A stretch of 64,000 nt of DNA from an uncultured Chloroflexia bacterium (GTDB lineage: Bacteria; Chloroflexota; Limnocylindria; Limnocylindrales; CSP1-4), in assembly GCA_963835335.1 (NCBI GenBank), contig CAWIFB010000006.1, forward strand, positions 136,084 to 200,083. Reading direction: 5' to 3'. The position numbers and the translations under genes were made by a program. Shown piece after piece: positions 1-64,000 of this stretch. How positions within the stretch are numbered: position 1 is the stretch's first letter; each line of letters opens with the position of its first letter. Under the pieces are notes generated by a model that worked only from the letters and a program-made list of their open reading frames with translations, was not told where the DNA came from and did no database searches.

Positions 1-496
1 GGACGAGCGGGTCGAGACCCGAGGTCGGCTCGTCGAGGATCAGCAGCTCCGGCCGGTGCTGGAGCGCGATCACGAGACCGATCTTCTGCTTGTTGCCCTT
101 GGACAGCTCCTTGAACCGCCGGCTGGGATCGATCTCGAGGCGCTCGATCAGCGCCTGCTGGTAGGCGCGGTCCACGCCACCCCGGAGATTGGCGAAGTAG
201 TGGATCGTCTGGCCGCCGGTGAGCCGGTCGTAGAGCGCGAACTCGCCCGGGATGTAGCCGATCCGCTTGTGGATGGCGACCGGATCGGCGGTCGTGTCGA
301 TCCCGAACACGAACGCCTTGCCGGACGTCGGCCGGATGAGATCGAGCAGCGTGCGGATCGTCGTCGTCTTGCCGGCCCCGTTGGGGCCAAGGAAGCCGAA
401 CACCTCGCCCTCGGCCACCGACAGGTCGACGTCGATGATCCCGCGCTGCGTGCCGTAGGCCTTCGTCAGCTTCTCGGTTCGAATGATGTCAGTCAT
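1..496 (-). CDS. ABC transporter ATP-binding protein (partial, runs off left edge)
   Basis: Minus-strand ORF from ATG at 496 with no stop in the window, so it is absent from the ORF track. Translation MTDIIRTEKLTKAYG... has Walker A GPNGAGKTT, signature-like LSKGNKQK and Walker B LLILDEP. Confidence 0.9.
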   Translation of the reverse strand, partial: MTDIIRTEKLTKAYGTQRGIIDVDLSVAEGEVFGFLGPNGAGKTTTIRTLLDLIRPTSGKAFVFGIDTTADPVAIHKRIGYIPGEFALYDRLTGGQTIHYFANLRGGVDRAYQQALIERLEIDPSRRFKELSKGNKQKIGLVIALQHRPELLILDEPTSGLDPLV

Positions 497-538
497 GCGG
501 AAGTGGTCCTCGCTCTAGGGGTCCGGGACGCCTCTGGC

Positions 539-1222
539 TCATCCGAACCACTGTTTCAGCAAGCCCCGCTGGAAGGGGGCAATCGCACCGGGCGCGACTC
601 CGGCGATCCGCTCGAACGCGCTGAAGTAGCCGAACAGCCGGTCCTCCATCTGGTCGAGGCTGATCTGACCCGCCTGGAACTCGATGTACATCTCGGTCGC
701 GGCCTCGTTGGCTGCGAACACGATCGTCGCCAGGACGCGCGCGGCGGCGTCCGGGTCGTCGACCTTGATCGTTCCGTCGTCGCATCCCTGGCGGACGATG
801 CGCGCGAACAACGGCCGGAGACGGGCATTCGTCCGGCGCCGGAACTTCTCGCGAACGATGGCGTTGTCGTCCGAGACCCAGACCTCGAGGATGCTGAGGA
901 CCAGCTCGCGCCGCTCCCATTTCCAGTCGGCGATGTTGGTGAAGAACGCCCGGAGCTTCTCGACGGCCGGCCGGGCGGGATCGTCAACGGTCTCGCCCAG
1001 CATCCGCCAGACGTCATCGGTCATCCGCTCGATCACCGCGTCGAGCAGTGCCAGCTTGCCGTCGAAGTAGTGATAGAACGCGCCGCGCGACGCGCCGCAG
1101 TCGTCCAGGACGTCCTGGATGCTCACTCGCTCGTAGCCGCGCGCCTGGATCAATCGCTGGGCGGCCTCCACGAACGCCTCGCGCCGATCCGCGTGCGCGG
1201 CCGGGTCGAGCGTCCGAGCCAT
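539..1222 (-). CDS. TetR family transcriptional regulator
   Basis: 227-aa ORF with a TetR-type HTH at the N-terminus (REAFVEAAQRLIQARGYERVSIQDVLDDCGASRGAFYHYF). It ends 43 nt upstream of the ABC ATPase start on the same strand. Confidence 0.9.
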   Translation of the reverse strand: MARTLDPAAHADRREAFVEAAQRLIQARGYERVSIQDVLDDCGASRGAFYHYFDGKLALLDAVIERMTDDVWRMLGETVDDPARPAVEKLRAFFTNIADWKWERRELVLSILEVWVSDDNAIVREKFRRRTNARLRPLFARIVRQGCDDGTIKVDDPDAAARVLATIVFAANEAATEMYIEFQAGQISLDQMEDRLFGYFSAFERIAGVAPGAIAPFQRGLLKQWFG

Positions 1223-1301
1223 GGGTGCGCCTCCGAATAATGGACCGACTGTCGGTCTAAGAATACGGCGGCGGTCAAGCGCCCGTCCATCCGGGTGGCG
1301 A

Positions 1302-1766
1302 TCAGTACGTGCCCTTGATCACGAAGTAGGAGCCGCGGATGGTCCCGGCCAGCTTCGACTTCTGGCGTACGAACTTGAACCGCTGGGCGAGCTCGGCGGG
1401 GATCTCCATGCCGTCGGAGAGCTTGAACCCGACCGCCCGCTTGCCGGCGTCATCGATCGAGTACAGGACGTTGACCGACAGGCCGCTCTCGTAGAACACG
1501 TACGTCCAGCGGACGTTCTCGACCTGGAATTCGGTCGCCTCGAGCGGGCGGGACTCGATGACGATGCCGCGCTCCTCCTCGAGGAGGCGGTGGACGTATT
1601 CGATGAGCTCCTTGGCCGCGCTGGCCGGCTGCACCGTGAACTCATGGTCGTACTTGTTCCTGAAGTAGCGGGCCTCGTTCGCTCGCAGCCCGGCGAGCGC
1701 GGCTGCCACCGGCGACGACTCCAGGCCGGTGGTCGAGACGTTGGCGAAATCCACGACATCGGGCAT
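1302..1766 (-). CDS. hypothetical protein
   Basis: ATG at 1766 (MPDVVDFANV...) lies inside the longer 1302..1985 ORF. Third-position GC is high. No family recognised. Confidence 0.55.
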   Translation of the reverse strand: MPDVVDFANVSTTGLESSPVAAALAGLRANEARYFRNKYDHEFTVQPASAAKELIEYVHRLLEEERGIVIESRPLEATEFQVENVRWTYVFYESGLSVNVLYSIDDAGKRAVGFKLSDGMEIPAELAQRFKFVRQKSKLAGTIRGSYFVIKGTY

Positions 1767-2002
1767 GACACGCTCCTGTGCGCCTGGGACACGGGCCGAG
1801 GCCATCAACCGCCGAAACCGCCGGGCGATCACGAGTTGATCGAGTTGGCATGAGCGTCCCGGCTGCGACGCGGGACGGCTGCGTTGGCTGGAGTCTGACG
1901 CCCGCCTGTGCCGGCCGCTTCTCCATTCCTGCCGAACATGCGGTCCGCCGACCGCGCTTTCGGAAGACCGACTGACCGCGGCCACACTCGCGCCCGACGT
2001 GG

Positions 2003-2395
2003 TTACGGGAGCGTCTCGAAGCCTGCGGTCCGGAAGTCTGCATCGATAGCGATCGCGCGCCCGATCCCCTCCCGGCGCATGAAGGCGAAGCTCGTCCGGT
2101 CCACGAGCGAGACCGATGACTCGATGGTGTCGCGGAAGGCTGCGACCGCGGTGGCGTGCAGGTCGGCGTCGACCGGGGCCACGTCAAGGGCCGGGATGAC
2201 GCGGTCGATGAGGTGGGCTGCGACGATGGGACCGTACCGGCGACGTGCCACCGCCAGGGTCTCGACGATGACGTAGGCGTGCGTCGCGAGGACCTCGGAT
2301 CGCCCAAGCGCGAATGCCTCGACGACCCCCGCGTGTTCCGGATCGTCGCGGTCCACCAGCGCCAGGATCCCGCTCGAGTCGACGAACAGGGTCAC
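2003..2395 (-). CDS. vapC: PIN-domain toxin VapC
   Basis: MTLFVDSSGILALV... carries PIN acidic residues (FVDSS, VIVET, SLVDRTS, AIDADF). The GTG start overlaps the antitoxin stop (GTGA). Confidence 0.85.
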   Translation of the reverse strand: MTLFVDSSGILALVDRDDPEHAGVVEAFALGRSEVLATHAYVIVETLAVARRRYGPIVAAHLIDRVIPALDVAPVDADLHATAVAAFRDTIESSVSLVDRTSFAFMRREGIGRAIAIDADFRTAGFETLP

Positions 2396-2634
2396 CAGCG
2401 CTCGCCGGCCAGCTCGGCGTCGTGATCCCGCGCGACCAGGCCCGTTCCGGACGCAACCGAGCCGGCTGCATCCAGGAGGGTGTCAATGCGGTCGCGGCGC
2501 CGGGCATCCTCGTCGGGCACGACCCGGTCGACCGCGTCCCGGATGACGGCTGCAAGGGACACGTGCCGCCGGCGTGCCTCCCCGCGGAGGCGCCGCATCT
2601 GGTCGTCGGTGAGGGAGATCTGCGTCCTGATCAT
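2392..2634 (-). CDS. vapB: ribbon-helix-helix antitoxin (VapB/CopG-like)
   Basis: MIRTQISLTDDQMRRLRGEARRRHVSLAAVIRDAV... has the RHH pattern. ATG at 2634 is preferred over the TTG at 2652 used by the ORF track. Confidence 0.8.
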   Translation of the reverse strand: MIRTQISLTDDQMRRLRGEARRRHVSLAAVIRDAVDRVVPDEDARRRDRIDTLLDAAGSVASGTGLVARDHDAELAGERW

Positions 2635-2759
2635 ATGCTGGGATGATAACAATTCACGGCAATCCGATGTAAGGGCGTGGGGGGTGCCATGGCGAGCGTG
2701 CGCTATGGTTCCGCCTGATCACGCCAGGGAGGTCGCACCTGATCGATCGTCGCCGCTCG

Positions 2760-3773
2760 TTGCTGTTGCTCTCACTGTGCGCTGCGCTAGTCGGCTGCGA
2801 CGCCGCAGTGACGGTGTCGCAAGCCGTGCCGGGCAGCCCCTCACCGGCCACGTCACCGGTGGGGACAGGCCCGGCCGAAAGCCAGCATGCGTCCGCGAAA
2901 CCGTCCGCGACGGCCCCGCTCCCGGCGTGCTCGACGGCGCCCGGGGCGGACGGGGAAATGGCGCCCGGGGCAGCCCGCACCGATGGCCGTGGAATTGCCC
3001 AGGTGTGGGTCCCGGCCGGAGCGTTCCGCATGGGCACGACCACCGATGAGGCCGCGGCCGTCCTCATGGCGAGCCCGCCGGGCTGGGTGGCCAGTGAGCT
3101 GCCCGGCGAGCAGCCGGCGCATTCGGTCGCGATCAGCTGTGGCTACTGGATCGACCGCGACGAGGTCACCAATGCGGCGTTCGAGGCATTCGTGGCGGCG
3201 GGCGCATACACGACCCGAGCGTACTGGTCAGACCAGGGCTGGGCATGGCTCGCGACGCAGGCCTCGAACGTGCCCGTGGACTGCGGGAACCCGGCGCCGC
3301 TGGCACCGCGGGCATGCATGACCTGGTACGAGGCGGAGGCCTACGCGTCGTGGCGCGGCGGTCGCCTGCCGACCGAAGCCGAGTGGGAGTACGCGGCGCG
3401 GGGTCCCGACAGCAGGATCTACCCCTGGGGCGACGCCTGGGATCCGTCACGCGCGAACATCATGTCCGCGACGGCCGCGGCCGACGTCGGCTCGTTTCCG
3501 GCCGGCGACAGCTGGGTCGGCGCGCGGGACATGGCCGGGAACGTGATGGAGTGGGTCGCCGACTGGCGCTCCGACACATACGACGCGGACTCGCCATTGA
3601 CCGATCCGACCGGTCCCGAGGGCGGGACGATCAAGGTCGAGAAGGGGGGCTGGTGGGGCAGCAACCCATGGGTCGCCCGCTCCGCCTACCGTCATTTCGA
3701 GGACCCGCCCTCGTACGAAGACCACCACATCGGCGTCCGGATCGTCACCCCGGCGGAAAGTGCCACTTCGTGA
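2760..3773 (+). CDS. formylglycine-generating enzyme (SUMF1/FGE-sulfatase) family lipoprotein
   Basis: Motifs FRMG, WYEAEAYASWRGGRLPTEAEWEYAARG, GNVMEWVADW and RSAYRH..HIGVRIV, plus lipobox LVGC. The start is uncertain. GGGAGG at 2727-2732 precedes an in-frame CTG at 2739, which would give IDRRRSLLLLSLCAALVGC. Confidence 0.85.
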   Translation: MLLLSLCAALVGCDAAVTVSQAVPGSPSPATSPVGTGPAESQHASAKPSATAPLPACSTAPGADGEMAPGAARTDGRGIAQVWVPAGAFRMGTTTDEAAAVLMASPPGWVASELPGEQPAHSVAISCGYWIDRDEVTNAAFEAFVAAGAYTTRAYWSDQGWAWLATQASNVPVDCGNPAPLAPRACMTWYEAEAYASWRGGRLPTEAEWEYAARGPDSRIYPWGDAWDPSRANIMSATAAADVGSFPAGDSWVGARDMAGNVMEWVADWRSDTYDADSPLTDPTGPEGGTIKVEKGGWWGSNPWVARSAYRHFEDPPSYEDHHIGVRIVTPAESATS

Positions 3774-3823
3774 TCGGGCTGCCGTCCTGCAGCGAAGCGC
3801 CCCGGCCGACAAGCGAGCGGGCG

Positions 3824-3862
3824 TGGAGCCGACACCCGGACTTGAGCCGAGGACACGCTGTT
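3824..3862 (-). repeat. degenerate direct copy of the 3' half of tRNA-Thr (att-like remnant)
   Basis: These 39 nt align to 4321-4359 (T arm, acceptor 3' strand, CCA, part of the anticodon stem) with 34/39 identity by my hand alignment, in the same orientation. No matching 5' acceptor strand is present. Confidence 0.7.
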
Positions 3863-3887
3863 CCTCTTGCGGCTACGCAGGCTCTCA

Positions 3888-4151
3888 TCAGTGCACTTCC
3901 CCGCAGGCCAGGAACGAACCGTCGGTCCAGAAGCCGCCGGACATGTTGACGAACGATCCGGTCCGCGCGACCACAACGAGGCCCCAGTTCCTCACGACCT
4001 CGACCTCTCCCAATCGGCTGCGACCCGCATAGCCGGGCGGCCATGTCACGGCATAGCGGTGTCCGCTCGAGTCGATGACGGCGGTGCCCGCCGCATCGTC
4101 GGCAACGAGCTGGCCCGAAATCCCGCTCGTGTAGCAGCCGAGCGCAACCAA
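3888..4151 (-). CDS. hypothetical protein (small ORF between the tRNA and its partial repeat)
   Basis: 87-aa ORF with a TTG start directly after an in-frame TGA. Third-position GC is high. No family recognised. Confidence 0.35.
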   Translation of the reverse strand: MVALGCYTSGISGQLVADDAAGTAVIDSSGHRYAVTWPPGYAGRSRLGEVEVVRNWGLVVVARTGSFVNMSGGFWTDGSFLACGEVH

Positions 4152-4285
4152 ACGAGAGTCATGCCCTCGCTGTCATCCCGCCGTAGGCGGCACTTCCCCC
4201 TGTCGGTCGCGCCGCCGCCGGGCGCCGTCCCTGAGGCGGCGTGGCGGTCACCGTGGCTGTCAACCGCCCACCGGACACGACAGAA

Positions 4286-4303
4286 GCCAGCCTCGAGGCT
4301 GGC
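4286..4303 (-). terminator. hairpin downstream of tRNA-Thr
   Basis: gccagcc-tcga-ggctggc lies 18 nt past the tRNA 3' end and is followed on the minus strand by ttctgtcgtg. Confidence 0.5.
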
Positions 4304-4320
4304 CCCTGTGTTCAGATCGC

Positions 4321-4395
4321 TGGAGCCGACACTCGGATTTGAACCGAGGACCTGCTGTTTACGAAACAGCTGCTCTACCGCTGAGCTATGTCGGC
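4321..4395 (-). tRNA. tRNA-Thr: tRNA-Thr (anticodon CGU)
   Basis: The reverse complement folds as a cloverleaf. Acceptor GCCGACA/TGTCGGC, D stem GCTC/GAGC, anticodon stem GCTGT/ACAGC with loop TTCGTAA, T arm CTCGG-TTCAAAT-CCGAG, discriminator T, encoded CCA. Confidence 0.95.
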
Positions 4396-4576
4396 GCCGT
4401 TCAAGAATAGCCGATGCTCAAGAACAGCGGCTATTGGCCCGAGTGGACGCACGGTCGCCTTGGTGCTCAATACCCTGGCACAACGCTCGAATAGCCGGCC
4501 CCGATCGAGGGTGTCGCCACGAGGTCGAACTCGGCGAGCCGCGGGAGCGACGTAAGCCCAGATATTGTGCAGCGCT

Positions 4577-4590
4577 GTACAACGATGTAC
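4577..4590. promoter_or_regulatory. candidate TA operator palindrome
   Basis: GTACA-acga-TGTAC lies 22-35 nt upstream of the Phd/YefM-type antitoxin ATG at 4612. Confidence 0.3.
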
Positions 4591-4611
4591 CTTACGGGTG
4601 TGTCGAACACG

Positions 4612-4893
4612 ATGACGGTCAGCAAGGCGCGAGCGGCCCTCCCGCAGATCCTTCAACGCGTCTTGGCTGGGGAAGAGGTCACGATCACGCGCCATGGTGA
4701 GCCGGTCGCCGTCGTCGTCCGGCCCGATACGCTCCGTGCGCGCCGAGCGAGCCAACGGCTGAGCGACGCGGATCGGGTGCGCGATCTCATCGCCCGTAGC
4801 CGGCAGGCGAAGCTCCATCCTCGCGCGACCCTGAGTGAGCGGCAGGCCGATCCGCTGCTGGCGGACGTCCAGGCAGCCCGATCGAAGCGGTAG
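4612..4893 (+). CDS. Phd/YefM-type antitoxin
   Basis: MTVSKARAALPQILQRVLAGEEVTITRHGEPVAVVV is a typical Phd/YefM N-terminus. ATG at 4612 lies inside the longer 4567 ORF, immediately upstream of a PIN gene. Confidence 0.8.
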   Translation: MTVSKARAALPQILQRVLAGEEVTITRHGEPVAVVVRPDTLRARRASQRLSDADRVRDLIARSRQAKLHPRATLSERQADPLLADVQAARSKR

Positions 4894-4904
4894 CCCAATC
4901 GGAC

Positions 4905-5324
4905 ATGGACGCCTTCGATGCCGACGTGCTCATCTATGCCGCGGTCGCCGACCATCCGCTGGGCATACGCGTCCGTGCCCTGTTTCCGGTCCAGCCTGTC
5001 GAGGGCACCGGAACCGTCGCGGGTATCGGCTCGGTGCTGCTGCTTCCCGAGCTTCTGACGAAGCCGCTCCGTGAGGGAGCCATCGACGAGCTCAACGAGC
5101 TCGGCGCACTCCTCGGTCGACTCGACCTCCGTCCGGTGGACGAGGCCACCGCCGAGCTGGCGACCGCGCTCGGTGCCGCCTATCGGCTCCGCGCGGCGGA
5201 CGCAGTCCATCTGGCGACCGCCGTCAACGCTGGGGCCGATCGCTTCATCACCAACAACGCAGCCGACTTCCCGAAGACGATCACGGAGGTCGATGTCACG
5301 TATCCGGTTGACCTCACAGCGTGA
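4905..5324 (+). CDS. vapC: PIN-domain toxin VapC
   Basis: MDAFDADVLIYA...AADAVHLATAVNAGADRFITNNAADF shows a PIN signature with conserved acidic residues. Confidence 0.85.
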   Translation: MDAFDADVLIYAAVADHPLGIRVRALFPVQPVEGTGTVAGIGSVLLLPELLTKPLREGAIDELNELGALLGRLDLRPVDEATAELATALGAAYRLRAADAVHLATAVNAGADRFITNNAADFPKTITEVDVTYPVDLTA

Positions 5325-5387
5325 CCGAGCTGATAGCTGCGTCCGCGAGCAGGATGTTCCAACGCCGATGGGGCTACACTTCGCTAC

Positions 5388-5804
5388 ATGCGTAGTCAGC
5401 CAATCCGGATCGAGTCGGAGACCCTGCGTGCCCTCAGGGAGCGCAGCGAGCAGAGCGGCGAGCCGATCGTCCGGCTCGCTGGACGCTACATCGACGAGGG
5501 CATGCGGCTCGACCGCCATCCAGGGATCGTCTTCCGTGATGGCCCGGCCGGGCGACGCGCGGTCGTGGTCGGCGGGCCCGATGTCTGGGAGATCATTGCT
5601 GCGGTTCGCTCAGCCCCCGAGCGCGGCGAGCGGCGCATCGAGGCGGTCGCCCAGCGGATGGGTCTGCCCCGCGAGAAGATCCGCGCGGCCGTCCGCTACT
5701 ACGCCGACTACCCGGACGAAGTCGACGGGTTCATCGCGACGGTCGAACTCGAGGCCGTGGAGCTCGAGCGGACGCTCGAGCGGGAGCGCCGGCTCCTCGG
5801 GTGA
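5388..5804 (+). CDS. DUF433-type antitoxin
   Basis: The core HPGIVFRDGPAGRRAVVVGGPDVWEIIA...IRAAVRYYADYPDEVD resembles DUF433. It overlaps the following gene by 4 nt. Confidence 0.7.
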   Translation: MRSQPIRIESETLRALRERSEQSGEPIVRLAGRYIDEGMRLDRHPGIVFRDGPAGRRAVVVGGPDVWEIIAAVRSAPERGERRIEAVAQRMGLPREKIRAAVRYYADYPDEVDGFIATVELEAVELERTLERERRLLG

Positions 5805-6175
5805 AGCTGCTCCTCGACGAGATGTATCCCGCGGTCATCGCCCAGAAGCTGCGGGAGCGGGGCCACGACGTCGCGTCGATCCACGATCCCGACTATCGCC
5901 GGCTGGAGGGCGCAGCCGACGCCGACGTGTACGCCGCGGCGCTGGCCGACGGTCGGGCCGTCGTGACCGAGAACGTCCCGGACTTCCGCCGTCTCGAAGC
6001 CGCCGCACTCGCCCGCGAAGCACCGTATCCCGCCTCGGTCTTCACCACCAACCGACGGTTCCCGCGGGGCGCCGCGGCGACGACCGGGCGGCTTGTGATG
6101 GCGCTCGACGCTTTGCTCGGGGCCGACGCCGAAGCGGTCACGACCGTGTTCCTCGAACCGGTCGACCGGGCGTGA
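5801..6175 (+). CDS. DUF5615 (PIN-like, Mut7-C type) toxin
   Basis: MKLLLDEMYPAVIAQKLRERGHDVASI... is a typical DUF5615 N-terminus, and the gene is paired with a DUF433 gene. Confidence 0.7.
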   Translation: MKLLLDEMYPAVIAQKLRERGHDVASIHDPDYRRLEGAADADVYAAALADGRAVVTENVPDFRRLEAAALAREAPYPASVFTTNRRFPRGAAATTGRLVMALDALLGADAEAVTTVFLEPVDRA

Positions 6176-6424
6176 CCCAGCCGGGGCAACGTCAGGTGTG
6201 TCTGGACACCCGATCCGGCGCGAACGGGCCTCTGCGTCGATCCTGGGCGTGCACGCTGAAGAATCGAATAGTTGATGACTATGGCCGTTTGTATCGGCCT
6301 TCCACGCTTGTAGCACTGCGCATAGCGCGGGAGACTTACGAAACACAGGCATCGCACGCCCAAGAGGTCGCGGCGGCGAATCCCGGCAGGCGATGTCGTC
6401 GGCTCGATTGGGGGCCCCGCTCGA

Positions 6425-8017
6425 TCAGCCGGTGCCGAAGCCGAGATCGCTCAGCGGGGGAACGGCCTCATCGAGGAGCCAGCGCTGGCGCCAGGATTCC
6501 AGCGAGCGCCCGCTCACCTGTTCCGCGAGGTCGACGAAGTCATCGACGGTCGCGGCCTGCCGGTGGAACCGGACGACCCACGTGCGCAGGATCTCGAAGA
6601 ACGAGTCGTCGCCGACGAGGATGCGGAGTGCGTGGAGGGAGAGCGGGCCCCGTTCGTACAGGCCCGGGTTGTCCGCGACCTTCGATGGATCGGCCGGGGC
6701 GTCCGTCCGCGACCCGAGGTGGGCGTGCATCGTGGCGATCAACTCGTCGCGGGCTTCGATCCCATCCGCGTGCTCGACCCACAGGAGGTTGGCGTAGTTG
6801 GCGAAGGCGGCTCGCAGGTAGCTCTCGCGGGAGGTCGACGGCGTGGCGTTCACTGCGAACCAGATGTGCGTCAAGTGGTGCGCAAGCGCAGTCGGTTCGA
6901 GGCGCTCCGGCCCCCATTTGAGAAGACCTTCGTCCGGACCCTCCGTATCGGACAGGCCGTCGACCCAGACGACGCTGAGCGACTCGAATGGAAACGACCC
7001 GTAGAGCTCGCTGAGGTATTCGAAGATCGTCGGGATGCGATCGAGCGCCTCGTGCTGCCGTGGCGATAGATCCTTCGGCTCATAGCTCGTCAGCGGGACT
7101 CCAGCAACCGTGCCGAGGTCGGCCATGTCGTAGTCCCTGACGACGATCGAGAACTGGTTTGACGGTCCGGCGCGCCAGTGGAACTGGCGGCCGCCCGCTA
7201 CGTCTGTCTCGGAGATGAGGACCCCTGGGCCGATCGCGGTATACGGACGCGGCACCGTGACATGGGTCTCGATCATCGCCTTGTCGGCCGGATCGGCATT
7301 CGTCGGAAGCCATGTCCCAACCGCGTCGTAGATCCCGAACGCCGACAGCTGCTCCGGGCCGCGCCAGGCCCAACCGTCGCCACGAACCGGGACTGGACGG
7401 CCGGCGATGTCGATGGCGGTCCGGAACGCGTCACCGGGCGCGATGATCCGGGGGATTGTGACCACCAACTTGCCGCCCAATTCGGTGAACGCCGCCGCGA
7501 CCTCGTCGACGCTGACGGTCAGCGGGGCGATCCCGGAATAGTCGAGGCTGAACCGGGCGAGACGCTGGGTCGCGACTGCTTCGATGATGACGCGAAGCGT
7601 CGTCTGGTTGTCGATCGGGTTCGTCTCGACGTCGATGTCGTAGGTTCGGACGTCGTAGCCTCCATTGCCCAGCATCGGGAACACGGGGTCGTGTCCGGAC
7701 TCTGCACCGAGCAGCGCCGGATCGATCGACGGCCCAGCCGGCCCAAGTGTCGCGGCGCTGGCCGTGCCGCTCCCAGCAGGCGATGCCAGTGGTGTCGACG
7801 GCTCGCTCGGGACACATCCGATCAGAACCGTGGCGACCAGCCACGTCAACCAGGGCACGAAGCGTCGCGCCGCGGTTGGTCCCGATCGCCGAGTCGTCCA
7901 GGAACCGGACCGACCTCCGGCTCTCACCTGTTGACTGTTTGATCGGCACCCCGGTCGGCCGGCTGCCTGCGCGCCGGCAGCCGCGATGTTCGGGCGCTCC
8001 CGATTGTCGTGAAGCAT
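6425..8017 (-). CDS. M1 aminopeptidase-family homolog with degenerate active site (lipoprotein-like N-terminus)
   Basis: M1-like N-domain (GNGGYDVRTYDIDVETNP, WLPTNADPADKA). The HEXXH position reads HHLTH (6866-6880) and the WLNEGFA position reads YLRAAFA. Signal-like WLTWLVATVLIGC. Start ATG 8017 is approximate. Confidence 0.75.
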   Translation of the reverse strand: MLHDNRERPNIAAAGAQAAGRPGCRSNSQQVRAGGRSGSWTTRRSGPTAARRFVPWLTWLVATVLIGCVPSEPSTPLASPAGSGTASAATLGPAGPSIDPALLGAESGHDPVFPMLGNGGYDVRTYDIDVETNPIDNQTTLRVIIEAVATQRLARFSLDYSGIAPLTVSVDEVAAAFTELGGKLVVTIPRIIAPGDAFRTAIDIAGRPVPVRGDGWAWRGPEQLSAFGIYDAVGTWLPTNADPADKAMIETHVTVPRPYTAIGPGVLISETDVAGGRQFHWRAGPSNQFSIVVRDYDMADLGTVAGVPLTSYEPKDLSPRQHEALDRIPTIFEYLSELYGSFPFESLSVVWVDGLSDTEGPDEGLLKWGPERLEPTALAHHLTHIWFAVNATPSTSRESYLRAAFANYANLLWVEHADGIEARDELIATMHAHLGSRTDAPADPSKVADNPGLYERGPLSLHALRILVGDDSFFEILRTWVVRFHRQAATVDDFVDLAEQVSGRSLESWRQRWLLDEAVPPLSDLGFGTG

Positions 8018-8161
8018 TCGCCGCTCCGAAATCGGCGTTCGAATGAGTATTGCATCCCCGCGGTTGGATCCGGTCCGGCCTGCTGGGACCGAACGCAGAT
8101 TTCGGAGCATGTCGACCGGCTCCCACGCGCTCGCCAGCGCCAGCGGTGGTACCATACGTCC

Positions 8162-8377
8162 GTGGACAAGACGACCATCTACCTGCCGACGGAGCTCAAG
8201 TCGGCGATCAAGCGCGTTGCCCGGCAGCGAGGAGTATCCGAGGCGGAGGTCATTCGCGATTCCATCCGCGAGTCCGTGGGGGCTGACCGACCGCGCCCGC
8301 GCGGTGGCCTCTTTGCCAGCGGCGCCCCGATCGCGCGCGAGGCGGACGAACACCTGCCGGGGTTCGGCGAACGGTGA
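8162..8377 (+). CDS. vapB: ribbon-helix-helix antitoxin (VapB-like)
   Basis: GTG at 8162 gives VDKTTIYLPTELKSAIKRVARQRGVSEAEVIRDSI (RHH pattern). It overlaps the PIN gene start by 4 nt. Confidence 0.8.
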   Translation: MDKTTIYLPTELKSAIKRVARQRGVSEAEVIRDSIRESVGADRPRPRGGLFASGAPIAREADEHLPGFGER

Positions 8378-8781
8378 TCGTCGACACCGGCGCCCTCCTC
8401 GCGTTCTTCGACACCGACGAGCCCGATCACGAGACGGTTTCCGCTGTTCTCGGCGGGGCGACTGAGCCCCTCGTGGTCTCGCCCTACGTGGTCGCCGAGC
8501 TCGACTACCTCGTGGCGTCCCGACTCGGCGTCTCCGCCGAGCTGGCCGTTCTGCGGGAGCTGACCGGCGGTGCCTGGGACCTGCCCGCGATCGACGTCGA
8601 GGAGCTCGTCAAGGCTCGCGCCGTCATCGAGCGGTATGCCGACCAGAACATGGGCGTGGCCGATGCTTCGAACGTGATCCTGGCCGACCGCTACCGGACC
8701 CGGACCATCGTGACCCTCGATCATCGACACTTCGACGTCCTGCGTCCGCTCAGTGGCGGCCGGTTCCGGATCCTCCCGTAA
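8374..8781 (+). CDS. vapC: PIN-domain toxin VapC
   Basis: MIVDTGALLAFFDTDEPDHE... with ADASNVILA and TLDHRHF motifs. Confidence 0.85.
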   Translation: MIVDTGALLAFFDTDEPDHETVSAVLGGATEPLVVSPYVVAELDYLVASRLGVSAELAVLRELTGGAWDLPAIDVEELVKARAVIERYADQNMGVADASNVILADRYRTRTIVTLDHRHFDVLRPLSGGRFRILP

Positions 8782-8874
8782 GGGCTCTCACGCTCGTGCG
8801 ACCAGGGGTGCCCGGCCGTGCGCCGGTCGGCCAGCTGCGTCACATATTCTGTGCGTCCGTGTTACTGTGTATCT

Positions 8875-9117
8875 GTGAAGAACATCACCGTGGCCATCCC
8901 CGACGATGTCTATCGGTCAGCCCGGATCCGCGCGGCCGAACGCGGCAGCTCGGTCAGCGCGATCGTCACCGAGTACCTGCGCTCCCTGTCGTCGGGTGGT
9001 GGCACCGAGTTCGCCAGGCTCGAGGCGCAGCAGCGGCGGATCCAGCGTCAGGTCAAGCGTTTCAGGGCCGTCGATCGATTGCGCCGCGACGAGGTCCACG
9101 ATCGTGCAGTTCGTTGA
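8875..9117 (+). CDS. ribbon-helix-helix antitoxin
   Basis: GTG at 8875 gives VKNITVAIPDDVYRSARIRAAERGSSVSAIVTEYL (RHH pattern). It overlaps the following PIN gene. Confidence 0.75.
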   Translation: MKNITVAIPDDVYRSARIRAAERGSSVSAIVTEYLRSLSSGGGTEFARLEAQQRRIQRQVKRFRAVDRLRRDEVHDRAVR

Positions 9118-9517
9118 CACGAACGTCCTGCTGTACGCGATCTCGCGCGATCCGGACGAGGCGTCGAAGGCGAGGCGGGCGAACGAGGTCCTGACAGCCG
9201 GCGATATCGGGCTGTCGATCCAGGTGCTCCAGGAGTTCTACGTCCAGGCGACGCGGGCGAGTCGACCGGACGCGATCACCCACGCCCAGGCCGTTGGCCT
9301 GATCGAGTCGTGGCGTCGATTTCCGGTCCAGGAGACGACGGTCGATGTCATGGATGCCGCGTTCCGGACTCGCCAACGCTTTGGCATCTCCTACTGGGAC
9401 GCCGCGATCATCGAGGCGAGCCGGTTCCTGGGCTGCGTGGTGGTCCTGTCCGAGGATCTCGATGCGGGAACCGACTACGACGGGGTCCGCATCCGGAACC
9501 CGTTCGCCGAGGAGTAG
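9104..9517 (+). CDS. vapC: PIN-domain toxin VapC
   Basis: GTG at 9104 gives VQFVDTNVLLYAISRD...SYWDAAIIEASRFLGCVVVLSEDL (PIN pattern). Confidence 0.8.
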   Translation: MQFVDTNVLLYAISRDPDEASKARRANEVLTAGDIGLSIQVLQEFYVQATRASRPDAITHAQAVGLIESWRRFPVQETTVDVMDAAFRTRQRFGISYWDAAIIEASRFLGCVVVLSEDLDAGTDYDGVRIRNPFAEE

Positions 9518-9610
9518 CCAGGGGTAACGGAGGCTCCGGGCGGTTGGCCGGGGCGGGCCGTCACTCGAGCGTGAGACTGGCTGCGATCCAGCCGGTTACT
9601 ACCGTGGACA

Positions 9611-9623
9611 CTACCAATGGTAG
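9611..9623. promoter_or_regulatory. candidate MazE operator palindrome
   Basis: CTACC-aat-GGTAG ends 10 nt upstream of the ATG at 9633. Another CTACC lies at 9598-9602. Confidence 0.3.
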
Positions 9624-9632
9624 GATCGCAGG

Positions 9633-9854
9633 ATGAAGGTCAGTGTCAGCCTGCCAGGCGAGGACGTCCAGTTCCTCGACGAATACGCAAGGGAGCAGGG
9701 GCTCAATTCTCGATCAGCCGCCCTCCACAGAGCGGTTCGCCTGCTCCGCACGGCCGAACTCGGCGGCACCTATGAGGCCGCGTGGGACGAGTGGAAGACT
9801 GAAGGTGACGCAGATCTGTGGGAATCGACGACCGCCGACGGAGCCAGCTCGTGA
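9633..9854 (+). CDS. mazE: MazE-like RHH antitoxin
   Basis: MKVSVSLPGEDVQFLDEYAREQGLNSRSAALHRAVRLL. It overlaps the MazF gene start. Confidence 0.75.
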   Translation: MKVSVSLPGEDVQFLDEYAREQGLNSRSAALHRAVRLLRTAELGGTYEAAWDEWKTEGDADLWESTTADGASS

Positions 9855-10201
9855 TGCGGCGTGGCGACATTCATTCGGTCGATCTCGATCCCGCCCGCGG
9901 CTCCGAGGCCAACAAGCTCCGGCCGGCGGTCATCGTGAGCAATGATGCGGCCAACGCGACCGCGGGGAGGCTGGGTCGCGGTGTGATCACGGTGGTTCCC
10001 GTGACATCCAACGTGGAGCGCGTCTACCCGTTCCAGGTCCTGCTCCCGGCCGCCGAGACGGGGCTCGATCGCGACTCGAAGGCGCAGGCCGAGCAGATCC
10101 GCTCGATCGCCGTCGAGCGAGTGGGCGACCGCCTTGGCGTCGTCCCCAACTCGATCATGCTGGACCTCGACGAGGCGCTGCGACTGCATCTCGGCCTTTG
10201 A
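9851..10201 (+). CDS. mazF: MazF/PemK family endoribonuclease toxin
   Basis: VMRRGDIHSVDLDPARGSEANKLRPAVIVSNDAAN...VVPVTSN...AQAEQIRSIAVERV is the classical MazF pattern. Confidence 0.85.
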   Translation: MMRRGDIHSVDLDPARGSEANKLRPAVIVSNDAANATAGRLGRGVITVVPVTSNVERVYPFQVLLPAAETGLDRDSKAQAEQIRSIAVERVGDRLGVVPNSIMLDLDEALRLHLGL

Positions 10202-10296
10202 TGCGATGGCCCTGCAACCGCCGATCGTTGACCGGCAATCTCTCGAGACGGCGTCGCCTGCGACGATCGACCCTTGCTCGAAGCGAGGAGGTTGCC

Positions 10297-10743
10297 ATGC
10301 CCACGTCGACACGAGAGTCCGTGAGCTCCGTTCGGATCGATGCCCCGATCGATGAGGTCTGGAGGGCCGTGACGACGCCGGCCCTGATCAAGCGCTGGTT
10401 CTTCGGTGTCGACACGGAGGCCGAGTGGAGGGTCGGCGGCAAGCTCGTCCATCGCGGCGAGTACGAGGGAAAGCCGTACGTCGACCGGGGCGAGATCCTG
10501 GAGTTCGAACCGCCCCGCAGGCTGGTGCACTCGCACTGGAGCGACGTTTCCGGCAAACCCGACCGACCGGAGAACCGTGAGATCGTGAGCTGGGACCTTG
10601 ACGGCGATGGTGCCGGCACGGAGCTGACGATCACCGAGCTGAACCTGCCGTCGGAGGAGGCCGCCGCAACCTCGGAGGCCGCCTGGAATGGCGCGCTCCA
10701 GAGCCTGAAGAGAATGCTCGAGGGATCGGCCGAGAACCGGTAG
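10297..10743 (+). CDS. SRPBCC / AHSA1 (activator of Hsp90 ATPase homolog 1-like) domain protein
   Basis: ATG at 10297 is preceded by GAGGAG. VRIDAPIDEVWRAVTTPALIKRWFFG...ILEFEPPRRLVHSHW is typical of AHSA1/SRPBCC proteins. Confidence 0.85.
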   Translation: MPTSTRESVSSVRIDAPIDEVWRAVTTPALIKRWFFGVDTEAEWRVGGKLVHRGEYEGKPYVDRGEILEFEPPRRLVHSHWSDVSGKPDRPENREIVSWDLDGDGAGTELTITELNLPSEEAAATSEAAWNGALQSLKRMLEGSAENR

Positions 10744-10982
10744 GGACCGCCTCGCCGGAGCGAACCCGCGAGAGCGGTCGCCGCCCTCGGCAGCTCCGAT
10801 CCCCGGAACGGCTTGCACGGGATCAACGCTGCGCGAGGCGGGATCGCCCTGCCCCGATGCGGACGCTCGGAAATCCCGGAAATCCGTCCTGAGCGAATCG
10901 TCCTCCGCGCGCGTCGAATCGATGACCCGCGTCCCCTCGTCGCGTTGCCGGGGACCGACGGAACGCACGGAGGAGCAATCGG

Positions 10983-11996
10983 ATGCGACGGTTCACGACG
11001 GTGATCTCCCTGGCCCTTCTGCTCGCGGCGGTCGTCGCGCCACCTGTACACGCCGCGTACCCCGGTTCGAACGGCCGGATCGCGTACCAGGTCGAGGGTG
11101 AGGACGGCGCCCCGACGCACCTCTGGTGGGCCGATCCTGATCTGACCGACGCCCAACAGCTGACCTTCGGCGACCGCGACGAGTTCGACGCCTCCTGGTC
11201 TGCGGATGGGACGACGTTGGTCTTCTCGACCGATCGCTTCGCGACCGCGCCGCCGGATGAGCCCGGCTTCCGGGTCGACATCATGACCCTCAACGTCATC
11301 ACCGGAGAGCAGAAGGCCTTCACGAGCGGTGGAGCCATCAAGGAACAGCCGTCCTTCTCGCCCGACGGCAGCCGCATCCTGTATGCGTACACCGACCCGT
11401 TCGGCGATCTCGAGCCCGGGCTTTACACCATGCGCGCCAGTGACGGCGGCGACGTGCGCCAGGTGACCGGGATGCCGCCCGGCCACTACTTCCTGCAGTG
11501 GCCCCGTTACTCGCCGGACGGTTCGCAGATCGCGTTTGCCGCGGTCAATTGGTCGACCTTTCGGCAGCGGGGCTCCGCACCATTTCAGGGGACCATCTAC
11601 GTCGTGAACGCAGATGGCACGGGCCTTCGGCGCCTGACTCCCGAAGGGTTCCTGCTGAACCACACGGTCGAGTGGTCGCCTGACGGCTCGCAGCTGGTCA
11701 TGCAGACCGACTGGCGACCCGGCACCAGGCCCAGTCTCTGGATCGTGAACGCCGACGGCAGGGGGCTGCATCGGCTCACAGATGAGCTGCCCATTCGCGC
11801 GATGCAGTCCAGGTACTTCCAGGCCTCGTTCTCGCCGACGTGGGCGCCTGACGGATCGCTCATCCTGTTCAACTGCGCGCCGGGAGAGCTCAGCTTCTGG
11901 GACTTCTGCACGATCCATCCCGACGGGACCGGGCGAACCCTGGTCCGCTCAACGCCGGAGTTCGAGCACCGGCCAGCGTGGCAACCGGTGCCGTAG
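10983..11996 (+). CDS. secreted TolB-like beta-propeller (PD40/WD40-like repeats)
   Basis: Signal peptide MRRFTTVISLALLLAAVVAPPVHA. Repeated SWSADGTTLVF / SFSPDGSRILY / RYSPDGSQIAF / EWSPDGSQLV / SFSPTWAPDGSLILF motifs. Confidence 0.8.
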   Translation: MRRFTTVISLALLLAAVVAPPVHAAYPGSNGRIAYQVEGEDGAPTHLWWADPDLTDAQQLTFGDRDEFDASWSADGTTLVFSTDRFATAPPDEPGFRVDIMTLNVITGEQKAFTSGGAIKEQPSFSPDGSRILYAYTDPFGDLEPGLYTMRASDGGDVRQVTGMPPGHYFLQWPRYSPDGSQIAFAAVNWSTFRQRGSAPFQGTIYVVNADGTGLRRLTPEGFLLNHTVEWSPDGSQLVMQTDWRPGTRPSLWIVNADGRGLHRLTDELPIRAMQSRYFQASFSPTWAPDGSLILFNCAPGELSFWDFCTIHPDGTGRTLVRSTPEFEHRPAWQPVP

Positions 11997-12571
11997 CGGG
12001 CACGGGGGTGCGGCTTGTGACGGCTGGGACACTGGTACGCGTGGAGGGGATTGAGGCCTTCGACATCGCCCGCGCGGAGACGTCCGAGGCCGACCTCGTC
12101 ATCGACGACCTCGAGTTGCGCCATGGTCAGGCCCTGTTCGGCTTCGTTCGCCGGCAGGGCCTGACCGACACCGAGGCCCAGGACGCCGTCCAGGACGTCC
12201 TGTTCCGGCTGTGGCTCGAGCTGCGGGCCGGCGCCAGGATCGACAACCCGCGCGCGTGGGTGTACCGCTCCGTCTACCGCATCGCCATGGACCACCACCG
12301 GCTCCGCGCGCGCATCGCGGCGCTGACCCGACGCCTCGAGCGGACCGATGCTGACCCGCCGCGCGACGCCGCCGATCGGCTCGCGGTGTGGGCCGAGGTC
12401 GACCGGTTGCCCGATCGGCAGCGCCAGGTCCTGTACCTCCGCTACCGGGCGGACCTGTCGTTCGAGGAGATCGGACCCGTGCTGGGCATCACGTCCAGCG
12501 CGGCCCGCAGCCATGCCACCCAGGCGGTCGCGACGTTGCGCCGCCGGCTTGGCCCCGACGGAGGGCTGTGA
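11978..12571 (+). CDS. ECF-type RNA polymerase sigma-70 family factor
   Basis: Region 2-like AQDAVQDVLFRLW...NPRAWVYRSVYRIAMDHHR and region 4 LPDRQRQVLYLRYRADLSFEEIGPVLGITSSAARSHATQAV. The start is uncertain (GTG at 11978 or a later GTG). Confidence 0.85.
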   Translation: MATGAVAGTGVRLVTAGTLVRVEGIEAFDIARAETSEADLVIDDLELRHGQALFGFVRRQGLTDTEAQDAVQDVLFRLWLELRAGARIDNPRAWVYRSVYRIAMDHHRLRARIAALTRRLERTDADPPRDAADRLAVWAEVDRLPDRQRQVLYLRYRADLSFEEIGPVLGITSSAARSHATQAVATLRRRLGPDGGL

Positions 12572-13635
12572 TGGACGAACAGCGGATCGAGCGTGCCCTC
12601 CGGCTCGGACCCCTCGACGAGCCCGCATACACGCCTCTCGGCACGCGGCGACATGCACGCGACGCCGACGCCAATGCCGGTCTCGGTCGGCCGGAGCGAC
12701 CCACGGCGTCGAGCCCGCTCGATGCGCTGGAGCGGCCGTCGACGCCGACCGGGCTGGAGCCGCTGCGTCCGGTCGGGGTTCGGGTGCGGCGGCACGACCG
12801 GCCCGCACGGCCCTCGCTGCCGCTGACCATCGCCGCGGCGATCGCGGTCCTCGTCGGCGGCCTGTTGCTGGTTCCAGGGGTGGCCTTTGGACCCGCCGCG
12901 ACCCCGGCGCCCTCGCCCGATCTCCTGGGGCGCATCGTCGCAACGGGTTCGATCGACGTCGCGGTCTCGAACGCCGCCCCACAGACCCTGTCGCAGGGCG
13001 CGGCGTACGTCGGCTTTGACGTCGACGTCGCCAGGGCGATCGCGGAGCAGCTCGGCGTCCGGGCGAACGTCCACGCCGTCGCTCCCGGCAGCTTCAGCGC
13101 GGGCTCGTGGGACATGGCCCTCCCGGGCCACGGCGCGGGGACGCTCGACGCCGTCGAGGCCACCCAGCCGTATGCGTACTGGCCGATCTGGCTCGCCACC
13201 GCCGTCGGATCGTCGGTGACCGATGTCGCCTCCCTCGATTCAGCCCGGGTCTGCGTCGTTGGAGGCTCGGCGGGCGCCGACTGGCTGGCCCGCGAAGACG
13301 GGAGTCCGCCAGCGACGGCGCCGGCCGGTGCGCAGGAGGTGGTGGCCGGCAGCGACGACGAGTGCATCGCCGCCGTTGGCGACGGACGGGCCGATGCGAT
13401 GCTGACGACGACGATGCTGGGCACCGAGATCCAGGCACGCGGCCTCCGCCTCGTCGATCCCGATCCCGTGGTCCTGGATCCATGGGCCGTGGTCGTCCGT
13501 GGCCCCGCGCCGGATGTCGCGACGCTGGTGGCCGCGGTCGACGACGCGATCTCCACGCTGCGCGGTTCCGGGCGCCTTGCCGATCTGTCTCGCGCCGCAT
13601 TCGGGGGTCGCGACGTCACGGCTCCGACGCCATGA
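12571..13635 (+). CDS. single-pass membrane protein with extracytoplasmic family-3 solute-binding (PBPb-like) domain; candidate anti-sigma partner
   Basis: The ATG overlaps the sigma gene stop (TGATG, 1-nt overlap). About 90 aa cytoplasmic, then TM LPLTIAAAIAVLVGGLLLVPGV, then IVATGSIDVAVSN...YVGFDVDVARAIAEQLGV... resembling amino-acid-binding proteins. Confidence 0.7.
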   Translation: MDEQRIERALRLGPLDEPAYTPLGTRRHARDADANAGLGRPERPTASSPLDALERPSTPTGLEPLRPVGVRVRRHDRPARPSLPLTIAAAIAVLVGGLLLVPGVAFGPAATPAPSPDLLGRIVATGSIDVAVSNAAPQTLSQGAAYVGFDVDVARAIAEQLGVRANVHAVAPGSFSAGSWDMALPGHGAGTLDAVEATQPYAYWPIWLATAVGSSVTDVASLDSARVCVVGGSAGADWLAREDGSPPATAPAGAQEVVAGSDDECIAAVGDGRADAMLTTTMLGTEIQARGLRLVDPDPVVLDPWAVVVRGPAPDVATLVAAVDDAISTLRGSGRLADLSRAAFGGRDVTAPTP

Positions 13636-15855
13636 ACCGGACACGGTTGCACCGCCGGTGGCAGCCGCTGTGCTCCTCGCGATCGCGTGGGCGCTCCTGG
13701 TGGCCGCCTGCGACGGCTCGGCGACCGGCTCCACGGTCTCGCCGTCGGCGGCCGCGACCAGCCCGGAGTCGGGGACCGCGCCCACGATCGCGGACGTGAC
13801 CACCTATCGCGGCGACAACACGCGCACCGCCCGGATGCCCGGGCCAGGCCCGGCCGGGGCGCCGGTCGAGCTGTGGCACCACGAGTCGAGCGGTGGCTAC
13901 AGCCAGGAGCCGGTCGTCGTCGATGGCCGGGTGATCGCCGTGTCCGACCATGGCGAGATCACCGCCCTGGACGCGGTCACGGGTGTCGGGTCAGGGGGCC
14001 ATCGACCTCCATGTCGGCGTGCACCCGGACTCGAACCCCGCTGCCAGCGAGGATGCCCTGTTCGTCGTCACGCAGGACGGTGTGCTGCACGCAGTATCGC
14101 TCGTGGACTGGACCGAGCGGTGGCACAACGGCGGGTATGAGCCGGAGACGCAGATCGCGATCACCGGCGACCTGGTGCTTGCCGGCGCTCCGGGGGCGCT
14201 CGTGGCGCGCCACGCGTCGGATGGCACCGAGGCCTGGTCGGTCCGCCTGCCCGCGGTCACGCGGATCGCCGTTGCGTCCGACCGAGCGTACGTGTCCGGC
14301 CGCGGATCCGACGCGATCACCCAGGTCGATCTCGAACGCCACGCCGTCGTCCAACAGCTGCACACGGACAGTGCCGAGGTGCTGACGCCCGCCATCGTCA
14401 GCGACGGGGTGATCGTCGGCTATCGCGACGCGCGGGGCGGTTCAAACGGCGTCCGGTCATTCGACGCCGACGGCAATCTGCGATGGCAATTCGCGGAGCC
14501 GAACGGCTATCGGATCGACGCGGTCGTCATCGATGAGGGCGCCGTGTTCGTCTACGTGGGTGTGCCCGGGGTCGTCGACGTGGTCGACCCCGGCGACGGG
14601 CAAGCTGCGCGGAGCGCCGCATCCGCTGGGTGAACCGGGGGTCGGAAATCCGGCCGTCGCCGACGGCCTTCTGTACCTGGTCGGGCCCCGGCAGGGCCTG
14701 TTCGTGATGGACGCCGACGGCACGATCCCGTGGCAGGTCCCGTTCGACGGTGCAGCGGGGCCGGCGAGGCTCATCGTCACCGGTGGCATCGTCATCGTCC
14801 CCATGACCACGGGCGCCTCCACCGGGCGCATCGTCGCGTTCATCGCACCATCGGATCCGCGGGCACCGGGCCGCCAGCCGGCGACGGGCGCGACACCGGT
14901 GCCGACCACACCGGTTCCGACCACACCGGCAGTCCCCGGGGCGCATGTGGCCAGGGTTATCGACACCTGGGTCGGGCCGTTCGCGGAAACCCCGGCCCCG
15001 CAGCCCACGGTGATTGCGTTGCCGGCCCTGGCGCCCGACGGCACGTTGTACGCCGTCGACTGGTTCAACAACCGGATCCTGGTGTTGGCGCCGGACGGCC
15101 GCGTCACGTGGTGGGGCTCGACGGGCAGCGGCCCCGGCCAGCTCAGCTTCGAGGCGGTCACCCAGGACGATGCTCCGATGGACATCGCGGTCTCCCCGGA
15201 CGGTCAGCTGATCGCGGTCGGCGAGGGCGGGAACCATCGCGTCCAGCTGTTCGACGCCACGGGGACCTCGCTGCGAACGATCGGGCGGCTGGGCCGCGGC
15301 GACTCGCAGTTCGTGAACCCCGCCGGCGTGGCCGTGGACGGCGAGCACCAAATCTGGGTCGCCGACACGAGCCGCAACGACGTCCAGGTGTTCGACGAGG
15401 ACGGCGGATTCCTGTTCAAGTTCGGCTCTGCCGGAAGCGGGAACGGGCAGCTCCTCCAGCCGGGACGGCCGTTCGTCCGCGAGGACGCCGACGAGGTGCT
15501 CATCCCCGACTTCGGGAACCGACGCGTCGCGGTGTTCGCAAAGGACGGATCGTTCCTGCGCAACTACGCCAGCGACCCGGGATCCGGGCTGTTCCTCGCG
15601 GGCGTCAACGGGGTCATCGTCGATCCGTTCGGCAGGATCATCGTCAACGACCTTTCGGGCATCCACATCCTCGACCAGGACGGCCACCGGATCGCGACCG
15701 TCCCGCTCACCATCGATGGCATCGGCACCCTCGACCCGTTCGGCATCGCGCTCGAGGCGAGCACGGGCCGCCTGTATGTCGCCGACCCCTCGGAAGCTCA
15801 TCACCTGATCGCGGAGGTCCAGCTCGAGCCGCCGCTGTGGCCGGCCACTCCGTGA
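13632..15855 (+). pseudogene. PQQ-like beta-propeller plus NHL-repeat lipoprotein, reading frame broken 2-3 times
   Basis: ATG at 13632 overlaps the upstream stop (ATGA). A lipoprotein signal (VAAAVLLAIAWALLVAAC) appears only after a -1 shift near 13658. PQQ-type repeats continue across shifts at the G5 run 13994-13998 and near 14600. The C-terminal part carries NHL repeats (GPGQLSFE, GDSQFVNPAGVAVD, GNGQLLQPG). Confidence 0.7.
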
Positions 15856-15963
15856 GCGCTCCGTAGCCGGCGGTTCTGTCCTCGCGGCAAATCCTGGAAC
15901 GCACAGCGACCCGGTCAATACCGGTGCGACCGGGCAGGCGCGCGGCGAAGGTCGCCCGAGGGC

Positions 15964-16040
15964 ATCACCAACAACGCAGCCGACTCCCAACCTCGACCAC
16001 GGAGGTCGACATCACCTGTCCGGTCGACCTGCCGGGGTGA
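15964..16040 (+). pseudogene. relic 3' end of a VapC (PIN) gene
   Basis: atcaccaacaacgcagccgact...ggaggtcgacatcacctgtccggtcgacctgccggggtga aligns with the last ~78 nt of the intact vapC at 5247-5324, with one 1-nt gap. No upstream ORF exists. Confidence 0.6.
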
Positions 16041-16072
16041 CCGACCCGCCCGTCCAGCAGGCTGCAGGATGA

Positions 16073-16504
16073 CTACCGAGCGGAGTCTGCCCTGCTGGCC
16101 AGCATGGCCAGGAATTCGGCCGGGGTCATGACCGGCAGGCGATCGCGCAGGTCGAGCAGGTGGGCGTCACCGGACACGAGCGCGTCGACCGCGGCGACGC
16201 GCGCGAGGTCCACCAGGTACTCGTCGTCGGGATCCGCGCTGAGCGGTGGGGCACTCGGTGCGGGGTCATCGACAATCCTGGCCTCGTGCCCGATGAGGTC
16301 GACGTAGGCGACAGCTTCGGCCAACGTGACGTAGCGAGGGAACTTCTCGCGCCCCAGGACCGCTCGGAGCTCGGCCAGGAGGGTCGGCGAGGCGACGAGC
16401 TCGAACGCGCCGTCCCGGAGCTCGAGCAGGATGGCGGCGCTCGGACCGCCCGGGCTGATCAGCGCCGAAACGAGGACGTTGGTGTCAAGAACCGCGCGCG
16501 GCAC
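16073..16504 (-). CDS. PIN-family toxin
   Basis: GTG at 16504 gives VPRAVLDTNVLVSALISPGGPSAAILLELRDGAFELVASPTLLAELRAVL. It overlaps the upstream antitoxin by 20 nt. Confidence 0.8.
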   Translation of the reverse strand: MPRAVLDTNVLVSALISPGGPSAAILLELRDGAFELVASPTLLAELRAVLGREKFPRYVTLAEAVAYVDLIGHEARIVDDPAPSAPPLSADPDDEYLVDLARVAAVDALVSGDAHLLDLRDRLPVMTPAEFLAMLASRADSAR

Positions 16505-16733
16505 GCTTCTCGGCCCGGGTGGCGTGTGTCTCCTCGACAGCCAGGCGCATCGCCTCGTCCTCGCCCAGGTCGCTGCGTGCCCACACGCCGGCCAGGACAT
16601 CGAAGCCGAGGTAGGCGCGGAGCGCGTCCTCGACGACCTCTGAGTCGCGCTTGTCGGTCCGGGCTGCCCGGACGCGAGCCGCCCGCATCACGTCCTCGTC
16701 GACGTACAGGGTCACCTTCCGCTTCGTCGTCAT
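16485..16733 (-). CDS. ribbon-helix-helix antitoxin
   Basis: MTTKRKVTLYVDEDVMRAARVRAARTDKRDSEVVEDALRAYL (RHH pattern), directly upstream of the PIN gene. Confidence 0.8.
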   Translation of the reverse strand: MTTKRKVTLYVDEDVMRAARVRAARTDKRDSEVVEDALRAYLGFDVLAGVWARSDLGEDEAMRLAVEETHATRAEKRAARGS

Positions 16734-16833
16734 GATGCCAGCATAGCGGCAAGATGTTATGCATTCAAGATGGCAAGACGGCCTTCAGCCGTCTCGCAGG
16801 GGTTCCGGCGGTAGCAGGCCCGAGAGCGGGCGG

Positions 16834-17886
16834 ATGAGTACAGCGGATTGCGCGATCGGCGCCGGCACGGCATCGTGTATTGCGCCGAGGTCGGGTGTCC
16901 GACGTGGAGCCGCGGCCCGCCAGGAGGAGCCACGTGGCCGCGACACCGACACCGACACCGCCGCTGCGCCCGTCCCCGAGCACATCGAGCACCGGATCCC
17001 GCTGCCGGACGGCCGGGTGTTTGCCGCTGCCGAGTGGGGCGACCCGGACGGGATCCCGCTCATCTCGATCCACGGCACGCCCGGCGGTCGGATGTCATGG
17101 TGGGAGGACCCGGACATCTACCGCCGGCACGGGTTGCGGCGGATCACGATCGACCGTCCCGGCTACGGGGAGTCCAGCCGGCTGCGCGGTCGGCGCGTGG
17201 CCGACATCATCCCGGACCTCGAGCGTCTGACGGAGGCGCTCGACATCGACCGGTTCGTGGTCATGGGAGGTTCCGGCGGTGGTCCGCACGCGCTCGCGTG
17301 CGCCGCCCTGCTGCCGGACCGCGTGATCCGGTGCCTGGCGATGGTCTCGATCGCCCCGTACGGAGACGCCGACATCGACTGGCTGGCCGGGATGGCCGAG
17401 GGCAACCTCGTCGAGTTCGGCGCTGCGCTCGAAGGCGAGGCAGCGGCCAGGAAGCTGCTCCACGGGTTGCGAACGGAGACGCTCGAGCGACTTGCGGCCG
17501 GGCGCCTCGACTGGCTGGGGGACGACTTCGAGCTGTCCCCAGCTGACCAGGCGCAGATGGCCAAGCACTTCGATCTCGCCCGTGCCCAGATGTTCAGCTG
17601 CCTCGAGCCGGGGATCGATGGCTGGGTCGACGACGACCTGGCGTTCACCAAGCCCTGGGGATTCGACGTCGCCGACATCCGGGTGCCGGTGGTGATCGCC
17701 TACGGCCGAACGGATGTGCTCGTGCCGCCTGCGCACGGTGACTGGCTGGCGGCCCACGTCCCGGGCGCCATCGCGTGGGTGGACGATGAGGCCGGCCATG
17801 GTGGCGACGACTCGCAGATCGAGCGCGAATACACCTGGCTGGCGACCGGTCGTGACACGGCCGCCGTCGCGGCCACCGACGGATAG
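16834..17886 (+). CDS. alpha/beta hydrolase
   Basis: LISIHGTPGG...ITIDRPGYGES...VVMGGSGGGPHALA has a nucleophile elbow GGSGG. The start is uncertain (ATG at 16834 or 16759). Confidence 0.8.
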   Translation: MSTADCAIGAGTASCIAPRSGVRRGAAARQEEPRGRDTDTDTAAAPVPEHIEHRIPLPDGRVFAAAEWGDPDGIPLISIHGTPGGRMSWWEDPDIYRRHGLRRITIDRPGYGESSRLRGRRVADIIPDLERLTEALDIDRFVVMGGSGGGPHALACAALLPDRVIRCLAMVSIAPYGDADIDWLAGMAEGNLVEFGAALEGEAAARKLLHGLRTETLERLAAGRLDWLGDDFELSPADQAQMAKHFDLARAQMFSCLEPGIDGWVDDDLAFTKPWGFDVADIRVPVVIAYGRTDVLVPPAHGDWLAAHVPGAIAWVDDEAGHGGDDSQIEREYTWLATGRDTAAVAATDG

Positions 17887-17920
17887 CCCGCCGCGGCCGC
17901 GGCGTCGTCGGAGCCCGCGT

Positions 17921-18538
17921 CTAGGGAGCCGAGCTCGCCTCCGGCCCGCCGAACGCACCGCGCCCCCCGAACAGGCCGCCCACGTTGCCGATGACCACGC
18001 TGGTCGCGGTGACGCTGCCGTCCGGGTTCGAGGTGCCGATGACCGTCACGGTCGCACCGCTCGTGATGTCCGTGATGGCCTTGGTGGCTTCCGACACCTC
18101 GGTCACCTTGGTGGTCGGGGTCAGCAGCACGATCCGCGACCCGCCGGCCGGCGTCGAGATCGTCATCTGGTCGGCCGAGACGGAATCAACCGTCCCGTTG
18201 GCACCGCCGCCGAAGCCACCGGCGCCACCATTGCGGATCCGGAACGATGCGTTGGGGCCGCCGAACGCCGGCCCGCCGTTGTCGCCGGTGAAGGCCGTCC
18301 GGTCCGTGCCCTGGGTCGACGTCGCGTTGGCGACCAGGTAGCCACCGGCGAACGCAACCAGGGCAATCGCCACGGCACCGACGATGGGCAGCCATCGGCG
18401 GCCGGCCGCGCCCTTCGGTCGAGCGGGCTGGATCGTCATCGACGACGGGTCAAACGGCTCGGGTTGTCCGTAGGGCGCGGGCTGGCCAAACGGTTCCGGC
18501 TGTCCGGAGGGCGAGGTGGTCATCGATTGATCTCCCAT
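17921..18538 (-). CDS. membrane-anchored Gly-rich protein with DUF5666-like C-terminal beta domain
   Basis: Pro/Gln-rich N-terminus, TM WLPIVGAVAIALVAFAGGYLV, GGFGGG tracts, then TVDSVSADQMTISTPAGGSRIVLLTPTTKVT...GATVTVIGTSNPDGSVTATSVVI. It is the last gene of the MacB-type operon. Confidence 0.55.
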   Translation of the reverse strand: MGDQSMTTSPSGQPEPFGQPAPYGQPEPFDPSSMTIQPARPKGAAGRRWLPIVGAVAIALVAFAGGYLVANATSTQGTDRTAFTGDNGGPAFGGPNASFRIRNGGAGGFGGGANGTVDSVSADQMTISTPAGGSRIVLLTPTTKVTEVSEATKAITDITSGATVTVIGTSNPDGSVTATSVVIGNVGGLFGGRGAFGGPEASSAP

Positions 18539-18580
18539 TGAGGTGGTTCGACAGGTCGGGGTCGGGTTGACGCCGCGGCG

Positions 18581-19837
18581 CTACTCGGTGCGCAACGCGA
18601 CGATTGGCTGGAGCTGGGCGGCGCGACGCGCCGGGTAGAGACCGAACAGCAGGCCGACGGCGGCGCTGACGCCGACGGCGACGAGCAGCGAGATGGGGGT
18701 GACCGTCGCCTGGACGGTGGTCAGGCTGGCGATGGCGATCGAGACCAGGATCCCGACCAGGGCTCCGGCGATGCCGCCGAGCGTGGTCAGGAACACGGCC
18801 TCGACCAGGAACTGGCCCAGGATGTCCCGGCGGCGGGCGCCGAGGGCCTTGCGCAGGCCGATCTCGCGCGTCCGCTCGGTCACCGAGACCAGCATGATGT
18901 TCATGATCCCGATCCCGCCCACCAGCAGGCTGATGCTGCCGATCGCCGCCAGCAGGACGGTGAACGTCGATGCCGCGGAGGTCGCCGCCGACAGCAGGTC
19001 CTGCTGCGTCTGGACGGTGAAGTCGGCCTGGGCCGGGTCGGCGATGTTGTGCGTCCCGAGCAGGACCTGGGTGGCCTCGAGCTGGACGTTGCTCATCGCG
19101 TCCTGGCTGACCGCGCTGATCGCGATCGTGTTGACGTTGGTGCGGCCGAAGATCCGCTGGGCGGCCGTCGTGACCGGCACCACGACCTGGTCGTCCTGGT
19201 TGAAGAAGCCGCCCGCGGTCCCCTTGGACTCGAACACCCCGACCACGAGCAGCCGCACCACGCGGACCGGGGCGTTCCGCCCGCCCGACGAGAAGTTGAG
19301 GTTGATGTACTGGCCGACGGCATCACCGCCGTTGAACAGGTCCGCAGCCGTCGACGATCCGATGACGGCGACCTGCGTGGCCGACGAGACGTCGGCGGCG
19401 GTGAAGAACGCTCCACTGGCGATGGTCCAGTTGCGGACCGTCAGGAACTCGGGCGTGGTGCCGGTGACCTGCGAGTTGGTGTTGGCGCCGCCGACGATGA
19501 CCTGCGCGCGGCCGGTCAGCTCGGGCTCGATGGCCGCGGCATCCGGGACCGCGCCTTCGGCCTGGAGCGCGGTCACGTCGTCCAGGGTCAGCGTGGTGGC
19601 GCCGCCACCCGGTCCGCGGACGAGGCCTGTCGAGACGCCGCCGGGCGAGACCAGGACGAGGTTGGTGCCCAGGCCCTGGAGCGTGCTCGAGATCGACGCG
19701 GAGGCTCCCTCGCCGACCGACACCATGCCGATCACCGCGGCGACGCCGACCAGGATGCCGAGGATGGTCAGCGCCGCGCGGAGCTTGTTGGCGGCCGTGG
19801 CCACGAACGCGGTCCGGAGCGTCTCGAACACGGGCAT
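18581..19837 (-). CDS. ABC transporter permease, MacB/FtsX type
   Basis: ATG at 19837 gives MPVFETLRTAFVATAANKLRAALTILGILVGVAAVI. A large extracytoplasmic loop is followed by the C-terminal FtsX-type segment REIGLRKALGARRRDIL. Confidence 0.9.
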   Translation of the reverse strand: MPVFETLRTAFVATAANKLRAALTILGILVGVAAVIGMVSVGEGASASISSTLQGLGTNLVLVSPGGVSTGLVRGPGGGATTLTLDDVTALQAEGAVPDAAAIEPELTGRAQVIVGGANTNSQVTGTTPEFLTVRNWTIASGAFFTAADVSSATQVAVIGSSTAADLFNGGDAVGQYINLNFSSGGRNAPVRVVRLLVVGVFESKGTAGGFFNQDDQVVVPVTTAAQRIFGRTNVNTIAISAVSQDAMSNVQLEATQVLLGTHNIADPAQADFTVQTQQDLLSAATSAASTFTVLLAAIGSISLLVGGIGIMNIMLVSVTERTREIGLRKALGARRRDILGQFLVEAVFLTTLGGIAGALVGILVSIAIASLTTVQATVTPISLLVAVGVSAAVGLLFGLYPARRAAQLQPIVALRTE

Positions 19838-19838
19838 C

Positions 19839-20675
19839 TCAGTCGACCGTGCCCGGCATCTCGGTGGGCTGAGGCGCCCAGATCGTCGATGCCGGGGCGA
19901 CCGCCCCAGCCTGGATGGCGGTGGTCGGGGCATCGAGCACGATCCGCCCGTCGAGCAGGTGGATCTGGCGGTGGGCCAGCTCCGCCACCCGTGGGTCGTG
20001 CGTCACCACGATCACGGTTCGGCCCGCCCGGTGGAGGCGGCCGAACAGCTGCATGATCCCGGCTCCCGCGGCGGAGTCGAGGCTGCCCGTGGGCTCGTCG
20101 GCGAGCAGGATCGCCGGCGAGGTGACGAGCGCCCGCGCGATCGCAACGCGCTGTTGCTCGCCGCCGGAGAGCTGGTTGGGGCGATGGCCGGCGCGCGCCG
20201 CCAGGCCCACGGCCTTGAGCGCGGCCAGCGCCTTCCGCTGGCGGTTCCGGTCACCGCGGTACGCCAGGGGCAGCGCCACGTTGTCCACGGCCGTCGTCCG
20301 GGACAGCAGGTTCCACTGCTGGAACACGAAGCCCACGAACCGATTGCGGACCCTGGCCAGCGCGTCGTCGCCCAGCCGCGAGACATCCACGCCGGCCAGC
20401 ACGTACTGTCCGCGGTCCGCGACGTCGAGGCAGCCGATGATGTTCATGAGGGTGCTCTTGCCGGACCCGGACGGACCCACGATCGCGACGAACTCGCCCT
20501 GGCCGATCCGGACGTTCAGCCCGCGCAGGGCGTACACGGCGGTCGAGCCGGCCGCGCCGAGCGAGCCGTCCGTGGCGCCGTAGCGCTTGACGATGCCCTG
20601 CATCGAGACCAGGGGCGCGGCGGCGCCGGCGCCGCTCGTGGCGACCGCCGGGATCGAGGTCAGCGCCGTCGTCAC
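19839..20675 (-). CDS. ABC transporter ATP-binding protein, MacB/LolD type
   Basis: Walker A GPSGSGKST, Q-loop FVFQQWNLL, signature LSGGEQQRVAIARAL, Walker B ILLADEPTG. An alternative ATG start is at 20603. Confidence 0.9.
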   Translation of the reverse strand: MTTALTSIPAVATSGAGAAAPLVSMQGIVKRYGATDGSLGAAGSTAVYALRGLNVRIGQGEFVAIVGPSGSGKSTLMNIIGCLDVADRGQYVLAGVDVSRLGDDALARVRNRFVGFVFQQWNLLSRTTAVDNVALPLAYRGDRNRQRKALAALKAVGLAARAGHRPNQLSGGEQQRVAIARALVTSPAILLADEPTGSLDSAAGAGIMQLFGRLHRAGRTVIVVTHDPRVAELAHRQIHLLDGRIVLDAPTTAIQAGAVAPASTIWAPQPTEMPGTVD

Positions 20676-20737
20676 GCGCCGGGGCGGTCGTCGTCGGCGC
20701 CCCTGCCGCGGTCACGTCGGCTCGAGGCGGACCCGCA

Positions 20738-22277
20738 TCAGCCACCGAACGCTCCGCCACCCTCGAAGATCCGCGTTCCGCCGCCACCGAACGTGCCGCC
20801 GCGCGGCTGGTTCGTCGTCGTCTGCAGCGACTCCACGACCGTGGCGCCGTCGCTGAGCCCGGACACGATCTGCGTCTGCGAGCCGTTGCTGATCCCGACG
20901 GTGACCGGCACGTTCGTCTGCGTCTTGCCATCGGCCTCGAGCACGGTGACGACCTGCTGGCCGCCGACCGTCTTGACGGCCAGGCTGGGGACGAGGACGG
21001 CGTTGTCGGCGCGGTCCGTGACCACGGCGGCCGTGGCGCTCATCCCGACCAGCAGCGCCGGGTTGGTGCCCGAGATGCACACCGTGACGCCGAAGCTGGT
21101 CACGCCCGAGATCTGCGACCCGACGACGCTCAGCTGGCACACCTTGCCGACGACCGTCTCGGTTCCCAGCGCGGTCGCGCTGATGGTCGCGGGCTGGTCC
21201 ATCTTGAGCTTCGCGATATCGGTCTCCGACGCCTCGCCCGCGATCTGGAGGTTGGCGAGATCCATGACCTCGATCTGGCCGGTCGTGCTCGCCGAGGCCG
21301 CCGACTGATGAGCCGGACGAGCCCGAGACCTGCTGGCCGACCTCGAGGTTGACGGCGGTCACGGTGCCGGCGATGGGGGAGGTGATGGTGGCGCCGGTGG
21401 CCTGGAGGTTGGCGAGCGTCTGCTGCGCCTGGGCCAGGGAGGCTCGATCGGCGGCAAGCTGTGCGTCCGGGGTGGGGGCGGTCCGGGTGGTGTAGTTGTG
21501 CTTGGCGGTCGTGAGCGCCAGCGTCGCCGAGCTCACCTGCGCCTCGGCCTGGTGCTGCGACTGGGTGGCCCTGAGCTTCGTGTTCGCGAGCGCGGAGGTG
21601 GCGCTCGAAACGGCGGCCTCGTCCTTGGCCAGCTGGGGATCGTCGGCGGGGAGCGTGGCCTTGTCGGCCGCCAGCGTCGCCTTGGCCGCACTCAGGGCGG
21701 CCGTGGCGTCGGCGATGTTCTGCTTGTTCTGGGCCTTGGTGTCGGACAGGGAGGTCTTGGCGGTCGACAGCTGGAGCGTCGCCTGGTCGACCGAGTCCTT
21801 GGCCGCGGCGATCGTGTCGGCCGTCGGGGCCGCCACGTCGTCGTCGAGGCGCGCCTGCGCCGCATCGACGTTCGCCTGCGCCGTCTGGAGCTGGACCTGG
21901 AGCGACGAGTCGTCGATGGTGGCCAGGACCTGGCCCTCGGTGACGGTGTCGCCGACCGCGACGTTGACCGCGGTCACGGTGCCGGCGCTGTCGAAGCTCA
22001 GCTCGTTGATCGAGGACGAGGCGATCGAGCCCGAGATGCTCACGCTGCTGACGATCGTGCCGGTCGTGGCGGTGCCGGTGACGAGCGTCGCCGCCTCGGT
22101 ACCGAACGGCTTCGCGATCCAGAACGCGGCCGCGGCGATGATCAGGGCGACCAGGGGCACGACCAGCCATCGCCAGCGCCGGCGTCGTCCCGGCGGGTCA
22201 CCAAGATCGGAATCGTTGAACTGGAACTCGTCGGCCCAGGCTGAGCCCGGATCCGTCGTCTCGACCGCGTTGGTCAT
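20738..22277 (-). CDS. HlyD/efflux periplasmic adaptor family protein (frameshift near 21295-21325)
   Basis: N-terminal TM, biotinyl-lipoyl-like GTVTAVNVAVGDTVTEGQVLATID, a long coiled coil and SPIAGTVTAVNLEVGQQV. The beta-barrel part (MDLANLQIAGEASETDIAKL...) continues in another frame (ORF 20738..21265). Confidence 0.8.
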
Positions 22278-22406
22278 CTGCCCATCCCGAACCTACCCCT
22301 GCCCCACCCGATGACGCCACGGTGGCCGAGGTTCGTGAGAGCAGCGTGAGAGGTGGGCGACGGCTGTTCCTGGGTGATGCCTGCCGTGTGGGGACTCGCG
22401 GGCCTG

Positions 22407-23366
22407 CTAGGGGATCGAGCCCACGCAGGCGAGCGCGCCCGGCGTGCCCGCGATCCGGTATTCGGGCACGGAGGCGGGGACCACGAGCGTCTCGAACGGC
22501 TCGAGGCGCTCCTGCCAGCCATCGCCCGAGACCTCGACCGAGCCCCGGATCGCCGTCACGATCTCCAGGGTTTCGCCGGCGGGGCGCCGGTTCGCCGGGG
22601 TCGCGAGGTCCGGGATCTCGAGCCGCAGCTCGGGCACCGTGAGCGCGCCGCCGTCGAGGCGCCAGCTGCGCCCGACCGGGATCGCGTGGGCGTCCGGCCG
22701 CACCGCCCGGAGCGACTCCGCGATGTGCAGCGGCCGCTCCGCGGTGGCGGGCCGGCCCCAGTCGGACATGCGGAACGTGATGTCGGACGGCTGCTCGATC
22801 TCGTAGACCAGCGACCCGGCCCCGATCGCGTGCATCGTGCCCGCGCGGAGGAGGAGCGTCTCGCCCGGCGTGGCGGCGCTGGTCTCACAGTGGCTGCGTC
22901 CGACGACGCCGTCCTCGATCGCGCGCAGGAGCTGTCCCGCTTCGAGATCGCGGCGTGGACCGGTGACGAGCACGGCATCGGGCTCGGCGTCGACCACCAG
23001 CCAGGCCTCGGTCTTGCCCAGCGCGGTCGGGCCGTACAGCTCGGCTGCCAGCGCGTCGTCGGGATGGACCTGGAGCGACAGCCACTCCCCGGCGTCGATC
23101 AGCTTGACCAGCAGCGGGAACCGGGCGCCGAGCAGGGCGATCGCCCGGCTGCCGACGAGCGCCGCCCCTTCGGACGCTGCAAGCTCATCGAGCGTCATCG
23201 AGCCGTCCGACGTTGCCCCATGCGCGGTGCCGCCGCCCGCCGGCGCCTCGACGACCGAGCCCGGGCCGGCGACCCACAGCTCGCCCACGTGCTCGGCCGC
23301 GTCCGCGAGGCGGTGACCGGCCCACGGGCGGCGGCTTCGATAGGGGATCGGGCGCAGCGGGAGCAT
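22407..23366 (-). CDS. manA: class I mannose-6-phosphate isomerase
   Basis: ATG at 23366. FPLLVKLIDAGEWLSLQVHPDD, GKTEAWLV and LLLRAGTMHAIGAGSLVYEIEQPSD are typical PMI type I motifs. Confidence 0.8.
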   Translation of the reverse strand: MLPLRPIPYRSRRPWAGHRLADAAEHVGELWVAGPGSVVEAPAGGGTAHGATSDGSMTLDELAASEGAALVGSRAIALLGARFPLLVKLIDAGEWLSLQVHPDDALAAELYGPTALGKTEAWLVVDAEPDAVLVTGPRRDLEAGQLLRAIEDGVVGRSHCETSAATPGETLLLRAGTMHAIGAGSLVYEIEQPSDITFRMSDWGRPATAERPLHIAESLRAVRPDAHAIPVGRSWRLDGGALTVPELRLEIPDLATPANRRPAGETLEIVTAIRGSVEVSGDGWQERLEPFETLVVPASVPEYRIAGTPGALACVGSIP

Positions 23367-23549
23367 CGGCAGGCAGCATAGAGGGTCCCGCCCGAGCGAT
23401 GATGGCGTTGCGCCGATGGCGACGCGCCCCACCCGTGGAGGACTTCGTCCATGCCGACTGCCGCTTCGCCGCGCCGGCGGCCCCGGACCTCCGAGCCCGC
23501 CACTCCGCCAGGGGACCGCGCGCGGATCCGGCGCCTGGTCGCGGCCGAC

Positions 23550-24987
23550 ATGTCCCGGCTGCAACCGGGCGCGCAGCGCGGCTGGTGGCTGCGGGAGGCG
23601 CTCGAATGCGGATCCGGGGGTCGAATGCCCGGCGCTCGAGGGCGCGGCGACCGCCGATGTCGTCATCATCGGTGGCGGGTTCACCGGGCTGTGGACGGCG
23701 TGGTGGCTGCTCGAGCACGACCCCGCGACCCGCGTCACGATCCTCGAGGCGGACATCGTCGGCGGCGGCGCCAGCGGTCGCAACGGCGGGTTCCTGACCG
23801 GCTGGTGGGACTACCTGCCGGCGCTGGTCGGGAACTTCGGGCCGGAGGCGGGCCTCGCGGCCGCGATGGCGCTCGATGGGGCGCCGGCCTGGATCGGGGA
23901 CTGGGCGGCGCGGCACGACATCGACCCCTGGTTCCGGCCGGGCGGGACGCTCGTGGTCAGCACATCGGCCGCGCAGGACGACGCGTGGGACGGGATCGTC
24001 GATCTCGCCGCCGAGCTGGGCGTGTCCGACCGGTTCCTGCCGCTGACGGCTGCACAGGTTCGAGCGCGGTGCGCGTCACCTGCGTTGCGGGGCGGCCTGC
24101 TGATCCCGGGCGACGCCTCGGTCCAGCCGGCGCGCCTTGCCCGCGGGCTCCGGCGGGTGCTGCTGGAGCGCGGGGTCGTGATCCACGAGGGGACCCGGGT
24201 GACGGACCTGCGCGAGGAGGGCGGCGGCGTCCGCGTCACGACGGACCGGGACGGGGTGCTCACTGCGGGGCGCGCCGTGCTGGCGGTCAACGCCTGGGCC
24301 GCGGGCTGGCCACGGGCGGGGTTCGGCGCCCGGATGATCACGTGGTCCAGCTACATGGTCCTCACCGAGCCGATCCCGCAGCGACTTCGCGACCTCGGCT
24401 GGACCGGTGGCGAGGCACTGACCGATTGCCGGTTCACCAACCACTACTTCCGGACGACCGCCGATGGGCGGATCGCGTTCGGTGGCGGCGGCGGTCGCGC
24501 CGGCTACGGCGGGCGGCTGGGTTCATGGGTGACCGACGATCGCGGATCGGTCGCGCTCGCGGCCCGCGGCTTCCGGCGCCTGTTCCCGATGCTCGACGAC
24601 GTCGACCTCGTCGACGCCTGGGGCGGCCCGATCGACATCGCGCCCAATCACCTGCCGTCGTTCGGGACGCTCGGCGGCCGAGGCGGGCGGATCCACTGGG
24701 GCCACGGGTACAGCGGCACCGGCGTCGGCCCGTCATGGCTGGGCGGCAAGATCCTCGCCGCGCTCGCCCAGGACCGGCTCGACGACCCCGTTGCGCGACT
24801 GCCGATGGTCGGCCATCGCGCCCGCCGGTTCCCGCCCGAGCCGTTCCGGTTCCTGGGTGCCCGCGTCATCCGGGAGGCGATCGTCGCCAAGGAGCAGCGT
24901 GACGACGAGGGCGGCTTCGTCCCGCCGCCGCTCCGATGGCTGGTCCGCCTGCCGCGCGCGATGGGCTACGACCTGGGACCCGAGTAG
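23550..24987 (+). CDS. FAD-dependent oxidoreductase (DAO family), probable frameshift near 23606
   Basis: Dinucleotide fold ADVVIIGGGFTGLWTA...GGGASGRNGG. The conserved-looking N-terminus MSRLQPGAQRGWWLREALE is in frame 0 from ATG at 23550, and the body is in frame +1. Alternatively the gene starts later without a shift. Confidence 0.75.
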
Positions 24988-25011
24988 TTCGTCGCCAGAT
25001 CTCCGTCTCGC

Positions 25012-26715
25012 CTACCCGCGCTTCGGGCGCCGCTCGAACGCCTCGACCGCGACCGGCAGCGTGGGATAGATCCGCGCCTCGTCGATCATCGACAGCAGCC
25101 CACCCCGCCGCATCTGCGCGAGCAGGTCCTGCTTGACCCGCGCCATCGCGAAGGTCACGCCGCGGGCGCCCAGATCCTCGGTCAGCGCCTCGATGGCCGC
25201 CGCCGCGGTGGTATCGAGCTCCACGATCGCCTCGGCATTGAGCAGGAACCACTCCACCGGACCCGCCTGTGAATCGACGGCCGCGAGCGCCCGGGTCCGG
25301 AAGTCCTCCGCGTTGGCGAAGCACAGCGGCGCGTCGTACCGGAACACGAGCAATCCGGGGATCTGCACCGCGTCCGGATAGTCCTCGATGTTGTGCAGCC
25401 CGGCCAGGCCCGGGACCCGCCCCAGGACCGACGCCGGTGGTCGCGCGACGCGCGCGAACAGGTCGGCGACCGACAACGCCATCGCAACGAGGATGCCGGC
25501 GAGGACGTCGAACACGAGCACGCCCGCCACCGCCGCCAGCGCGAGTCCCAGCTCCGTCGTCCGGAACCCGGCCAGCCGCCGGAGGGCGGGCAGGTCGATG
25601 AGGCGGAGCGCGGCATAGACCACGACCCCGCCCAGCGCCGCCTTCGGGATGAGCCCGATCAGGCCGGGCACGGCGAGCACGACGACGGCCACCGCCACGG
25701 CTGCGACGAGGCCAGCGGCCTGACTCCGAGCGTGCATCGCATCGAGGATCGCCGTCCGCGACCCCGACGCGCTGAGCGGGAAGCCGCCCATCAGCCCGGA
25801 CGCGACGTTCGCCGCACCGAGTGCCAGGAACTCGCGGTTCGGATCGATCGTCTCGCCGTTGCGCGCGGCGAACGCTCGGCCGGTCAGGGCGACGTCCGTG
25901 TAGCCGACGAACGCGATCGCCGCCGCCGACCCGACGAGCGCGGTGATGTCGCCCAGCCCCAGCGCCGGCACCGACAGTCCGGGGAGGCCCGCCGGGACGT
26001 CGCCGACCAGCGACACGCCGCGATCCTCGAGCCCCAGCAACGCCGTCACAGCGATCGCGCCGATCACGGCAAGGAGCGTCCCCGGCGCCAGCGGGCTCAC
26101 CCGGCGCAGGGTCAGCAGGAAGGCAACGACCCCAAGGCCGAGCAGCAGCGCCGCGGGCTGGACCTCCTCGAGGCGCCCGGCCAGCTCGCCGAGCTTGCCC
26201 AGCGAGTCGGTCGCGGACAGGGACACGCCCGCGATCGTGCCCACCTGGGAGGCGATCATGACCAGGCCGACGCCGGCCATGTAGCCGATGAGGATCGGGT
26301 GCGACAGGAGGTCGGCGAGGAACCCGAGGCGGAGCACGAACGCCGCCAGGCACACGACGCCCACGACCAGCGCCAGGCCGGCCGCCAGGACCGCATATCG
26401 CCCGGGATCGCCTCCCGCGAGCGGGCCGACGGCCGCCGCGACCATCACCGCCGTTGCAGACTCGGGGCCCACGGACAGCATCCGCGAGGTGCCCAGCAGC
26501 GCATACACGACCATCGCGAGCACCGCGACCCAGAGCCCGGTGATCGCCGGGACGCCCGCGAGATCCGCGTACGCGAGGCACTGCGGCACCAGGTACGCGG
26601 TGACGGCGACGCCGGCGAGGACGTCCGTTCGGAACCAGCCCGCGTTGTAGCCGGCGAGCTGCGCGAGGCCTGCAACTGGGCGTTTGTCGGTCCGCGCGGA
26701 CCTTTCGACGCTCAC
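25012..26715 (-). CDS. SulP family anion permease with C-terminal STAS domain
   Basis: GTG at 26715. YLVPQCLAYADLAGVPAITGLW, YALLGTSRMLSVGPESA and the STAS part GLLVFRYDAPLCFANAEDF. Confidence 0.9.
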   Translation of the reverse strand: MSVERSARTDKRPVAGLAQLAGYNAGWFRTDVLAGVAVTAYLVPQCLAYADLAGVPAITGLWVAVLAMVVYALLGTSRMLSVGPESATAVMVAAAVGPLAGGDPGRYAVLAAGLALVVGVVCLAAFVLRLGFLADLLSHPILIGYMAGVGLVMIASQVGTIAGVSLSATDSLGKLGELAGRLEEVQPAALLLGLGVVAFLLTLRRVSPLAPGTLLAVIGAIAVTALLGLEDRGVSLVGDVPAGLPGLSVPALGLGDITALVGSAAAIAFVGYTDVALTGRAFAARNGETIDPNREFLALGAANVASGLMGGFPLSASGSRTAILDAMHARSQAAGLVAAVAVAVVVLAVPGLIGLIPKAALGGVVVYAALRLIDLPALRRLAGFRTTELGLALAAVAGVLVFDVLAGILVAMALSVADLFARVARPPASVLGRVPGLAGLHNIEDYPDAVQIPGLLVFRYDAPLCFANAEDFRTRALAAVDSQAGPVEWFLLNAEAIVELDTTAAAAIEALTEDLGARGVTFAMARVKQDLLAQMRRGGLLSMIDEARIYPTLPVAVEAFERRPKRG

Positions 26716-26995
26716 GATCCGCCCGCTCCGTGCTCCATGGGCGCGTCCTGTCGTTTCGGGACTTTGGACCCTCGGGTCGCGCGGTCCACAGGTGGGATGG
26801 TAGGGCCACGCGAGCCTCGCGGCCCGTGGTACGAGCAAACCGACCGCCAGCTCCGACGTGCCGACCGCCGATCCGGCGAAGCCCCCGAGGCTCCGGATGC
26901 AGGCACCACCGGCCGACTCGAGCACCGGCAGGGCCGCGGGCCCGCGGTCTTCATGCCCAGGGGAACCGCGGCGCGCTACGCTCCGTCATCGACCC

Positions 26996-27719
26996 ATGCG
27001 CATACCTTCCCGCGTTGCTGCCACCCTGGCGCTCGTCGCCGTTGCCGCACTCGTTGCCGCCTGCGGCAGCTCCGCGGGCACGCCTGCGCCCACGGCGACC
27101 ATCATCCAGTCGGCTGCCGATGCCGCGCGGACGGTCGCGGACGAGGTGCCGCTGTTCGCCGGCATCGACGCCAAGGACGCCAACCTGATCGGTCAGGCCT
27201 CCTGGTACGAGGCAGTCCCCACCGAGGCCGCCAAGCCGCCGGTGCCGTGGCGCGTCACGTTCAGGGTCGGCTGGGGCGACTGCCCGGCGGGCTGCATCGA
27301 CGAGCACACCTGGACCTACGAGGTCGGCGTTGATGGCTCGGTCACCTTCGTCGAGGAGGCAGGCTCCGTCGTGCCACCGGCCGTGTTCGAGACCCTACGA
27401 GCAGCCAGCGGCGTCACCGGCGTGAGCGGTCGTGTCACGGCCGGCCCGACCTGCCCGGTCGAGCGCCCCGGCGACCCCGCGTGCCAGCCTCGGCCTGTCG
27501 CCGGTGCGGTCCTGGTCGTGACCACGCCAGCGGCGCCGAGGTCGCCCGTGTCACCACGGATGCGAGCGGCCTGTTCGGCGCCGCACTCGCGCCCGGCGAC
27601 TACACCCTCACGCCCCAACCGGTCGAGGGCCTGATGGGCACCGCGGCGCCGATGCCGTTCACGGTCAGCGACGGCGCCTGGTGTTCCAGGACGTGGCCTA
27701 CGACACCGGGATCCGCTGA
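26996..27719 (+). pseudogene. lipoprotein with carboxypeptidase-regulatory-like C-terminal domain, two frame breaks
   Basis: Signal plus lipobox MRIPSRVAATLALVAVAALVAAC. The frame changes near 27523 (…AVLVVT | ASGAEVARVTTDASGLFGAALAPGDYTL). It changes again near 27675 to reach the terminal LVFQDVAYDTGIR-stop. Confidence 0.65.
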
Positions 27720-27788
27720 TGGGTTCGCCCGGGCCAAGGCAGGGCGCCCTCGTAGTATGCGGCTGACTTGTCTCTGGGCGCCCTATCA

Positions 27789-27806
27789 CTCGAACTGCAG
27801 TTCGAG
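27789..27806 (-). terminator. hairpin after the TadG-like gene
   Basis: ctcgaac-tgca-gttcgag lies 3 nt past the TAG at 27809-27811. There is no U tract. Confidence 0.4.
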
Positions 27807-27808
27807 GG

Positions 27809-29368
27809 CTACTCGACGAGGCCGACCGCGATCAGTTGCGCAACCAGATCCTGGTTGTAGCCGACGGCCAAGGTCCCCGAGCCCGTCACCGAGAACGTGT
27901 CCGCGATGATCTGCGACGGGCCGAGGTTGCCCGTGCCCTGGACCGCGACGTACCCGTTCGGCTCGTAGATCGTGCCTTGAACGTACAAGTTCGAGCCATT
28001 GCCGTTCAGCTGGAGGTCTCCGGAAGTCACACTCGGCAGGCTGCGATCCTGGAAGATGACGATGTTGGTGTAAGGGCCGGCGTCCTGGATGGGGTAGAGG
28101 TGGACGACGGCTGCTGAGCCATTGAGGCTGATCGGCTGCATGTCCCGCACGGTTGCGCCACCGCTTGTCGCAGTCGGATCCTCGGTGTTGTAGAACAGAA
28201 CGCCACCGCACTTGGCAAAGCTCTGTGGCGCGCAATCGAACGGGGTTGCTGGGAACGTGTTGATGCAGTCGACGGTGGACGTCTGCTCGCACGTCGTCGG
28301 TGGTGTCGTGCTGCTCCACGATGCACTGACGGTATAGATGTTGGCGCCGCCACCGCCGGCGTCCAGGCCCCCGCCACCGATGTAGTACAGCCCTGGCCTC
28401 AGGAAGAAGGTTCCGTTGAGGAACTGAAACCCACCCGGGTAATAGCCGGGTGACAGCAACCAGGTCGTCCCGGCATATGAATTATTGAAGGCGCATGTTG
28501 CAGGCGCCAGCGCCGTAGCTGCACTGGAGCCCCCAGGACATCCGGATGGAATGGCCGCAGCCCCGGACAGCTCCACGACCGGCGCCGCGAGGCCTGGCAG
28601 GCCCGGCGCCGGGAGGCTGAGCAGCGGGTCCGGGACGTAGGGCTGTCCCGTGCTCGGGTCCGGATCGCAGTGTCCCGTGGCGCAACTCGCGCTCCCGACG
28701 ACATCGATGACACCGCCCTCCGAGGTGACCTCAACCGAAGAGGCCCCGCCTTGATTGAATGCCCCCTGCGGGCAGGTCGCCGATGAGTCAACTTGAATGT
28801 TTCCAGACACACTGACGGTTCCAGTTCCACCGAATTTCGCGGCGGAGCATTCGGATGGATTTAAGGCGATCATCGAGTAGTCCGCAGCCACACCGCTGCG
28901 ATTTGCGGCGGTGGCCAGAACAGCGACACGCTGACCGGTGATCCCCAGCACGCCGCCAAAGATGCTCCCCCGGTTGCTGCCAATCTCAACCTCAATGAAT
29001 CCGGGCTGCCCCGCGAAGGCCGATTCGGTCCCAGGGGGAATTTGGACCTTGACCGTGGAGCCATTCGCCGCTTCCACGTTGTTGCTCGTGCCATCCCCGT
29101 AGCCGTTGATGAAGGCGACGCGCAATGCTTCGTCGACGGCGTTGGCGCAGGTCGCGAGCGACGGCGCCGCAAAGCAGCCCGACTCCACGACGTAGCGCCC
29201 ACCTGCAAGGGCGGCCGCATCGGCCGCATTCTGTTCGCTGCGGCGGTCGAGCAGCATCTGTCCGATATCGAACGCGAGCGCTGCGAAGCCGAATAGGACG
29301 ACGAGACTCAACGCGAAGATGACCAGTGATTGGCCCCGCTGTCGGGCCGAGCTAGTGGTTGATGACAA
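27809..29368 (-). CDS. TadG-like (Tad_N / TadE-G-like N-terminus) large pilus-assembly-type protein, triplet 2
   Basis: The TTG start overlaps the upstream gene by 17 nt. (M)SSTTSSARQRGQSLVIFALSLVVLFGFAALAFDIGQMLLDRRSEQNAADAAALAG. 519 aa, Cys- and Gly-rich body. Confidence 0.8.
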   Translation of the reverse strand: MSSTTSSARQRGQSLVIFALSLVVLFGFAALAFDIGQMLLDRRSEQNAADAAALAGGRYVVESGCFAAPSLATCANAVDEALRVAFINGYGDGTSNNVEAANGSTVKVQIPPGTESAFAGQPGFIEVEIGSNRGSIFGGVLGITGQRVAVLATAANRSGVAADYSMIALNPSECSAAKFGGTGTVSVSGNIQVDSSATCPQGAFNQGGASSVEVTSEGGVIDVVGSASCATGHCDPDPSTGQPYVPDPLLSLPAPGLPGLAAPVVELSGAAAIPSGCPGGSSAATALAPATCAFNNSYAGTTWLLSPGYYPGGFQFLNGTFFLRPGLYYIGGGGLDAGGGGANIYTVSASWSSTTPPTTCEQTSTVDCINTFPATPFDCAPQSFAKCGGVLFYNTEDPTATSGGATVRDMQPISLNGSAAVVHLYPIQDAGPYTNIVIFQDRSLPSVTSGDLQLNGNGSNLYVQGTIYEPNGYVAVQGTGNLGPSQIIADTFSVTGSGTLAVGYNQDLVAQLIAVGLVE

Positions 29369-29810
29369 GGGTCGACCTCGCAGTCATGCTGATCGGGGGA
29401 ACGGGCAGCGGGATGATCGTTCTGAACGTGTAGTTGGTCGTAACGGAGACGTCGTGACCGCGTGCGTTGTCAACATCCGGCCAGGCCACGACCACCTGTG
29501 ACGGTGTCAGGCCCAGACTGAACGCGGTCGCGGCAGTCTTCGCCTGGATCGCGCTGCCGGTTGGGTCTGCGCATGAGCTTGGGCTGGTCGCTCCACCCGG
29601 CATCGGGCCGCTGGGGCACAGTGAGTCGCTACCGTGCACGATCGCGTACCGTGCCCCTTCTCGGGTCGCGTTGTTCAGGACCTCGTAGGCGAACACATAC
29701 CGCCCGAACTCGATGATCCCGAAGATGAGCAGGAACAGGAGTGGCGCCGCGATGGCGAACTCAGCCAGCGCCTGGCCCCGGGCCCGTGAGCGGTCACTCT
29801 GATTCGTCAT
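29352..29810 (-). CDS. TadE/TadF-like pseudopilin, triplet 2
   Basis: MTNQSDRSRARGQALAEFAIAAPLLFLLIFGIIEFGR has a G/XXXXEF prepilin motif plus a hydrophobic helix. ATGA overlap with the upstream gene. Confidence 0.85.
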   Translation of the reverse strand: MTNQSDRSRARGQALAEFAIAAPLLFLLIFGIIEFGRYVFAYEVLNNATREGARYAIVHGSDSLCPSGPMPGGATSPSSCADPTGSAIQAKTAATAFSLGLTPSQVVVAWPDVDNARGHDVSVTTNYTFRTIIPLPVPPISMTARSTLVINH

Positions 29811-30355
29811 GGTGCGGGAAAGTCGTTGACGACGTACGAGGCGTCGCGGTCGATCGGGATGGTCCCCGGAAGACTGAAGATCCCCGCAATCCCAACACCG
29901 CCGAGGAACAGGTGGAAGTCGTAGTGGCCGGAGACGTGGACGATGCAGGGCAGGTCGCCCGCAGGTACCGGCTCTGCACAGTTGATGCCGTCATCGTTGA
30001 CCAACTCGTATGTGATCACGGGGTTCTCGCACGTGTTGTCCGGGTCGGAGGTCTGGTAGTCAGGCAGCGTGTTTGACGCAGTGCAGGCGCGGCGGTACAT
30101 GCCTGCCTCGGTAAGCGGGATGTTCGCCGACAGCCAGTTCGATCCTTGGAACGCACCGTAGTCGGCAGCTTCGCGCACGGCCGACTCCACCGTGAGCGCG
30201 GTCGTGTACAGGCGCGCGAAGTCTCCGATGGCGAGCAGCAGCAGCAGCAGGATCGGAAGGATCAGCGCCAGCTCAACGATCGCCTGCCCGGATGAGCGCC
30301 GCGAGGGATCACTCGTCCGCGGTTCGACGTCACGACGAAATGCAGGGGTCGCCAT
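29807..30355 (-). CDS. TadE/TadF-like pseudopilin, triplet 2
   Basis: MATPAFRRDVEPRTSDPSRRSSGQAIVELALILPILLLLLLAIGDFAR. ATG at 30355, with an alternative GTG at 30364. Confidence 0.8.
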   Translation of the reverse strand: MATPAFRRDVEPRTSDPSRRSSGQAIVELALILPILLLLLLAIGDFARLYTTALTVESAVREAADYGAFQGSNWLSANIPLTEAGMYRRACTASNTLPDYQTSDPDNTCENPVITYELVNDDGINCAEPVPAGDLPCIVHVSGHYDFHLFLGGVGIAGIFSLPGTIPIDRDASYVVNDFPAP

Positions 30356-30381
30356 CGTCTCCACCGGTCGATTCCACCAAT

Positions 30382-30421
30382 GAGCTGGTCGCCCCCACGA
30401 TCCCGGGCCGGCGACCAGCTC
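30382..30421. promoter_or_regulatory. 12-bp perfect inverted repeat upstream of triplet 2
   Basis: gagctggtcgcc (30382-30393) and ggcgaccagctc (30410-30421) are separated by 16 nt and lie 27-66 nt upstream of the start at 30355. Confidence 0.35.
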
Positions 30422-30563
30422 GCGCGTGCGGTCTCCGCACAGAGCGGGACTATGGTCCTGGGACCTTGCGATCGTCCTTACACGCTCGACCGAGCAGCCG
30501 GCCAGGCCAGCGAGTACGAACGGACCATTGTGGAACGCGCCCGGTCGAACGACGCTGATCCGC

Positions 30564-30791
30564 ATGAAGAAGCGAATCGCAGCCAGTCTGCTCTGGTTCT
30601 ACTGCACGTGGTGGGCGTGGGCAATGATCGCGGCGCTGACCGGCCTGCCGGCGCTTGCTGGCCCGGTGATCGGAGCAGCGGTGGCCGCTCTGGTTGGTGT
30701 CGACCCGTTCGAGAAGATCTGGCCCCGCCCGGCCCGGCGCGAGCAGGACTCAGCGGGGGTGTCCGCAGCTGAAGCCCAGCTGGTCGCCTGA
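30564..30791 (+). CDS. small two-TM membrane protein, hypothetical
   Basis: MKKRIAASLLWFYCTWWAWAMIAALTGLPALAGPVIGAAVAALVGV... lies between triplets 1 and 2, convergent with triplet 1. Confidence 0.5.
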   Translation: MKKRIAASLLWFYCTWWAWAMIAALTGLPALAGPVIGAAVAALVGVDPFEKIWPRPARREQDSAGVSAAEAQLVA

Positions 30792-30808
30792 CGTCGCTCA
30801 CCAACAGG

Positions 30809-30846
30809 CTGACGCCCGCTCATCCCCGAGACCGAGCGGGCGTCAG
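30809..30846. terminator. bidirectional GC-rich hairpin between convergent genes
   Basis: A 13-bp perfect stem, ctgacgcccgctc / gagcgggcgtcag, with a 12-nt loop. It lies between the stop at 30791 (+) and the stop at 30878 (-). Confidence 0.5.
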
Positions 30847-30877
30847 TGATTCTCGGGCGGGCGTGGCGCCCGCGGGA

Positions 30878-31909
30878 CTATTCGACCAGGCGCGCGACCG
30901 GGACCCCGAACGTCGCCGACGACCCGCCGGCGGAGATCGTCAGGGGCAGCGAGCTCGTCTCGTCGGACACGAAGTAGCCGGCCAGCTGCTCGCCGTCGTG
31001 GCCCTCGCAGTCGCTGTTGGCCGTGTCCAGGTGCCAGATCCAGAAGCCGACCAGGTTCCCGTCGTCGTCGTTGATCGCCACCGGGATGTCGGCGCCGCTC
31101 GGGTACATGTCGAGCAGCGCGTGGCACACGGACGTCATGTCGCCATGGTTGTGTGGCCCGAGGTCCATGCCGAGGTAGACCTCGACCTGGAACTCGCCGC
31201 CATCGATGATGCCCTTGGCCGTCGCTGCATCGACGTTGCAGGCGCCGCCACTGACGCAGAACGTGGTCCAGGCGAACTGCTCGCTGTTGATGGGCCATGC
31301 GCTGTTGGGGTCGCATTTGGCGGGATTGGGGTCGCAGTAGACGTTCGAGGTGGCGCCGTGGTCGGTGACGGCCCGGTAGTTGAACATGATCGGCGACAGG
31401 CCGTTCGAGACGCCGTTCGCGATCCCGCCCACGGACACGCCGCGTGCGGTCACGCCGAACTGGTTCATGCCCACGACCGACGCGAAGCTGTTCTGGTGCG
31501 GCCGGTCCACGACGACCTCGACCCAGCACGGATAGAGCGCGGGCGTGCTGCAGTCGTTGGTGCTCAGGGGTCCGGACTGTGACCCGCCGGGTGCGTACTT
31601 GCCGCTGGTGGGCGGGATGTTGACGGTGACCTCGGCCGCCTGGTAGCCGTTCGCGACCGCGGAGTCGATGGCCGTCTGGATGATGGTGGCCCGGTCGGCG
31701 CCGTTCGCCTCGGCAGTCGCGCCGGCGAGGGCGGCCACGTCGGCGACCTTCTGCTGGGTCCGGAACTGGCCCCACGACCCGCCGACATCGACCACGAGGC
31801 CGACCGCCAGCAGGAGCGTCACCAGCATCAGCGTGAACAGGACCAGCACCTGGCCATCGGCCCGGTCGAGGCCGTCGCGGGCGCGGGAGAGGAGGGCGCG
31901 CGGGATCAT
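30878..31909 (-). CDS. TadG-like (Tad_N N-terminus) protein, triplet 1
   Basis: MIPRALLSRARDGLDRADGQVLVLFTLMLVTLLLAVGLVVDVGGSWGQFRTQQKVADVAALAG. ATGA overlap with the upstream gene. Confidence 0.8.
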   Translation of the reverse strand: MIPRALLSRARDGLDRADGQVLVLFTLMLVTLLLAVGLVVDVGGSWGQFRTQQKVADVAALAGATAEANGADRATIIQTAIDSAVANGYQAAEVTVNIPPTSGKYAPGGSQSGPLSTNDCSTPALYPCWVEVVVDRPHQNSFASVVGMNQFGVTARGVSVGGIANGVSNGLSPIMFNYRAVTDHGATSNVYCDPNPAKCDPNSAWPINSEQFAWTTFCVSGGACNVDAATAKGIIDGGEFQVEVYLGMDLGPHNHGDMTSVCHALLDMYPSGADIPVAINDDDGNLVGFWIWHLDTANSDCEGHDGEQLAGYFVSDETSSLPLTISAGGSSATFGVPVARLVE

Positions 31910-32349
31910 TGCAGGATCTCCTGTTCCGTGGAGGACCCGACGGTGACGGGGCCGAAGGAGCTGGCGACGGGCGTCAGCAGCGAGAACGACTGGGCGGTCT
32001 GCACGCGGACGATGTAGCCCACCTTGCAGAAGGTGGTGGACTGGTCGGGGGCGACCCCGGTCGCGGGGTCGATGCAGGTCACCGTCACGGTGAGCGGGGC
32101 CTGGAGGCCGACGGACGCGTCCGCGATCGCCGCGCTGATCGGCCCCGTCGTGGCGTCGCACGGCGTCGACGACTGGAAGCACGCGGTGCTCGCCGTCCTC
32201 GCGACGGACCGCGCGATCTGGGACATCTGGTTGTAGGCAAAGATCGCGCGCCCGCCGTCGATGACCCCGAACACGAGGACCAGGAACAGCGGAAGCACGA
32301 GCGCGAACTCGACCAGGCTCTGGCCGCGCGCATCTGATCGGCGTCTCAT
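31906..32349 (-). CDS. TadE/TadF-like pseudopilin, triplet 1
   Basis: MRRRSDARGQSLVEFALVLPLFLVLVFGVIDGGR. ATGA overlap with the upstream ORF. Confidence 0.85.
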   Translation of the reverse strand: MRRRSDARGQSLVEFALVLPLFLVLVFGVIDGGRAIFAYNQMSQIARSVARTASTACFQSSTPCDATTGPISAAIADASVGLQAPLTVTVTCIDPATGVAPDQSTTFCKVGYIVRVQTAQSFSLLTPVASSFGPVTVGSSTEQEILQ

Positions 32350-33322
32350 CTGTAGGTGACCACGACTTTCTGGGTGATCGGGTAGCACACGCCGGGCGTG
32401 AGGTCGTTGCCCAGCCCGTCGGTCTGGCCCGTCACGACGTCGTTGGTGTGGCCGTTGGGCGAGAAGTTGCCGGCGGCGAACCCGGCCGTCGTCCATTCGT
32501 CCCGGGCATCGGACACGGTCTCGTCCGAGCCCGAGTTGCTCACGACGAGGTCTGGCATCGGGGCGAAGCCCGTGTGCAGACCGACCCGCTGGGGGACGCG
32601 CTGGCCGACGCGGACGCACTGGCCGACGCGCTCGCCGACGCGCTCGCCGACGCCGACGCGCTCGAGGACGACGTGGCGCTCGCGCTGGACGACGGGATCA
32701 GGGTCGCCGGATCCGGGAGCGCGATCTGGTCAGCTGCGACGCTTGCCCGGATCGTGATCCCGTTGCCGAGGAACACTCGCAGGATCGGCATCAGGAAGTC
32801 GAACGGCATCGAGACGCCGACGCGGCTGCGTGTGCCCGGCTGTGGATCCGGCTGGCACGCGACCGTCGCGCCGGTCAGGTCCTCGCAGGAGACCTGGACG
32901 TTGGCGAAGTCGACGGTGGCGGCCGAGTTCCGGTTCTCGAAGGTGATCGCGCAGCCCACGCGGTTGGCCGTCGACGCTGGGTTGCTGCAGGTGCCCGTGT
33001 AGGAGGTTGGCTCGCGCGCCGCGACCAGCACGCCCGCACGCGCCGCGTTCTCGGCGGTCACCTGCGTGTAGAACAGCCGCCCGAAGTCCACGGTCGTGGC
33101 CAGGAGCATGAGCAGGACCAGCGCGACGACCGAGAACTCGACGAGCGCCTGGCCGCGCGACCGGCCCGGCCGGCGAAGGAATCGGAGGGCGGGTGCGGCG
33201 ACACGGCCGGGTCTCCCCGGCCTCGCGTGATCGGGCGGTGACGCCCGCAACGGACGCGATCGCGACGGTGCGCCTTTTCGGCGCGCGCGAACACCGGCCC
33301 ATACGGGCCATAAGGACGACAT
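32346..33322 (-). CDS. TadE-like pseudopilin with Ser/Ala linker and C-terminal PASTA-like module, triplet 1 (frameshift at about 32591-32595)
   Basis: ...RSRGQALVEFSVVALVLLMLLATTVDFGR, then the linker SSSASATSSSSASASASASASASASASASASPSGS. After a break at a 5-nt homopolymer the ORF 32346..32558 continues (PDLVVSNSGSDETVSDARDEWTTAGFAAGNF...). The start at ATG 33322 is uncertain. Confidence 0.7.
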
Positions 33323-33378
33323 CGACGTTTCCCCCGGCGATGCAGTGATGCAGTTGGCATTTGGGAAGGTGACGTCCT

Positions 33379-33402
33379 GACCTTGCGGTGAACCTTGCCG
33401 TG
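33379..33402. promoter_or_regulatory. tandem 12-bp direct repeat in the divergent Tad intergenic region
   Basis: gaccttgcggtg followed by aaccttgccgtg (10/12 identical, head to tail), in the 358-bp region between the divergent starts at 33322 and 33681. Confidence 0.3.
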
Positions 33403-33680
33403 TTGCGTTCGGGCCACGAAACGAGCAGCGGGGCCCATGACCCCGTCGGGACCTTCGGTGCATGCCACATCGCGGGGTGCGCGGGGTCCGCCCGCGGGGG
33501 GCGCCGGCCCCCCTCCCGGCAGGCGCTCCTCGCATCGTGGTTTCGAGCCGGGGATCGCCCGGTACTTCCTTCTCCGGGGACTGCCCGCTTTGGGCTATGC
33601 ACTCGCGCACCGTTTCAAGTCAGGGTGCAAGGGGCGACCACGACGATCGCCTGGCAACAACCCGCTGCAGGTCAATCCAG

Positions 33681-34595
33681 ATGCGCCACAGGTTCCCAAC
33701 AAGCTGGCGACCGCGCCTCGCACTCCGGCCACGGTCGCGGGGGCAGGCCCTGGTCGAGCTTGCCCTGATCCTGCCGGTGATGCTCGTCCTGTTCGCCTCG
33801 GCCCTCGATCTCGGCCGCATGTTCTACAGCCAGATCACGATCGCCAACGCGGCCAAGGAGGGCGCCCTCGAGGCGTCCCGCAACCCGACCTCGTTCGACA
33901 ACACGCAGCCCTGCAACGCCACGACGAACCGGGTGATCTGCCTGGTGATCAACGAGGCCAAGGGCTCGTTCTACTCGATCACCCCGGCCGACGTCACCCT
34001 CGTCTGCTCGCCGGATCCGTGCCCGTCGGATCCCGCGGTGGGAGACACGGTCACGGTCACGGTGACCGGCAAGTTCACGCTGATCACGCCCTTGCTCGCG
34101 TCCTTCGTCGGGGGCCAGACGATCAACCTCTCGTCCTCGGCGCTGGCATACCTGCGTGTCCGGCCCCAATTCGCGGCCGGCTCCACGCCAATTCCGGTTC
34201 CGAGCACCGATCCGAGCGCCGATCCGAGCACCGATCCGAGCGCCGATCCGAGCGCCGATCCGAGCGCCTCCATTCCAGCCTGTGTTACGCCGACCGTGAC
34301 CGGCAGCATCGTCGTGAGCCCGACCAGCGGCGGCTACTACCACGGTCCCGGCAATCCGGGGACGTTGTTTACCTTCACCGCGCCGACGGTCGATCCGCAG
34401 CCCGGCTGCACCTTCACGTACACCTGGAGCTACGGCGATGGTGGCAGCGGATCGGGCGCGACCACGACCTACCTGTACAACGCGGCCGGCTCGTCCGGCA
34501 GCGGCACCTCGAGGTACTTTCCGGTGACCCTGACGATCTCCGCCTCGGGTGTCGCGACCAACTGGCAGGGCACGATCAACGTGCCGGTGCTCTGA
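33681..34595 (+). CDS. TadE-like pseudopilin with Asp-Pro-Ser repeat linker and C-terminal PKD-like domain, triplet 3
   Basis: MRHRFPTSWRPRLALRPRSRGQALVELALILPVMLVLFASALDLGR. Linker PSTDPSADPSTDPSADPSADPSAS (12-bp units, 34209-34268). PKD-like TFTYTWSYGDGGSGSGATTTYLY...YFPVTLTIS. Confidence 0.8.
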   Translation: MRHRFPTSWRPRLALRPRSRGQALVELALILPVMLVLFASALDLGRMFYSQITIANAAKEGALEASRNPTSFDNTQPCNATTNRVICLVINEAKGSFYSITPADVTLVCSPDPCPSDPAVGDTVTVTVTGKFTLITPLLASFVGGQTINLSSSALAYLRVRPQFAAGSTPIPVPSTDPSADPSTDPSADPSADPSASIPACVTPTVTGSIVVSPTSGGYYHGPGNPGTLFTFTAPTVDPQPGCTFTYTWSYGDGGSGSGATTTYLYNAAGSSGSGTSRYFPVTLTISASGVATNWQGTINVPVL

Positions 34596-35047
34596 TGAAC
34601 GAACGACGAGATCCGGATCAGCACGGCCAGGCCCTGGTCGAGTTCTCGCTCGCCATCGTCGTGTTCCTGATGCTGATGATGGGCGTGTTCGACTTCGGCC
34701 GTGCCATCTACCAGTACAACGGCGTGGCGCAGGCCGCCCGCGAGATCGCACGCGTCACGGCGGTGCACCCGGGCGCGGACTTCACGACGACCGCCGGCCG
34801 GAGCGCCGAGACGCAGGCCGTGATCGCGACCCAGAAGGGTCTCATCCCCAGCCTGGGCGATCCCACGATCGAGTGCGTCCAGATCGACGGGACGGTCATC
34901 ACCAGACCCTGCACTCCGAACGATTGGATCCGGGTGCAGATCGCCGCGACGTACACCCCGATCACGCCCCTCCTCGGCCTGGTCGGGACGTGGACCCTGT
35001 TCTCATCGTCTACCAGCTCGCAACTCCAGCTGATCGGAGCCTCCTGA
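34595..35047 (+). CDS. TadE/TadF-like pseudopilin, triplet 3
   Basis: MNERRDPDQHGQALVEFSLAIVVFLMLMMGVFDFGR. The start overlaps the upstream stop (TGATG). Confidence 0.85.
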   Translation: MNERRDPDQHGQALVEFSLAIVVFLMLMMGVFDFGRAIYQYNGVAQAAREIARVTAVHPGADFTTTAGRSAETQAVIATQKGLIPSLGDPTIECVQIDGTVITRPCTPNDWIRVQIAATYTPITPLLGLVGTWTLFSSSTSSQLQLIGAS

Positions 35048-36034
35048 TGGATAACAACGCGCAGCGCGGCGAGCGCGGCCAGATCATCGTCGTGTTCGCG
35101 CTGGCGCTCGTGGCAATCGTCGCCATGGTGGGCCTGATCCTCGACGGCGGCAGCTCGTTCGCCCAGCGGCGCTCCGAGCAGAACGCCGTCGACCTGGCCG
35201 CTCTCGCGGCCGGCAATGACCTGATCGTCAACCAGGGCACTGCCGACTGGGTGGGCACCGCGCGCACGGTCGCAAGGCAGAACGGATTCGAGCACGGCGT
35301 CAACGGCATCACCGTGGACGTCACCTGCGAGAACTGCCCGGGACAGGTGCTCAATTCTGGCGTGGCGGGCGTGCAGGTCACGGTCGGGATCACCGCGCCG
35401 CACCAGAACGCCTTCGCGGGCGTGGTTGGGATGCCCACCTGGGACGTCAGCACGACGGCCACGTCGAAGACCGGCTGGCCGGACACCGCCACCGGACCGG
35501 CCCCGTTCATTCTTTCCAAGGAGGCGTTCGACCCCGCCGGCAAGGCGAAGGTCTGCTCCGACCCGGCCAACCCGTGCAACTTCAACCACCCCACGACGTC
35601 GGAAGGAGACACACCGCAATCGGCGACGGAGTTCGCGTGGACCGACTTCCATTACGACACGCCGTGCCACGTCGCTGGCAATGTCGACGACCAGGACCTC
35701 CAGGACTACCTCGAATTCATCGGCGAGCTTCACGACCACGCTCGACTTCGGGTGCTACATCGCGCAGCACAACAGCGGCCAGATGAACAACATCACAGCG
35801 ACGCTCGCGAGCCTCGCCCCGATCACGTTTCCGGTTCCGATCGTGGACACGAGCGGCAATTACGTCGGCTGGGCCTCGTTCGTCCTCGCAAGCGCGACAG
35901 CCAACGGGTCCAACGGGGTCCTGACCGGCTACTTCGAGACCGGTGACCGCCAGGACCTGCGCCTGGACGTCAGCGGCGCCGGGTTCGGCACCTCGACGTA
36001 TGGCGGGACACCCGTCCTCAAGCTGATCAACTGA
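35047..36034 (+). CDS. TadG-like (Tad_N N-terminus) protein, triplet 3 (frameshift near 35720-35730)
   Basis: MDNNAQRGERGQIIVVFALALVAIVAMVGLILDGGSSFAQRRSEQNAVDLAALAAG. The C-terminal third (SFTTTLDFGCYIAQHNSG...VLKLIN) continues in ORF 35426..36034 and parallels the C-terminus of the 30878..31909 protein. Confidence 0.75.
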
Positions 36035-36040
36035 TCGCCA

Positions 36041-36062
36041 GGGCGGCGGCGCTCCGCCGCCC
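36041..36062 (+). terminator. hairpin after triplet 3
   Basis: gggcggcgg-cgct-ccgccgccc lies 7 nt past the stop at 36034. Confidence 0.5.
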
Positions 36063-36090
36063 GACCCGTCCCTCGGATCCAGATCGTTGA

Positions 36091-36114
36091 CCGGCGCGGC
36101 GACGGCCGCGCCGG
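36091..36114 (-). terminator. hairpin after the histidine kinase gene
   Basis: ccggcgcggc-gacg-gccgcgccgg ends 2 nt from the kinase stop at 36116. Confidence 0.45.
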
Positions 36115-36115
36115 T

Positions 36116-37591
36116 TCACGATTCCTCGGGCGCCTCGGCGGGGAGGTGGATCGTGAAGGCCGCCCCGCGACCGGGCTCGTCGGGCTCCAGCACCAGGTCA
36201 CCGCTCATCGCCCGGCACAGCTCCCGCGAGACGTAGAGGCCGAGACCGGATCCTTCGCCGCTCGGCCGCGCCGCGCCGCGCTCGAAGCGCTGGAACAGCC
36301 GCTCCCGGTCCGCCGCCGCGACGCCGGGTCCATGGTCCGCGATGGTGATCGCGAGGTCCGAGTCCACGGAGTCGATGGAGATGGTCACCTCGACCGCGGC
36401 CCGGCCGCCGTATCCCACGGCGTTGTCGAGCAGCGCCCACAGCACCTGGTCGAGCTGGTCCGGGTCGGCGAGCGCGAGCCAGCCCTCCGAGCGGTCATCG
36501 ACCGTGAACGGCACCTCTCCGGCGCCCAGCGCCTCCCAGGTGCGGCGGACGCGCGCCGACGGGGAGAACACCTCGAGGCGCGGGCGGAGCACGCCGGACT
36601 GGATCCGGCTGACGGTGAGCAGCTGGCGGACCATCCGCGACAGCCGGTCTGCCTGCTCGGTGATGATCCCCAGCCGTCGGTCCGGAGCCTCGGCGGCCAG
36701 CTGCTGGGCGTAGCCGCGGATGCTGGCCAGGGGCGTCTGCAGGTTGTGCGACACGCCGCGGAGGAAGTCGTCCTTGGCCTCGTCGAGCGAGACCAGCCGC
36801 GCGTTCTGCTGCTCGACACGCGCGTACAGCTGGGCATTGGACATGGCCGCCGCGATCTCGATCGCGAACAGCTCGAACAGGTCCTGGTCGGCGCGCTCCC
36901 AGGTGCGCGTCGCCGGCACGTGGCCGACCAGCGCGCCGAGGACGCCGCCGGCGGCCGACAGCTCGGCGCGCACGGGTCGCGGCTCGCCGGGGACGACCTC
37001 CTCCTCCTCGATCTGCGCCGGGTCGACGAGCAGGATCTCGCAGTCGACCATCCCGAACACGACCCTCGCCCGGTTGCCGGCGCGTCGGGCGAGGACGTCG
37101 GGTCGCTCCTGGAGCGTCGTCTCGGCGAGCGCCTCGAGGACCCGCCGGAGCTCGCGGTTGCGCCGCTCGAGCACGCGGGCGAGCCGGTTGTGGCTCTCGG
37201 CCAGGCGGCTGAACTCGTCATCGCCGGGGAGGTCGAGCGGGGTCGTCAGATCGCCCGAGGACACCTGCTCGACCGCGCGGGCGATCTGCCGGAGCGGCGC
37301 GCCCAGGTCCGCGGCCAGGATCGCGGCGAGGAGGACGCCGAACACGACGGCGATCGCGATCGCCAGCAGGAGGACCCTGGCCACGGTGGTGTCGCCACCC
37401 TGGTTGGCGCCCGTCACCACCAGGACGACGATGCCGAACCCGGCGACGGGCAGGACCGCGGCCGAGATCAGGCCCAGGGTGAGGCGCGCCCGGAACCCAG
37501 GCCCGGACCGGCGGTAGGCGGGTCGCGAGCCGGCGGGCTCGGACGTCGCAGCGCCACCCGCGCCCGCCTCCGCGCCCGCGTCCTGCGTCAC
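36116..37591 (-). CDS. sensor histidine kinase (two TM with ~8-aa outer loop, HAMP, GAF-like, HisKA, HATPase_c)
   Basis: The GTG at 37591 overlaps the regulator stop (GTGA). H-box FLRGVSHNLQTPLASIRG, N-box LLDNAVGYG, G-boxes DHGPGV and GSGLGLYV. The TM pair is separated only by ANQGGDTT. Confidence 0.85.
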   Translation of the reverse strand: MTQDAGAEAGAGGAATSEPAGSRPAYRRSGPGFRARLTLGLISAAVLPVAGFGIVVLVVTGANQGGDTTVARVLLLAIAIAVVFGVLLAAILAADLGAPLRQIARAVEQVSSGDLTTPLDLPGDDEFSRLAESHNRLARVLERRNRELRRVLEALAETTLQERPDVLARRAGNRARVVFGMVDCEILLVDPAQIEEEEVVPGEPRPVRAELSAAGGVLGALVGHVPATRTWERADQDLFELFAIEIAAAMSNAQLYARVEQQNARLVSLDEAKDDFLRGVSHNLQTPLASIRGYAQQLAAEAPDRRLGIITEQADRLSRMVRQLLTVSRIQSGVLRPRLEVFSPSARVRRTWEALGAGEVPFTVDDRSEGWLALADPDQLDQVLWALLDNAVGYGGRAAVEVTISIDSVDSDLAITIADHGPGVAAADRERLFQRFERGAARPSGEGSGLGLYVSRELCRAMSGDLVLEPDEPGRGAAFTIHLPAEAPEES

Positions 37592-38322
37592 GCGCCCGAC
37601 GCCGGCTGCGCGGTGACCAGCCGGTACCCGATCCCCCGGACCGTCAGCAGGTGGGCGGGCCTGGCGGGATCGACCTCGACCTTCTGGCGCAGGCGGCGCA
37701 TCGTCACCCACACGTAGCTGGGGTCCGCGTCCTCGGTATCGACCCAGCCCCGGGCCAGCAGCGTCTCCGTGGTCACCGTCTGGCCGAGGTTGGCGGCCAG
37801 GGCGTACAGCAGGCGCGACTCGGTGGGCGTCAGCGACACGACGTTGCCGCTCACGATCGCCTCGCGCCGGTGGAGCTCGAGCGACAGGTTCGGCCCCAGC
37901 TCCAGCCGCTGCCGTGGCACCCGGTCGCCGAGCCGTCGCAGGACCCGCTGGATCCGCGCCCGCAGCTCCGGGTAGTGGTACGGCTTGGTGATGTAGTCCT
38001 CGGCGACCTCCTCGAGCAGGTCCGCCTTCGAGTCCGCGGTGTCGATCGCCGACAGGACGATGATCGGGAGGTCGGCCCGCGCCTTGACCTCGCGGGCGAG
38101 CGTGAGCCCGTCCATCCGCGGCATCAGCATGTCGATCACCAGCAGGTCCGGCCACTGCTGGGACAGGCGCCGCAGCGCCTCGTCACCGTCGCGCGCGGTG
38201 ACGACCTCGTACCCGTCCGCGCGCAGCTGGTCGGCGAGGATCACCAGCAGGTTCGGATCGTCGTCGACGATCAGGATCCGGGGTGCCGAGACGCCGTACA
38301 GGCTGGGTCCGCCGTGCAGCAT
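37588..38322 (-). CDS. OmpR/PhoB-family response regulator
   Basis: ATG at 38322. Receiver RILIVDDDPNLL...PDLLVIDMLMP...KPY. Winged helix LTPTESRLLYALAANLGQTVT...VWVTMRRLRQKVE...TVRGIGYRL. Confidence 0.9.
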   Translation of the reverse strand: MLHGGPSLYGVSAPRILIVDDDPNLLVILADQLRADGYEVVTARDGDEALRRLSQQWPDLLVIDMLMPRMDGLTLAREVKARADLPIIVLSAIDTADSKADLLEEVAEDYITKPYHYPELRARIQRVLRRLGDRVPRQRLELGPNLSLELHRREAIVSGNVVSLTPTESRLLYALAANLGQTVTTETLLARGWVDTEDADPSYVWVTMRRLRQKVEVDPARPAHLLTVRGIGYRLVTAQPASGA

Positions 38323-38438
38323 GTGGCGAGGATAGCAGCGGCCCCGACGGCCTCGGCGGCCCCGATCGCCTCGCCGTCGTCGCTCGGGCCCCGCCCGCCA
38401 GCCCGGCCGAGCGACGCCCACCCGTACACTCTCACCCC

Positions 38439-40157
38439 ATGCCGGACCTGCCCATCCGCACCTACGAGCGCCGCCCGGCCGAGGTTCATGACTGGGATCC
38501 TCGTGCGGTCGAAGTCGCGCGCCGCGTTGCCGCGATGGTCGATTCCGAGCGCCCGGGCACCCGGGTGGAGCACGTCGGCAGCACCGCGGTCACCGGCCTG
38601 CCCGGCAAGGGGATCATCGATCTCGGGATCGAAGCCTCCCCGGACGAGATCCCCCAGGTCACGGACGCGCTGCTGGGCCTGGGCTTTCAGCGCCAGGGCG
38701 GGATGACCCCGTTCCCGGCCACGCGCCCGATGCTCGTGGGCGCGATGGTCGAGGGCGGCGAGGAGTTCCGGATCCACCTCCACGTGATGCCGCCGGCGCG
38801 GCACGAGCTGCCGGAGCTGGTGGGCTTCCGCGACGCGCTCCGCGCCGATGCGTCGTTCCGGGCCGCCTACGCGGAGACGAAGCTCCGGATCGTCGGGGCG
38901 TCGACGGGCATCGAGCCGCAGGAGCTGTACACGGCCCACAAGGCCGACTTCGTCAAGGACGCGCTGTACCGGCTGGGGATCCGTCGCCCGCCGGCGGATG
39001 CGCCGGAGCCGCTGGCGCCGGGCGCCGTGATCGGGATCATGGGCGGCGGGCAGCTCGGCCGGATGCTCGGCCAGGCCGCGCGCTCGATGGCGTACCGGGT
39101 GGTCGTGCTCGATCCCGACCCCCGGTGTCCGGCCGCCGCCGTTGCCGACGAGGTGATCGTTGGCGCGTACGACGACGTCGACGCTGCGATCCGCCTCGGC
39201 GAACGCTCGGACGTCGTGACCTATGAGCTCGAGCACGTGGGCGAGGCGGCGGCTGCCGCAGCGGGATCGCGGGCGCCGCTCCGGCCCGGTATCGCGGTGC
39301 TGCGCGCGACGCAGGACCGGCTTGCCGAACGGCGGTTCATCCGGGACGTGGGTGAGGCGAGCGCACCGTGGCGCGAGGTGCGCGGGATCGCCGACGCCGA
39401 GGCTGCGGCAGCGTCGCTGGGCTACCCGGTCCGGCTCAAGGTCCCGACCGGCGGGTACGACGGGCGCAGCCAGGTCCGGATCACCGCGCCCGCCGAGGTC
39501 GCGGCCGCGGTCGAGGCGCTGGGCGGCGCGGACGGGAGCCCCCTGCTGATGGAGCAGGAGATCGACTTCGAGGCCGAGCTGTCCGTGGTCTGCGCCCGGG
39601 ACCGCTCGGGCCGGTCCATCGCCTTCCCGGTCTCACGCAACGTCCACGATGACGGGATCCTGGTCGAGAGCGTGGCGCCGGCGCCGGTCCACGAGCTGGT
39701 CGCCAACTCGGCCGTCGAGGTCGCGGACAGCCTCGCGCGGCGCGTGGACCTGGTGGGCGTCATGACCGTCGAGCTGTTCCAGCTGCGGAGCGGCGGCCTG
39801 CTGATCAACGAGCTGGCGCCGCGCGTCCACAACTCGGGGCACTGGACGATCGAAGGGGCGCGGACCTCGCAGTTCGAGCAGCATCTCCGGGCGATCCTGG
39901 GTCTGCCGCTGGGATCGGTTCGACCGCACGGGCCGACCGCGATGGTCAACGTGCTGGGCACGGGAGCCGACCGTCCGGCACGCCTTGCCGGCCTCGACGC
40001 CGCGCTGCGCGATCCGGACGTCCACGTGCACCTCTACGACAAGCGACGGGTGTTCGAGCGGCGCAAGATGGGGCACGTGACGGTCGTCGGCAACGATCCC
40101 GACGACGTGGTCGCCCGCGCCCGACAGGCACGCGCGGCACTCCGCTGGGAGGATTGA
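38439..40157 (+). CDS. purK: GrpB-domain / PurK (N5-carboxyaminoimidazole ribonucleotide synthase) fusion protein
   Basis: One uninterrupted ORF. The N-terminal ~190 aa are GrpB-like ([23 protein letters not shown]...RIHLHV). PurK follows from [18 protein letters not shown], including [16 protein letters not shown]. Confidence 0.8.
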
Positions 40158-40161
40158 CGAG

Positions 40162-40665
40162 GTGGGTGAGACGGCGCCGGCGGTGGGGATCGTCGGCGGC
40201 AGCCGGTCCGACTTCCCGGTGCTCGAGAAGGCGCAGGCGGTGCTGATGGAGCTGGGGGTCGAGAGCGAGCTGCGGGTCGTGTCCGCGCACCGGACGCCGG
40301 ACCATCTGTTCCGCTACGCGGAGACCGCCGCTTCCCGTGGGGTCCGCGTGATCATCGCGGGCGCCGGCGGGGCCGCCCACCTGCCCGGGATGCTGGCCGC
40401 GAAGACCCTGCTGCCCGTGATCGGCGTGCCCATCCCGACGCAGCACCTGGGCGGGCTGGATTCGCTGCTGTCGATCGTGCAGATGCCGCGCGGGATCCCG
40501 GTGGCGACGGTTGCGATCGGGAACGCGGACAACGCCGCACTGCTCGCCGCGTCGATCCTGGCGTTGTCCGATCCGGCACTGGCCGAGCGGCTGGCGGCCC
40601 GGCGCGCCGCCCAGACCGATGCGGTGATGGCCGACCCATCGAACACGGAGCCGCTCCCCGGCTGA
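40162..40665 (+). CDS. purE: N5-carboxyaminoimidazole ribonucleotide mutase
   Basis: [17 protein letters not shown]...VVSAHRTPD...[25 protein letters not shown] is the classical PurE pattern. Confidence 0.95.
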
Positions 40666-40724
40666 GCGGTCCTCGCTGACCGCTGCCGCCCCGAGTAGGC
40701 CGGCGCGGCTAGACTCGGGTCGAG

Positions 40725-41234
40725 ATGGACGACGAGCGTTGGGAACCCGGGATGCCCGTGCTGGACCGGCAGCTCGCCCCGGAAGCGGCGGGGCCGGGGG
40801 CGTCGGATGCGGGCACCGGCCACCCGGCGGGAGCGCCCGCAGTCGGGCGGCCCGCAACCGGACCTCGGGACATCGCGCTGCCGGCGAGCCTTCGCGGGCT
40901 GCCCCCCCGCAGCGTGCCCGAGACCGCCCCGACCCCGCTCCAGAAGCACTATGTCCTGCTCTCGGCGCCCGCACTCGTGATGGGAGCGATCGCGATCACG
41001 GCCCTCGAGGCCGGAGCGGGCTTCGGCAGCTGGCTGGTCAAGGTGTGCGTGCTGATCGCTGCCCCGCTACTGATCGTCACGACAGCCGACGCGACGCTGC
41101 GCATCTGGCGGTCCGCGCTGGCCTGGATGCCCGTTGACCGCGGACGAGGCCTGTTCCGGGTCAGCTGGGTGATCGTCAGCGTCGTGTTCCTCGCGCTGAT
41201 CGGGCTTGCCCTCGTGCTCGTGCTGGCCGCCTGA
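40725..41234 (+). CDS. hypothetical membrane protein
   Basis: 169 aa with a Pro-rich N-terminus and three predicted hydrophobic helices. No family recognised. Confidence 0.55.
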   Translation: MDDERWEPGMPVLDRQLAPEAAGPGASDAGTGHPAGAPAVGRPATGPRDIALPASLRGLPPRSVPETAPTPLQKHYVLLSAPALVMGAIAITALEAGAGFGSWLVKVCVLIAAPLLIVTTADATLRIWRSALAWMPVDRGRGLFRVSWVIVSVVFLALIGLALVLVLAA

Positions 41235-41237
41235 CCG

Positions 41238-41912
41238 ATGGAGCGACGCCTGGAGCCCGAGGAACGGGCGCGGCTGGCGGGTCTCGGGCGTGGGCCCGAC
41301 GGTCGCTCGACGGACATCGACTCCGGCATCGGGGCACCGGACTGGATCGTGGCGTCGCTCCGGTTCTGCTCTCGGTGTGGCGAGCGGCTCGCGTTCAGCC
41401 AGCTGCCCGACGAGAGCCGCGATCGGCTGGCGTGCGGATCCTGTGGGTTCATCGCGTACGTCAATCCGCGGCTGGTCGTCACCACGATCCCGATCACGGA
41501 CGCTGGCGAGGTCGTGCTCCTGCGGCGGGGCATCGAGCCAGGGCGAGGGTCGTGGGCGCAGCCCGGCGGCTTCCTCGAGGTGGATGAGACGGTCGCCGAG
41601 GGTGCAGCCCGCGAGACGCTCGAGGAGACGGGCCTGCTCGTGACGCCCGGGGACCTGGTCGGGATCTACTCGCGGCTCGAAGCGGCGGTCGTGGTCCTGG
41701 CGTTCGAGGCGCGGATCCTGGGCGGGGCGTTCATGATCACCCCCGAGGCGCTCGAGATCGAGGCGTTCTCGCCGGGGCACATTCCGTGGGCCGGGATCGC
41801 GTTCAAGACGACGTACTGGGCACTGCGCGACTGGGTCGCAACGCGGCACCCCGAGGTTCCGGCACCGCCCGACTTCGGTGGGGCGGACGGTCCCTGGCGG
41901 CTGCGCGCCTGA
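41238..41912 (+). CDS. NUDIX hydrolase with N-terminal zinc ribbon
   Basis: CSRCGERL...CGSCGF followed by the Nudix box GGFLEVDETVAEGAARETLEETGL. Confidence 0.85.
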   Translation: MERRLEPEERARLAGLGRGPDGRSTDIDSGIGAPDWIVASLRFCSRCGERLAFSQLPDESRDRLACGSCGFIAYVNPRLVVTTIPITDAGEVVLLRRGIEPGRGSWAQPGGFLEVDETVAEGAARETLEETGLLVTPGDLVGIYSRLEAAVVVLAFEARILGGAFMITPEALEIEAFSPGHIPWAGIAFKTTYWALRDWVATRHPEVPAPPDFGGADGPWRLRA

Positions 41913-42238
41913 GCCGAGGCACGCCTGCGCCATGTGAGCGGGCGCTCGTGCCGTCGCTCTGCCGTCGACCCCTGCCAGGCGTCACGGTTTGACCGCAACC
42001 GTCGTGACGATGCTCCGCAGGCGACAGGCCGACGGAAACTCGTCGTCGTCGCGCGCTCAATCGGTTTGTTCGATGCTTCTGGGGCATCGGCAGGACGGGT
42101 CAGCCCGGTTTCTGACGCCTGGTGAGCGCCGGCGCGGCGCGTTCGGTGGCTGAGCGCCAGCGCGTTCAGCGTGCAGTGCGTGCGACATCGGTGCGGCGAC
42201 GACGGTGTCAGCCAATGCGGCGCTGCTAGCATCAAAGG

Positions 42239-43288
42239 ATGGCGACACGGTCCGTTGCCCAGGAGCCGGCACGGCGCAGGGTGGTCGGCGCCCTGACCGA
42301 TGCGCTGGCGGGTCGCCACGTTCGGCAGTGGGTGCTCCTGGTCCTGGTCGTGATCGTGGTCGGCAGCGCCGGTTACGCGCTGCTGTTCGGCTGGTCGGTC
42401 TCCGACGCGGTGTACATGACCGTGATCACGCTGACCACCGTTGGCTACCGCGAGGTGCACGAGATCGCCACGCTGCCGCTGCGCCTGTGGACGATGATCC
42501 TCGCGGTCGCCGGCGTCGCCATCATCTTCGGGACGGTCGGCATCGTGGCCGAAGCGATCATCAGCGAGGCCGCGAGCGGCCGGCGGGAGGCGAGACGCGT
42601 GCGAGAAGCCGTCGAGGCGCTGCGAGGCCACTACATCGTGTGCGGCTACGGCCGGGTCGGCTCCACCGTGGCCCGGGAGCTCGTCCAGGCTGGCGAGCAG
42701 CTCGTGGTCATCGACATCCTGCCGTCATCGCTGGAGCGCGCTGCCCGCGACGGGCACCTCGTGGTCGAGGGCGATGCCACCGACGATGCGACGCTCCGGG
42801 CTGCGGGGATCAGCTACGCCCGCGGCCTGGTGACCGCGATCGACTCCGACGCAAACAATGTCTACGTGACCCTGTCCTCGCGCGCGATCAACGACAGCCT
42901 GTTCATCGTCGCGCGCGCCAACGCCGAGGGCTCGGAGGCCAAGCTGCTCCAGGCCGGTGCCAACCGGGTGGTCTCGCCGTACACCATGGCCGGGCGCCGG
43001 ATCGCGGAGCTGGCCAGCCGCCCCCGGGTGGCCGACTTCATCGACGCCGCGCTGTCGCACGGCAACCTGTCCTTCTCGCTCGAGGAGGTCGAGGTCGATG
43101 ACGAGAGCCCGCTGCTGGGCACCACCGTCGGTGCGCTGCGCGACGAGGGCGTGATCACGCTCGCGATCCTCCAGCCTGACGGCGCGTACGAGGCGAACCC
43201 GCCCACCGGCCGCGACCTTCGAGCCGGCGAGAGCGTGATCGCATCCGGCTCGACCGAGTCGTTGGCCGCGCTCCGCGCGCGCGCCTGA
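42239..43288 (+). CDS. 2-TM potassium-channel-type protein with RCK (TrkA-N/TrkA-C) domains; atypical filter TVGYR
   Basis: Pore helix plus filter [17 protein letters not shown], Trk[20 protein letters not shown], and TrkA-C at the C-terminus. Confidence 0.8.
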
Positions 43289-43304
43289 GTCCTCGGGCTG
43301 GATC

Positions 43305-44309
43305 TCAGCCGGCGATCGCTGCGGCGATCGCGATCTCCTGCTCGGCGGATGCCATCGCGGCGCCCACGATCCCCGCGTCGTTGAGCAGCTTGGCGGGGAC
43401 GACCACGGCACGGACGGTCAGGCGGGGGATGAACCGCTCCGATCGCTTGGACACGCCGCCCCCGATGATGAACATCCGGGGCGAGAACAGCCGCTCGATC
43501 GCAAGCAGGTGCTCGTCCAGATCGGCGGCCCAGGCCTTCCAGGAGAGGCCCCGACGGATCCGGGCGGCCGCCGCCGACCGTCGCTCCGCGTCCCGGCCGC
43601 GGATCTCCATGTGCCCCAGCTCGAGGTTGGGCACGAGCATGCCGTTGTAGAACAGCGCAGAGCCGGTCCCGGTGCCCAGCGTGATCAGCAACACCGTGCC
43701 CCGCTGCCCGACCCCCGCGCCGAAGCGCATCTCCGCGACGCCCGCGGCATCGGCGTCGTTGACGATGTGGACCGGACGGCGGAGCACCCGCTCCATGGCC
43801 GCGTCGGCATCGAAGTCGACCCAGCCGGGGTCGACATTGGCGGCGCTCTTGGTGACGCCGTCGATGACCACGGCCGGGAAGCCCACCCCGACGGCGACGT
43901 TCGGCGCGAGCACCACCTCGGTCGAGATCTTCTTGACCAGCCGCGCGATCGACGCGATGACGGCGGCAGGCGCGGATGGCTGCGGCGTGGGGACACGATG
44001 TCGCGGCGAGATGAGCTGCCCTAAATCGAGGTCCACCGCGGCAACCTTGATCCCGCTCCCGCCGACGTCCACGCCGATGCCGATCCGGCGTGCGCCGGGG
44101 TCGATCGGACCGCCGGTGGACGGCGGGGCCTTGTCCAGGTCGTTCTTGACGGGTTTCGCGGCCAGGGCGGCAGCCTCCTTCGCGACCGCGGCGACCTGCT
44201 TCGCCAGGGCCTCCGCCTCGTCTCCCACCGCGCCCTCCGCTCCACTGTCGCGTCCCGCCCCGACGGACTCGTCCCTGCGGCCCTTGGGCGTGCTCTTGTC
44301 GTCGCTCAT
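43305..44309 (-). CDS. ppgK: ROK family polyphosphate/ATP glucokinase
   Basis: ATG at 44309 is preceded by [40 protein letters not shown] and [11 protein letters not shown] are typical of PpgK. The N-terminal ~70 aa are low complexity. Confidence 0.8.
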
Positions 44310-44534
44310 CGGCTCCTCGTTTCCGGGCCATTCGCGGACGGGATCCGTGTCGCCCAGGGATTCGTATCGGGGGCGGGGTTCCGTCGTCGACCTCGAAGTT
44401 TGCACCGTCCGTCCAGATCGGCGCTGTCCGCCCGCGCCTCGGCCGTACCTTCGTACCGGAGTCGGGACGGCGGTGCGGGCGTACAACAGGAAATGCCGCT
44501 ATCTGCGGCATTGCCAGGGGGGTCCTGACACTCC

Positions 44535-46145
44535 ATGCCCGGCCGCACCTACAGCGCCGCAACGAACGCCATCCGCGCCGGCCTCGTTCGCTGGTACACG
44601 GCGGTCGCCGTGCTGTGGATCGCTGTCGCTGCCGCGGCCGCGTGGCTCGTGGGTCCGGAACCGACTCCCGGTCTCGCGGTGTCGATGCTGCTCGCGGCGC
44701 TTGTGATCGTGCTCTCCGGCATCACGCTGCGCCGGATCCTGGGCCAGATCACGCTCGTCGGCCTCCAGCAGGATGAGCTGCGGTCGGCCTTCGACCGCGC
44801 GAGGCTCGATGCGCTCGCCGACGGGCTGACCGGCCTCGGCAACCACCGGGCGTTCCAGGAGGAGCTCGAGCTCCGGGTCACCACGGCCGATGCCGACTCG
44901 ACGCGGTTCGCCCTGATGATCCTCGATGTCGATGAGCTCAAGCTCGTCAACGAGCTCCAGGGCCACGCCGCGGGCGACGCGCTGCTGCGGGCCACCGGCC
45001 GGATCATCACCGCCGAGCTCCGCCGGCAGGATCGCGGCTTCCGGATCGGGGGCGACGAGTTCGCCGTCGTGCTCCGCGAGTGCGACGCCGACGAGGCCGT
45101 GGCGATCGCGCGACGGATGCTCGCCAGCGCGCTGAGCGGCGGTTCGGGAACGCTGGGCGTGGCGCCGTTCTCGCTGACCATCGGCGTGTCGTCGATGCCC
45201 GGACTGGCCCACGACCGCAAGCAGCTGGTCCACCAGGCCGACGCCGCGCTGTTCTGGGGAAAGCGCCATGGCCGGACGGACGTCCAGCTGTTCGACCCCA
45301 TGCGCCATGGCATCGCGGAGGACTCACGGTCGCTCGAGGAGCTGGCCGCGGCGGTGTCGCGCGTTGCCGCGGGCCGACTGCTGGCACCGGTCTACCAGCC
45401 GATCCACTGCCTCCGGACGGGCCGCGTCCTGGGCTACGAGGGGCTCGTCAGGCCAAAGCCCGGGTCCGGCTTCGCCGACGCCAGCGCACTGTTCGTGGCG
45501 GCCGAATCGACGGGTCACACGGTCGAGCTCGACCTCGCCAGCCTGGATGCCGTGCTGTCCGGGGCTCGGACGCTTGATCCCGATCTGTACCTGTCCGTCA
45601 ACCTGTCACCGCGATCGCTCGAATCCGACTCATTCAAGCCGCACGAGCTGCTGGCCCTGGCCCGCCAACGCGACATCGACCCGATGCGGATCGTGCTCGA
45701 GCTGACCGAGCGCGAGGCCGTGGAAGACCTCGACCGGCTTCGCGAGTCGCTGGCGATGCTTCGCCGCCACGGCGTCCGGATCGCAGCCGACGATGTGGGC
45801 GCCGGCAACGCGGGCCTGCGGCTGCTGCGCGAGCTCGAGTTCGACATCATGAAGATCGACCTGTCGCTGATCCAGGCGGGCGCTCGCGATGATCCGTCGC
45901 AGGCCGTCCTGCGCGCGCTCCTGGAGCTCGCCCGCCGGCGCGGCCAGATGGTCGTTGCCGAGGGCGTCGAGACGCCGGACCAGCTGGTCAGCGTCATCGA
46001 GCTCGGGCTCGACGCGGGCCAGGGGTACCTGCTCCATCGCCCGGGTCCGAACCTGGACGCCGGGCCGCTCGACCTGGCGCGGCTCGCGTTCCCGCCGGAT
46101 CCGGCGCTCACCCCCGCCCGCGCGTCGGTTCCCGCCGCCAGCTGA
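44535..46145 (+). CDS. membrane-anchored GGDEF-EAL protein
   Basis: Two TM, GGDEF domain (LTGLGNHRAF...RIGGDEFAV), and EAL domain (YQPI...GYEGLVRP, DDVGAGNAG, EGVET). Confidence 0.9.
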   Translation: MPGRTYSAATNAIRAGLVRWYTAVAVLWIAVAAAAAWLVGPEPTPGLAVSMLLAALVIVLSGITLRRILGQITLVGLQQDELRSAFDRARLDALADGLTGLGNHRAFQEELELRVTTADADSTRFALMILDVDELKLVNELQGHAAGDALLRATGRIITAELRRQDRGFRIGGDEFAVVLRECDADEAVAIARRMLASALSGGSGTLGVAPFSLTIGVSSMPGLAHDRKQLVHQADAALFWGKRHGRTDVQLFDPMRHGIAEDSRSLEELAAAVSRVAAGRLLAPVYQPIHCLRTGRVLGYEGLVRPKPGSGFADASALFVAAESTGHTVELDLASLDAVLSGARTLDPDLYLSVNLSPRSLESDSFKPHELLALARQRDIDPMRIVLELTEREAVEDLDRLRESLAMLRRHGVRIAADDVGAGNAGLRLLRELEFDIMKIDLSLIQAGARDDPSQAVLRALLELARRRGQMVVAEGVETPDQLVSVIELGLDAGQGYLLHRPGPNLDAGPLDLARLAFPPDPALTPARASVPAAS

Positions 46146-46250
46146 CCTCGGCGTCAGCCCGGCGTTGGCGGCTCGGCCGCCGCGTATCGGCGCGACTGCG
46201 CTGCCCATCGGCGCGACTCCGCCGCGCACCCCGGTCGCTATCCTCGCGAT

Positions 46251-47413
46251 GTGGACACAGCACCGCTCGTCCTCGACATCGGCCTTGTCCTGCTCCTGGC
46301 GGCCGCGCTGGGCTGGGTGGCTCGCCGGGCCGGCCTGCCGGCGGTCGTCGGCTATCTCGTCGCGGGCCTGGCCGTGTCGCCGTTCACCCCCGGCTACGTC
46401 GCGGATCGCCACCAGATCGAGCTGCTTGCCGATGTCGGCGTCGTCCTGCTGCTGTTCGAGGTCGGGATCGAGGTCGACCTCGGCCGGCTGCGGCGGGAGC
46501 AGCGCGGGCTGCTGTGGGCCGCGCCGGCGCAGATCCTGATCTCGACCGGGTGCACGATGGCGGTGCTCTCGGCGCTCGGGCTCGCAACCTTCGGCGCCGC
46601 GCTGCTCGGACTCAGCGTGGCGATGTCATCGTCGGTGGTCGTCGTCAACATCACCCGCTCCAGCCGTCGCACGACCGATCGCCCCACCGAGCAGGCGCTG
46701 CTGGGCTGGAGCGTCCTGCAGGACCTTACCGGGGTCATCCTGGCGGCGGTCATGCTCGCCGTGCTGGGCAACGGCGACCGGCCCCTCGGGGACACGGTGG
46801 CCGGGTTCATCCTGTTCGGCGCGCTGGCGGCCGTCGCTGCGCGCGTCCTGCCCTGGGTCCTTGCCCGCCTCCGCACGTACCACGACCTGTTCCTGATCGT
46901 GTCGGTCGCCGCGGGCCTCACGCTCGCGGCGATGGGCGCGGTGGTGTTCGGGATGCCGATGGCGCTCGCGGCGTTCGTGGCCGGGCTCGCGATCAGCGAT
47001 CGCGCCGAGACCGCGGAGGCCCGGCGCAGGCTGCTGCCGTTCCGCGACGTGTTCGCGGTCCTGTTCTTCGTCGCGGTCGGATCGCTCATCGACCCGGGCT
47101 CGCTGGGCGCTGCGGCCCCGCTCACGGCCGCCCTGGTGGGCATGATGGTGGTCGCGAAGGTCGGCGTCGCGTGGCTGCTCGCACGGATCGCCCGGCTGCA
47201 TGCACGGCCGGGGCAGCTCGCGATCGGGCTGGGGCAGCTCGGCGAGTTCGGCTACGTGCTGGCGGGGATCGGGCTCGCCGCGGGGGCCGTGGACCGGAGG
47301 CGTTCACCGCCGTGCTGGCGGCGATCGTGATCACCATCGCCGCATCGGCGGTCCTGGTTCGGCTGGCGGGGCGGGCACCGGAGGTCTCGTCCTCGAGCCC
47401 GGCGGGGCTGTAG
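46251..47413 (+). CDS. Kef-type cation:proton antiporter (CPA2), frameshift near 47295
   Basis: LPAVVGYLVAGLAVSP...LLLFEVGIEVDL. The C-terminal helix (EAFTAVLAAIVITIAASAVLV) continues in the frame of ORF 46514..47413. One C appears to be missing in gac-c(c)g-gag. Confidence 0.8.
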
Positions 47414-47460
47414 CCCGGCGGGCGCTGTAGCCCGGCGTCCCCGCGTGGTCCGGGCCGGGG

Positions 47461-48246
47461 TCAGTAGAGGAACGTCGTGTCGGACGGGAACGAGAACCCG
47501 AAGGCCGACGGCGGCAGCGGGGCGTTCGGGGCGTAGCTGGTGACGATCGCGTCCCTGGTGATGCTGCCGGCGATCGACTCCTCGAGCCGCAGGATCACGC
47601 CATCCGCGCGGTCGACGGCGATCCGGACGTGGAAGTCCCGGCGATCCGCGACGACCTCGACCGTTCGTGGATGGTCGCATTCGAGCACGATCGCCTCGCG
47701 GCCGGCCACGTCGGTCGTCCCGGTCACCGCGCAGGTCCCGGTCCCGAGGACGTTCTGGCAGAAGCCCGCGGGATGGACGAACAGGTCGGGCAGGGACTCC
47801 ATCGGGAGCGCCGTCCGCGGGACGTAGACGCGCGAACGACCCGGGAGATCGTGGTCGTCGGCAACGCCCCGGACCATGGGGCGGACCGGGCGCCGCGTCC
47901 CGAGCTTGCGGCTGGCCACGTATGTCTGCACGGTCGTGCCGTCCGAGACCCACACGTCATAGCTGCCCGTCGTGCCATCGGCCGGGATCGACGACAGCAC
48001 CTTGACCTCGCCCGGATGGCGGAGCGCGACCTCGATGAGCGAGAGCTCCTCGCCTCGGGTGTTCCAGGCGTGCTCCTCGATCCGCATCCGCAGCGTTTCG
48101 AACCTGAGCTCCGCATCGCGCATGAACGTGAACAGCTCGTCGACCGTCGGCAGCTCGCGGCGCAGCGCGACGACCTCCGGCTGGGCGCGGCCGGTGACGG
48201 GGACGGGAAGGGACCCAGCGCGGTCCCAGGCGGGCAGGGTGGACAT
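47461..48246 (-). CDS. hypothetical protein
   Basis: 261-aa ORF with good coding appearance. No motif recognised with confidence. Confidence 0.55.
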   Translation of the reverse strand: MSTLPAWDRAGSLPVPVTGRAQPEVVALRRELPTVDELFTFMRDAELRFETLRMRIEEHAWNTRGEELSLIEVALRHPGEVKVLSSIPADGTTGSYDVWVSDGTTVQTYVASRKLGTRRPVRPMVRGVADDHDLPGRSRVYVPRTALPMESLPDLFVHPAGFCQNVLGTGTCAVTGTTDVAGREAIVLECDHPRTVEVVADRRDFHVRIAVDRADGVILRLEESIAGSITRDAIVTSYAPNAPLPPSAFGFSFPSDTTFLY

Positions 48247-48296
48247 CGCGCGGATTGTAACGGGCGATCGGCGGGTGCCGCGCGCCGCTGTCTCGA

Positions 48297-48698
48297 TCAG
48301 GCCCCCTCGACGACGATGCCCATCGCGCGGGCGGCGTCAGCCTGGCGCCGATCGAAGGTCAGCATCACCAGCGGTTGCGGCAGGCGGTCTGCCGCGGCGA
48401 GGTGCAGCGCATCGAGCGTGCGAAGCTGATACCGACAGCCGAGCTCGGATGCCCGCTCGAGGCAGCCAGGGTCGACCGGGACGACATGACAGCGCTCCCA
48501 GTCCTCGCGAAGACCGCGCCATACGGCGGCGTCCTCGCCGCGATCGAAGCCGAGACGGCACAGCGTGATCTCGGCCTCGGCCCGGGCCACGGCGGATGCG
48601 ACCCACTCGGGATCCTCGTCCATCCGCCGAGCGACGAACGGGGAACCCTCCTCCTCGACATACCGCTTGACGAGCGCAGAGGTGTCGAGGAACAGCAT
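48297..48698 (-). CDS. vapC: PIN-domain toxin VapC
   Basis: ATG at 48698 gives MLFLDTSALVKRYVEEEGS...RTLDALHLAAA...LTFDRRQ. Confidence 0.85.
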   Translation of the reverse strand: MLFLDTSALVKRYVEEEGSPFVARRMDEDPEWVASAVARAEAEITLCRLGFDRGEDAAVWRGLREDWERCHVVPVDPGCLERASELGCRYQLRTLDALHLAAADRLPQPLVMLTFDRRQADAARAMGIVVEGA

Positions 48699-48985
48699 CA
48701 GCGCTCGCGCAATGCGGCCAGGACGTCGGCGCTCGATCGGCCCGACGGCGCGGGCACGGGCTTCGGGAGACTCGGCAGCGTCCGGAGTCGGGGCGCGGCC
48801 ACGCCACCGGTCGCGATCAGCTCGTCGAGGCTGGTGGCCCGTTCGGCCGAGCTGACCGGCCCGATCTCGGCCGCCGGGACGCCGTCGACGGTGATGATGA
48901 GCCGCTCGCCGGCGTGCGCGCGCCGCACCACCCGGCTCACCTGGTTCCTCAGCTCCCGGATGGCGATCCGCTCCATGGCCGGCAT
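48698..48985 (-). CDS. Phd/YefM-type antitoxin
   Basis: MPAMERIAIRELRNQVSRVVRRAHAGERLIITVDGVPAAEI. The stop overlaps the VapC start. Confidence 0.8.
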   Translation of the reverse strand: MPAMERIAIRELRNQVSRVVRRAHAGERLIITVDGVPAAEIGPVSSAERATSLDELIATGGVAAPRLRTLPSLPKPVPAPSGRSSADVLAALRER

Positions 48986-49002
48986 CGTAGCACATGGACT
49001 AC

Positions 49003-49047
49003 GCTCGGGTGGTGGTGGCTCGGGTGGTGGTGGCTCGGGTGGTTGTG
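49003..49047. repeat. three tandem copies of a 15-bp unit
   Basis: gctcgggtggtggtg occurs three times (one mismatch in the third copy). It is intergenic, between the antitoxin start and the cupredoxin gene. Confidence 0.8.
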
Positions 49048-49209
49048 GTCGCCGAGGCGCCGTCCGTCGCAACAAGTCCGTGCCGCCGTCCGCCGACCGC
49101 CGTCCGCCACCCCGTAGCCGTCCGCCGGCCGCCGTCCGCCACCCTGCGCACCGGCCGCGCCGCGGAACTCCGCTTGACGCCGCCCCGGAGACCGGGTTCC
49201 CTGTGCGCG

Positions 49210-49594
49210 ATGCGACGAACCGGGCGGCTCCTACCGATGACCCTGCTGGTTGCGATCCTCGTGGCCGGCTGTGGATCCGCGGGTCCGGCGCCGACGGTCG
49301 AGGCATCGTTCGACGGCGCCCAGGTCACGGTCCGGGCCGTCAACGTCGCCTTCGAGCCGGCCGAGATCTCGCTGCCGGCGGGGACACCGCTGCGGATCAT
49401 CCTCGACAACCAGGATTCGGGCGTTCCCGCACGACATCCGGGTGCTCGACGGCGACCGGGAGCTCGCCACCAGCGCGACCATCTCGGGCCCGGGGCAGGC
49501 GGAGGTGCGGTTCGGGCCCCTGCAGGCAGGGAGCTACCGCTTCGTGTGCACGGTGCACCCGAACATGACCGGCACCCTCACCGTCACGCCCTGA
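49210..49594 (+). CDS. cupredoxin-type (plastocyanin/azurin-like) copper lipoprotein, frameshift near 49426-49429
   Basis: MRRTGRLLPMTLLVAILVAGC has a lipobox. Type-1 copper ligands appear after the shift (PHD...FVCTVHPNMTG). An extra base sits in the run gttcccgcac. Confidence 0.75.
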
Positions 49595-49654
49595 CCCGGT
49601 CCGGCCGGACGTGATGGCCCGCCGACCCCGCGGCCCGGGCCTCCCCCAGTCCGG

Positions 49655-51073
49655 TCAGCCGCCGGCGGATGGCCCGCCGAGTCCCGGCTCGGTCATCGCG
49701 GCCGGGTCGAGCAGCACGTCCAGCCGGTCCGGTGCGATCCCCTTCTCGATGGCCAGCTCGCGGATCGTCCGCCCGGACTTGAGCGCCTCCTTGGCCAGGG
49801 CCGCCGCCGCGTCGTAGCCGATCTCCGGTGCCAGCGCGGTCGCCAGCATCAGGCCCTGCTCGACCAGCTTCGGTCCGCGATCCGTCGCCTTGAGCCCGTC
49901 GACGAGTCGCACCCGGAAGTTGCGCGCCGAGGCCGCCAGCAGGGTGATCGACTCGAGCATCGCCTGCGCCGTCACCGGGAGCATCACGTTGAGCTCGAGG
50001 AAGCTGCCGGTCTGGCCGAACGCGACCGTGGCGTCATTGCCCACCACGCGGGCCACCACCATGGTCAGGCTCTCGGCGATCACCGGGTTCACCTTGCCGG
50101 GCATGATCGACGAGCCGGGCTGGGTCTCCGGCAGCGCCAGCTCGCCGAGGCCCGCGCGCGGGCCCATGCCCATGTACCGGATGTCCGAGGCGATCTTCCA
50201 CAGCCCGAGGGCGATGGCGCGCAACCCGCCATGCGCCGCGATCGCCGCATCCAGGGTCGCCTGCGCGTGGAAATGGTTGCCCGCCTCACGGACCTGGAGA
50301 CCGGTCAGCTCCGACAGGTGCACGCATGCCCGCGCCGCGTACTCGGGGTGGGCGTTGATGCCCGTGCCGACGGCGGTGCCGCCGAGGGGCACCGTGAGCA
50401 GCTCGTCGCGCGCGGCCTGCGCCCGCCGGATCGCCTCCTCCACCTGGCCCGCGTACCCCGCGAACTCCTGGCCAAGGCGGATCGGCGTCGCATCCTGGAG
50501 GTGCGTCCGTCCCGTCTTGACGACGTCCCAGAACTCGTCCGACTTCGTGGCCAGGGAGCGCTGAAGCGCGACGAGCGCCGGGATGAGCTCGTCCTCGATC
50601 GCGACCGCGGCGGCCAGCTGGAGCGCCGTGGGGATCGTGTCGTTCGAGCTCTGGCACTTGTTGACGTCATCGTTGGGGTGGACCTTCGCCCCGCCGAGGC
50701 GGGCCGACGCGATGTGGGCGATGACCTCGTTCATGTTGGTGTTGGTCGAGGTGCCCGATCCGGTCTGGTAGACGTCGATGGGGAACTGCTCATCGTGCCG
50801 GCCCGCGGCGACCTCGCGAGCGGCGGCGACGATCGCCTGTGCCGTCGCGGCGTCGATCAGTCCCAGGCCCGCGTTGGTCTCGGCGGCCGCCTGCTTGACG
50901 AGCGCCAGGGCGCGCAGGAGGCGACGCGGCATCCGCTGCCCCGAGATCGGGAAGTTGACCACGGCGCGCTGGGTCGACGCCCCGTACAGGGCGTTCACGG
51001 GGACCTCCATCTCGCCCATGGAGTCGCGCTCGATCCGGGTCGCCGGGGCGGCGGCAGCCTTCTCTGTATCCAT
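49655..51073 (-). CDS. fumC: class II fumarate hydratase (fumarase/aspartase family)
   Basis: ATG at 51073. STQRAVVNFPISG and the signature GSSIMPGKVNPVIAESL. The N-terminal pattern is closer to actinobacterial fumarases than to AspA. Confidence 0.8.
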   Translation of the reverse strand: MDTEKAAAAPATRIERDSMGEMEVPVNALYGASTQRAVVNFPISGQRMPRRLLRALALVKQAAAETNAGLGLIDAATAQAIVAAAREVAAGRHDEQFPIDVYQTGSGTSTNTNMNEVIAHIASARLGGAKVHPNDDVNKCQSSNDTIPTALQLAAAVAIEDELIPALVALQRSLATKSDEFWDVVKTGRTHLQDATPIRLGQEFAGYAGQVEEAIRRAQAARDELLTVPLGGTAVGTGINAHPEYAARACVHLSELTGLQVREAGNHFHAQATLDAAIAAHGGLRAIALGLWKIASDIRYMGMGPRAGLGELALPETQPGSSIMPGKVNPVIAESLTMVVARVVGNDATVAFGQTGSFLELNVMLPVTAQAMLESITLLAASARNFRVRLVDGLKATDRGPKLVEQGLMLATALAPEIGYDAAAALAKEALKSGRTIRELAIEKGIAPDRLDVLLDPAAMTEPGLGGPSAGG

Positions 51074-51164
51074 GCGCCGATGGTACGGCGATGGTCGAGC
51101 GGACGAGACGGGCCGGATGGCCCGCGTTGGCTGGCGACCGGCGAGCCCACCGTATGCTGGGTGC

Positions 51165-51701
51165 GTGAACGTCACGACCGGCGACTTCCGGACCATCATC
51201 GGCCAGTTTGCGACCGGCGTGACCGTCGTGACGGCCATGGACGGCGACCGGCCACAGGGCATCACCGTCAATGCCATGGCGTCGGTCAGCCTCGAGCCGC
51301 CACTGGTGATGGTCGCGCTCGATCGGAAGCGGTTCATCGTCCCGATGATCGATGCCACCCAGCTGTTCGCGATCAACATCCTGCACGAGGGCCAGCTGTG
51401 GCTCTCCGACTGCTTCGCCGGTGCCAACGTCAGCCCCGGCAGGGATGCGTTCTGCGGCGCGGAGTGGCGCCCGGGCGCGACCGGGCTGCCGTTGCTGGCG
51501 GGCGCGATCGCGTCGATGGAGTGCGCGGTCATCGATCGCTTCACCGTCGGCGATCACCACCTGTACGTGGGCCGGGTGGACGCACTGTCGCTCGACGACC
51601 CCGACGCGCCGCCGCTGCTCTACCACCGCCGCCGGTACCTGCGGATCGAGCGGGCGACCACCGCCACGGTGGCAGGCAAGCCCGAATCACCGGCCGGCTG
51701 A
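51165..51701 (+). CDS. flavin reductase (FMN-binding split-barrel, HpaC-like)
   Basis: GTG at 51165. FRTIIGQFATGVTVVTAMDGDRPQGITVNAMASVSLEPPLVMVAL...GDHHLYVGRV. Confidence 0.85.
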   Translation: MNVTTGDFRTIIGQFATGVTVVTAMDGDRPQGITVNAMASVSLEPPLVMVALDRKRFIVPMIDATQLFAINILHEGQLWLSDCFAGANVSPGRDAFCGAEWRPGATGLPLLAGAIASMECAVIDRFTVGDHHLYVGRVDALSLDDPDAPPLLYHRRRYLRIERATTATVAGKPESPAG

Positions 51702-51717
51702 GCGCGGGCTGCCGACG

Positions 51718-52617
51718 ATGCCGTACGTCCGGGCGAACGGTCTGGAGATCGGGTACGAGGTCGAGGGTGCCGGCCCGCCGCTGATCCTGCTCCACGGGGC
51801 CACGTCGTCCGGGCGGGAGGACTTCGCGGCGCAGCTCCCGCTGCTGCGGCGGGCGTTCCGCTGCTTCGTGCCGGACGCGCGCGGGCATGCGTCGACCCGC
51901 TGGAACGTGGACGACGGCTTCCGCTACGAATGGCTGGTCGACGACCTGGCCGCGTTCTCCACCGCGCTGGGCCTCGCGACGTTCCACCTGGTCGGCTTCT
52001 CGATGGGCGGCGCGACCGCCCTGGGGTTTGCGGTCCGGAGCCCCGAGCGCCTGCGGACGCTCGTGCTGGCGGGCATCTCGAACGACCGGGAGCCGCGCGC
52101 CTCGGTCGCGCGCAGGCTGTTCGATCCGCGCCGCATCCGGCTGCGGGACCCGGAGTGGGCCCGCGCCCTGGCACGGCGGCACGACCCCGTCCAGGGCGAG
52201 GGGGCGTGGGAGCGGTTGCTGCCGGCGATCGCGCGGGACGTCGCGGCGCAGGATCTTCCCGGCCCGGGCGACCTGCGGCGGATCGATGCACCCACGATGG
52301 TCGTGGTGGGCGACCGCGATCCGTTCGTGCCGGTGGATCGCGCCTGGGCGCTGCGACGCCAGCTGCCCGACGCGCGGCTGCTGGTGGTCCCCGACTGCGG
52401 GCACGAGGTGGCGCGCCGCAGGCCGGCGCTGTTCAACGAGGCCCTGGCCGGCTTCTATCGATCGACGGAGCCGGTCGCGCGACGCCGCGCGGAGGCGCCC
52501 GCGGGCGCCGGCCGGACGACCCCGCTGGGACGCGCCGATGGCTGGACGTCATCGCTCGGTGACACCGGCGCCGCGGCCGTGCCGGACGTGGACTGGTTGG
52601 AGGAGGCATCACGATGA
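51718..52617 (+). CDS. alpha/beta hydrolase
   Basis: LILLHGATSS...HLVGFSMGGATAL...VVGDRDPFV...CGHEV supplies the catalytic triad context. Confidence 0.85.
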   Translation: MPYVRANGLEIGYEVEGAGPPLILLHGATSSGREDFAAQLPLLRRAFRCFVPDARGHASTRWNVDDGFRYEWLVDDLAAFSTALGLATFHLVGFSMGGATALGFAVRSPERLRTLVLAGISNDREPRASVARRLFDPRRIRLRDPEWARALARRHDPVQGEGAWERLLPAIARDVAAQDLPGPGDLRRIDAPTMVVVGDRDPFVPVDRAWALRRQLPDARLLVVPDCGHEVARRRPALFNEALAGFYRSTEPVARRRAEAPAGAGRTTPLGRADGWTSSLGDTGAAAVPDVDWLEEASR

Positions 52618-53429
52618 CCGACGACGTACCCGCGCGCGAGGACCGGCCGTTGATCAGGGTCGACATGCCCGGCGGCGACCCGCCGCGTGACGGCGTGGCG
52701 CTTGTGACCCTGGACCGGCCCGACGCGCTCAACGCGCTCTCGTTCGCGCTGCTGGCCGAGCTCGATACCGTGCTCGCCGTCCTGGACGACGACGATGCGT
52801 GCCGGGCGATCGTGATCACCGGGGGCGACCGGGCGTTCGCCGCCGGTGCGGACGTGCGCGAGCTCGCCGCCGAGACCCCGGACAGCCTGCGCGCGGACGA
52901 TCCGTTCTCCGTCATCGACCGCGTGGGTCGCCTGCGGACGCCCACGATCGCGGCGGTGCGCGGGTTCGCGCTCGGCGGCGGCGCGGAGCTGGCAATGGCG
53001 TGCGACATGATCATCGCCGGCGACAACGCCAGGTTCGGCCAGCCCGAGATCCTGCTGGGCGTGATCCCCGGTGCGGGCGGCACCCAGCGGCTCACGCGTG
53101 CCGTCGGGCGCGCCCGGGCCATGGAGATGGTGCTGACCGGCCGCCGGATCGACGCCACGGAGGCGGAGCGGATCGGCCTGGTCACACGCGTCGTGCCCGC
53201 CGCCGACGTGATCGCATCGGCCCTGGACCTGGCCACGCTGATCGCCGCGATGCCGCCACTGGCGGTGCGCGCCGCGAAGGCCGCGGTCAATGCCGCACAG
53301 ACGCTGCCGCTGGGCGATGGCCTGCGGCTGGAGCGTGACCGGTTCGAGGAGCTGTTCGCGACCGAGGACCAGCGGGAGGGGATGATCGCCTTCCTCGAGA
53401 AGCGCGCGGCGGTCTGGAAGGGGCGCTGA
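52614..53429 (+). CDS. enoyl-CoA hydratase/isomerase (crotonase) family
   Basis: ATGA overlap with the upstream gene. LDRPDALNALS...ITGGDRAFAAGADVREL...GGGAELAMACD...GQPEILLGVIPGAGGTQRL. Confidence 0.9.
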   Translation: MTDDVPAREDRPLIRVDMPGGDPPRDGVALVTLDRPDALNALSFALLAELDTVLAVLDDDDACRAIVITGGDRAFAAGADVRELAAETPDSLRADDPFSVIDRVGRLRTPTIAAVRGFALGGGAELAMACDMIIAGDNARFGQPEILLGVIPGAGGTQRLTRAVGRARAMEMVLTGRRIDATEAERIGLVTRVVPAADVIASALDLATLIAAMPPLAVRAAKAAVNAAQTLPLGDGLRLERDRFEELFATEDQREGMIAFLEKRAAVWKGR

Positions 53430-53462
53430 CGCCGGGAACCGCTCGCGTGCCACAATCGACGC

Positions 53463-54691
53463 ATGGCTCGAGACCTGCATCGCCCGCTCCGCGAAGCCTG
53501 GATCATCGACGCCGTGCGCACGCCCATCGGGCGCTACGGTGGCGCGCTCGCGACCGTCCGCCCGGACGACCTCGCGGCCATCGTGATCCGCGCGATCATT
53601 GATCGCAGCGGCATCGAGCCGGGCATCGTGGAGGACGTCATCCTCGGCTGCGCCAACCAGGCCGGGGAGGACAATCGCAACGTGGCCCGCATGGCCGGGC
53701 TGCTCGCCGGGCTGCCGGTCGAGGTGGCGGGCCAGACCGTCAACCGGCTGTGCGGCTCCGGGCTCCAGGCGATCAACGCGGCCGCGCACGCGATCGGCGC
53801 CGATGACGGCGATGTGTTCGTGGCGGGCGGGGTCGAATCGATGAGCCGCGCGCCGTACGTGATGCTCAAGCCCGAGGGCGCGTTCGCGCGCGGATCCCGT
53901 GCGCTGGAGGACTCGACGCTCGGCTGGCGGTTCGTCAACCCCCGGATGCAGGAGGCGTACCCGCCGATCTCGCTGGGCGAGACCGCCGAATGCGTCGCGG
54001 ACCAGCAGGCCGTGCCGCGGGATCGGCAGGACGCGTTCGCGCTCGAGAGCCAGCGGCGGGCCGTCGCGGCCATCGAGGCGGGACGGTTCGCGTCGCAGCT
54101 GGTTCCCGTGCCGGTCGCCGGGCGAAAGGGCGCAATCACGGTGGTCGACCGTGACGAGCACCCGCGCTCGGACACCTCGATCGAGGCGCTGGCGGCGCTC
54201 AAGCCCGCCTTCCGGCCGGGCGGCACCGTCACCGCGGGCAACAGCTCCGGGATCAACGACGGCGCCGCCGCGCTGCTGCTGGTCGAGGCGGAGCGCGGGC
54301 GCGCGCTCGGGCTGCGACCGATGGCGCGCGTCGTGGCCACGGCGGTTGCGGGCGTCCACCCGACGTGATGGGGATGGGCCCGGTGCCCGCGGTGCGCAAG
54401 GTCCTCGCGCGGGCGGGGCTGGCGGTCCCGGACATCGACGTCGTCGAGATCAACGAGGCGTTTGCCAGCCAGTCGGTCGCCTGCATGGACGAGCTCGGCC
54501 TCGATCCGGCGCGGGTGAACCCCAACGGCGGAGCGATCGCGCTGGGACACCCGCTGGGCGCCTCCGGTGCGCGGCTGATGACGATGCTGGTCCACGAGCT
54601 GGTCCGGACGGGCGGCCGCTACGGGCTGGCGACGATGTGCATCGGGGTGGGACAGGGGATCGCGACGGTCGTCGAGCGCATCGACGGGTAG
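53463..54691 (+). CDS. acetyl-CoA C-acyltransferase (thiolase), frameshift near 54362
   Basis: [10 protein letters not shown], active-site [11 protein letters not shown]-terminal [20 protein letters not shown] and CIGVGQG. The ORF is split at GVHP|[10 protein letters not shown] (53463..54368 and 54365..54691). One G appears to be missing. Confidence 0.85.
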
Positions 54692-54860
54692 CGCGCTCCG
54701 CACTCGCCGCGGCGTTGCCCAACCGCGGGGCGTTGTGCCGCCGGGAGCTGCGGGTGATTTTGGCGCAGGTGCTGGACGAAATCCGTTGCCTTGCGTACGA
54801 TCGTCGGGTTCACGCACCGGGTGGGTGCGGGACCTGCGACCCTCGAAGGAGAATCCACTC

Positions 54861-55241
54861 ATGATCGACGCCCAGCCGACGATCGTCTCGCTGACCGACG
54901 CGGCAGCCACGAAGCTGCGCGAGCTCACGAAGGACGAGACGAGCCCCGACATCGGCCTGCGCGTGTACGTGTACTCGGGCGGCTGCTCGGGCTACAAGTA
55001 CGGGATGATGCTCGAGGATCAGCCCACCGCAGACGACAACGTGCTCAGCACGAATGGCGTCCGCGTCTACATCGACGGCAACAGCGTGCCCTTGATCGAG
55101 GGCAGCCAGATCGACTACGTCGACACCCTCATGGGCGCCGGCTTCACGGTCAACAACCCGAAGGCCGTGTCGGGCTGCGGCTGCGGGTCGAGCTTCCGGA
55201 CGGATTCGGACGCCGGCCAGGCCAGGAGCTGCGCGCACTGA
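54861..55241 (+). CDS. iron-sulfur cluster insertion protein (HesB/IscA/ErpA family)
   Basis: ATG at 54861 after GAAGGAG. LRVYVYSGGCSGYKYGM...CGCGSSF. Confidence 0.9.
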   Translation: MIDAQPTIVSLTDAAATKLRELTKDETSPDIGLRVYVYSGGCSGYKYGMMLEDQPTADDNVLSTNGVRVYIDGNSVPLIEGSQIDYVDTLMGAGFTVNNPKAVSGCGCGSSFRTDSDAGQARSCAH

Positions 55242-55289
55242 CGTCGCTCCGGACCCGGGACCAGCGGGCCTGACCCGCCCGCCAGACAC

Positions 55290-55320
55290 GAAGCCGCCGG
55301 TCTCCGGCGGCTTCTCGATT
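55290..55320 (+). terminator. intrinsic terminator after the IscA/ErpA-type gene
   Basis: gaagccgccgg-tct-ccggcggcttc followed by tcgatt. Confidence 0.7.
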
Positions 55321-55392
55321 CGCGGGCCTGGGGCGGGATCTCGACACCCGGAGGGTGCCCTGCCTCGCCGCTCGTCCTATGCTGCGGTCGAG

Positions 55393-56154
55393 ATGCAGAT
55401 CCCGCTGTTCCCGCTCCGAACCGTCCTCGCGCCGGGGATCGCCCTGCCGCTCCACATCTTCGAGCCGCGCTACCGCGCTCTCGTCCGGCACTGCCTGGAT
55501 ACGGAATCGCCGTTCGGCGTCGTGATGATCCGCGAAGGCAGCGAGGTGGGACCCGTGGACGGCGAGCCGCAGGAGCTCTCGATCGCCGCCGTCGGGACCC
55601 TGGCGGAGATCCGCGAGGCGAACCGCTACCCGGACGGGCGCTGGGACCTGCTGGTCGTCGGTGGCCGCCGGTTCATGGTGGTCGACGTCGACGGAGACTC
55701 CGAGCCCTACCTCGTGGCCGAGGTCGATCCGATCGACGATGCCGTGGGCAATGCCGCCGTAGCCGACGCGCTCGCGCAGCGCGTCTCCGCCCGCTTCGTC
55801 GAGTACCTCCGGCTGCTCCAGCCCCGCGACGGCGAGGCGGCGGAGCCGATCGACGTCCAGGTCGAGGTCGAAGTGCCCGCGACCGACGACGACGAGGCGC
55901 CGTCCCCGGGTGGCGGGCCGGGCGAGCTCGCGGCTGCGCTGCGCATCCCCGACGACCCGTCGGCGCTGTCGTTCCTGCTCACCGGGATCGTCCAGGTGGA
56001 GCTGGACCGCAAGCAGGCGCTGCTGGAGGCCGTGAGCGCCGAGCGCCGGCTCCGGGACCTCGACGACCTGCTCGATCGCGAGCTGCTGCTGCTCGCCAAC
56101 CGGCTTGCGCCGTTCGCGCCGGACCGGACGGGCATCGCCAACCGGGCGAACTGA
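55393..56154 (+). CDS. LON substrate-binding (Lon N-terminal) domain protein
   Basis: MQIPLFPLRTVLAPGIALPLHIFEPRYRALV...FGVVMIREG is a typical LON-N/PUA-like domain. Confidence 0.85.
   Translation: MQIPLFPLRTVLAPGIALPLHIFEPRYRALVRHCLDTESPFGVVMIREGSEVGPVDGEPQELSIAAVGTLAEIREANRYPDGRWDLLVVGGRRFMVVDVDGDSEPYLVAEVDPIDDAVGNAAVADALAQRVSARFVEYLRLLQPRDGEAAEPIDVQVEVEVPATDDDEAPSPGGGPGELAAALRIPDDPSALSFLLTGIVQVELDRKQALLEAVSAERRLRDLDDLLDRELLLLANRLAPFAPDRTGIANRAN
55954..56001 (+). repeat. 48-bp direct repeat, copy A (inside the Lon-N gene)
   Basis: gacccgtcggcgctgtcgttcctgctcaccgggatcgtccaggtggag is 47/48 identical to 60383-60430. Confidence 0.9.
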
Positions 56155-56220
56155 GCCCTTCAGACGGCGATCACGCCCCGGCCGAGGCCGGAGCGTGATC
56201 GCATGCTGGTGCCGCCGGGG

Positions 56221-56781
56221 TCAGGCGCCCGGACAGCTCACCGACGGGTTCCACTCACTGAACAGGCCGAGCGGATTCGGCTGCCACAGCCAGACGTGGA
56301 GCTCGTAGAAGTCCGGCAGACCGAACTCGTTCGGCGCCGGGACAAACTCCAGCGGGTGGCCGAGGACCGAAGGCGCCTCCTGCCCCTGCCAGGATGCTGC
56401 GATCACCAGGTACTCCACCGCCACGAGCCGCATCTCGCCCCCGCGGAGCGGCTCGTAGACGAGCGCCTCCGGCTTGAGGGGGTCGACCGTGCCGTCGGCG
56501 ACGCTCGAGAAGTCGACGTAGTGGATGCCCATGCCGCCGGTCGTGTCGGAGAAGCACCCCGGGAACAGCCCATAGCCGGCCGCCTCCGCGGCTGAAAGGT
56601 CGTGATACGCCGCCGTGGCAGCGCGGACGCCCGCGACGGTGGCCTGGTCAGCGCCCGAGGTGAGGGTTGTCGCCAGTGCCGGCGGGGCACCGACCGACAG
56701 GGCGAGAATGCCGGCCAGAGCTGCCGGTCGCAGCCGCCCGGGAATGCCGAGCAGGTGCTGGGCGCGGGACGCGATCTTCAC
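56221..56781 (-). CDS. secreted hypothetical protein
   Basis: GTG at 56781 gives VKIASRAQHLLGIPGRLRPAALAGILALSVGAPPALA (signal peptide). No family recognised. Confidence 0.6.
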   Translation of the reverse strand: MKIASRAQHLLGIPGRLRPAALAGILALSVGAPPALATTLTSGADQATVAGVRAATAAYHDLSAAEAAGYGLFPGCFSDTTGGMGIHYVDFSSVADGTVDPLKPEALVYEPLRGGEMRLVAVEYLVIAASWQGQEAPSVLGHPLEFVPAPNEFGLPDFYELHVWLWQPNPLGLFSEWNPSVSCPGA

Positions 56782-56889
56782 ATCACACCTCCACGTGAAG
56801 CTTGTGGGCCGAGTCGAGCGCCCGGGGAGACCATGCGGCAACGATGCCGCGGCGCGACCCGGCAAGACCGACCTGATCTGAGACGGGCA

Positions 56890-57207
56890 CTACGGCCTTC
56901 CCTCGGCCGGAAGGTTGTTCTCGAAGAACTGGTAGATCGTGACGGTCGCCCCCTGGGCCTCGGCCATCGCCTCGGGCAGCGGGAAGGCGCAGACGTAGCC
57001 GTCGCCGTTGCCGCCGTTGGCCGGATCGTCGAGATGGCCCGGGAGGCCGTACGGTCCCTGCGATTCGAGCCACGCGACCGAGATCAGGTCGGTGGAGGCC
57101 GGGCATCCGTCGTCGACGGGGTTCGCGGCGAACACCGGCGCGGCGGACATGGCCAGCCCGATGGCGGCGGTCGCGAGGAACGCCGGCACGCGGAGTCGTG
57201 AACGCAT
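56890..57207 (-). CDS. small secreted hypothetical protein
   Basis: MRSRLRVPAFLATAAIGLAMSAAPVFA (signal peptide). RBS AAAGGAGAG upstream. Cys pair and a GNGDGYVC motif. Confidence 0.65.
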   Translation of the reverse strand: MRSRLRVPAFLATAAIGLAMSAAPVFAANPVDDGCPASTDLISVAWLESQGPYGLPGHLDDPANGGNGDGYVCAFPLPEAMAEAQGATVTIYQFFENNLPAEGRP

Positions 57208-57353
57208 CGTGAGCTCTCCTTTCGGTCGGTCAGTCGGTCCCGCAGCAGCGGAGCGGGGCCGTCATTCGTGCTGCCGACGTCCGTGGTTCGAGGATCACCC
57301 CACGACGGACCAGGCGCATCGGACGAGCTCCCCAACTTGCGCCAGCCGATGCC

Positions 57354-59960
57354 CTAGATTGGCGATCCCGCCTCTCCGAGCGCCGCGGCGACCTCGGCCC
57401 GCCGCCGGATCGCGAGCTTCGCGAGCACCGCCGAGACGTGATGGCCCACCGTCTTCGGCGACACCACCAGCCGATCGGCGATCTCGGCATTCGAGAGCCC
57501 CTGGGCGAGGAGCTGCGCGATCTCCCACTCGCGCTCGGTCAGGCCTCGCGGATTGGAGCGCGTGGTCGGTCGTGGACCCCGCGGGACCGGCCTGCCGAGC
57601 TCCCGGAGTCGGAGCGCGACCCTGTGAGCGGTCGCGCTGGCCCCGAGCCGAGTCAGCTCGGCATGGGCTCGGTCTACGTCCGACGCGTGGGGCGACGCTG
57701 CCAGGCTGAGCGCGGCCTCATACGGCATCTCGAACCGCGTCCACGCGGCGGCCGCCTCCCGGGGTCGCCCGGCAACCTCGAGCCGGTACATCTCCTCGGC
57801 CCGAGGGTCGATCTCCGACAATGCGCCGGCGCGCCAGAGCCATAACCCGAGCTCGCCGATCGCCCCCCGGTTGCCATGGCGACAGGCAAGGGCGTACGCG
57901 GCGCGGAGATCCTGGTCCTCGGCCGTCAGGCTCCCGGATATCCAGGCCTGCTCTGCTCTGACGGCTGCCATCGGCCATTGAAGCGCGAACGTGGGTAGCC
58001 GCTCGAGGATCTCGTCGGCCTGCTCGAGCCACGCGTTCCACCCGGGCTCTCCCCGCCGAATGGCCAGCAGCGCGAGGATGAGCAGGGACGCGCCGCGCTC
58101 CAGCGCAAGCATGTGCTCGGTCTCGAGGCTGGCCCGCGCTCGCGACTCGGCCACGTCCCAATCACCGATCGCCAACGCGATGGCGGCGTGTGCGCCACTC
58201 ACGCTGAAGCGGTCGACCTGGGACTGCGCGGCGTGGTCCTCGTACTGGCGGAAGTAGTCCAGGGCAACCTGGAAGCGGCGCCATTCGTAGGCGGACCAGG
58301 CGAGATTGTTGAGCGCGCGGTCCACAACGGCCGGCAGGTCTGCCTCCCGCCCGATGCGGAGCGATTCGCCGAGGCTGGCCCAACCGTGCTCGTCACCCAG
58401 GGTCAGCTCCAGGCTTCCCAGACTCACCAACGCGACCGCCGTGACCTCCGGATCATCAAGCCGCCGGCCGATCTGGAGGGCGCGCTCGCTCATCGCTCGT
58501 CCCTCGTTGTCCAGGCCCTCCATCGTGCCCACCCCCCCGAGGGCCGCACAGGCCATGCCGAGCTCGTGGCTGTCACCCATCGGCTCGACGAGCGCGACGG
58601 CGTCACGAGCTGCCTGCCAGGCCTCGTCGGCGCGCCCGTTGGCCCATGCCACGAGGGTGAGCAGCGTCAGGTCCGCCGCGGTCGACCGAGCGTCCGTGCC
58701 CTGTCGCCGCAGGGCGACGGCCTCCGTTGCGCTGGCGTACGCCGCCGGAAGGTCATTGACCAGGTGCAGGGCCTGCGCAAGCGGCTCGAGGAGCTCTGCG
58801 CGGGCCGCCGGTTCGAGGTCATCGCCGAATCGCAGCGCGCGCCTGAGCTGGGCGATCGCCTCATGCAGCGAACCCGCCGCGAGGGCCTCTCGACCGGCTC
58901 TCGGGGCGTGGCGAAGGACGGCCTCGCGGTCCGCCGAACCCTCCGCGTGATACGCGAGTCGTGCGCTGTCCGTGGACCTGGCGCGTTCCAGCACATCCAG
59001 GGCGCGGCGGTGCAATGCGATGCCATGGATGACGGGCAGATCCTCGAGGACGACCATCCGCGTGAGCTCGTGTCGGAAGGCGACCCCATCCTCCTTGATA
59101 AGAAGGCCGACCCGGACGCAGTCGTCGATTCCGACCACGTCCTCGCCGGCGATCGCGGCCAGCAACCAGGGCTCGGCTCGCACGCCGACGACGGCCGCGA
59201 CCTGCAGGGCGCGCCGTCCGCGTTCGTCGAGTCGTTCGACGCGGGCCCGCACGGCGTCCATGACCGAGACGGGGATGCGATCGATCCCGCCATCGAGCAC
59301 CTCGTGGAGGAAGAACGGGTTGCCGGCCGTGATCCGATGGAGCTCGTCGACATCGACATCGCTCTCACCCGCGAGGGCCGCGACCCCCGCCGGGCTCAGA
59401 GGCTGGAGCGGCAGCTGCCGGACGACCGGGAGCGAGACGACGCCTCCGAGGATCCGCGCGACGGCTGTGGGATCGCCCTCGCCGTCTCGGTGGGTCACGA
59501 GGATCAGCACTGGGAGCGGCTCGACACGGCGAGCCAGAAAGGCCAGCAGATCGAGCGACGCCTGGTCTGCCCAATGGATGTCCTCGATGACGATGACGTG
59601 CGTCGGCCCCGTCGACAGCCGGTTGAGAAGCCAGCGGCCAAGCTCGCTCCGGGATGCGTGCGAGTCGAGGAGCCGGCGCATGTCGGGGCCGAGCGCGTCT
59701 GCCATGTCATCGAACGGCCCGTACGGCTGCGGCGTGGACACGCCATCGCAGGCACCCCAGAAGACGCGGCCCGTCGACGAGCTGTCCTGGAGGAAGGCCC
59801 GCAGGAGCGCCGTCTTGCCGATGCCCGCCTCACCCCTGATCAGGACGAATCGACCGACCGTGGCCGCCTCGTCGAGGTAGCGCCTGAGCGCCGCGAGCGG
59901 TTCGGCGCGTTCGATCAGCTCGTTGCGATGACGCTCCGTGGGCACGGGAGGGGCAGCCAT
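57354..59960 (-). CDS. LuxR-family regulator with N-terminal AAA/P-loop NTPase and TPR-like middle region (LAL/MalT type)
   Basis: P-loop GEAGIGKTAL, Walker B VIVIEDIHWAD, and the C-terminal HTH LTEREWEIAQLLAQGLSNAEIADRLVVSPKTVGHHVSAVLAKL. Confidence 0.9.
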   Translation of the reverse strand: MAAPPVPTERHRNELIERAEPLAALRRYLDEAATVGRFVLIRGEAGIGKTALLRAFLQDSSSTGRVFWGACDGVSTPQPYGPFDDMADALGPDMRRLLDSHASRSELGRWLLNRLSTGPTHVIVIEDIHWADQASLDLLAFLARRVEPLPVLILVTHRDGEGDPTAVARILGGVVSLPVVRQLPLQPLSPAGVAALAGESDVDVDELHRITAGNPFFLHEVLDGGIDRIPVSVMDAVRARVERLDERGRRALQVAAVVGVRAEPWLLAAIAGEDVVGIDDCVRVGLLIKEDGVAFRHELTRMVVLEDLPVIHGIALHRRALDVLERARSTDSARLAYHAEGSADREAVLRHAPRAGREALAAGSLHEAIAQLRRALRFGDDLEPAARAELLEPLAQALHLVNDLPAAYASATEAVALRRQGTDARSTAADLTLLTLVAWANGRADEAWQAARDAVALVEPMGDSHELGMACAALGGVGTMEGLDNEGRAMSERALQIGRRLDDPEVTAVALVSLGSLELTLGDEHGWASLGESLRIGREADLPAVVDRALNNLAWSAYEWRRFQVALDYFRQYEDHAAQSQVDRFSVSGAHAAIALAIGDWDVAESRARASLETEHMLALERGASLLILALLAIRRGEPGWNAWLEQADEILERLPTFALQWPMAAVRAEQAWISGSLTAEDQDLRAAYALACRHGNRGAIGELGLWLWRAGALSEIDPRAEEMYRLEVAGRPREAAAAWTRFEMPYEAALSLAASPHASDVDRAHAELTRLGASATAHRVALRLRELGRPVPRGPRPTTRSNPRGLTEREWEIAQLLAQGLSNAEIADRLVVSPKTVGHHVSAVLAKLAIRRRAEVAAALGEAGSPI

Positions 59961-60035
59961 CCCCGAACGATAGTCACTCGGTCAAACAGTGGATCCGGTG
60001 GTCCCAGGCGTCCGCCTCGGCTGTCGATGACCTCG

Positions 60036-60288
60036 TCAGTCTCCCTCGACGACCGGGTGGATCGAGTCGGCGACCAGACCGTGGGCTTCCCGATGGACGC
60101 GGATCGCCGCCTCGGCATCGGGTGCGTCGACCAGGCAGAAGATCCTGCCCGCTGAATTCGTCGACCCAGTAGCGGAGATAGCGGACGCCGTATCGATCCT
60201 GGGTCTGAAGGTCTGCGAGGTGCGCCTCAGCGACATCGCTTGCCTTGATGCCGCCATCGATCACGTGACTGTCCATGAAGAGCGCCAT
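60036..60288 (-). CDS. DUF4242 (SCO4226-like) protein, frameshift near 60148
   Basis: MALFMDSHVIDGGIKASDVAEAHLADLQTQDRYGVRYLRYWVDE continues in another frame as IFCLVDAPDAEAAIRVHREAHGLVADSIHPVVEGD. The break is at a GGG run. Confidence 0.7.
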
Positions 60289-60382
60289 CGGTGATCCTCC
60301 TGACGCCGAGCATGGGTTCTGATCGTCGCGGAGGCATCGGGCGGCCGCCCTATCTTGAACACCGCCGGCGCCCTACTTCGGG

Positions 60383-60430
60383 GACCCGTCGGTGCTGTCG
60401 TTCCTGCTCACCGGGATCGTCCAGGTGGAG
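60383..60430 (+). repeat. 48-bp direct repeat, copy B (intergenic)
   Basis: gacccgtcggtgctgtcgttcctgctcaccgggatcgtccaggtggag. Weaker similarity to copy A continues for about 12 more nt. Confidence 0.9.
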
Positions 60431-60474
60431 GCCCACCGCAACCTGACGACGGATCGCCGTTGCCGGGGAGCGTG

Positions 60475-61776
60475 TCAGGTGCCGGCTCGAGCGGGTTCGA
60501 CAATTCGGCGTCCGGCGAGGAAGATGACGGCTGCCGGGAGCGCCAGGAAGCCACCCCCGACGATGGCCAGCGTCTGGTAGCCCGCCCAGTCGAGCAGCAG
60601 GCCGGATGAGACGCTGGCGGCGGCGCCGGCGGAGAACACCAGCATGTCGGTCGCGCCTTGGAGGCGGATCCGCTCCCGCAGCGACGCGCCGCTGGTGAGC
60701 AGGCTGCTGCCGGCGACGAACGCCAGGTTCCAGCCGTAGCCAAGGAGAAACAGCGCGAGCGTCAGCACGGGAATGCTCGGGTCCCGCGCGGCCGCGGCCA
60801 GGGCGGCGGCAACCAGCAGGGTGGCGAATCCACCGTAGAGCACGGTGAACGCCCCGAACCGGACGACGAGCCGCCCGGTGATCGGCGACAGGGCGAACAT
60901 GCCCAGCGTGTGGGCGCTGATCACGAAGCCGACCGTGGTCAGGCTCTCCCCCATGTCGTGGATGTGGACCGGGGTCATGGTCATGATCAGAACCATCACG
61001 ACCTGCGCGGTCACCATCGCCACCAGCGCGACCCGGACCCGGAGCGGTGCGAGCCCCTCCAGCAGACCTCCGATGCGCCCGGCGAGACCCGGCGCGACCG
61101 GCGATGGCCCGGCGCCGCCGTCGACGGCAGGATCGCCCTGGGTGCGTCCCGGCTCCACGGGGTGTGCGGGATCCTCCGACCGTGGCACGAGGCCCAGCAC
61201 GACCAGCATCGCCAGGGCGAAGCCGAGCGCCGTGATCGTCAGCCCGCCCTCGAGCGCGGGTCGTCCGACTGCGGCGGCGATGGCTCCCGCCGGCGCGACC
61301 AGGTTCGGTCCGAGCACCGCTCCGGCGGTGCTGCCCCAGACCACCGTGCCAACCGCCGCCGCGCGTCGCTCCGGCGGGAACCGGTCCGCGGCGGCATACC
61401 GGGACAGCTGGATGGCGGCGTTGCCGAACCCCACGGCCACGCTCCCGGCGAGCAGCAGCGGGAACGCGGCAAGCACGACGGCCACGACCGACGCCACCGC
61501 CCCGGCGACCGCGACCGCGAAGCCGCCCAGCAGGCCGGCACGGCGTCCGCGCCGTGCCATGACGGCCGACAGCAGGCCGACGGCGGCGGCGGTGCCGATC
61601 GTGCCCAGGGCGCTGGGCAGGCCCGAGAGCTCCGCCTTCCCCGTGATCTCGCGGGCCGCGATCGAGGCAGCCGTGAACGAGGCGATGTAGGCGGTGCTGC
61701 CCAGGGCGGTGGTCGCGACGAAGGGTGCGAGCCGCGCCGTCCGGGACGTGCGGCGCATGAGCGGGGGGACGGACAT
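60475..61776 (-). CDS. MFS transporter
   Basis: 433 aa with about 12 hydrophobic segments and an MFS loop motif, MARRGRRAGL, between TM2 and TM3. Confidence 0.85.
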   Translation of the reverse strand: MSVPPLMRRTSRTARLAPFVATTALGSTAYIASFTAASIAAREITGKAELSGLPSALGTIGTAAAVGLLSAVMARRGRRAGLLGGFAVAVAGAVASVVAVVLAAFPLLLAGSVAVGFGNAAIQLSRYAAADRFPPERRAAAVGTVVWGSTAGAVLGPNLVAPAGAIAAAVGRPALEGGLTITALGFALAMLVVLGLVPRSEDPAHPVEPGRTQGDPAVDGGAGPSPVAPGLAGRIGGLLEGLAPLRVRVALVAMVTAQVVMVLIMTMTPVHIHDMGESLTTVGFVISAHTLGMFALSPITGRLVVRFGAFTVLYGGFATLLVAAALAAAARDPSIPVLTLALFLLGYGWNLAFVAGSSLLTSGASLRERIRLQGATDMLVFSAGAAASVSSGLLLDWAGYQTLAIVGGGFLALPAAVIFLAGRRIVEPARAGT

Positions 61777-61872
61777 CGGGGGATTATCGGGTCTGGCGGG
61801 TCGGCCAACGCGATCCGCGCGCGGGCCGCGCCGCCGCCCATCGCGCCGCCGCCCATCGCGCCGCCCGGCCCG

Positions 61873-62475
61873 CTACTCGCTGAAGCGCTCCTCCCGCCAG
61901 GGGTCCGCGTCGTTGTGGTACCCGTAGCGCTCCCAGAAGCCGAGCGTGTCGTGGGTCAGGAATTCGAGACCGCGGATCCACTTGGGACCCTTCCAGAAGT
62001 AGCGCTTGGGGACGATGAGCCGCAGCGGGTAGCCGTGCTCGGGCTCCAGCGGCTCGCCCTCGTAGGTGTCCGCGAGCAGCACGTCATCGTCGTCCAGGAC
62101 CTCGAGCGGCACGTTGGCGGTATATCCCTGCTCGGCGTGACCCAGCACGAACTTCGCGCCCGGCCGGACCTGGGCGAGCTCGAGGATCGTCTGGATCGCG
62201 ACGCCCTCCCAGTGCGTGTCGAGCTTGGTCCAGCGCGTCACGCAGTGGATGTCCGTGGTGACCTGCTTGCGGGGCAGCGCCTTGAACTCGTCCCACGTGA
62301 GCCGGAACGGATTGTCGACCTCGCCATAGACCTTGAAGTCCCACGTGGACAGGTCCGTGTGCGGCACGCTGCCGTAGTGGAGGACGGGGAACTTCTCGGT
62401 GAGGTACTGACCGGGCGGGACGCGGTCGGCGACGGAGGGATCGCCGCGACGATCCCCGAACAGGCGCTCGAACAT
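61873..62475 (-). CDS. sulfite oxidase-like molybdopterin-binding oxidoreductase
   Basis: ATG at 62475. VTTDIHCVTRWTKLDTHWEGV and GYPLRLIVPKRYFWKGPKWIRGLEF. Confidence 0.85.
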   Translation of the reverse strand: MFERLFGDRRGDPSVADRVPPGQYLTEKFPVLHYGSVPHTDLSTWDFKVYGEVDNPFRLTWDEFKALPRKQVTTDIHCVTRWTKLDTHWEGVAIQTILELAQVRPGAKFVLGHAEQGYTANVPLEVLDDDDVLLADTYEGEPLEPEHGYPLRLIVPKRYFWKGPKWIRGLEFLTHDTLGFWERYGYHNDADPWREERFSE

Positions 62476-62641
62476 CCTGGACTCCTGCGGGCACGGGAAC
62501 ATGGACGAGTGGCCGATCCCGGGACGCCGAAGCGTACCGGTCAATGATGACGGGATTGCGACGGGGTGGCTACCGGGGAACACCCGAGGCATGACCATCG
62601 GCCGATCGCCCGGCTGGCGCACGAGGCACTACCCTTGTGCC

Positions 62642-63412
62642 ATGCCGGAGCTGCCCCGCGTCGTCATCGTGATGCCCGCGTACAACGCTGCTCGCACGCT
62701 CGAGCGCACGTATGCGGATATTCCCCACGACCTCGTCGACCACCTCATCCTCGTCGATGACGTGTCGCAGGACGAGACGGTCGAGATCGCAGAGCGGCTC
62801 GGGCTGGAGGTGATCACGCATCGCCAGAACCTTGGCTACGGTGGCAACCAGAAGACCTGCTACGACCGCGCGCTCGAGTGGGGCGCGGACGTCGTGGTGA
62901 TGCTCCATCCCGACTACCAGTACGACGCCACGCGCATCCCCGATCTGGTCGCACCGATCGCATCCGGTGAGCGCGACCTGATGCTGGGCAGCCGGTTCAT
63001 CGGCGATCCGCTGGCCGGCGGGATGCCCCGCTGGAAGTACCTCTCGAACCGGTTCCTGACCGGCGTCGAGAACCTCGTGTTCGGCCTTCGGCTGTCCGAG
63101 TACCACACGGGCCTTCGGGCGTACAGCCGGCGGCTGCTGGAGACGATCCCGTACCGGCTCAACTCGGACGACTTCGTGTTCGACCAGGAGCTCATTTCGC
63201 AGGTGGTCGCCGCCGGCGGGCTCAACATCGGCGAGATCGCGGTTCCCACCCGCTATTTCGAGGAGGCGTCGTCGGTCAACTTCCGCAGGAGCGTCGTGTA
63301 CGGCCTGTCCACGCTGCGGGTCGTGGGACGGTTCCTGCTCCACCGGAGCGGGCTCCGCCGCTCGTCCAAGCTCAGGCCTCGCGTGGCTGCCGGCGAGTCC
63401 GGCACCAACTGA
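62642..63412 (+). CDS. family 2 glycosyltransferase
   Basis: VVIVMPAYNAARTLERT...LILVDDVSQDET...LGYGGNQKTCY...MLHPDYQYD. Confidence 0.9.
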   Translation: MPELPRVVIVMPAYNAARTLERTYADIPHDLVDHLILVDDVSQDETVEIAERLGLEVITHRQNLGYGGNQKTCYDRALEWGADVVVMLHPDYQYDATRIPDLVAPIASGERDLMLGSRFIGDPLAGGMPRWKYLSNRFLTGVENLVFGLRLSEYHTGLRAYSRRLLETIPYRLNSDDFVFDQELISQVVAAGGLNIGEIAVPTRYFEEASSVNFRRSVVYGLSTLRVVGRFLLHRSGLRRSSKLRPRVAAGESGTN

Positions 63413-63413
63413 G

Positions 63414-64000
63414 ATGCGGCTGCCCGAACGGTTCTGGCGAGCTGCAGCCGGCATCGCGATCTCGGTGGTGGCGCTCGCCCTCGTGGTCCGCTCGGTGGAC
63501 CTCGGGGCCGCCTGGGACGCGCTGCGACATGCCGAGCCCGGCTGGATCGTCCTGCTGATCGCGTTCGTCGTCACCGATCTCCTGCTGCGCGCGATCCGCT
63601 GGCGCCTGCTGCTCGCCCCGCTCGCGGCTGTTCCGCTCCGCACGACGCTCGGATCGCTGCTGGTGGGGTACCTCGCCAACAACGTCCTCCCGGCGCGGCT
63701 GGGCGAGATCGTCCGGAGCCACCACCTGGGCAGCAGGACAGGGGTCTCGCGGACCACGATCCTGGGCACCATCGTGGTCGAGCGGGTCGTGGACACGGTC
63801 GTGGTCGTGGCGATCGCGGCAGCCGCGATCCTGGTCCTGTCGGTGCGCGGCGTGGTCGCGTCGGCGGTGCTGGTCGGCCTCGCGGTGACCGCCCTGCTGG
63901 TCCTCCTGATCGCGATCGGGATGGTCGCCCACCGGCTGCCGGGCGCAGACCGGGTCGCCGGCTTCGTGGGACGGTGGCCGCGGGTACGCGACGTCCTGGG
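63414..64000 (+). CDS. flippase-like / lysylphosphatidylglycerol-synthase TM-region (UPF0104) membrane protein (partial, runs off right edge)
   Basis: ATG at 63414 gives MRLPERFWRAAAGIAISVVALALVVRSVD...RWRLLLAPL...LLVGYLANNVLPARLGEIVRSHHLG. No stop occurs before the end of the window. Confidence 0.8.
   Translation, partial: MRLPERFWRAAAGIAISVVALALVVRSVDLGAAWDALRHAEPGWIVLLIAFVVTDLLLRAIRWRLLLAPLAAVPLRTTLGSLLVGYLANNVLPARLGEIVRSHHLGSRTGVSRTTILGTIVVERVVDTVVVVAIAAAAILVLSVRGVVASAVLVGLAVTALLVLLIAIGMVAHRLPGADRVAGFVGRWPRVRDVL

Follow-up and report, generated by a model that had tools for sequence, protein, structure and literature searches.

Nine pilin genes in the 64-kb stretch of DNA analysed here (hereafter the window) probably form three paralogous Tad (type IVc) minor-pilin modules that act as alternative tip or initiation complexes for an Flp pilus encoded elsewhere, a reading to which we assign a probability of roughly 0.6. 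After testing, this is the best-supported interpretation of the locus, in keeping with the original prediction, in which interchangeable tip or priming complexes for a pilus encoded elsewhere had been suggested. The idea of interchangeable tips has already been shown in Myxococcus; the layout and the lineage are new here. The features of the locus are listed below, the genes of each set being designated a, b and c in gene order.

27809..29368, minus strand: S2c, TadG-like large minor pilin, 519 aa, TTG start; PF13400, 44.0 bits; Ile at +5
29352..29810, minus strand: S2b, short TadE-like pilin, 152 aa; PF07811, 66.9 bits
29807..30355, minus strand: S2a, first gene of Set 2, TadE-like, 182 aa; PF07811, 52.5 bits; motif G/QAIVEL
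30567..30791, plus strand: small protein, 75 aa (MKKRIAASLLWFYCTWW...), between the core module and Set 2
30878..31909, minus strand: S1c, TadG-like large minor pilin, 343 aa; PF13400, 29.4 bits; Leu at +5
31906..32349, minus strand: S1b, short TadE-like pilin, 147 aa; PF07811, 59.5 bits
32346..33322, minus strand: S1a, first gene of the core module (Set 1), TadE-like; PF07811, 47.3 bits
33323..33680: intergenic region separating the divergent Sets 1 and 3, from gene positions
33681..34595, plus strand: S3a, first gene of Set 3, TadE-like, 304 aa; PF07811, 49.2 bits
34595..35047, plus strand: S3b, short TadE-like pilin, 150 aa; PF07811, 53.9 bits
35047..36034, plus strand: S3c, TadG-like large minor pilin; PF13400, 40.1 bits (repaired); Val at +5
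36083..36122: hairpin (inverted repeat) with 18-nt arms and a 4-nt loop, where S3c and the kinase gene converge
36116..37591, minus strand: sensor histidine kinase; Pfam HAMP, HisKA and HATPase_c
37588..38322, minus strand: OmpR-type response regulator paired with the kinase; Pfam Response_reg and Trans_reg_C

Three translationally overlapping modules of TadE- and TadG-family genes

Pfam profile searches matched TadE (PF07811) to six ORFs at 47-67 bits (cut-off 22.9) and Tad (PF13400, the TadG N-terminus) to S1c, S2c and S3c (cut-off 22.3 bits; S3c scored as the repaired protein), so that all nine genes first assigned to these families exceed the curated cut-offs. Nine matches to two related families within 8.2 kb are far beyond what chance can account for. 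All nine proteins carry a short basic leader, followed by G/Q-x-x-[VIA]-x-[FL] (the slash marks the predicted cleavage site) and a hydrophobic helix. At +5, all six TadE-like proteins have Glu, whereas the three TadG-like ones have Leu, Ile or Val, the replacement that had been pointed out originally, and the latter three all contain R-x3-Q-x2-[AV]D-x-AALA. Across 35 TadG homologues, the Gly and Gln of the cleavage site are invariant, and TadG C-termini of otherwise unrelated types finish in a similar strand (..RLVE, ..GLVE, ..KLIN, ..QLIK, ..QLVR).

The layout of each module is small-small-large, with gene a encoding a TadE-like pilin that carries an add-on at its C-terminus, gene b a short plain TadE-like pilin and gene c a large TadG-like pilin without Glu at +5 and with a big variable head. 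Consecutive genes overlap at their stop and start codons: ATGA joins S1b to both of its neighbours (32346-32349 and 31906-31909) and S2b to S2a (29807-29810), TGATG ties S3b to both of its neighbours (34593-34597 and 35045-35049), and S2b and S2c share 17 nt. Gene order and overlap positions are thus as initially described. By sequence comparison, Sets 1 and 3 are paralogous position by position (S3a and S1a, 37% identity over 209 aa; S3b and S1b, 33% over 132 aa; S3c and S1c, 30% over 337 aa).

Frameshifts in S1a and S3c

Seven of the nine ORFs are open at the coordinates first given, but 33322-32346 (S1a, 977 nt) and 35047-36034 (S3c, 988 nt) are not divisible by 3 and have no open frame; with the frames broken, a 1-nt correction is needed in each. 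The N-terminal frame of S1a ends at a stop at 32540, and the C-terminal domain is read on to 32346 in a different frame, the presumed indel lying at about 32560-32600. The shift in S3c lies near 35715-35725, with the N-terminal frame stopping at 35946 and the true C-terminus at 36034. Both are most likely assembly indels. The presence of two out-of-frame genes in the window could also mean that part of the cluster is in decay, with S1a and S3c as true pseudogenes and the array as a relic, but we regard this as very improbable in view of several observations. A thiolase gene of the window is likewise interrupted by a frameshift, Thiolase_N running to 54368 and Thiolase_C beginning at 54365 in a different frame, and L016, a related assembly of the same kind (related loci are given by L numbers), is full of split genes. 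Repaired S1a (326 aa) aligned in a single frame over residues 1-326 to positions 8608-9543 of L001 with 67% identity, and also to L002, L003 and L005, all four loci having intact orthologues; a contig related at 94% (TadG) has its S1a frameshift elsewhere, with linker and C-terminal domain in one frame. Repaired S3c aligned over its full length to intact, single-frame TadG genes of L016 (45%), L011 (42%) and L007 (37%). Finally, dN/dS values of 0.10-0.14 for S1b and S1c indicate purifying selection, and S1b has orthologues with 51-89% identity in L001-L005.

Orphan modules recur in related loci

The window derives from a Candidatus Limnocylindrales-like Chloroflexota MAG. Consistent with the original report that the 64 kb encode no Tad machinery, a Pfam scan of about 70 ORF translations from the window gave no match to T2SSE, T2SSF, Peptidase_A24, Flp_Fap, secretin or TadZ-type families, tblastn of seven real CpaF proteins against the window gave none either, and a scan of the window in any frame found no Flp-type motif outside the pilin genes. 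The survey of related genomes that had been proposed extended this picture: in 19 related loci, the 10 kb around the modules likewise yielded no Flp pilin, TadA/CpaF, TadB/C, TadZ or prepilin peptidase, and the TadE-TadE-TadG triplet recurs as a module in one to four copies per locus. Such arrays are the rule in this Chloroflexota lineage, and no one-off. The conserved core module of this lineage is Set 1, whereas Sets 2 and 3 are accessory modules that lie in a variable island. In a strain with 88.6% DNA identity, divergence starts 67 nt past the stop codon of the core TadG gene and a different module is located there; GC3 is 0.76-0.80 in Set 2 (0.80 in S2a) versus about 0.9 in neighbouring genes.

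The small protein encoded at 30567..30791 has two predicted hydrophobic segments (probably transmembrane), and neither a prepilin motif nor a Pfam or NCBIfam match was detected in it. Its homologues adjoin modules in L001, L003, L005, L007, L008, L009 and L017, and it may belong to the locus as an accessory component. That this conserved membrane protein travels with the modules, and that the modules never adjoin Tad machinery in the 19 loci, would also suit a short pseudopilus or other envelope structure built with no Flp pilus at all, whether by these proteins alone or together with a type IV filament machine of a non-Tad kind; a different envelope structure had been the second idea put forward originally. 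We think this improbable: the strictly conserved class III signal motif calls for a prepilin peptidase, every studied TadE/F/G set works with Flp pili, a Tad operon is present in the Chloroflexota member Litorilinea, and the Tip1-3 clusters of Myxococcus are also orphan yet serve a Tad-like pilus (PMC12075869).

A module of the S2c type occupies a second conserved site, beside an ECF sigma gene, in three loci from other Limnocylindrales (L015, L018 and L019), hinting at separate regulation and perhaps separate use. Each module might accordingly prime a Tad machine or filament type of its own, in the manner of the two Synechocystis sets mentioned below, or else the modules might be redundant primers with no role in specificity. 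This alternative is unlikely, although it deserves some weight: nothing points to more than one machine in the lineage, the variation from one to four modules among close relatives suits add-on tips better than matched machine-primer pairs, and divergence among the proteins is greatest in the head domains.

Diverse head domains

The add-ons and heads differ from module to module. S1a has a long Ser/Ala linker followed by a small C-terminal domain of no recognised family, and S3a has a (P-S-[TA]-D)n linker and a C-terminal PKD domain (PF18911 PKD_4, 28.7 bits; cut-off 27); the S3a gene contains a 12-nt tandem repeat at 34187-34280. AF2 models of S1c and S2c (pLDDT 86.9 and 86.3) are pilin-like, with 50-residue N-terminal helices and large heads. 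In S1c, the helix spans residues 15-68 and the head is beta-rich; the model had no fold match in the PDB, GspK included, or in BFVD. The S1c head domain is lineage-restricted, with only 62 representatives among 1.84 billion proteins, and every named one of the 141 S1c homologues comes from Chloroflexota or Limnocylindrales. S2c (571 homologues) scored 21.1 bits against Tad_C, just under the cut-off of 22.1, and its modelled head resembles a beta-solenoid.

The sole significant, and top, PDB fold match of the S2c model was the tip pilin ComZ (6QVI; E 7.7e-4, probability 0.85-0.89), with a low TM of 0.22-0.26 and about 10% identity. ComZ is a tip-associated DNA receptor of Thermus thermophilus (PMC6561018), and PMC4322843 bears the title "Novel Flp pilus biogenesis-dependent natural transformation". 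At least the S2 module could thus carry a DNA-binding tip for natural transformation, making a competence pilus rather than an adhesin, which would be compatible with the alternative-tip reading. We hold this to be rather doubtful, given the low TM and identity that accompany the ComZ match, the widespread use of beta-solenoids as adhesin scaffolds and the absence of com genes nearby in the Pfam scan of window ORFs.

Flanking two-component system and promoter region

Set 3 converges on an OmpR-type two-component system, in which the kinase gene begins with GTG at 37591 and overlaps the stop codon of the response-regulator gene. The hairpin at 36083..36122 is likely a bidirectional terminator. 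In related loci, the modules usually adjoin the same system: the kinase also flanks them in L001, L003, L005, L009 and L016, and synteny of the response regulator is kept in L001, L003, L005 and L012; it is absent for the two-component system in L002, L015 and L018. Judging from this synteny, the system likely regulates the modules. The intergenic region 33323..33680 presumably holds the promoters of both Set 1 and Set 3; a search for the sigma-70 consensus found no match there, so the promoters are placed by geometry only.

A model for alternative tips and its relation to known systems

In the alternative-tip reading, a TadV-type prepilin peptidase would cleave each protein after the conserved Gly, and the three proteins of one module would assemble as a membrane heterotrimer with TadG at its apex, where its conserved C-terminal strand would complete the complex. 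The trimer would then prime polymerisation of the Flp major pilin by a TadA/B/C machine assumed to be encoded elsewhere in the genome, and would finish at the pilus tip. There, S1c and S3c would expose a lineage-specific alpha/beta domain, S2c the ComZ-like beta-solenoid, S3a the PKD domain and S1a the small domain, with the adjacent two-component system as the likely regulator. Since the modules display different heads, one machine could make pili with different tip specificities.

The original view that such an arrangement was without a described precedent is not supported: Myxococcus xanthus has four paralogous TadE/F/G-like kilLMN triplets, three in tip-gene clusters of their own and the fourth in kil-gene cluster II, and genetic work showed that the KilLMN triplets serve as pilus "Tips" that can be exchanged for one another (Herrou et al., Nat Commun 2025; PMC12075869). 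The kil tip genes are found only in Myxococcota (PMC12075869), and the Chloroflexota modules are therefore analogues, not orthologues. Both systems have several paralogous TadE/TadF/TadG-like triplets per genome, most of them away from pilus machinery, with one short, one extended and one large pilin per triplet, the large one bearing a variable C-terminal head without PDB homologue. Unlike the Kil triplets, which lie in separate clusters, the Chloroflexota modules stand side by side in one island, adjoin a two-component system and follow the order a-b-c (extended, short, large). The host, too, differs, being an uncultured soil Chloroflexota that is presumably non-predatory, with no T3SS* link.

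Two TadE-type pseudopilins with a TadG-type large minor pilin also make up Caulobacter CpaJ/CpaK/CpaL and Aggregatibacter TadE/TadF/TadG. For Caulobacter crescentus, a trimeric tip complex of CpaJ/CpaK/CpaL (TadE/F/G) has been predicted, and deletion of cpaJ or cpaK leaves cells without pili (PMC12607857); like the T2SS PilK (GspK-family) homologue, TadG/CpaL contributes a C-terminal beta-strand on which assembly depends (PMC13533445). One such set is described in Caulobacter, whereas here there are three with no machinery in 64 kb, and the vWA head of CpaL has no counterpart in these proteins (Pfam search). The S2c model, in which a pilin helix bears a large head of beta-solenoid type, would fit only at the end of a filament and recalls the ComZ-PilA2 tip of Thermus thermophilus (6QVI), in which the beta-solenoid pilin ComZ was argued to fit only at the pilus tip (PMC6561018), although ComZ belongs to a competence-associated pilus and not to a Tad system. 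A beta-solenoid "tip plug" has also been proposed for PilX subunits of cyanobacteria, and Synechocystis has two core minor-pilin sets, each priming a specialised type IV filament. In the T2SS, the GspI-J-K tip complex is capped by GspK, which has no Glu5. Although PilIJK and GspIJK are other pilin families (not TadE/G) working with other machinery, type IV pili and the T2SS thus parallel the model proposed here, with filaments primed or capped, and their function set, by alternative minor-pilin complexes whose apex subunit, TadG here and GspK there, is without Glu5.

Three sets of TadE- and TadG-like genes

The original prediction of nine genes arranged as TadE-TadE-TadG triplets was borne out by ORF listing, translation and Pfam searches. 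Each triplet (one E-E-G module) comprises an extended or first TadE-like gene (a), a short TadE-like gene (b) and a large TadG-like gene (c):

32346-33322 (-): S1a, first TadE-like gene of Set 1, 326 aa after repair
31906-32349 (-): S1b, short TadE-like gene of Set 1, 147 aa
30878-31909 (-): S1c, TadG-like gene of Set 1, 343 aa
29807-30355 (-): S2a, first TadE-like gene of Set 2, 182 aa
29352-29810 (-): S2b, short TadE-like gene of Set 2, 152 aa
27809-29368 (-): S2c, TadG-like gene of Set 2, 519 aa
33681-34595 (+): S3a, first TadE-like gene of Set 3, 304 aa
34595-35047 (+): S3b, short TadE-like gene of Set 3, 150 aa
35047-36034 (+): S3c, TadG-like gene of Set 3, 328 aa

The hmmscan proposed with that prediction returned six matches to PF07811 TadE (S1a, S1b, S2a, S2b, S3a and S3b, 47.3-66.9 bits; Pfam cut-off, 22.9 bits) and three to PF13400 Tad (S1c, 29.4 bits; S2c, 44.0 bits; repaired S3c, 40.1 bits; cut-off, 22.3 bits), all above cut-off. 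NCBIfam, run on the nine proteins and on a ~75-aa membrane protein from the cluster, gave only sub-threshold matches to TIGR03816 (Rv3654c-like TadE), on the TadG N-termini. The translations carry the prepilin motifs that had been claimed, including the loss of the +5 Glu from the TadG-like members: all nine proteins begin with a basic leader followed by G|Q-x-x-[VIA]-x-[FL] and a hydrophobic helix, a pattern that in the six TadE-like proteins takes the form of a class III signal (short basic leader, G|Q-[AS]-[LI]-[VA]-E-[FL], ~20 hydrophobic residues). Residue +5 is Glu in these six and Leu, Ile or Val in S1c, S2c and S3c, which also have the sequence R-x3-Q-x2-[AV]D-x-AALA; among 35 TadG homologues neither Gly -1 nor Gln +1 varies, which is indirect evidence, and the only such, for maturation by a TadV/CpaA prepilin peptidase and a part in Flp pilus assembly. 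The genes within each module are translationally coupled, the ATGA and TGATG overlaps lying where they had been predicted.

The three positions of a module differ in make-up. Gene b encodes a plain pilin of 147-152 aa and gene c a large TadG-like protein of 328-519 aa, and gene a is an extended TadE: S1a has a Ser/Ala linker with a small domain of unknown type, S3a a PSxD linker with a PKD domain, and in relatives gene a can be 500 aa or longer and give a CLIPPER_2-type match. A by-eye assignment of the S1a C-terminal domain as PASTA-like was dropped, as searches of Pfam (E<=1) and of PDB sequences (E<=10) gave no match for the domain. The low-complexity linkers are encoded by tandem 12-nt repeats (34187-34280 in S3a, (P-S-[TA]-D)n; 32583-32654 in S1a, (S-A)n), and linker length could vary through repeat slippage with the frame kept. 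Sets 1 and 3, transcribed divergently, are position-wise paralogues (identity of 37% for a, 33% for b and 30% for c), and Set 2 is more distant from both by sequence comparison of the triplets. We regard it as very probable that the three sets are minor-pilin modules of a Tad-type filament.

Frameshifts in S1a and S3c

Two of the ORFs as first reported, 33322-32346 (S1a, 977 nt) and 35047-36034 (S3c, 988 nt), had to be revised, neither length being a multiple of three. The S1a frame ends at 32540 and its C-terminal domain reads on to 32346 in another frame, the switch sitting in the Ser/Ala linker with a C5 run and other short G/C runs; the S3c frame ends at 35946, and its true C-terminus, at 36034, lies in another frame, the switch falling near 35715-35725. 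The evidence favours assembly indels over decay: (i) a thiolase gene on the plus strand is split alike (Thiolase_N, 53430-54368; Thiolase_C, 54365-54691, in another frame and from profile position 20), which argues for single-base indel errors in the assembly of the window, and split genes abound in the related assembly L016; (ii) after repair, S1a can be aligned in one frame, along residues 1-326, with orthologues from L001, L002, L003 and L005, and S3c along its full length with single-frame genes of L016, L011 and L007; (iii) in the closest relative, L017, the S1a frameshift sits at a different place, and the linker and C-terminal domain share one frame; (iv) dN/dS is 0.10-0.14 for S1b and S1c against two relatives.

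The gene calls of related public assemblies also fuse or split these genes, as in L001, where a kinase is fused to TadE (6976-9546), and in L016, with its many fragments. One database protein (P0097) had been a candidate natural fusion of TadE and TadG, of use in pseudo-multimer modelling, but its sequence is a frameshifted translation and thus an artefact. Database architectures of these TadE and TadG genes should be read with caution.

A variable island in a Chloroflexota lineage

The E-E-G order, on one strand, recurs over the window and 19 related loci in other assemblies (L001-L019). In L001, L003, L005 and L016 the modules stand in a constant setting: purE / GrpB-purK, an OmpR-type regulator, a histidine kinase, [E-E-G]n, a lipoprotein-like gene and a SulP transporter. 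The number of modules varies, with one in L002 and L012, two in L003 (divergent as in the window), three in the window, L007, L008 and L009, and four in tandem in L005 (GCA_038245515.1). Orthologues of Set 1 occur in all loci of this synteny group (TadG identity, 55-95%); judged from this sequence comparison, Set 1 is the core module. At least eight unrelated types of TadG head can be told apart in these loci. Over window positions 33273-30811, the DNA of L017 matches the window at 88.6% identity; the two part 67 nt past the core TadG stop, where L017 has a different TadE and a 529-aa TadG. In the window (G+C ~70%), Set 2 is atypical in composition, its GC3 being 0.76-0.80 versus 0.88-0.95 for Set 1, Set 3 and neighbouring genes. 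Modules have been gained, lost and replaced between loci, and the layout of three triplets, thought at first to have no described parallel, is in this lineage an ordinary array.

In other Limnocylindrales genomes, S2c-type triplets occupy a second conserved chromosomal site (L015, 8747-11431; L018, 8741-11440; L019, 9029-11500), between genes for a rhomboid protein and SRAP (DUF2321 in L019) on one side and a gene of unknown type with an ECF sigma factor, then M16 peptidases, on the other, so that genomes of this lineage can carry orphan modules at two or more loci. Searches returned 141 homologues of S1c and 571 of S2c, the best 93-94% identical; those with names belong, with few exceptions, to MAGs of "Candidatus Limnocylindrales" or Chloroflexota, and the eight species-representative genomes with an S1c relative are all from uncultured Chloroflexota. 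Among 1.84 billion clustered proteins, the S1c head (residues 91-343) is found in only 62 representatives; the full-length matches are proteins of ~300-360 aa with the head at the same position. Our literature search on pili in Limnocylindria or Ellin6529 found nothing relevant.

A protein of ~75 aa with two predicted hydrophobic segments (30567-30791, plus strand; pattern M-K-K-R..LWFY..W..GAMIA..GP.LG.AAA..GDP..IW) is encoded beside modules in seven further loci and in most multi-module loci (homologues at L005 5343-5594, L007 11064-11288, L008 5776-5994, L009 6847-7038 and L017 2593-2811, among others). It matches no Pfam or NCBIfam family and does not carry the prepilin motif G-XXXX-E[YF]. 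A sigma-70 promoter scan of the cluster returned no sites. An invertible switch or shufflon was considered and rejected, as the inverted and direct repeats merely mirror common N-terminal coding segments and linker repeats; Pfam searches of the window ORFs found no recombinase near the cluster.

Other features of the surroundings are recorded here for completeness. The lipoprotein-like gene flanking the island (26990-27634, plus strand; signal ..LVAACGSS) has no Pfam match in the window; it is conserved in position in L001, L003, L005 and L008, where its counterparts give weak or full CarboxypepD_reg matches. A single ORF at 38283-40157 (plus strand) joins a GrpB domain to a complete PurK (N5-CAIR synthetase), an architecture shared with L001 and L003, where purE follows immediately downstream. 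A GGDEF-EAL protein is encoded ~8.5 kb from the cluster (44535-46145, plus strand); pili are often regulated by cyclic-di-GMP enzymes. Genes of toxin-antitoxin type are unusually dense in the window (2003-2652, 4567-5324, 5801-6175, 8374-9517, 9818-10201, 16073-16600 and 48297-48995), among them those for at least six PIN-domain proteins, a MazF/PemK toxin, a Phd/YefM antitoxin, an RHH protein and a DUF5615/PIN_10 protein.

Structure models of the TadG-like proteins

AF2 models predict for S1c and S2c a pilin-like fold with a large extra head. The S1c model (35-sequence alignment, pLDDT 86.9) has a 54-residue N-terminal helix (15-68) and a beta-rich head, and the S2c model (41 sequences, pLDDT 86.3) a 51-residue helix (7-57) and a long head rich in beta-strands. 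Foldseek gave no match for the S1c model in the PDB (best E 0.73) or in the viral BFVD (best E 0.073). For S2c, ComZ of Thermus thermophilus alone was a significant match in the PDB (6QVI; E 7.7e-4 and 3.0e-3), with a probability of 0.85-0.89 but a TM of 0.22-0.26 and 10-11% identity; the authors of the ComZ work argue that this pilin, with its beta-solenoid head, can sit only at the pilus tip (PMC6561018). Dissimilar TadG types end alike in a short strand (..RLVE, ..GLVE, ..KLIN, ..QLIK, ..QLVR), and the single-chain models place a predicted strand at this conserved C-terminus, ..[RGKQ]L[VI][ENK] (E337-341 in S1c, E511-517 in S2c). The C-terminal beta-strand of TadG/CpaL completes the tip complex and is needed to license assembly (PMC13533445), a requirement that the common predicted strand fits.

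Search for Tad machinery

As predicted, the 64 kb hold no genes for an Flp pilin, ATPase, platform, TadZ, secretin or peptidase. Pfam searches of ~70 window ORF translations gave no match to T2SSE, T2SSF, A24 peptidase, Flp, secretin or TadZ-type families; a six-frame motif scan that included small ORFs found no Flp-type pilin in the window outside the nine genes; and seven real CpaF proteins had no tblastn match in the window or any related locus. The gene tables of the 19 related loci likewise list no tad/cpa machinery (flp, tadV, tadZ, tadA, tadB, tadC) within 10 kb. Over the 10-28 kb stretches covered, the modules are thus orphan throughout the lineage.

A search with a hand-written CpaF consensus, which supplied the CpaF proteins used for tblastn, returned at least 8000 CpaF-family matches; no Chloroflexota or Limnocylindrales name occurs among the 120 listed, which are 74-83% identical to that query and uninformative about this lineage. 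Within Chloroflexota, a tad operon and thin pili are known from Litorilinea aerophila. The best-supported reading is the one put forward originally, of interchangeable tip or priming complexes for a pilus encoded elsewhere; stated in full, that the sets are alternative tips for one such machine, we give it a probability of roughly 0.6.

Discussion

If the modules are alternative tips, a prepilin peptidase would mature all three proteins of a module, and a, b and c would form a trimer with TadG at its apex, by analogy with the modelled complexes CpaJ/K/L and KilL/M/N and with GspI-J-K, the last a complex of solved structure. This trimer would prime Flp polymerisation on the TadA/B/C machine encoded elsewhere and stay at the tip, different modules would confer different tip specificity, and the adjoining two-component system may control them. 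We consider it rather unlikely, as a more specific proposal, that the locus is a tip-switching island under two-component control, in which E-E-G initiation complexes compete for one Flp machine, the expressed module sets what the pilus binds, and accessory modules are gained, lost or swapped between strains at a fixed hotspot downstream of the core. Bolder and less likely still, the lineage would be without an Flp/TadA machine and the triplets would build a structure of their own.

An adaptable pilus tip was shown in 2025 in predatory Myxococcus (PMC12075869), and the principle has also been inferred structurally for some pathogens. If our reading is true, it reaches an abundant, uncultured soil lineage of Chloroflexota, in a more compact form with as many as four tip modules, core plus accessory, in tandem next to a sensor-regulator pair. 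With no fewer than eight types of TadG head, several of them of no known fold, the loci would also be a natural catalogue for studying Tad-pilus binding in soil, and the E-E-G module is a clear genomic marker for finding such islands. The working model of the Tad pilus is unchanged by these findings, which do not challenge current models. An island of several modules beside a two-component system, with accessory modules that vary from locus to locus and uncharacterised heads, nevertheless deserves the attention of workers on Tad pili.

Relation to known systems

Among described systems the Kil pilus of Myxococcus comes closest, with its four KilLMN Tips (PMC12075869), which are of the same kind as the E-E-G modules and by which the original statement that no system with such a layout had been described was overtaken in 2025. 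The likeness lies in the composition, a, b and c corresponding to KilL (extended), KilM (short) and KilN (large), in the several paralogous sets, and in the head of S1c, which like the extra domain of KilN, reported to have no structural homology in the PDB (PMC12075869), is without a PDB structural match. As the kil tip genes tip1-4 are reported to be restricted to Myxococcota (PMC12075869), the E-E-G modules are analogues rather than members of that system; Pfam searches of the window ORFs found no T3SS genes. Caulobacter CpaJ/K/L and Aggregatibacter TadE/F/G are single-set versions, and other classes of type IV pilus offer functional parallels in ComZ and the minor-pilin sets of cyanobacteria. 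Compared with Kil, the modules described here are packed in tandem in one island, adjoin a two-component system, belong to a host of another phylum and carry other head domains.
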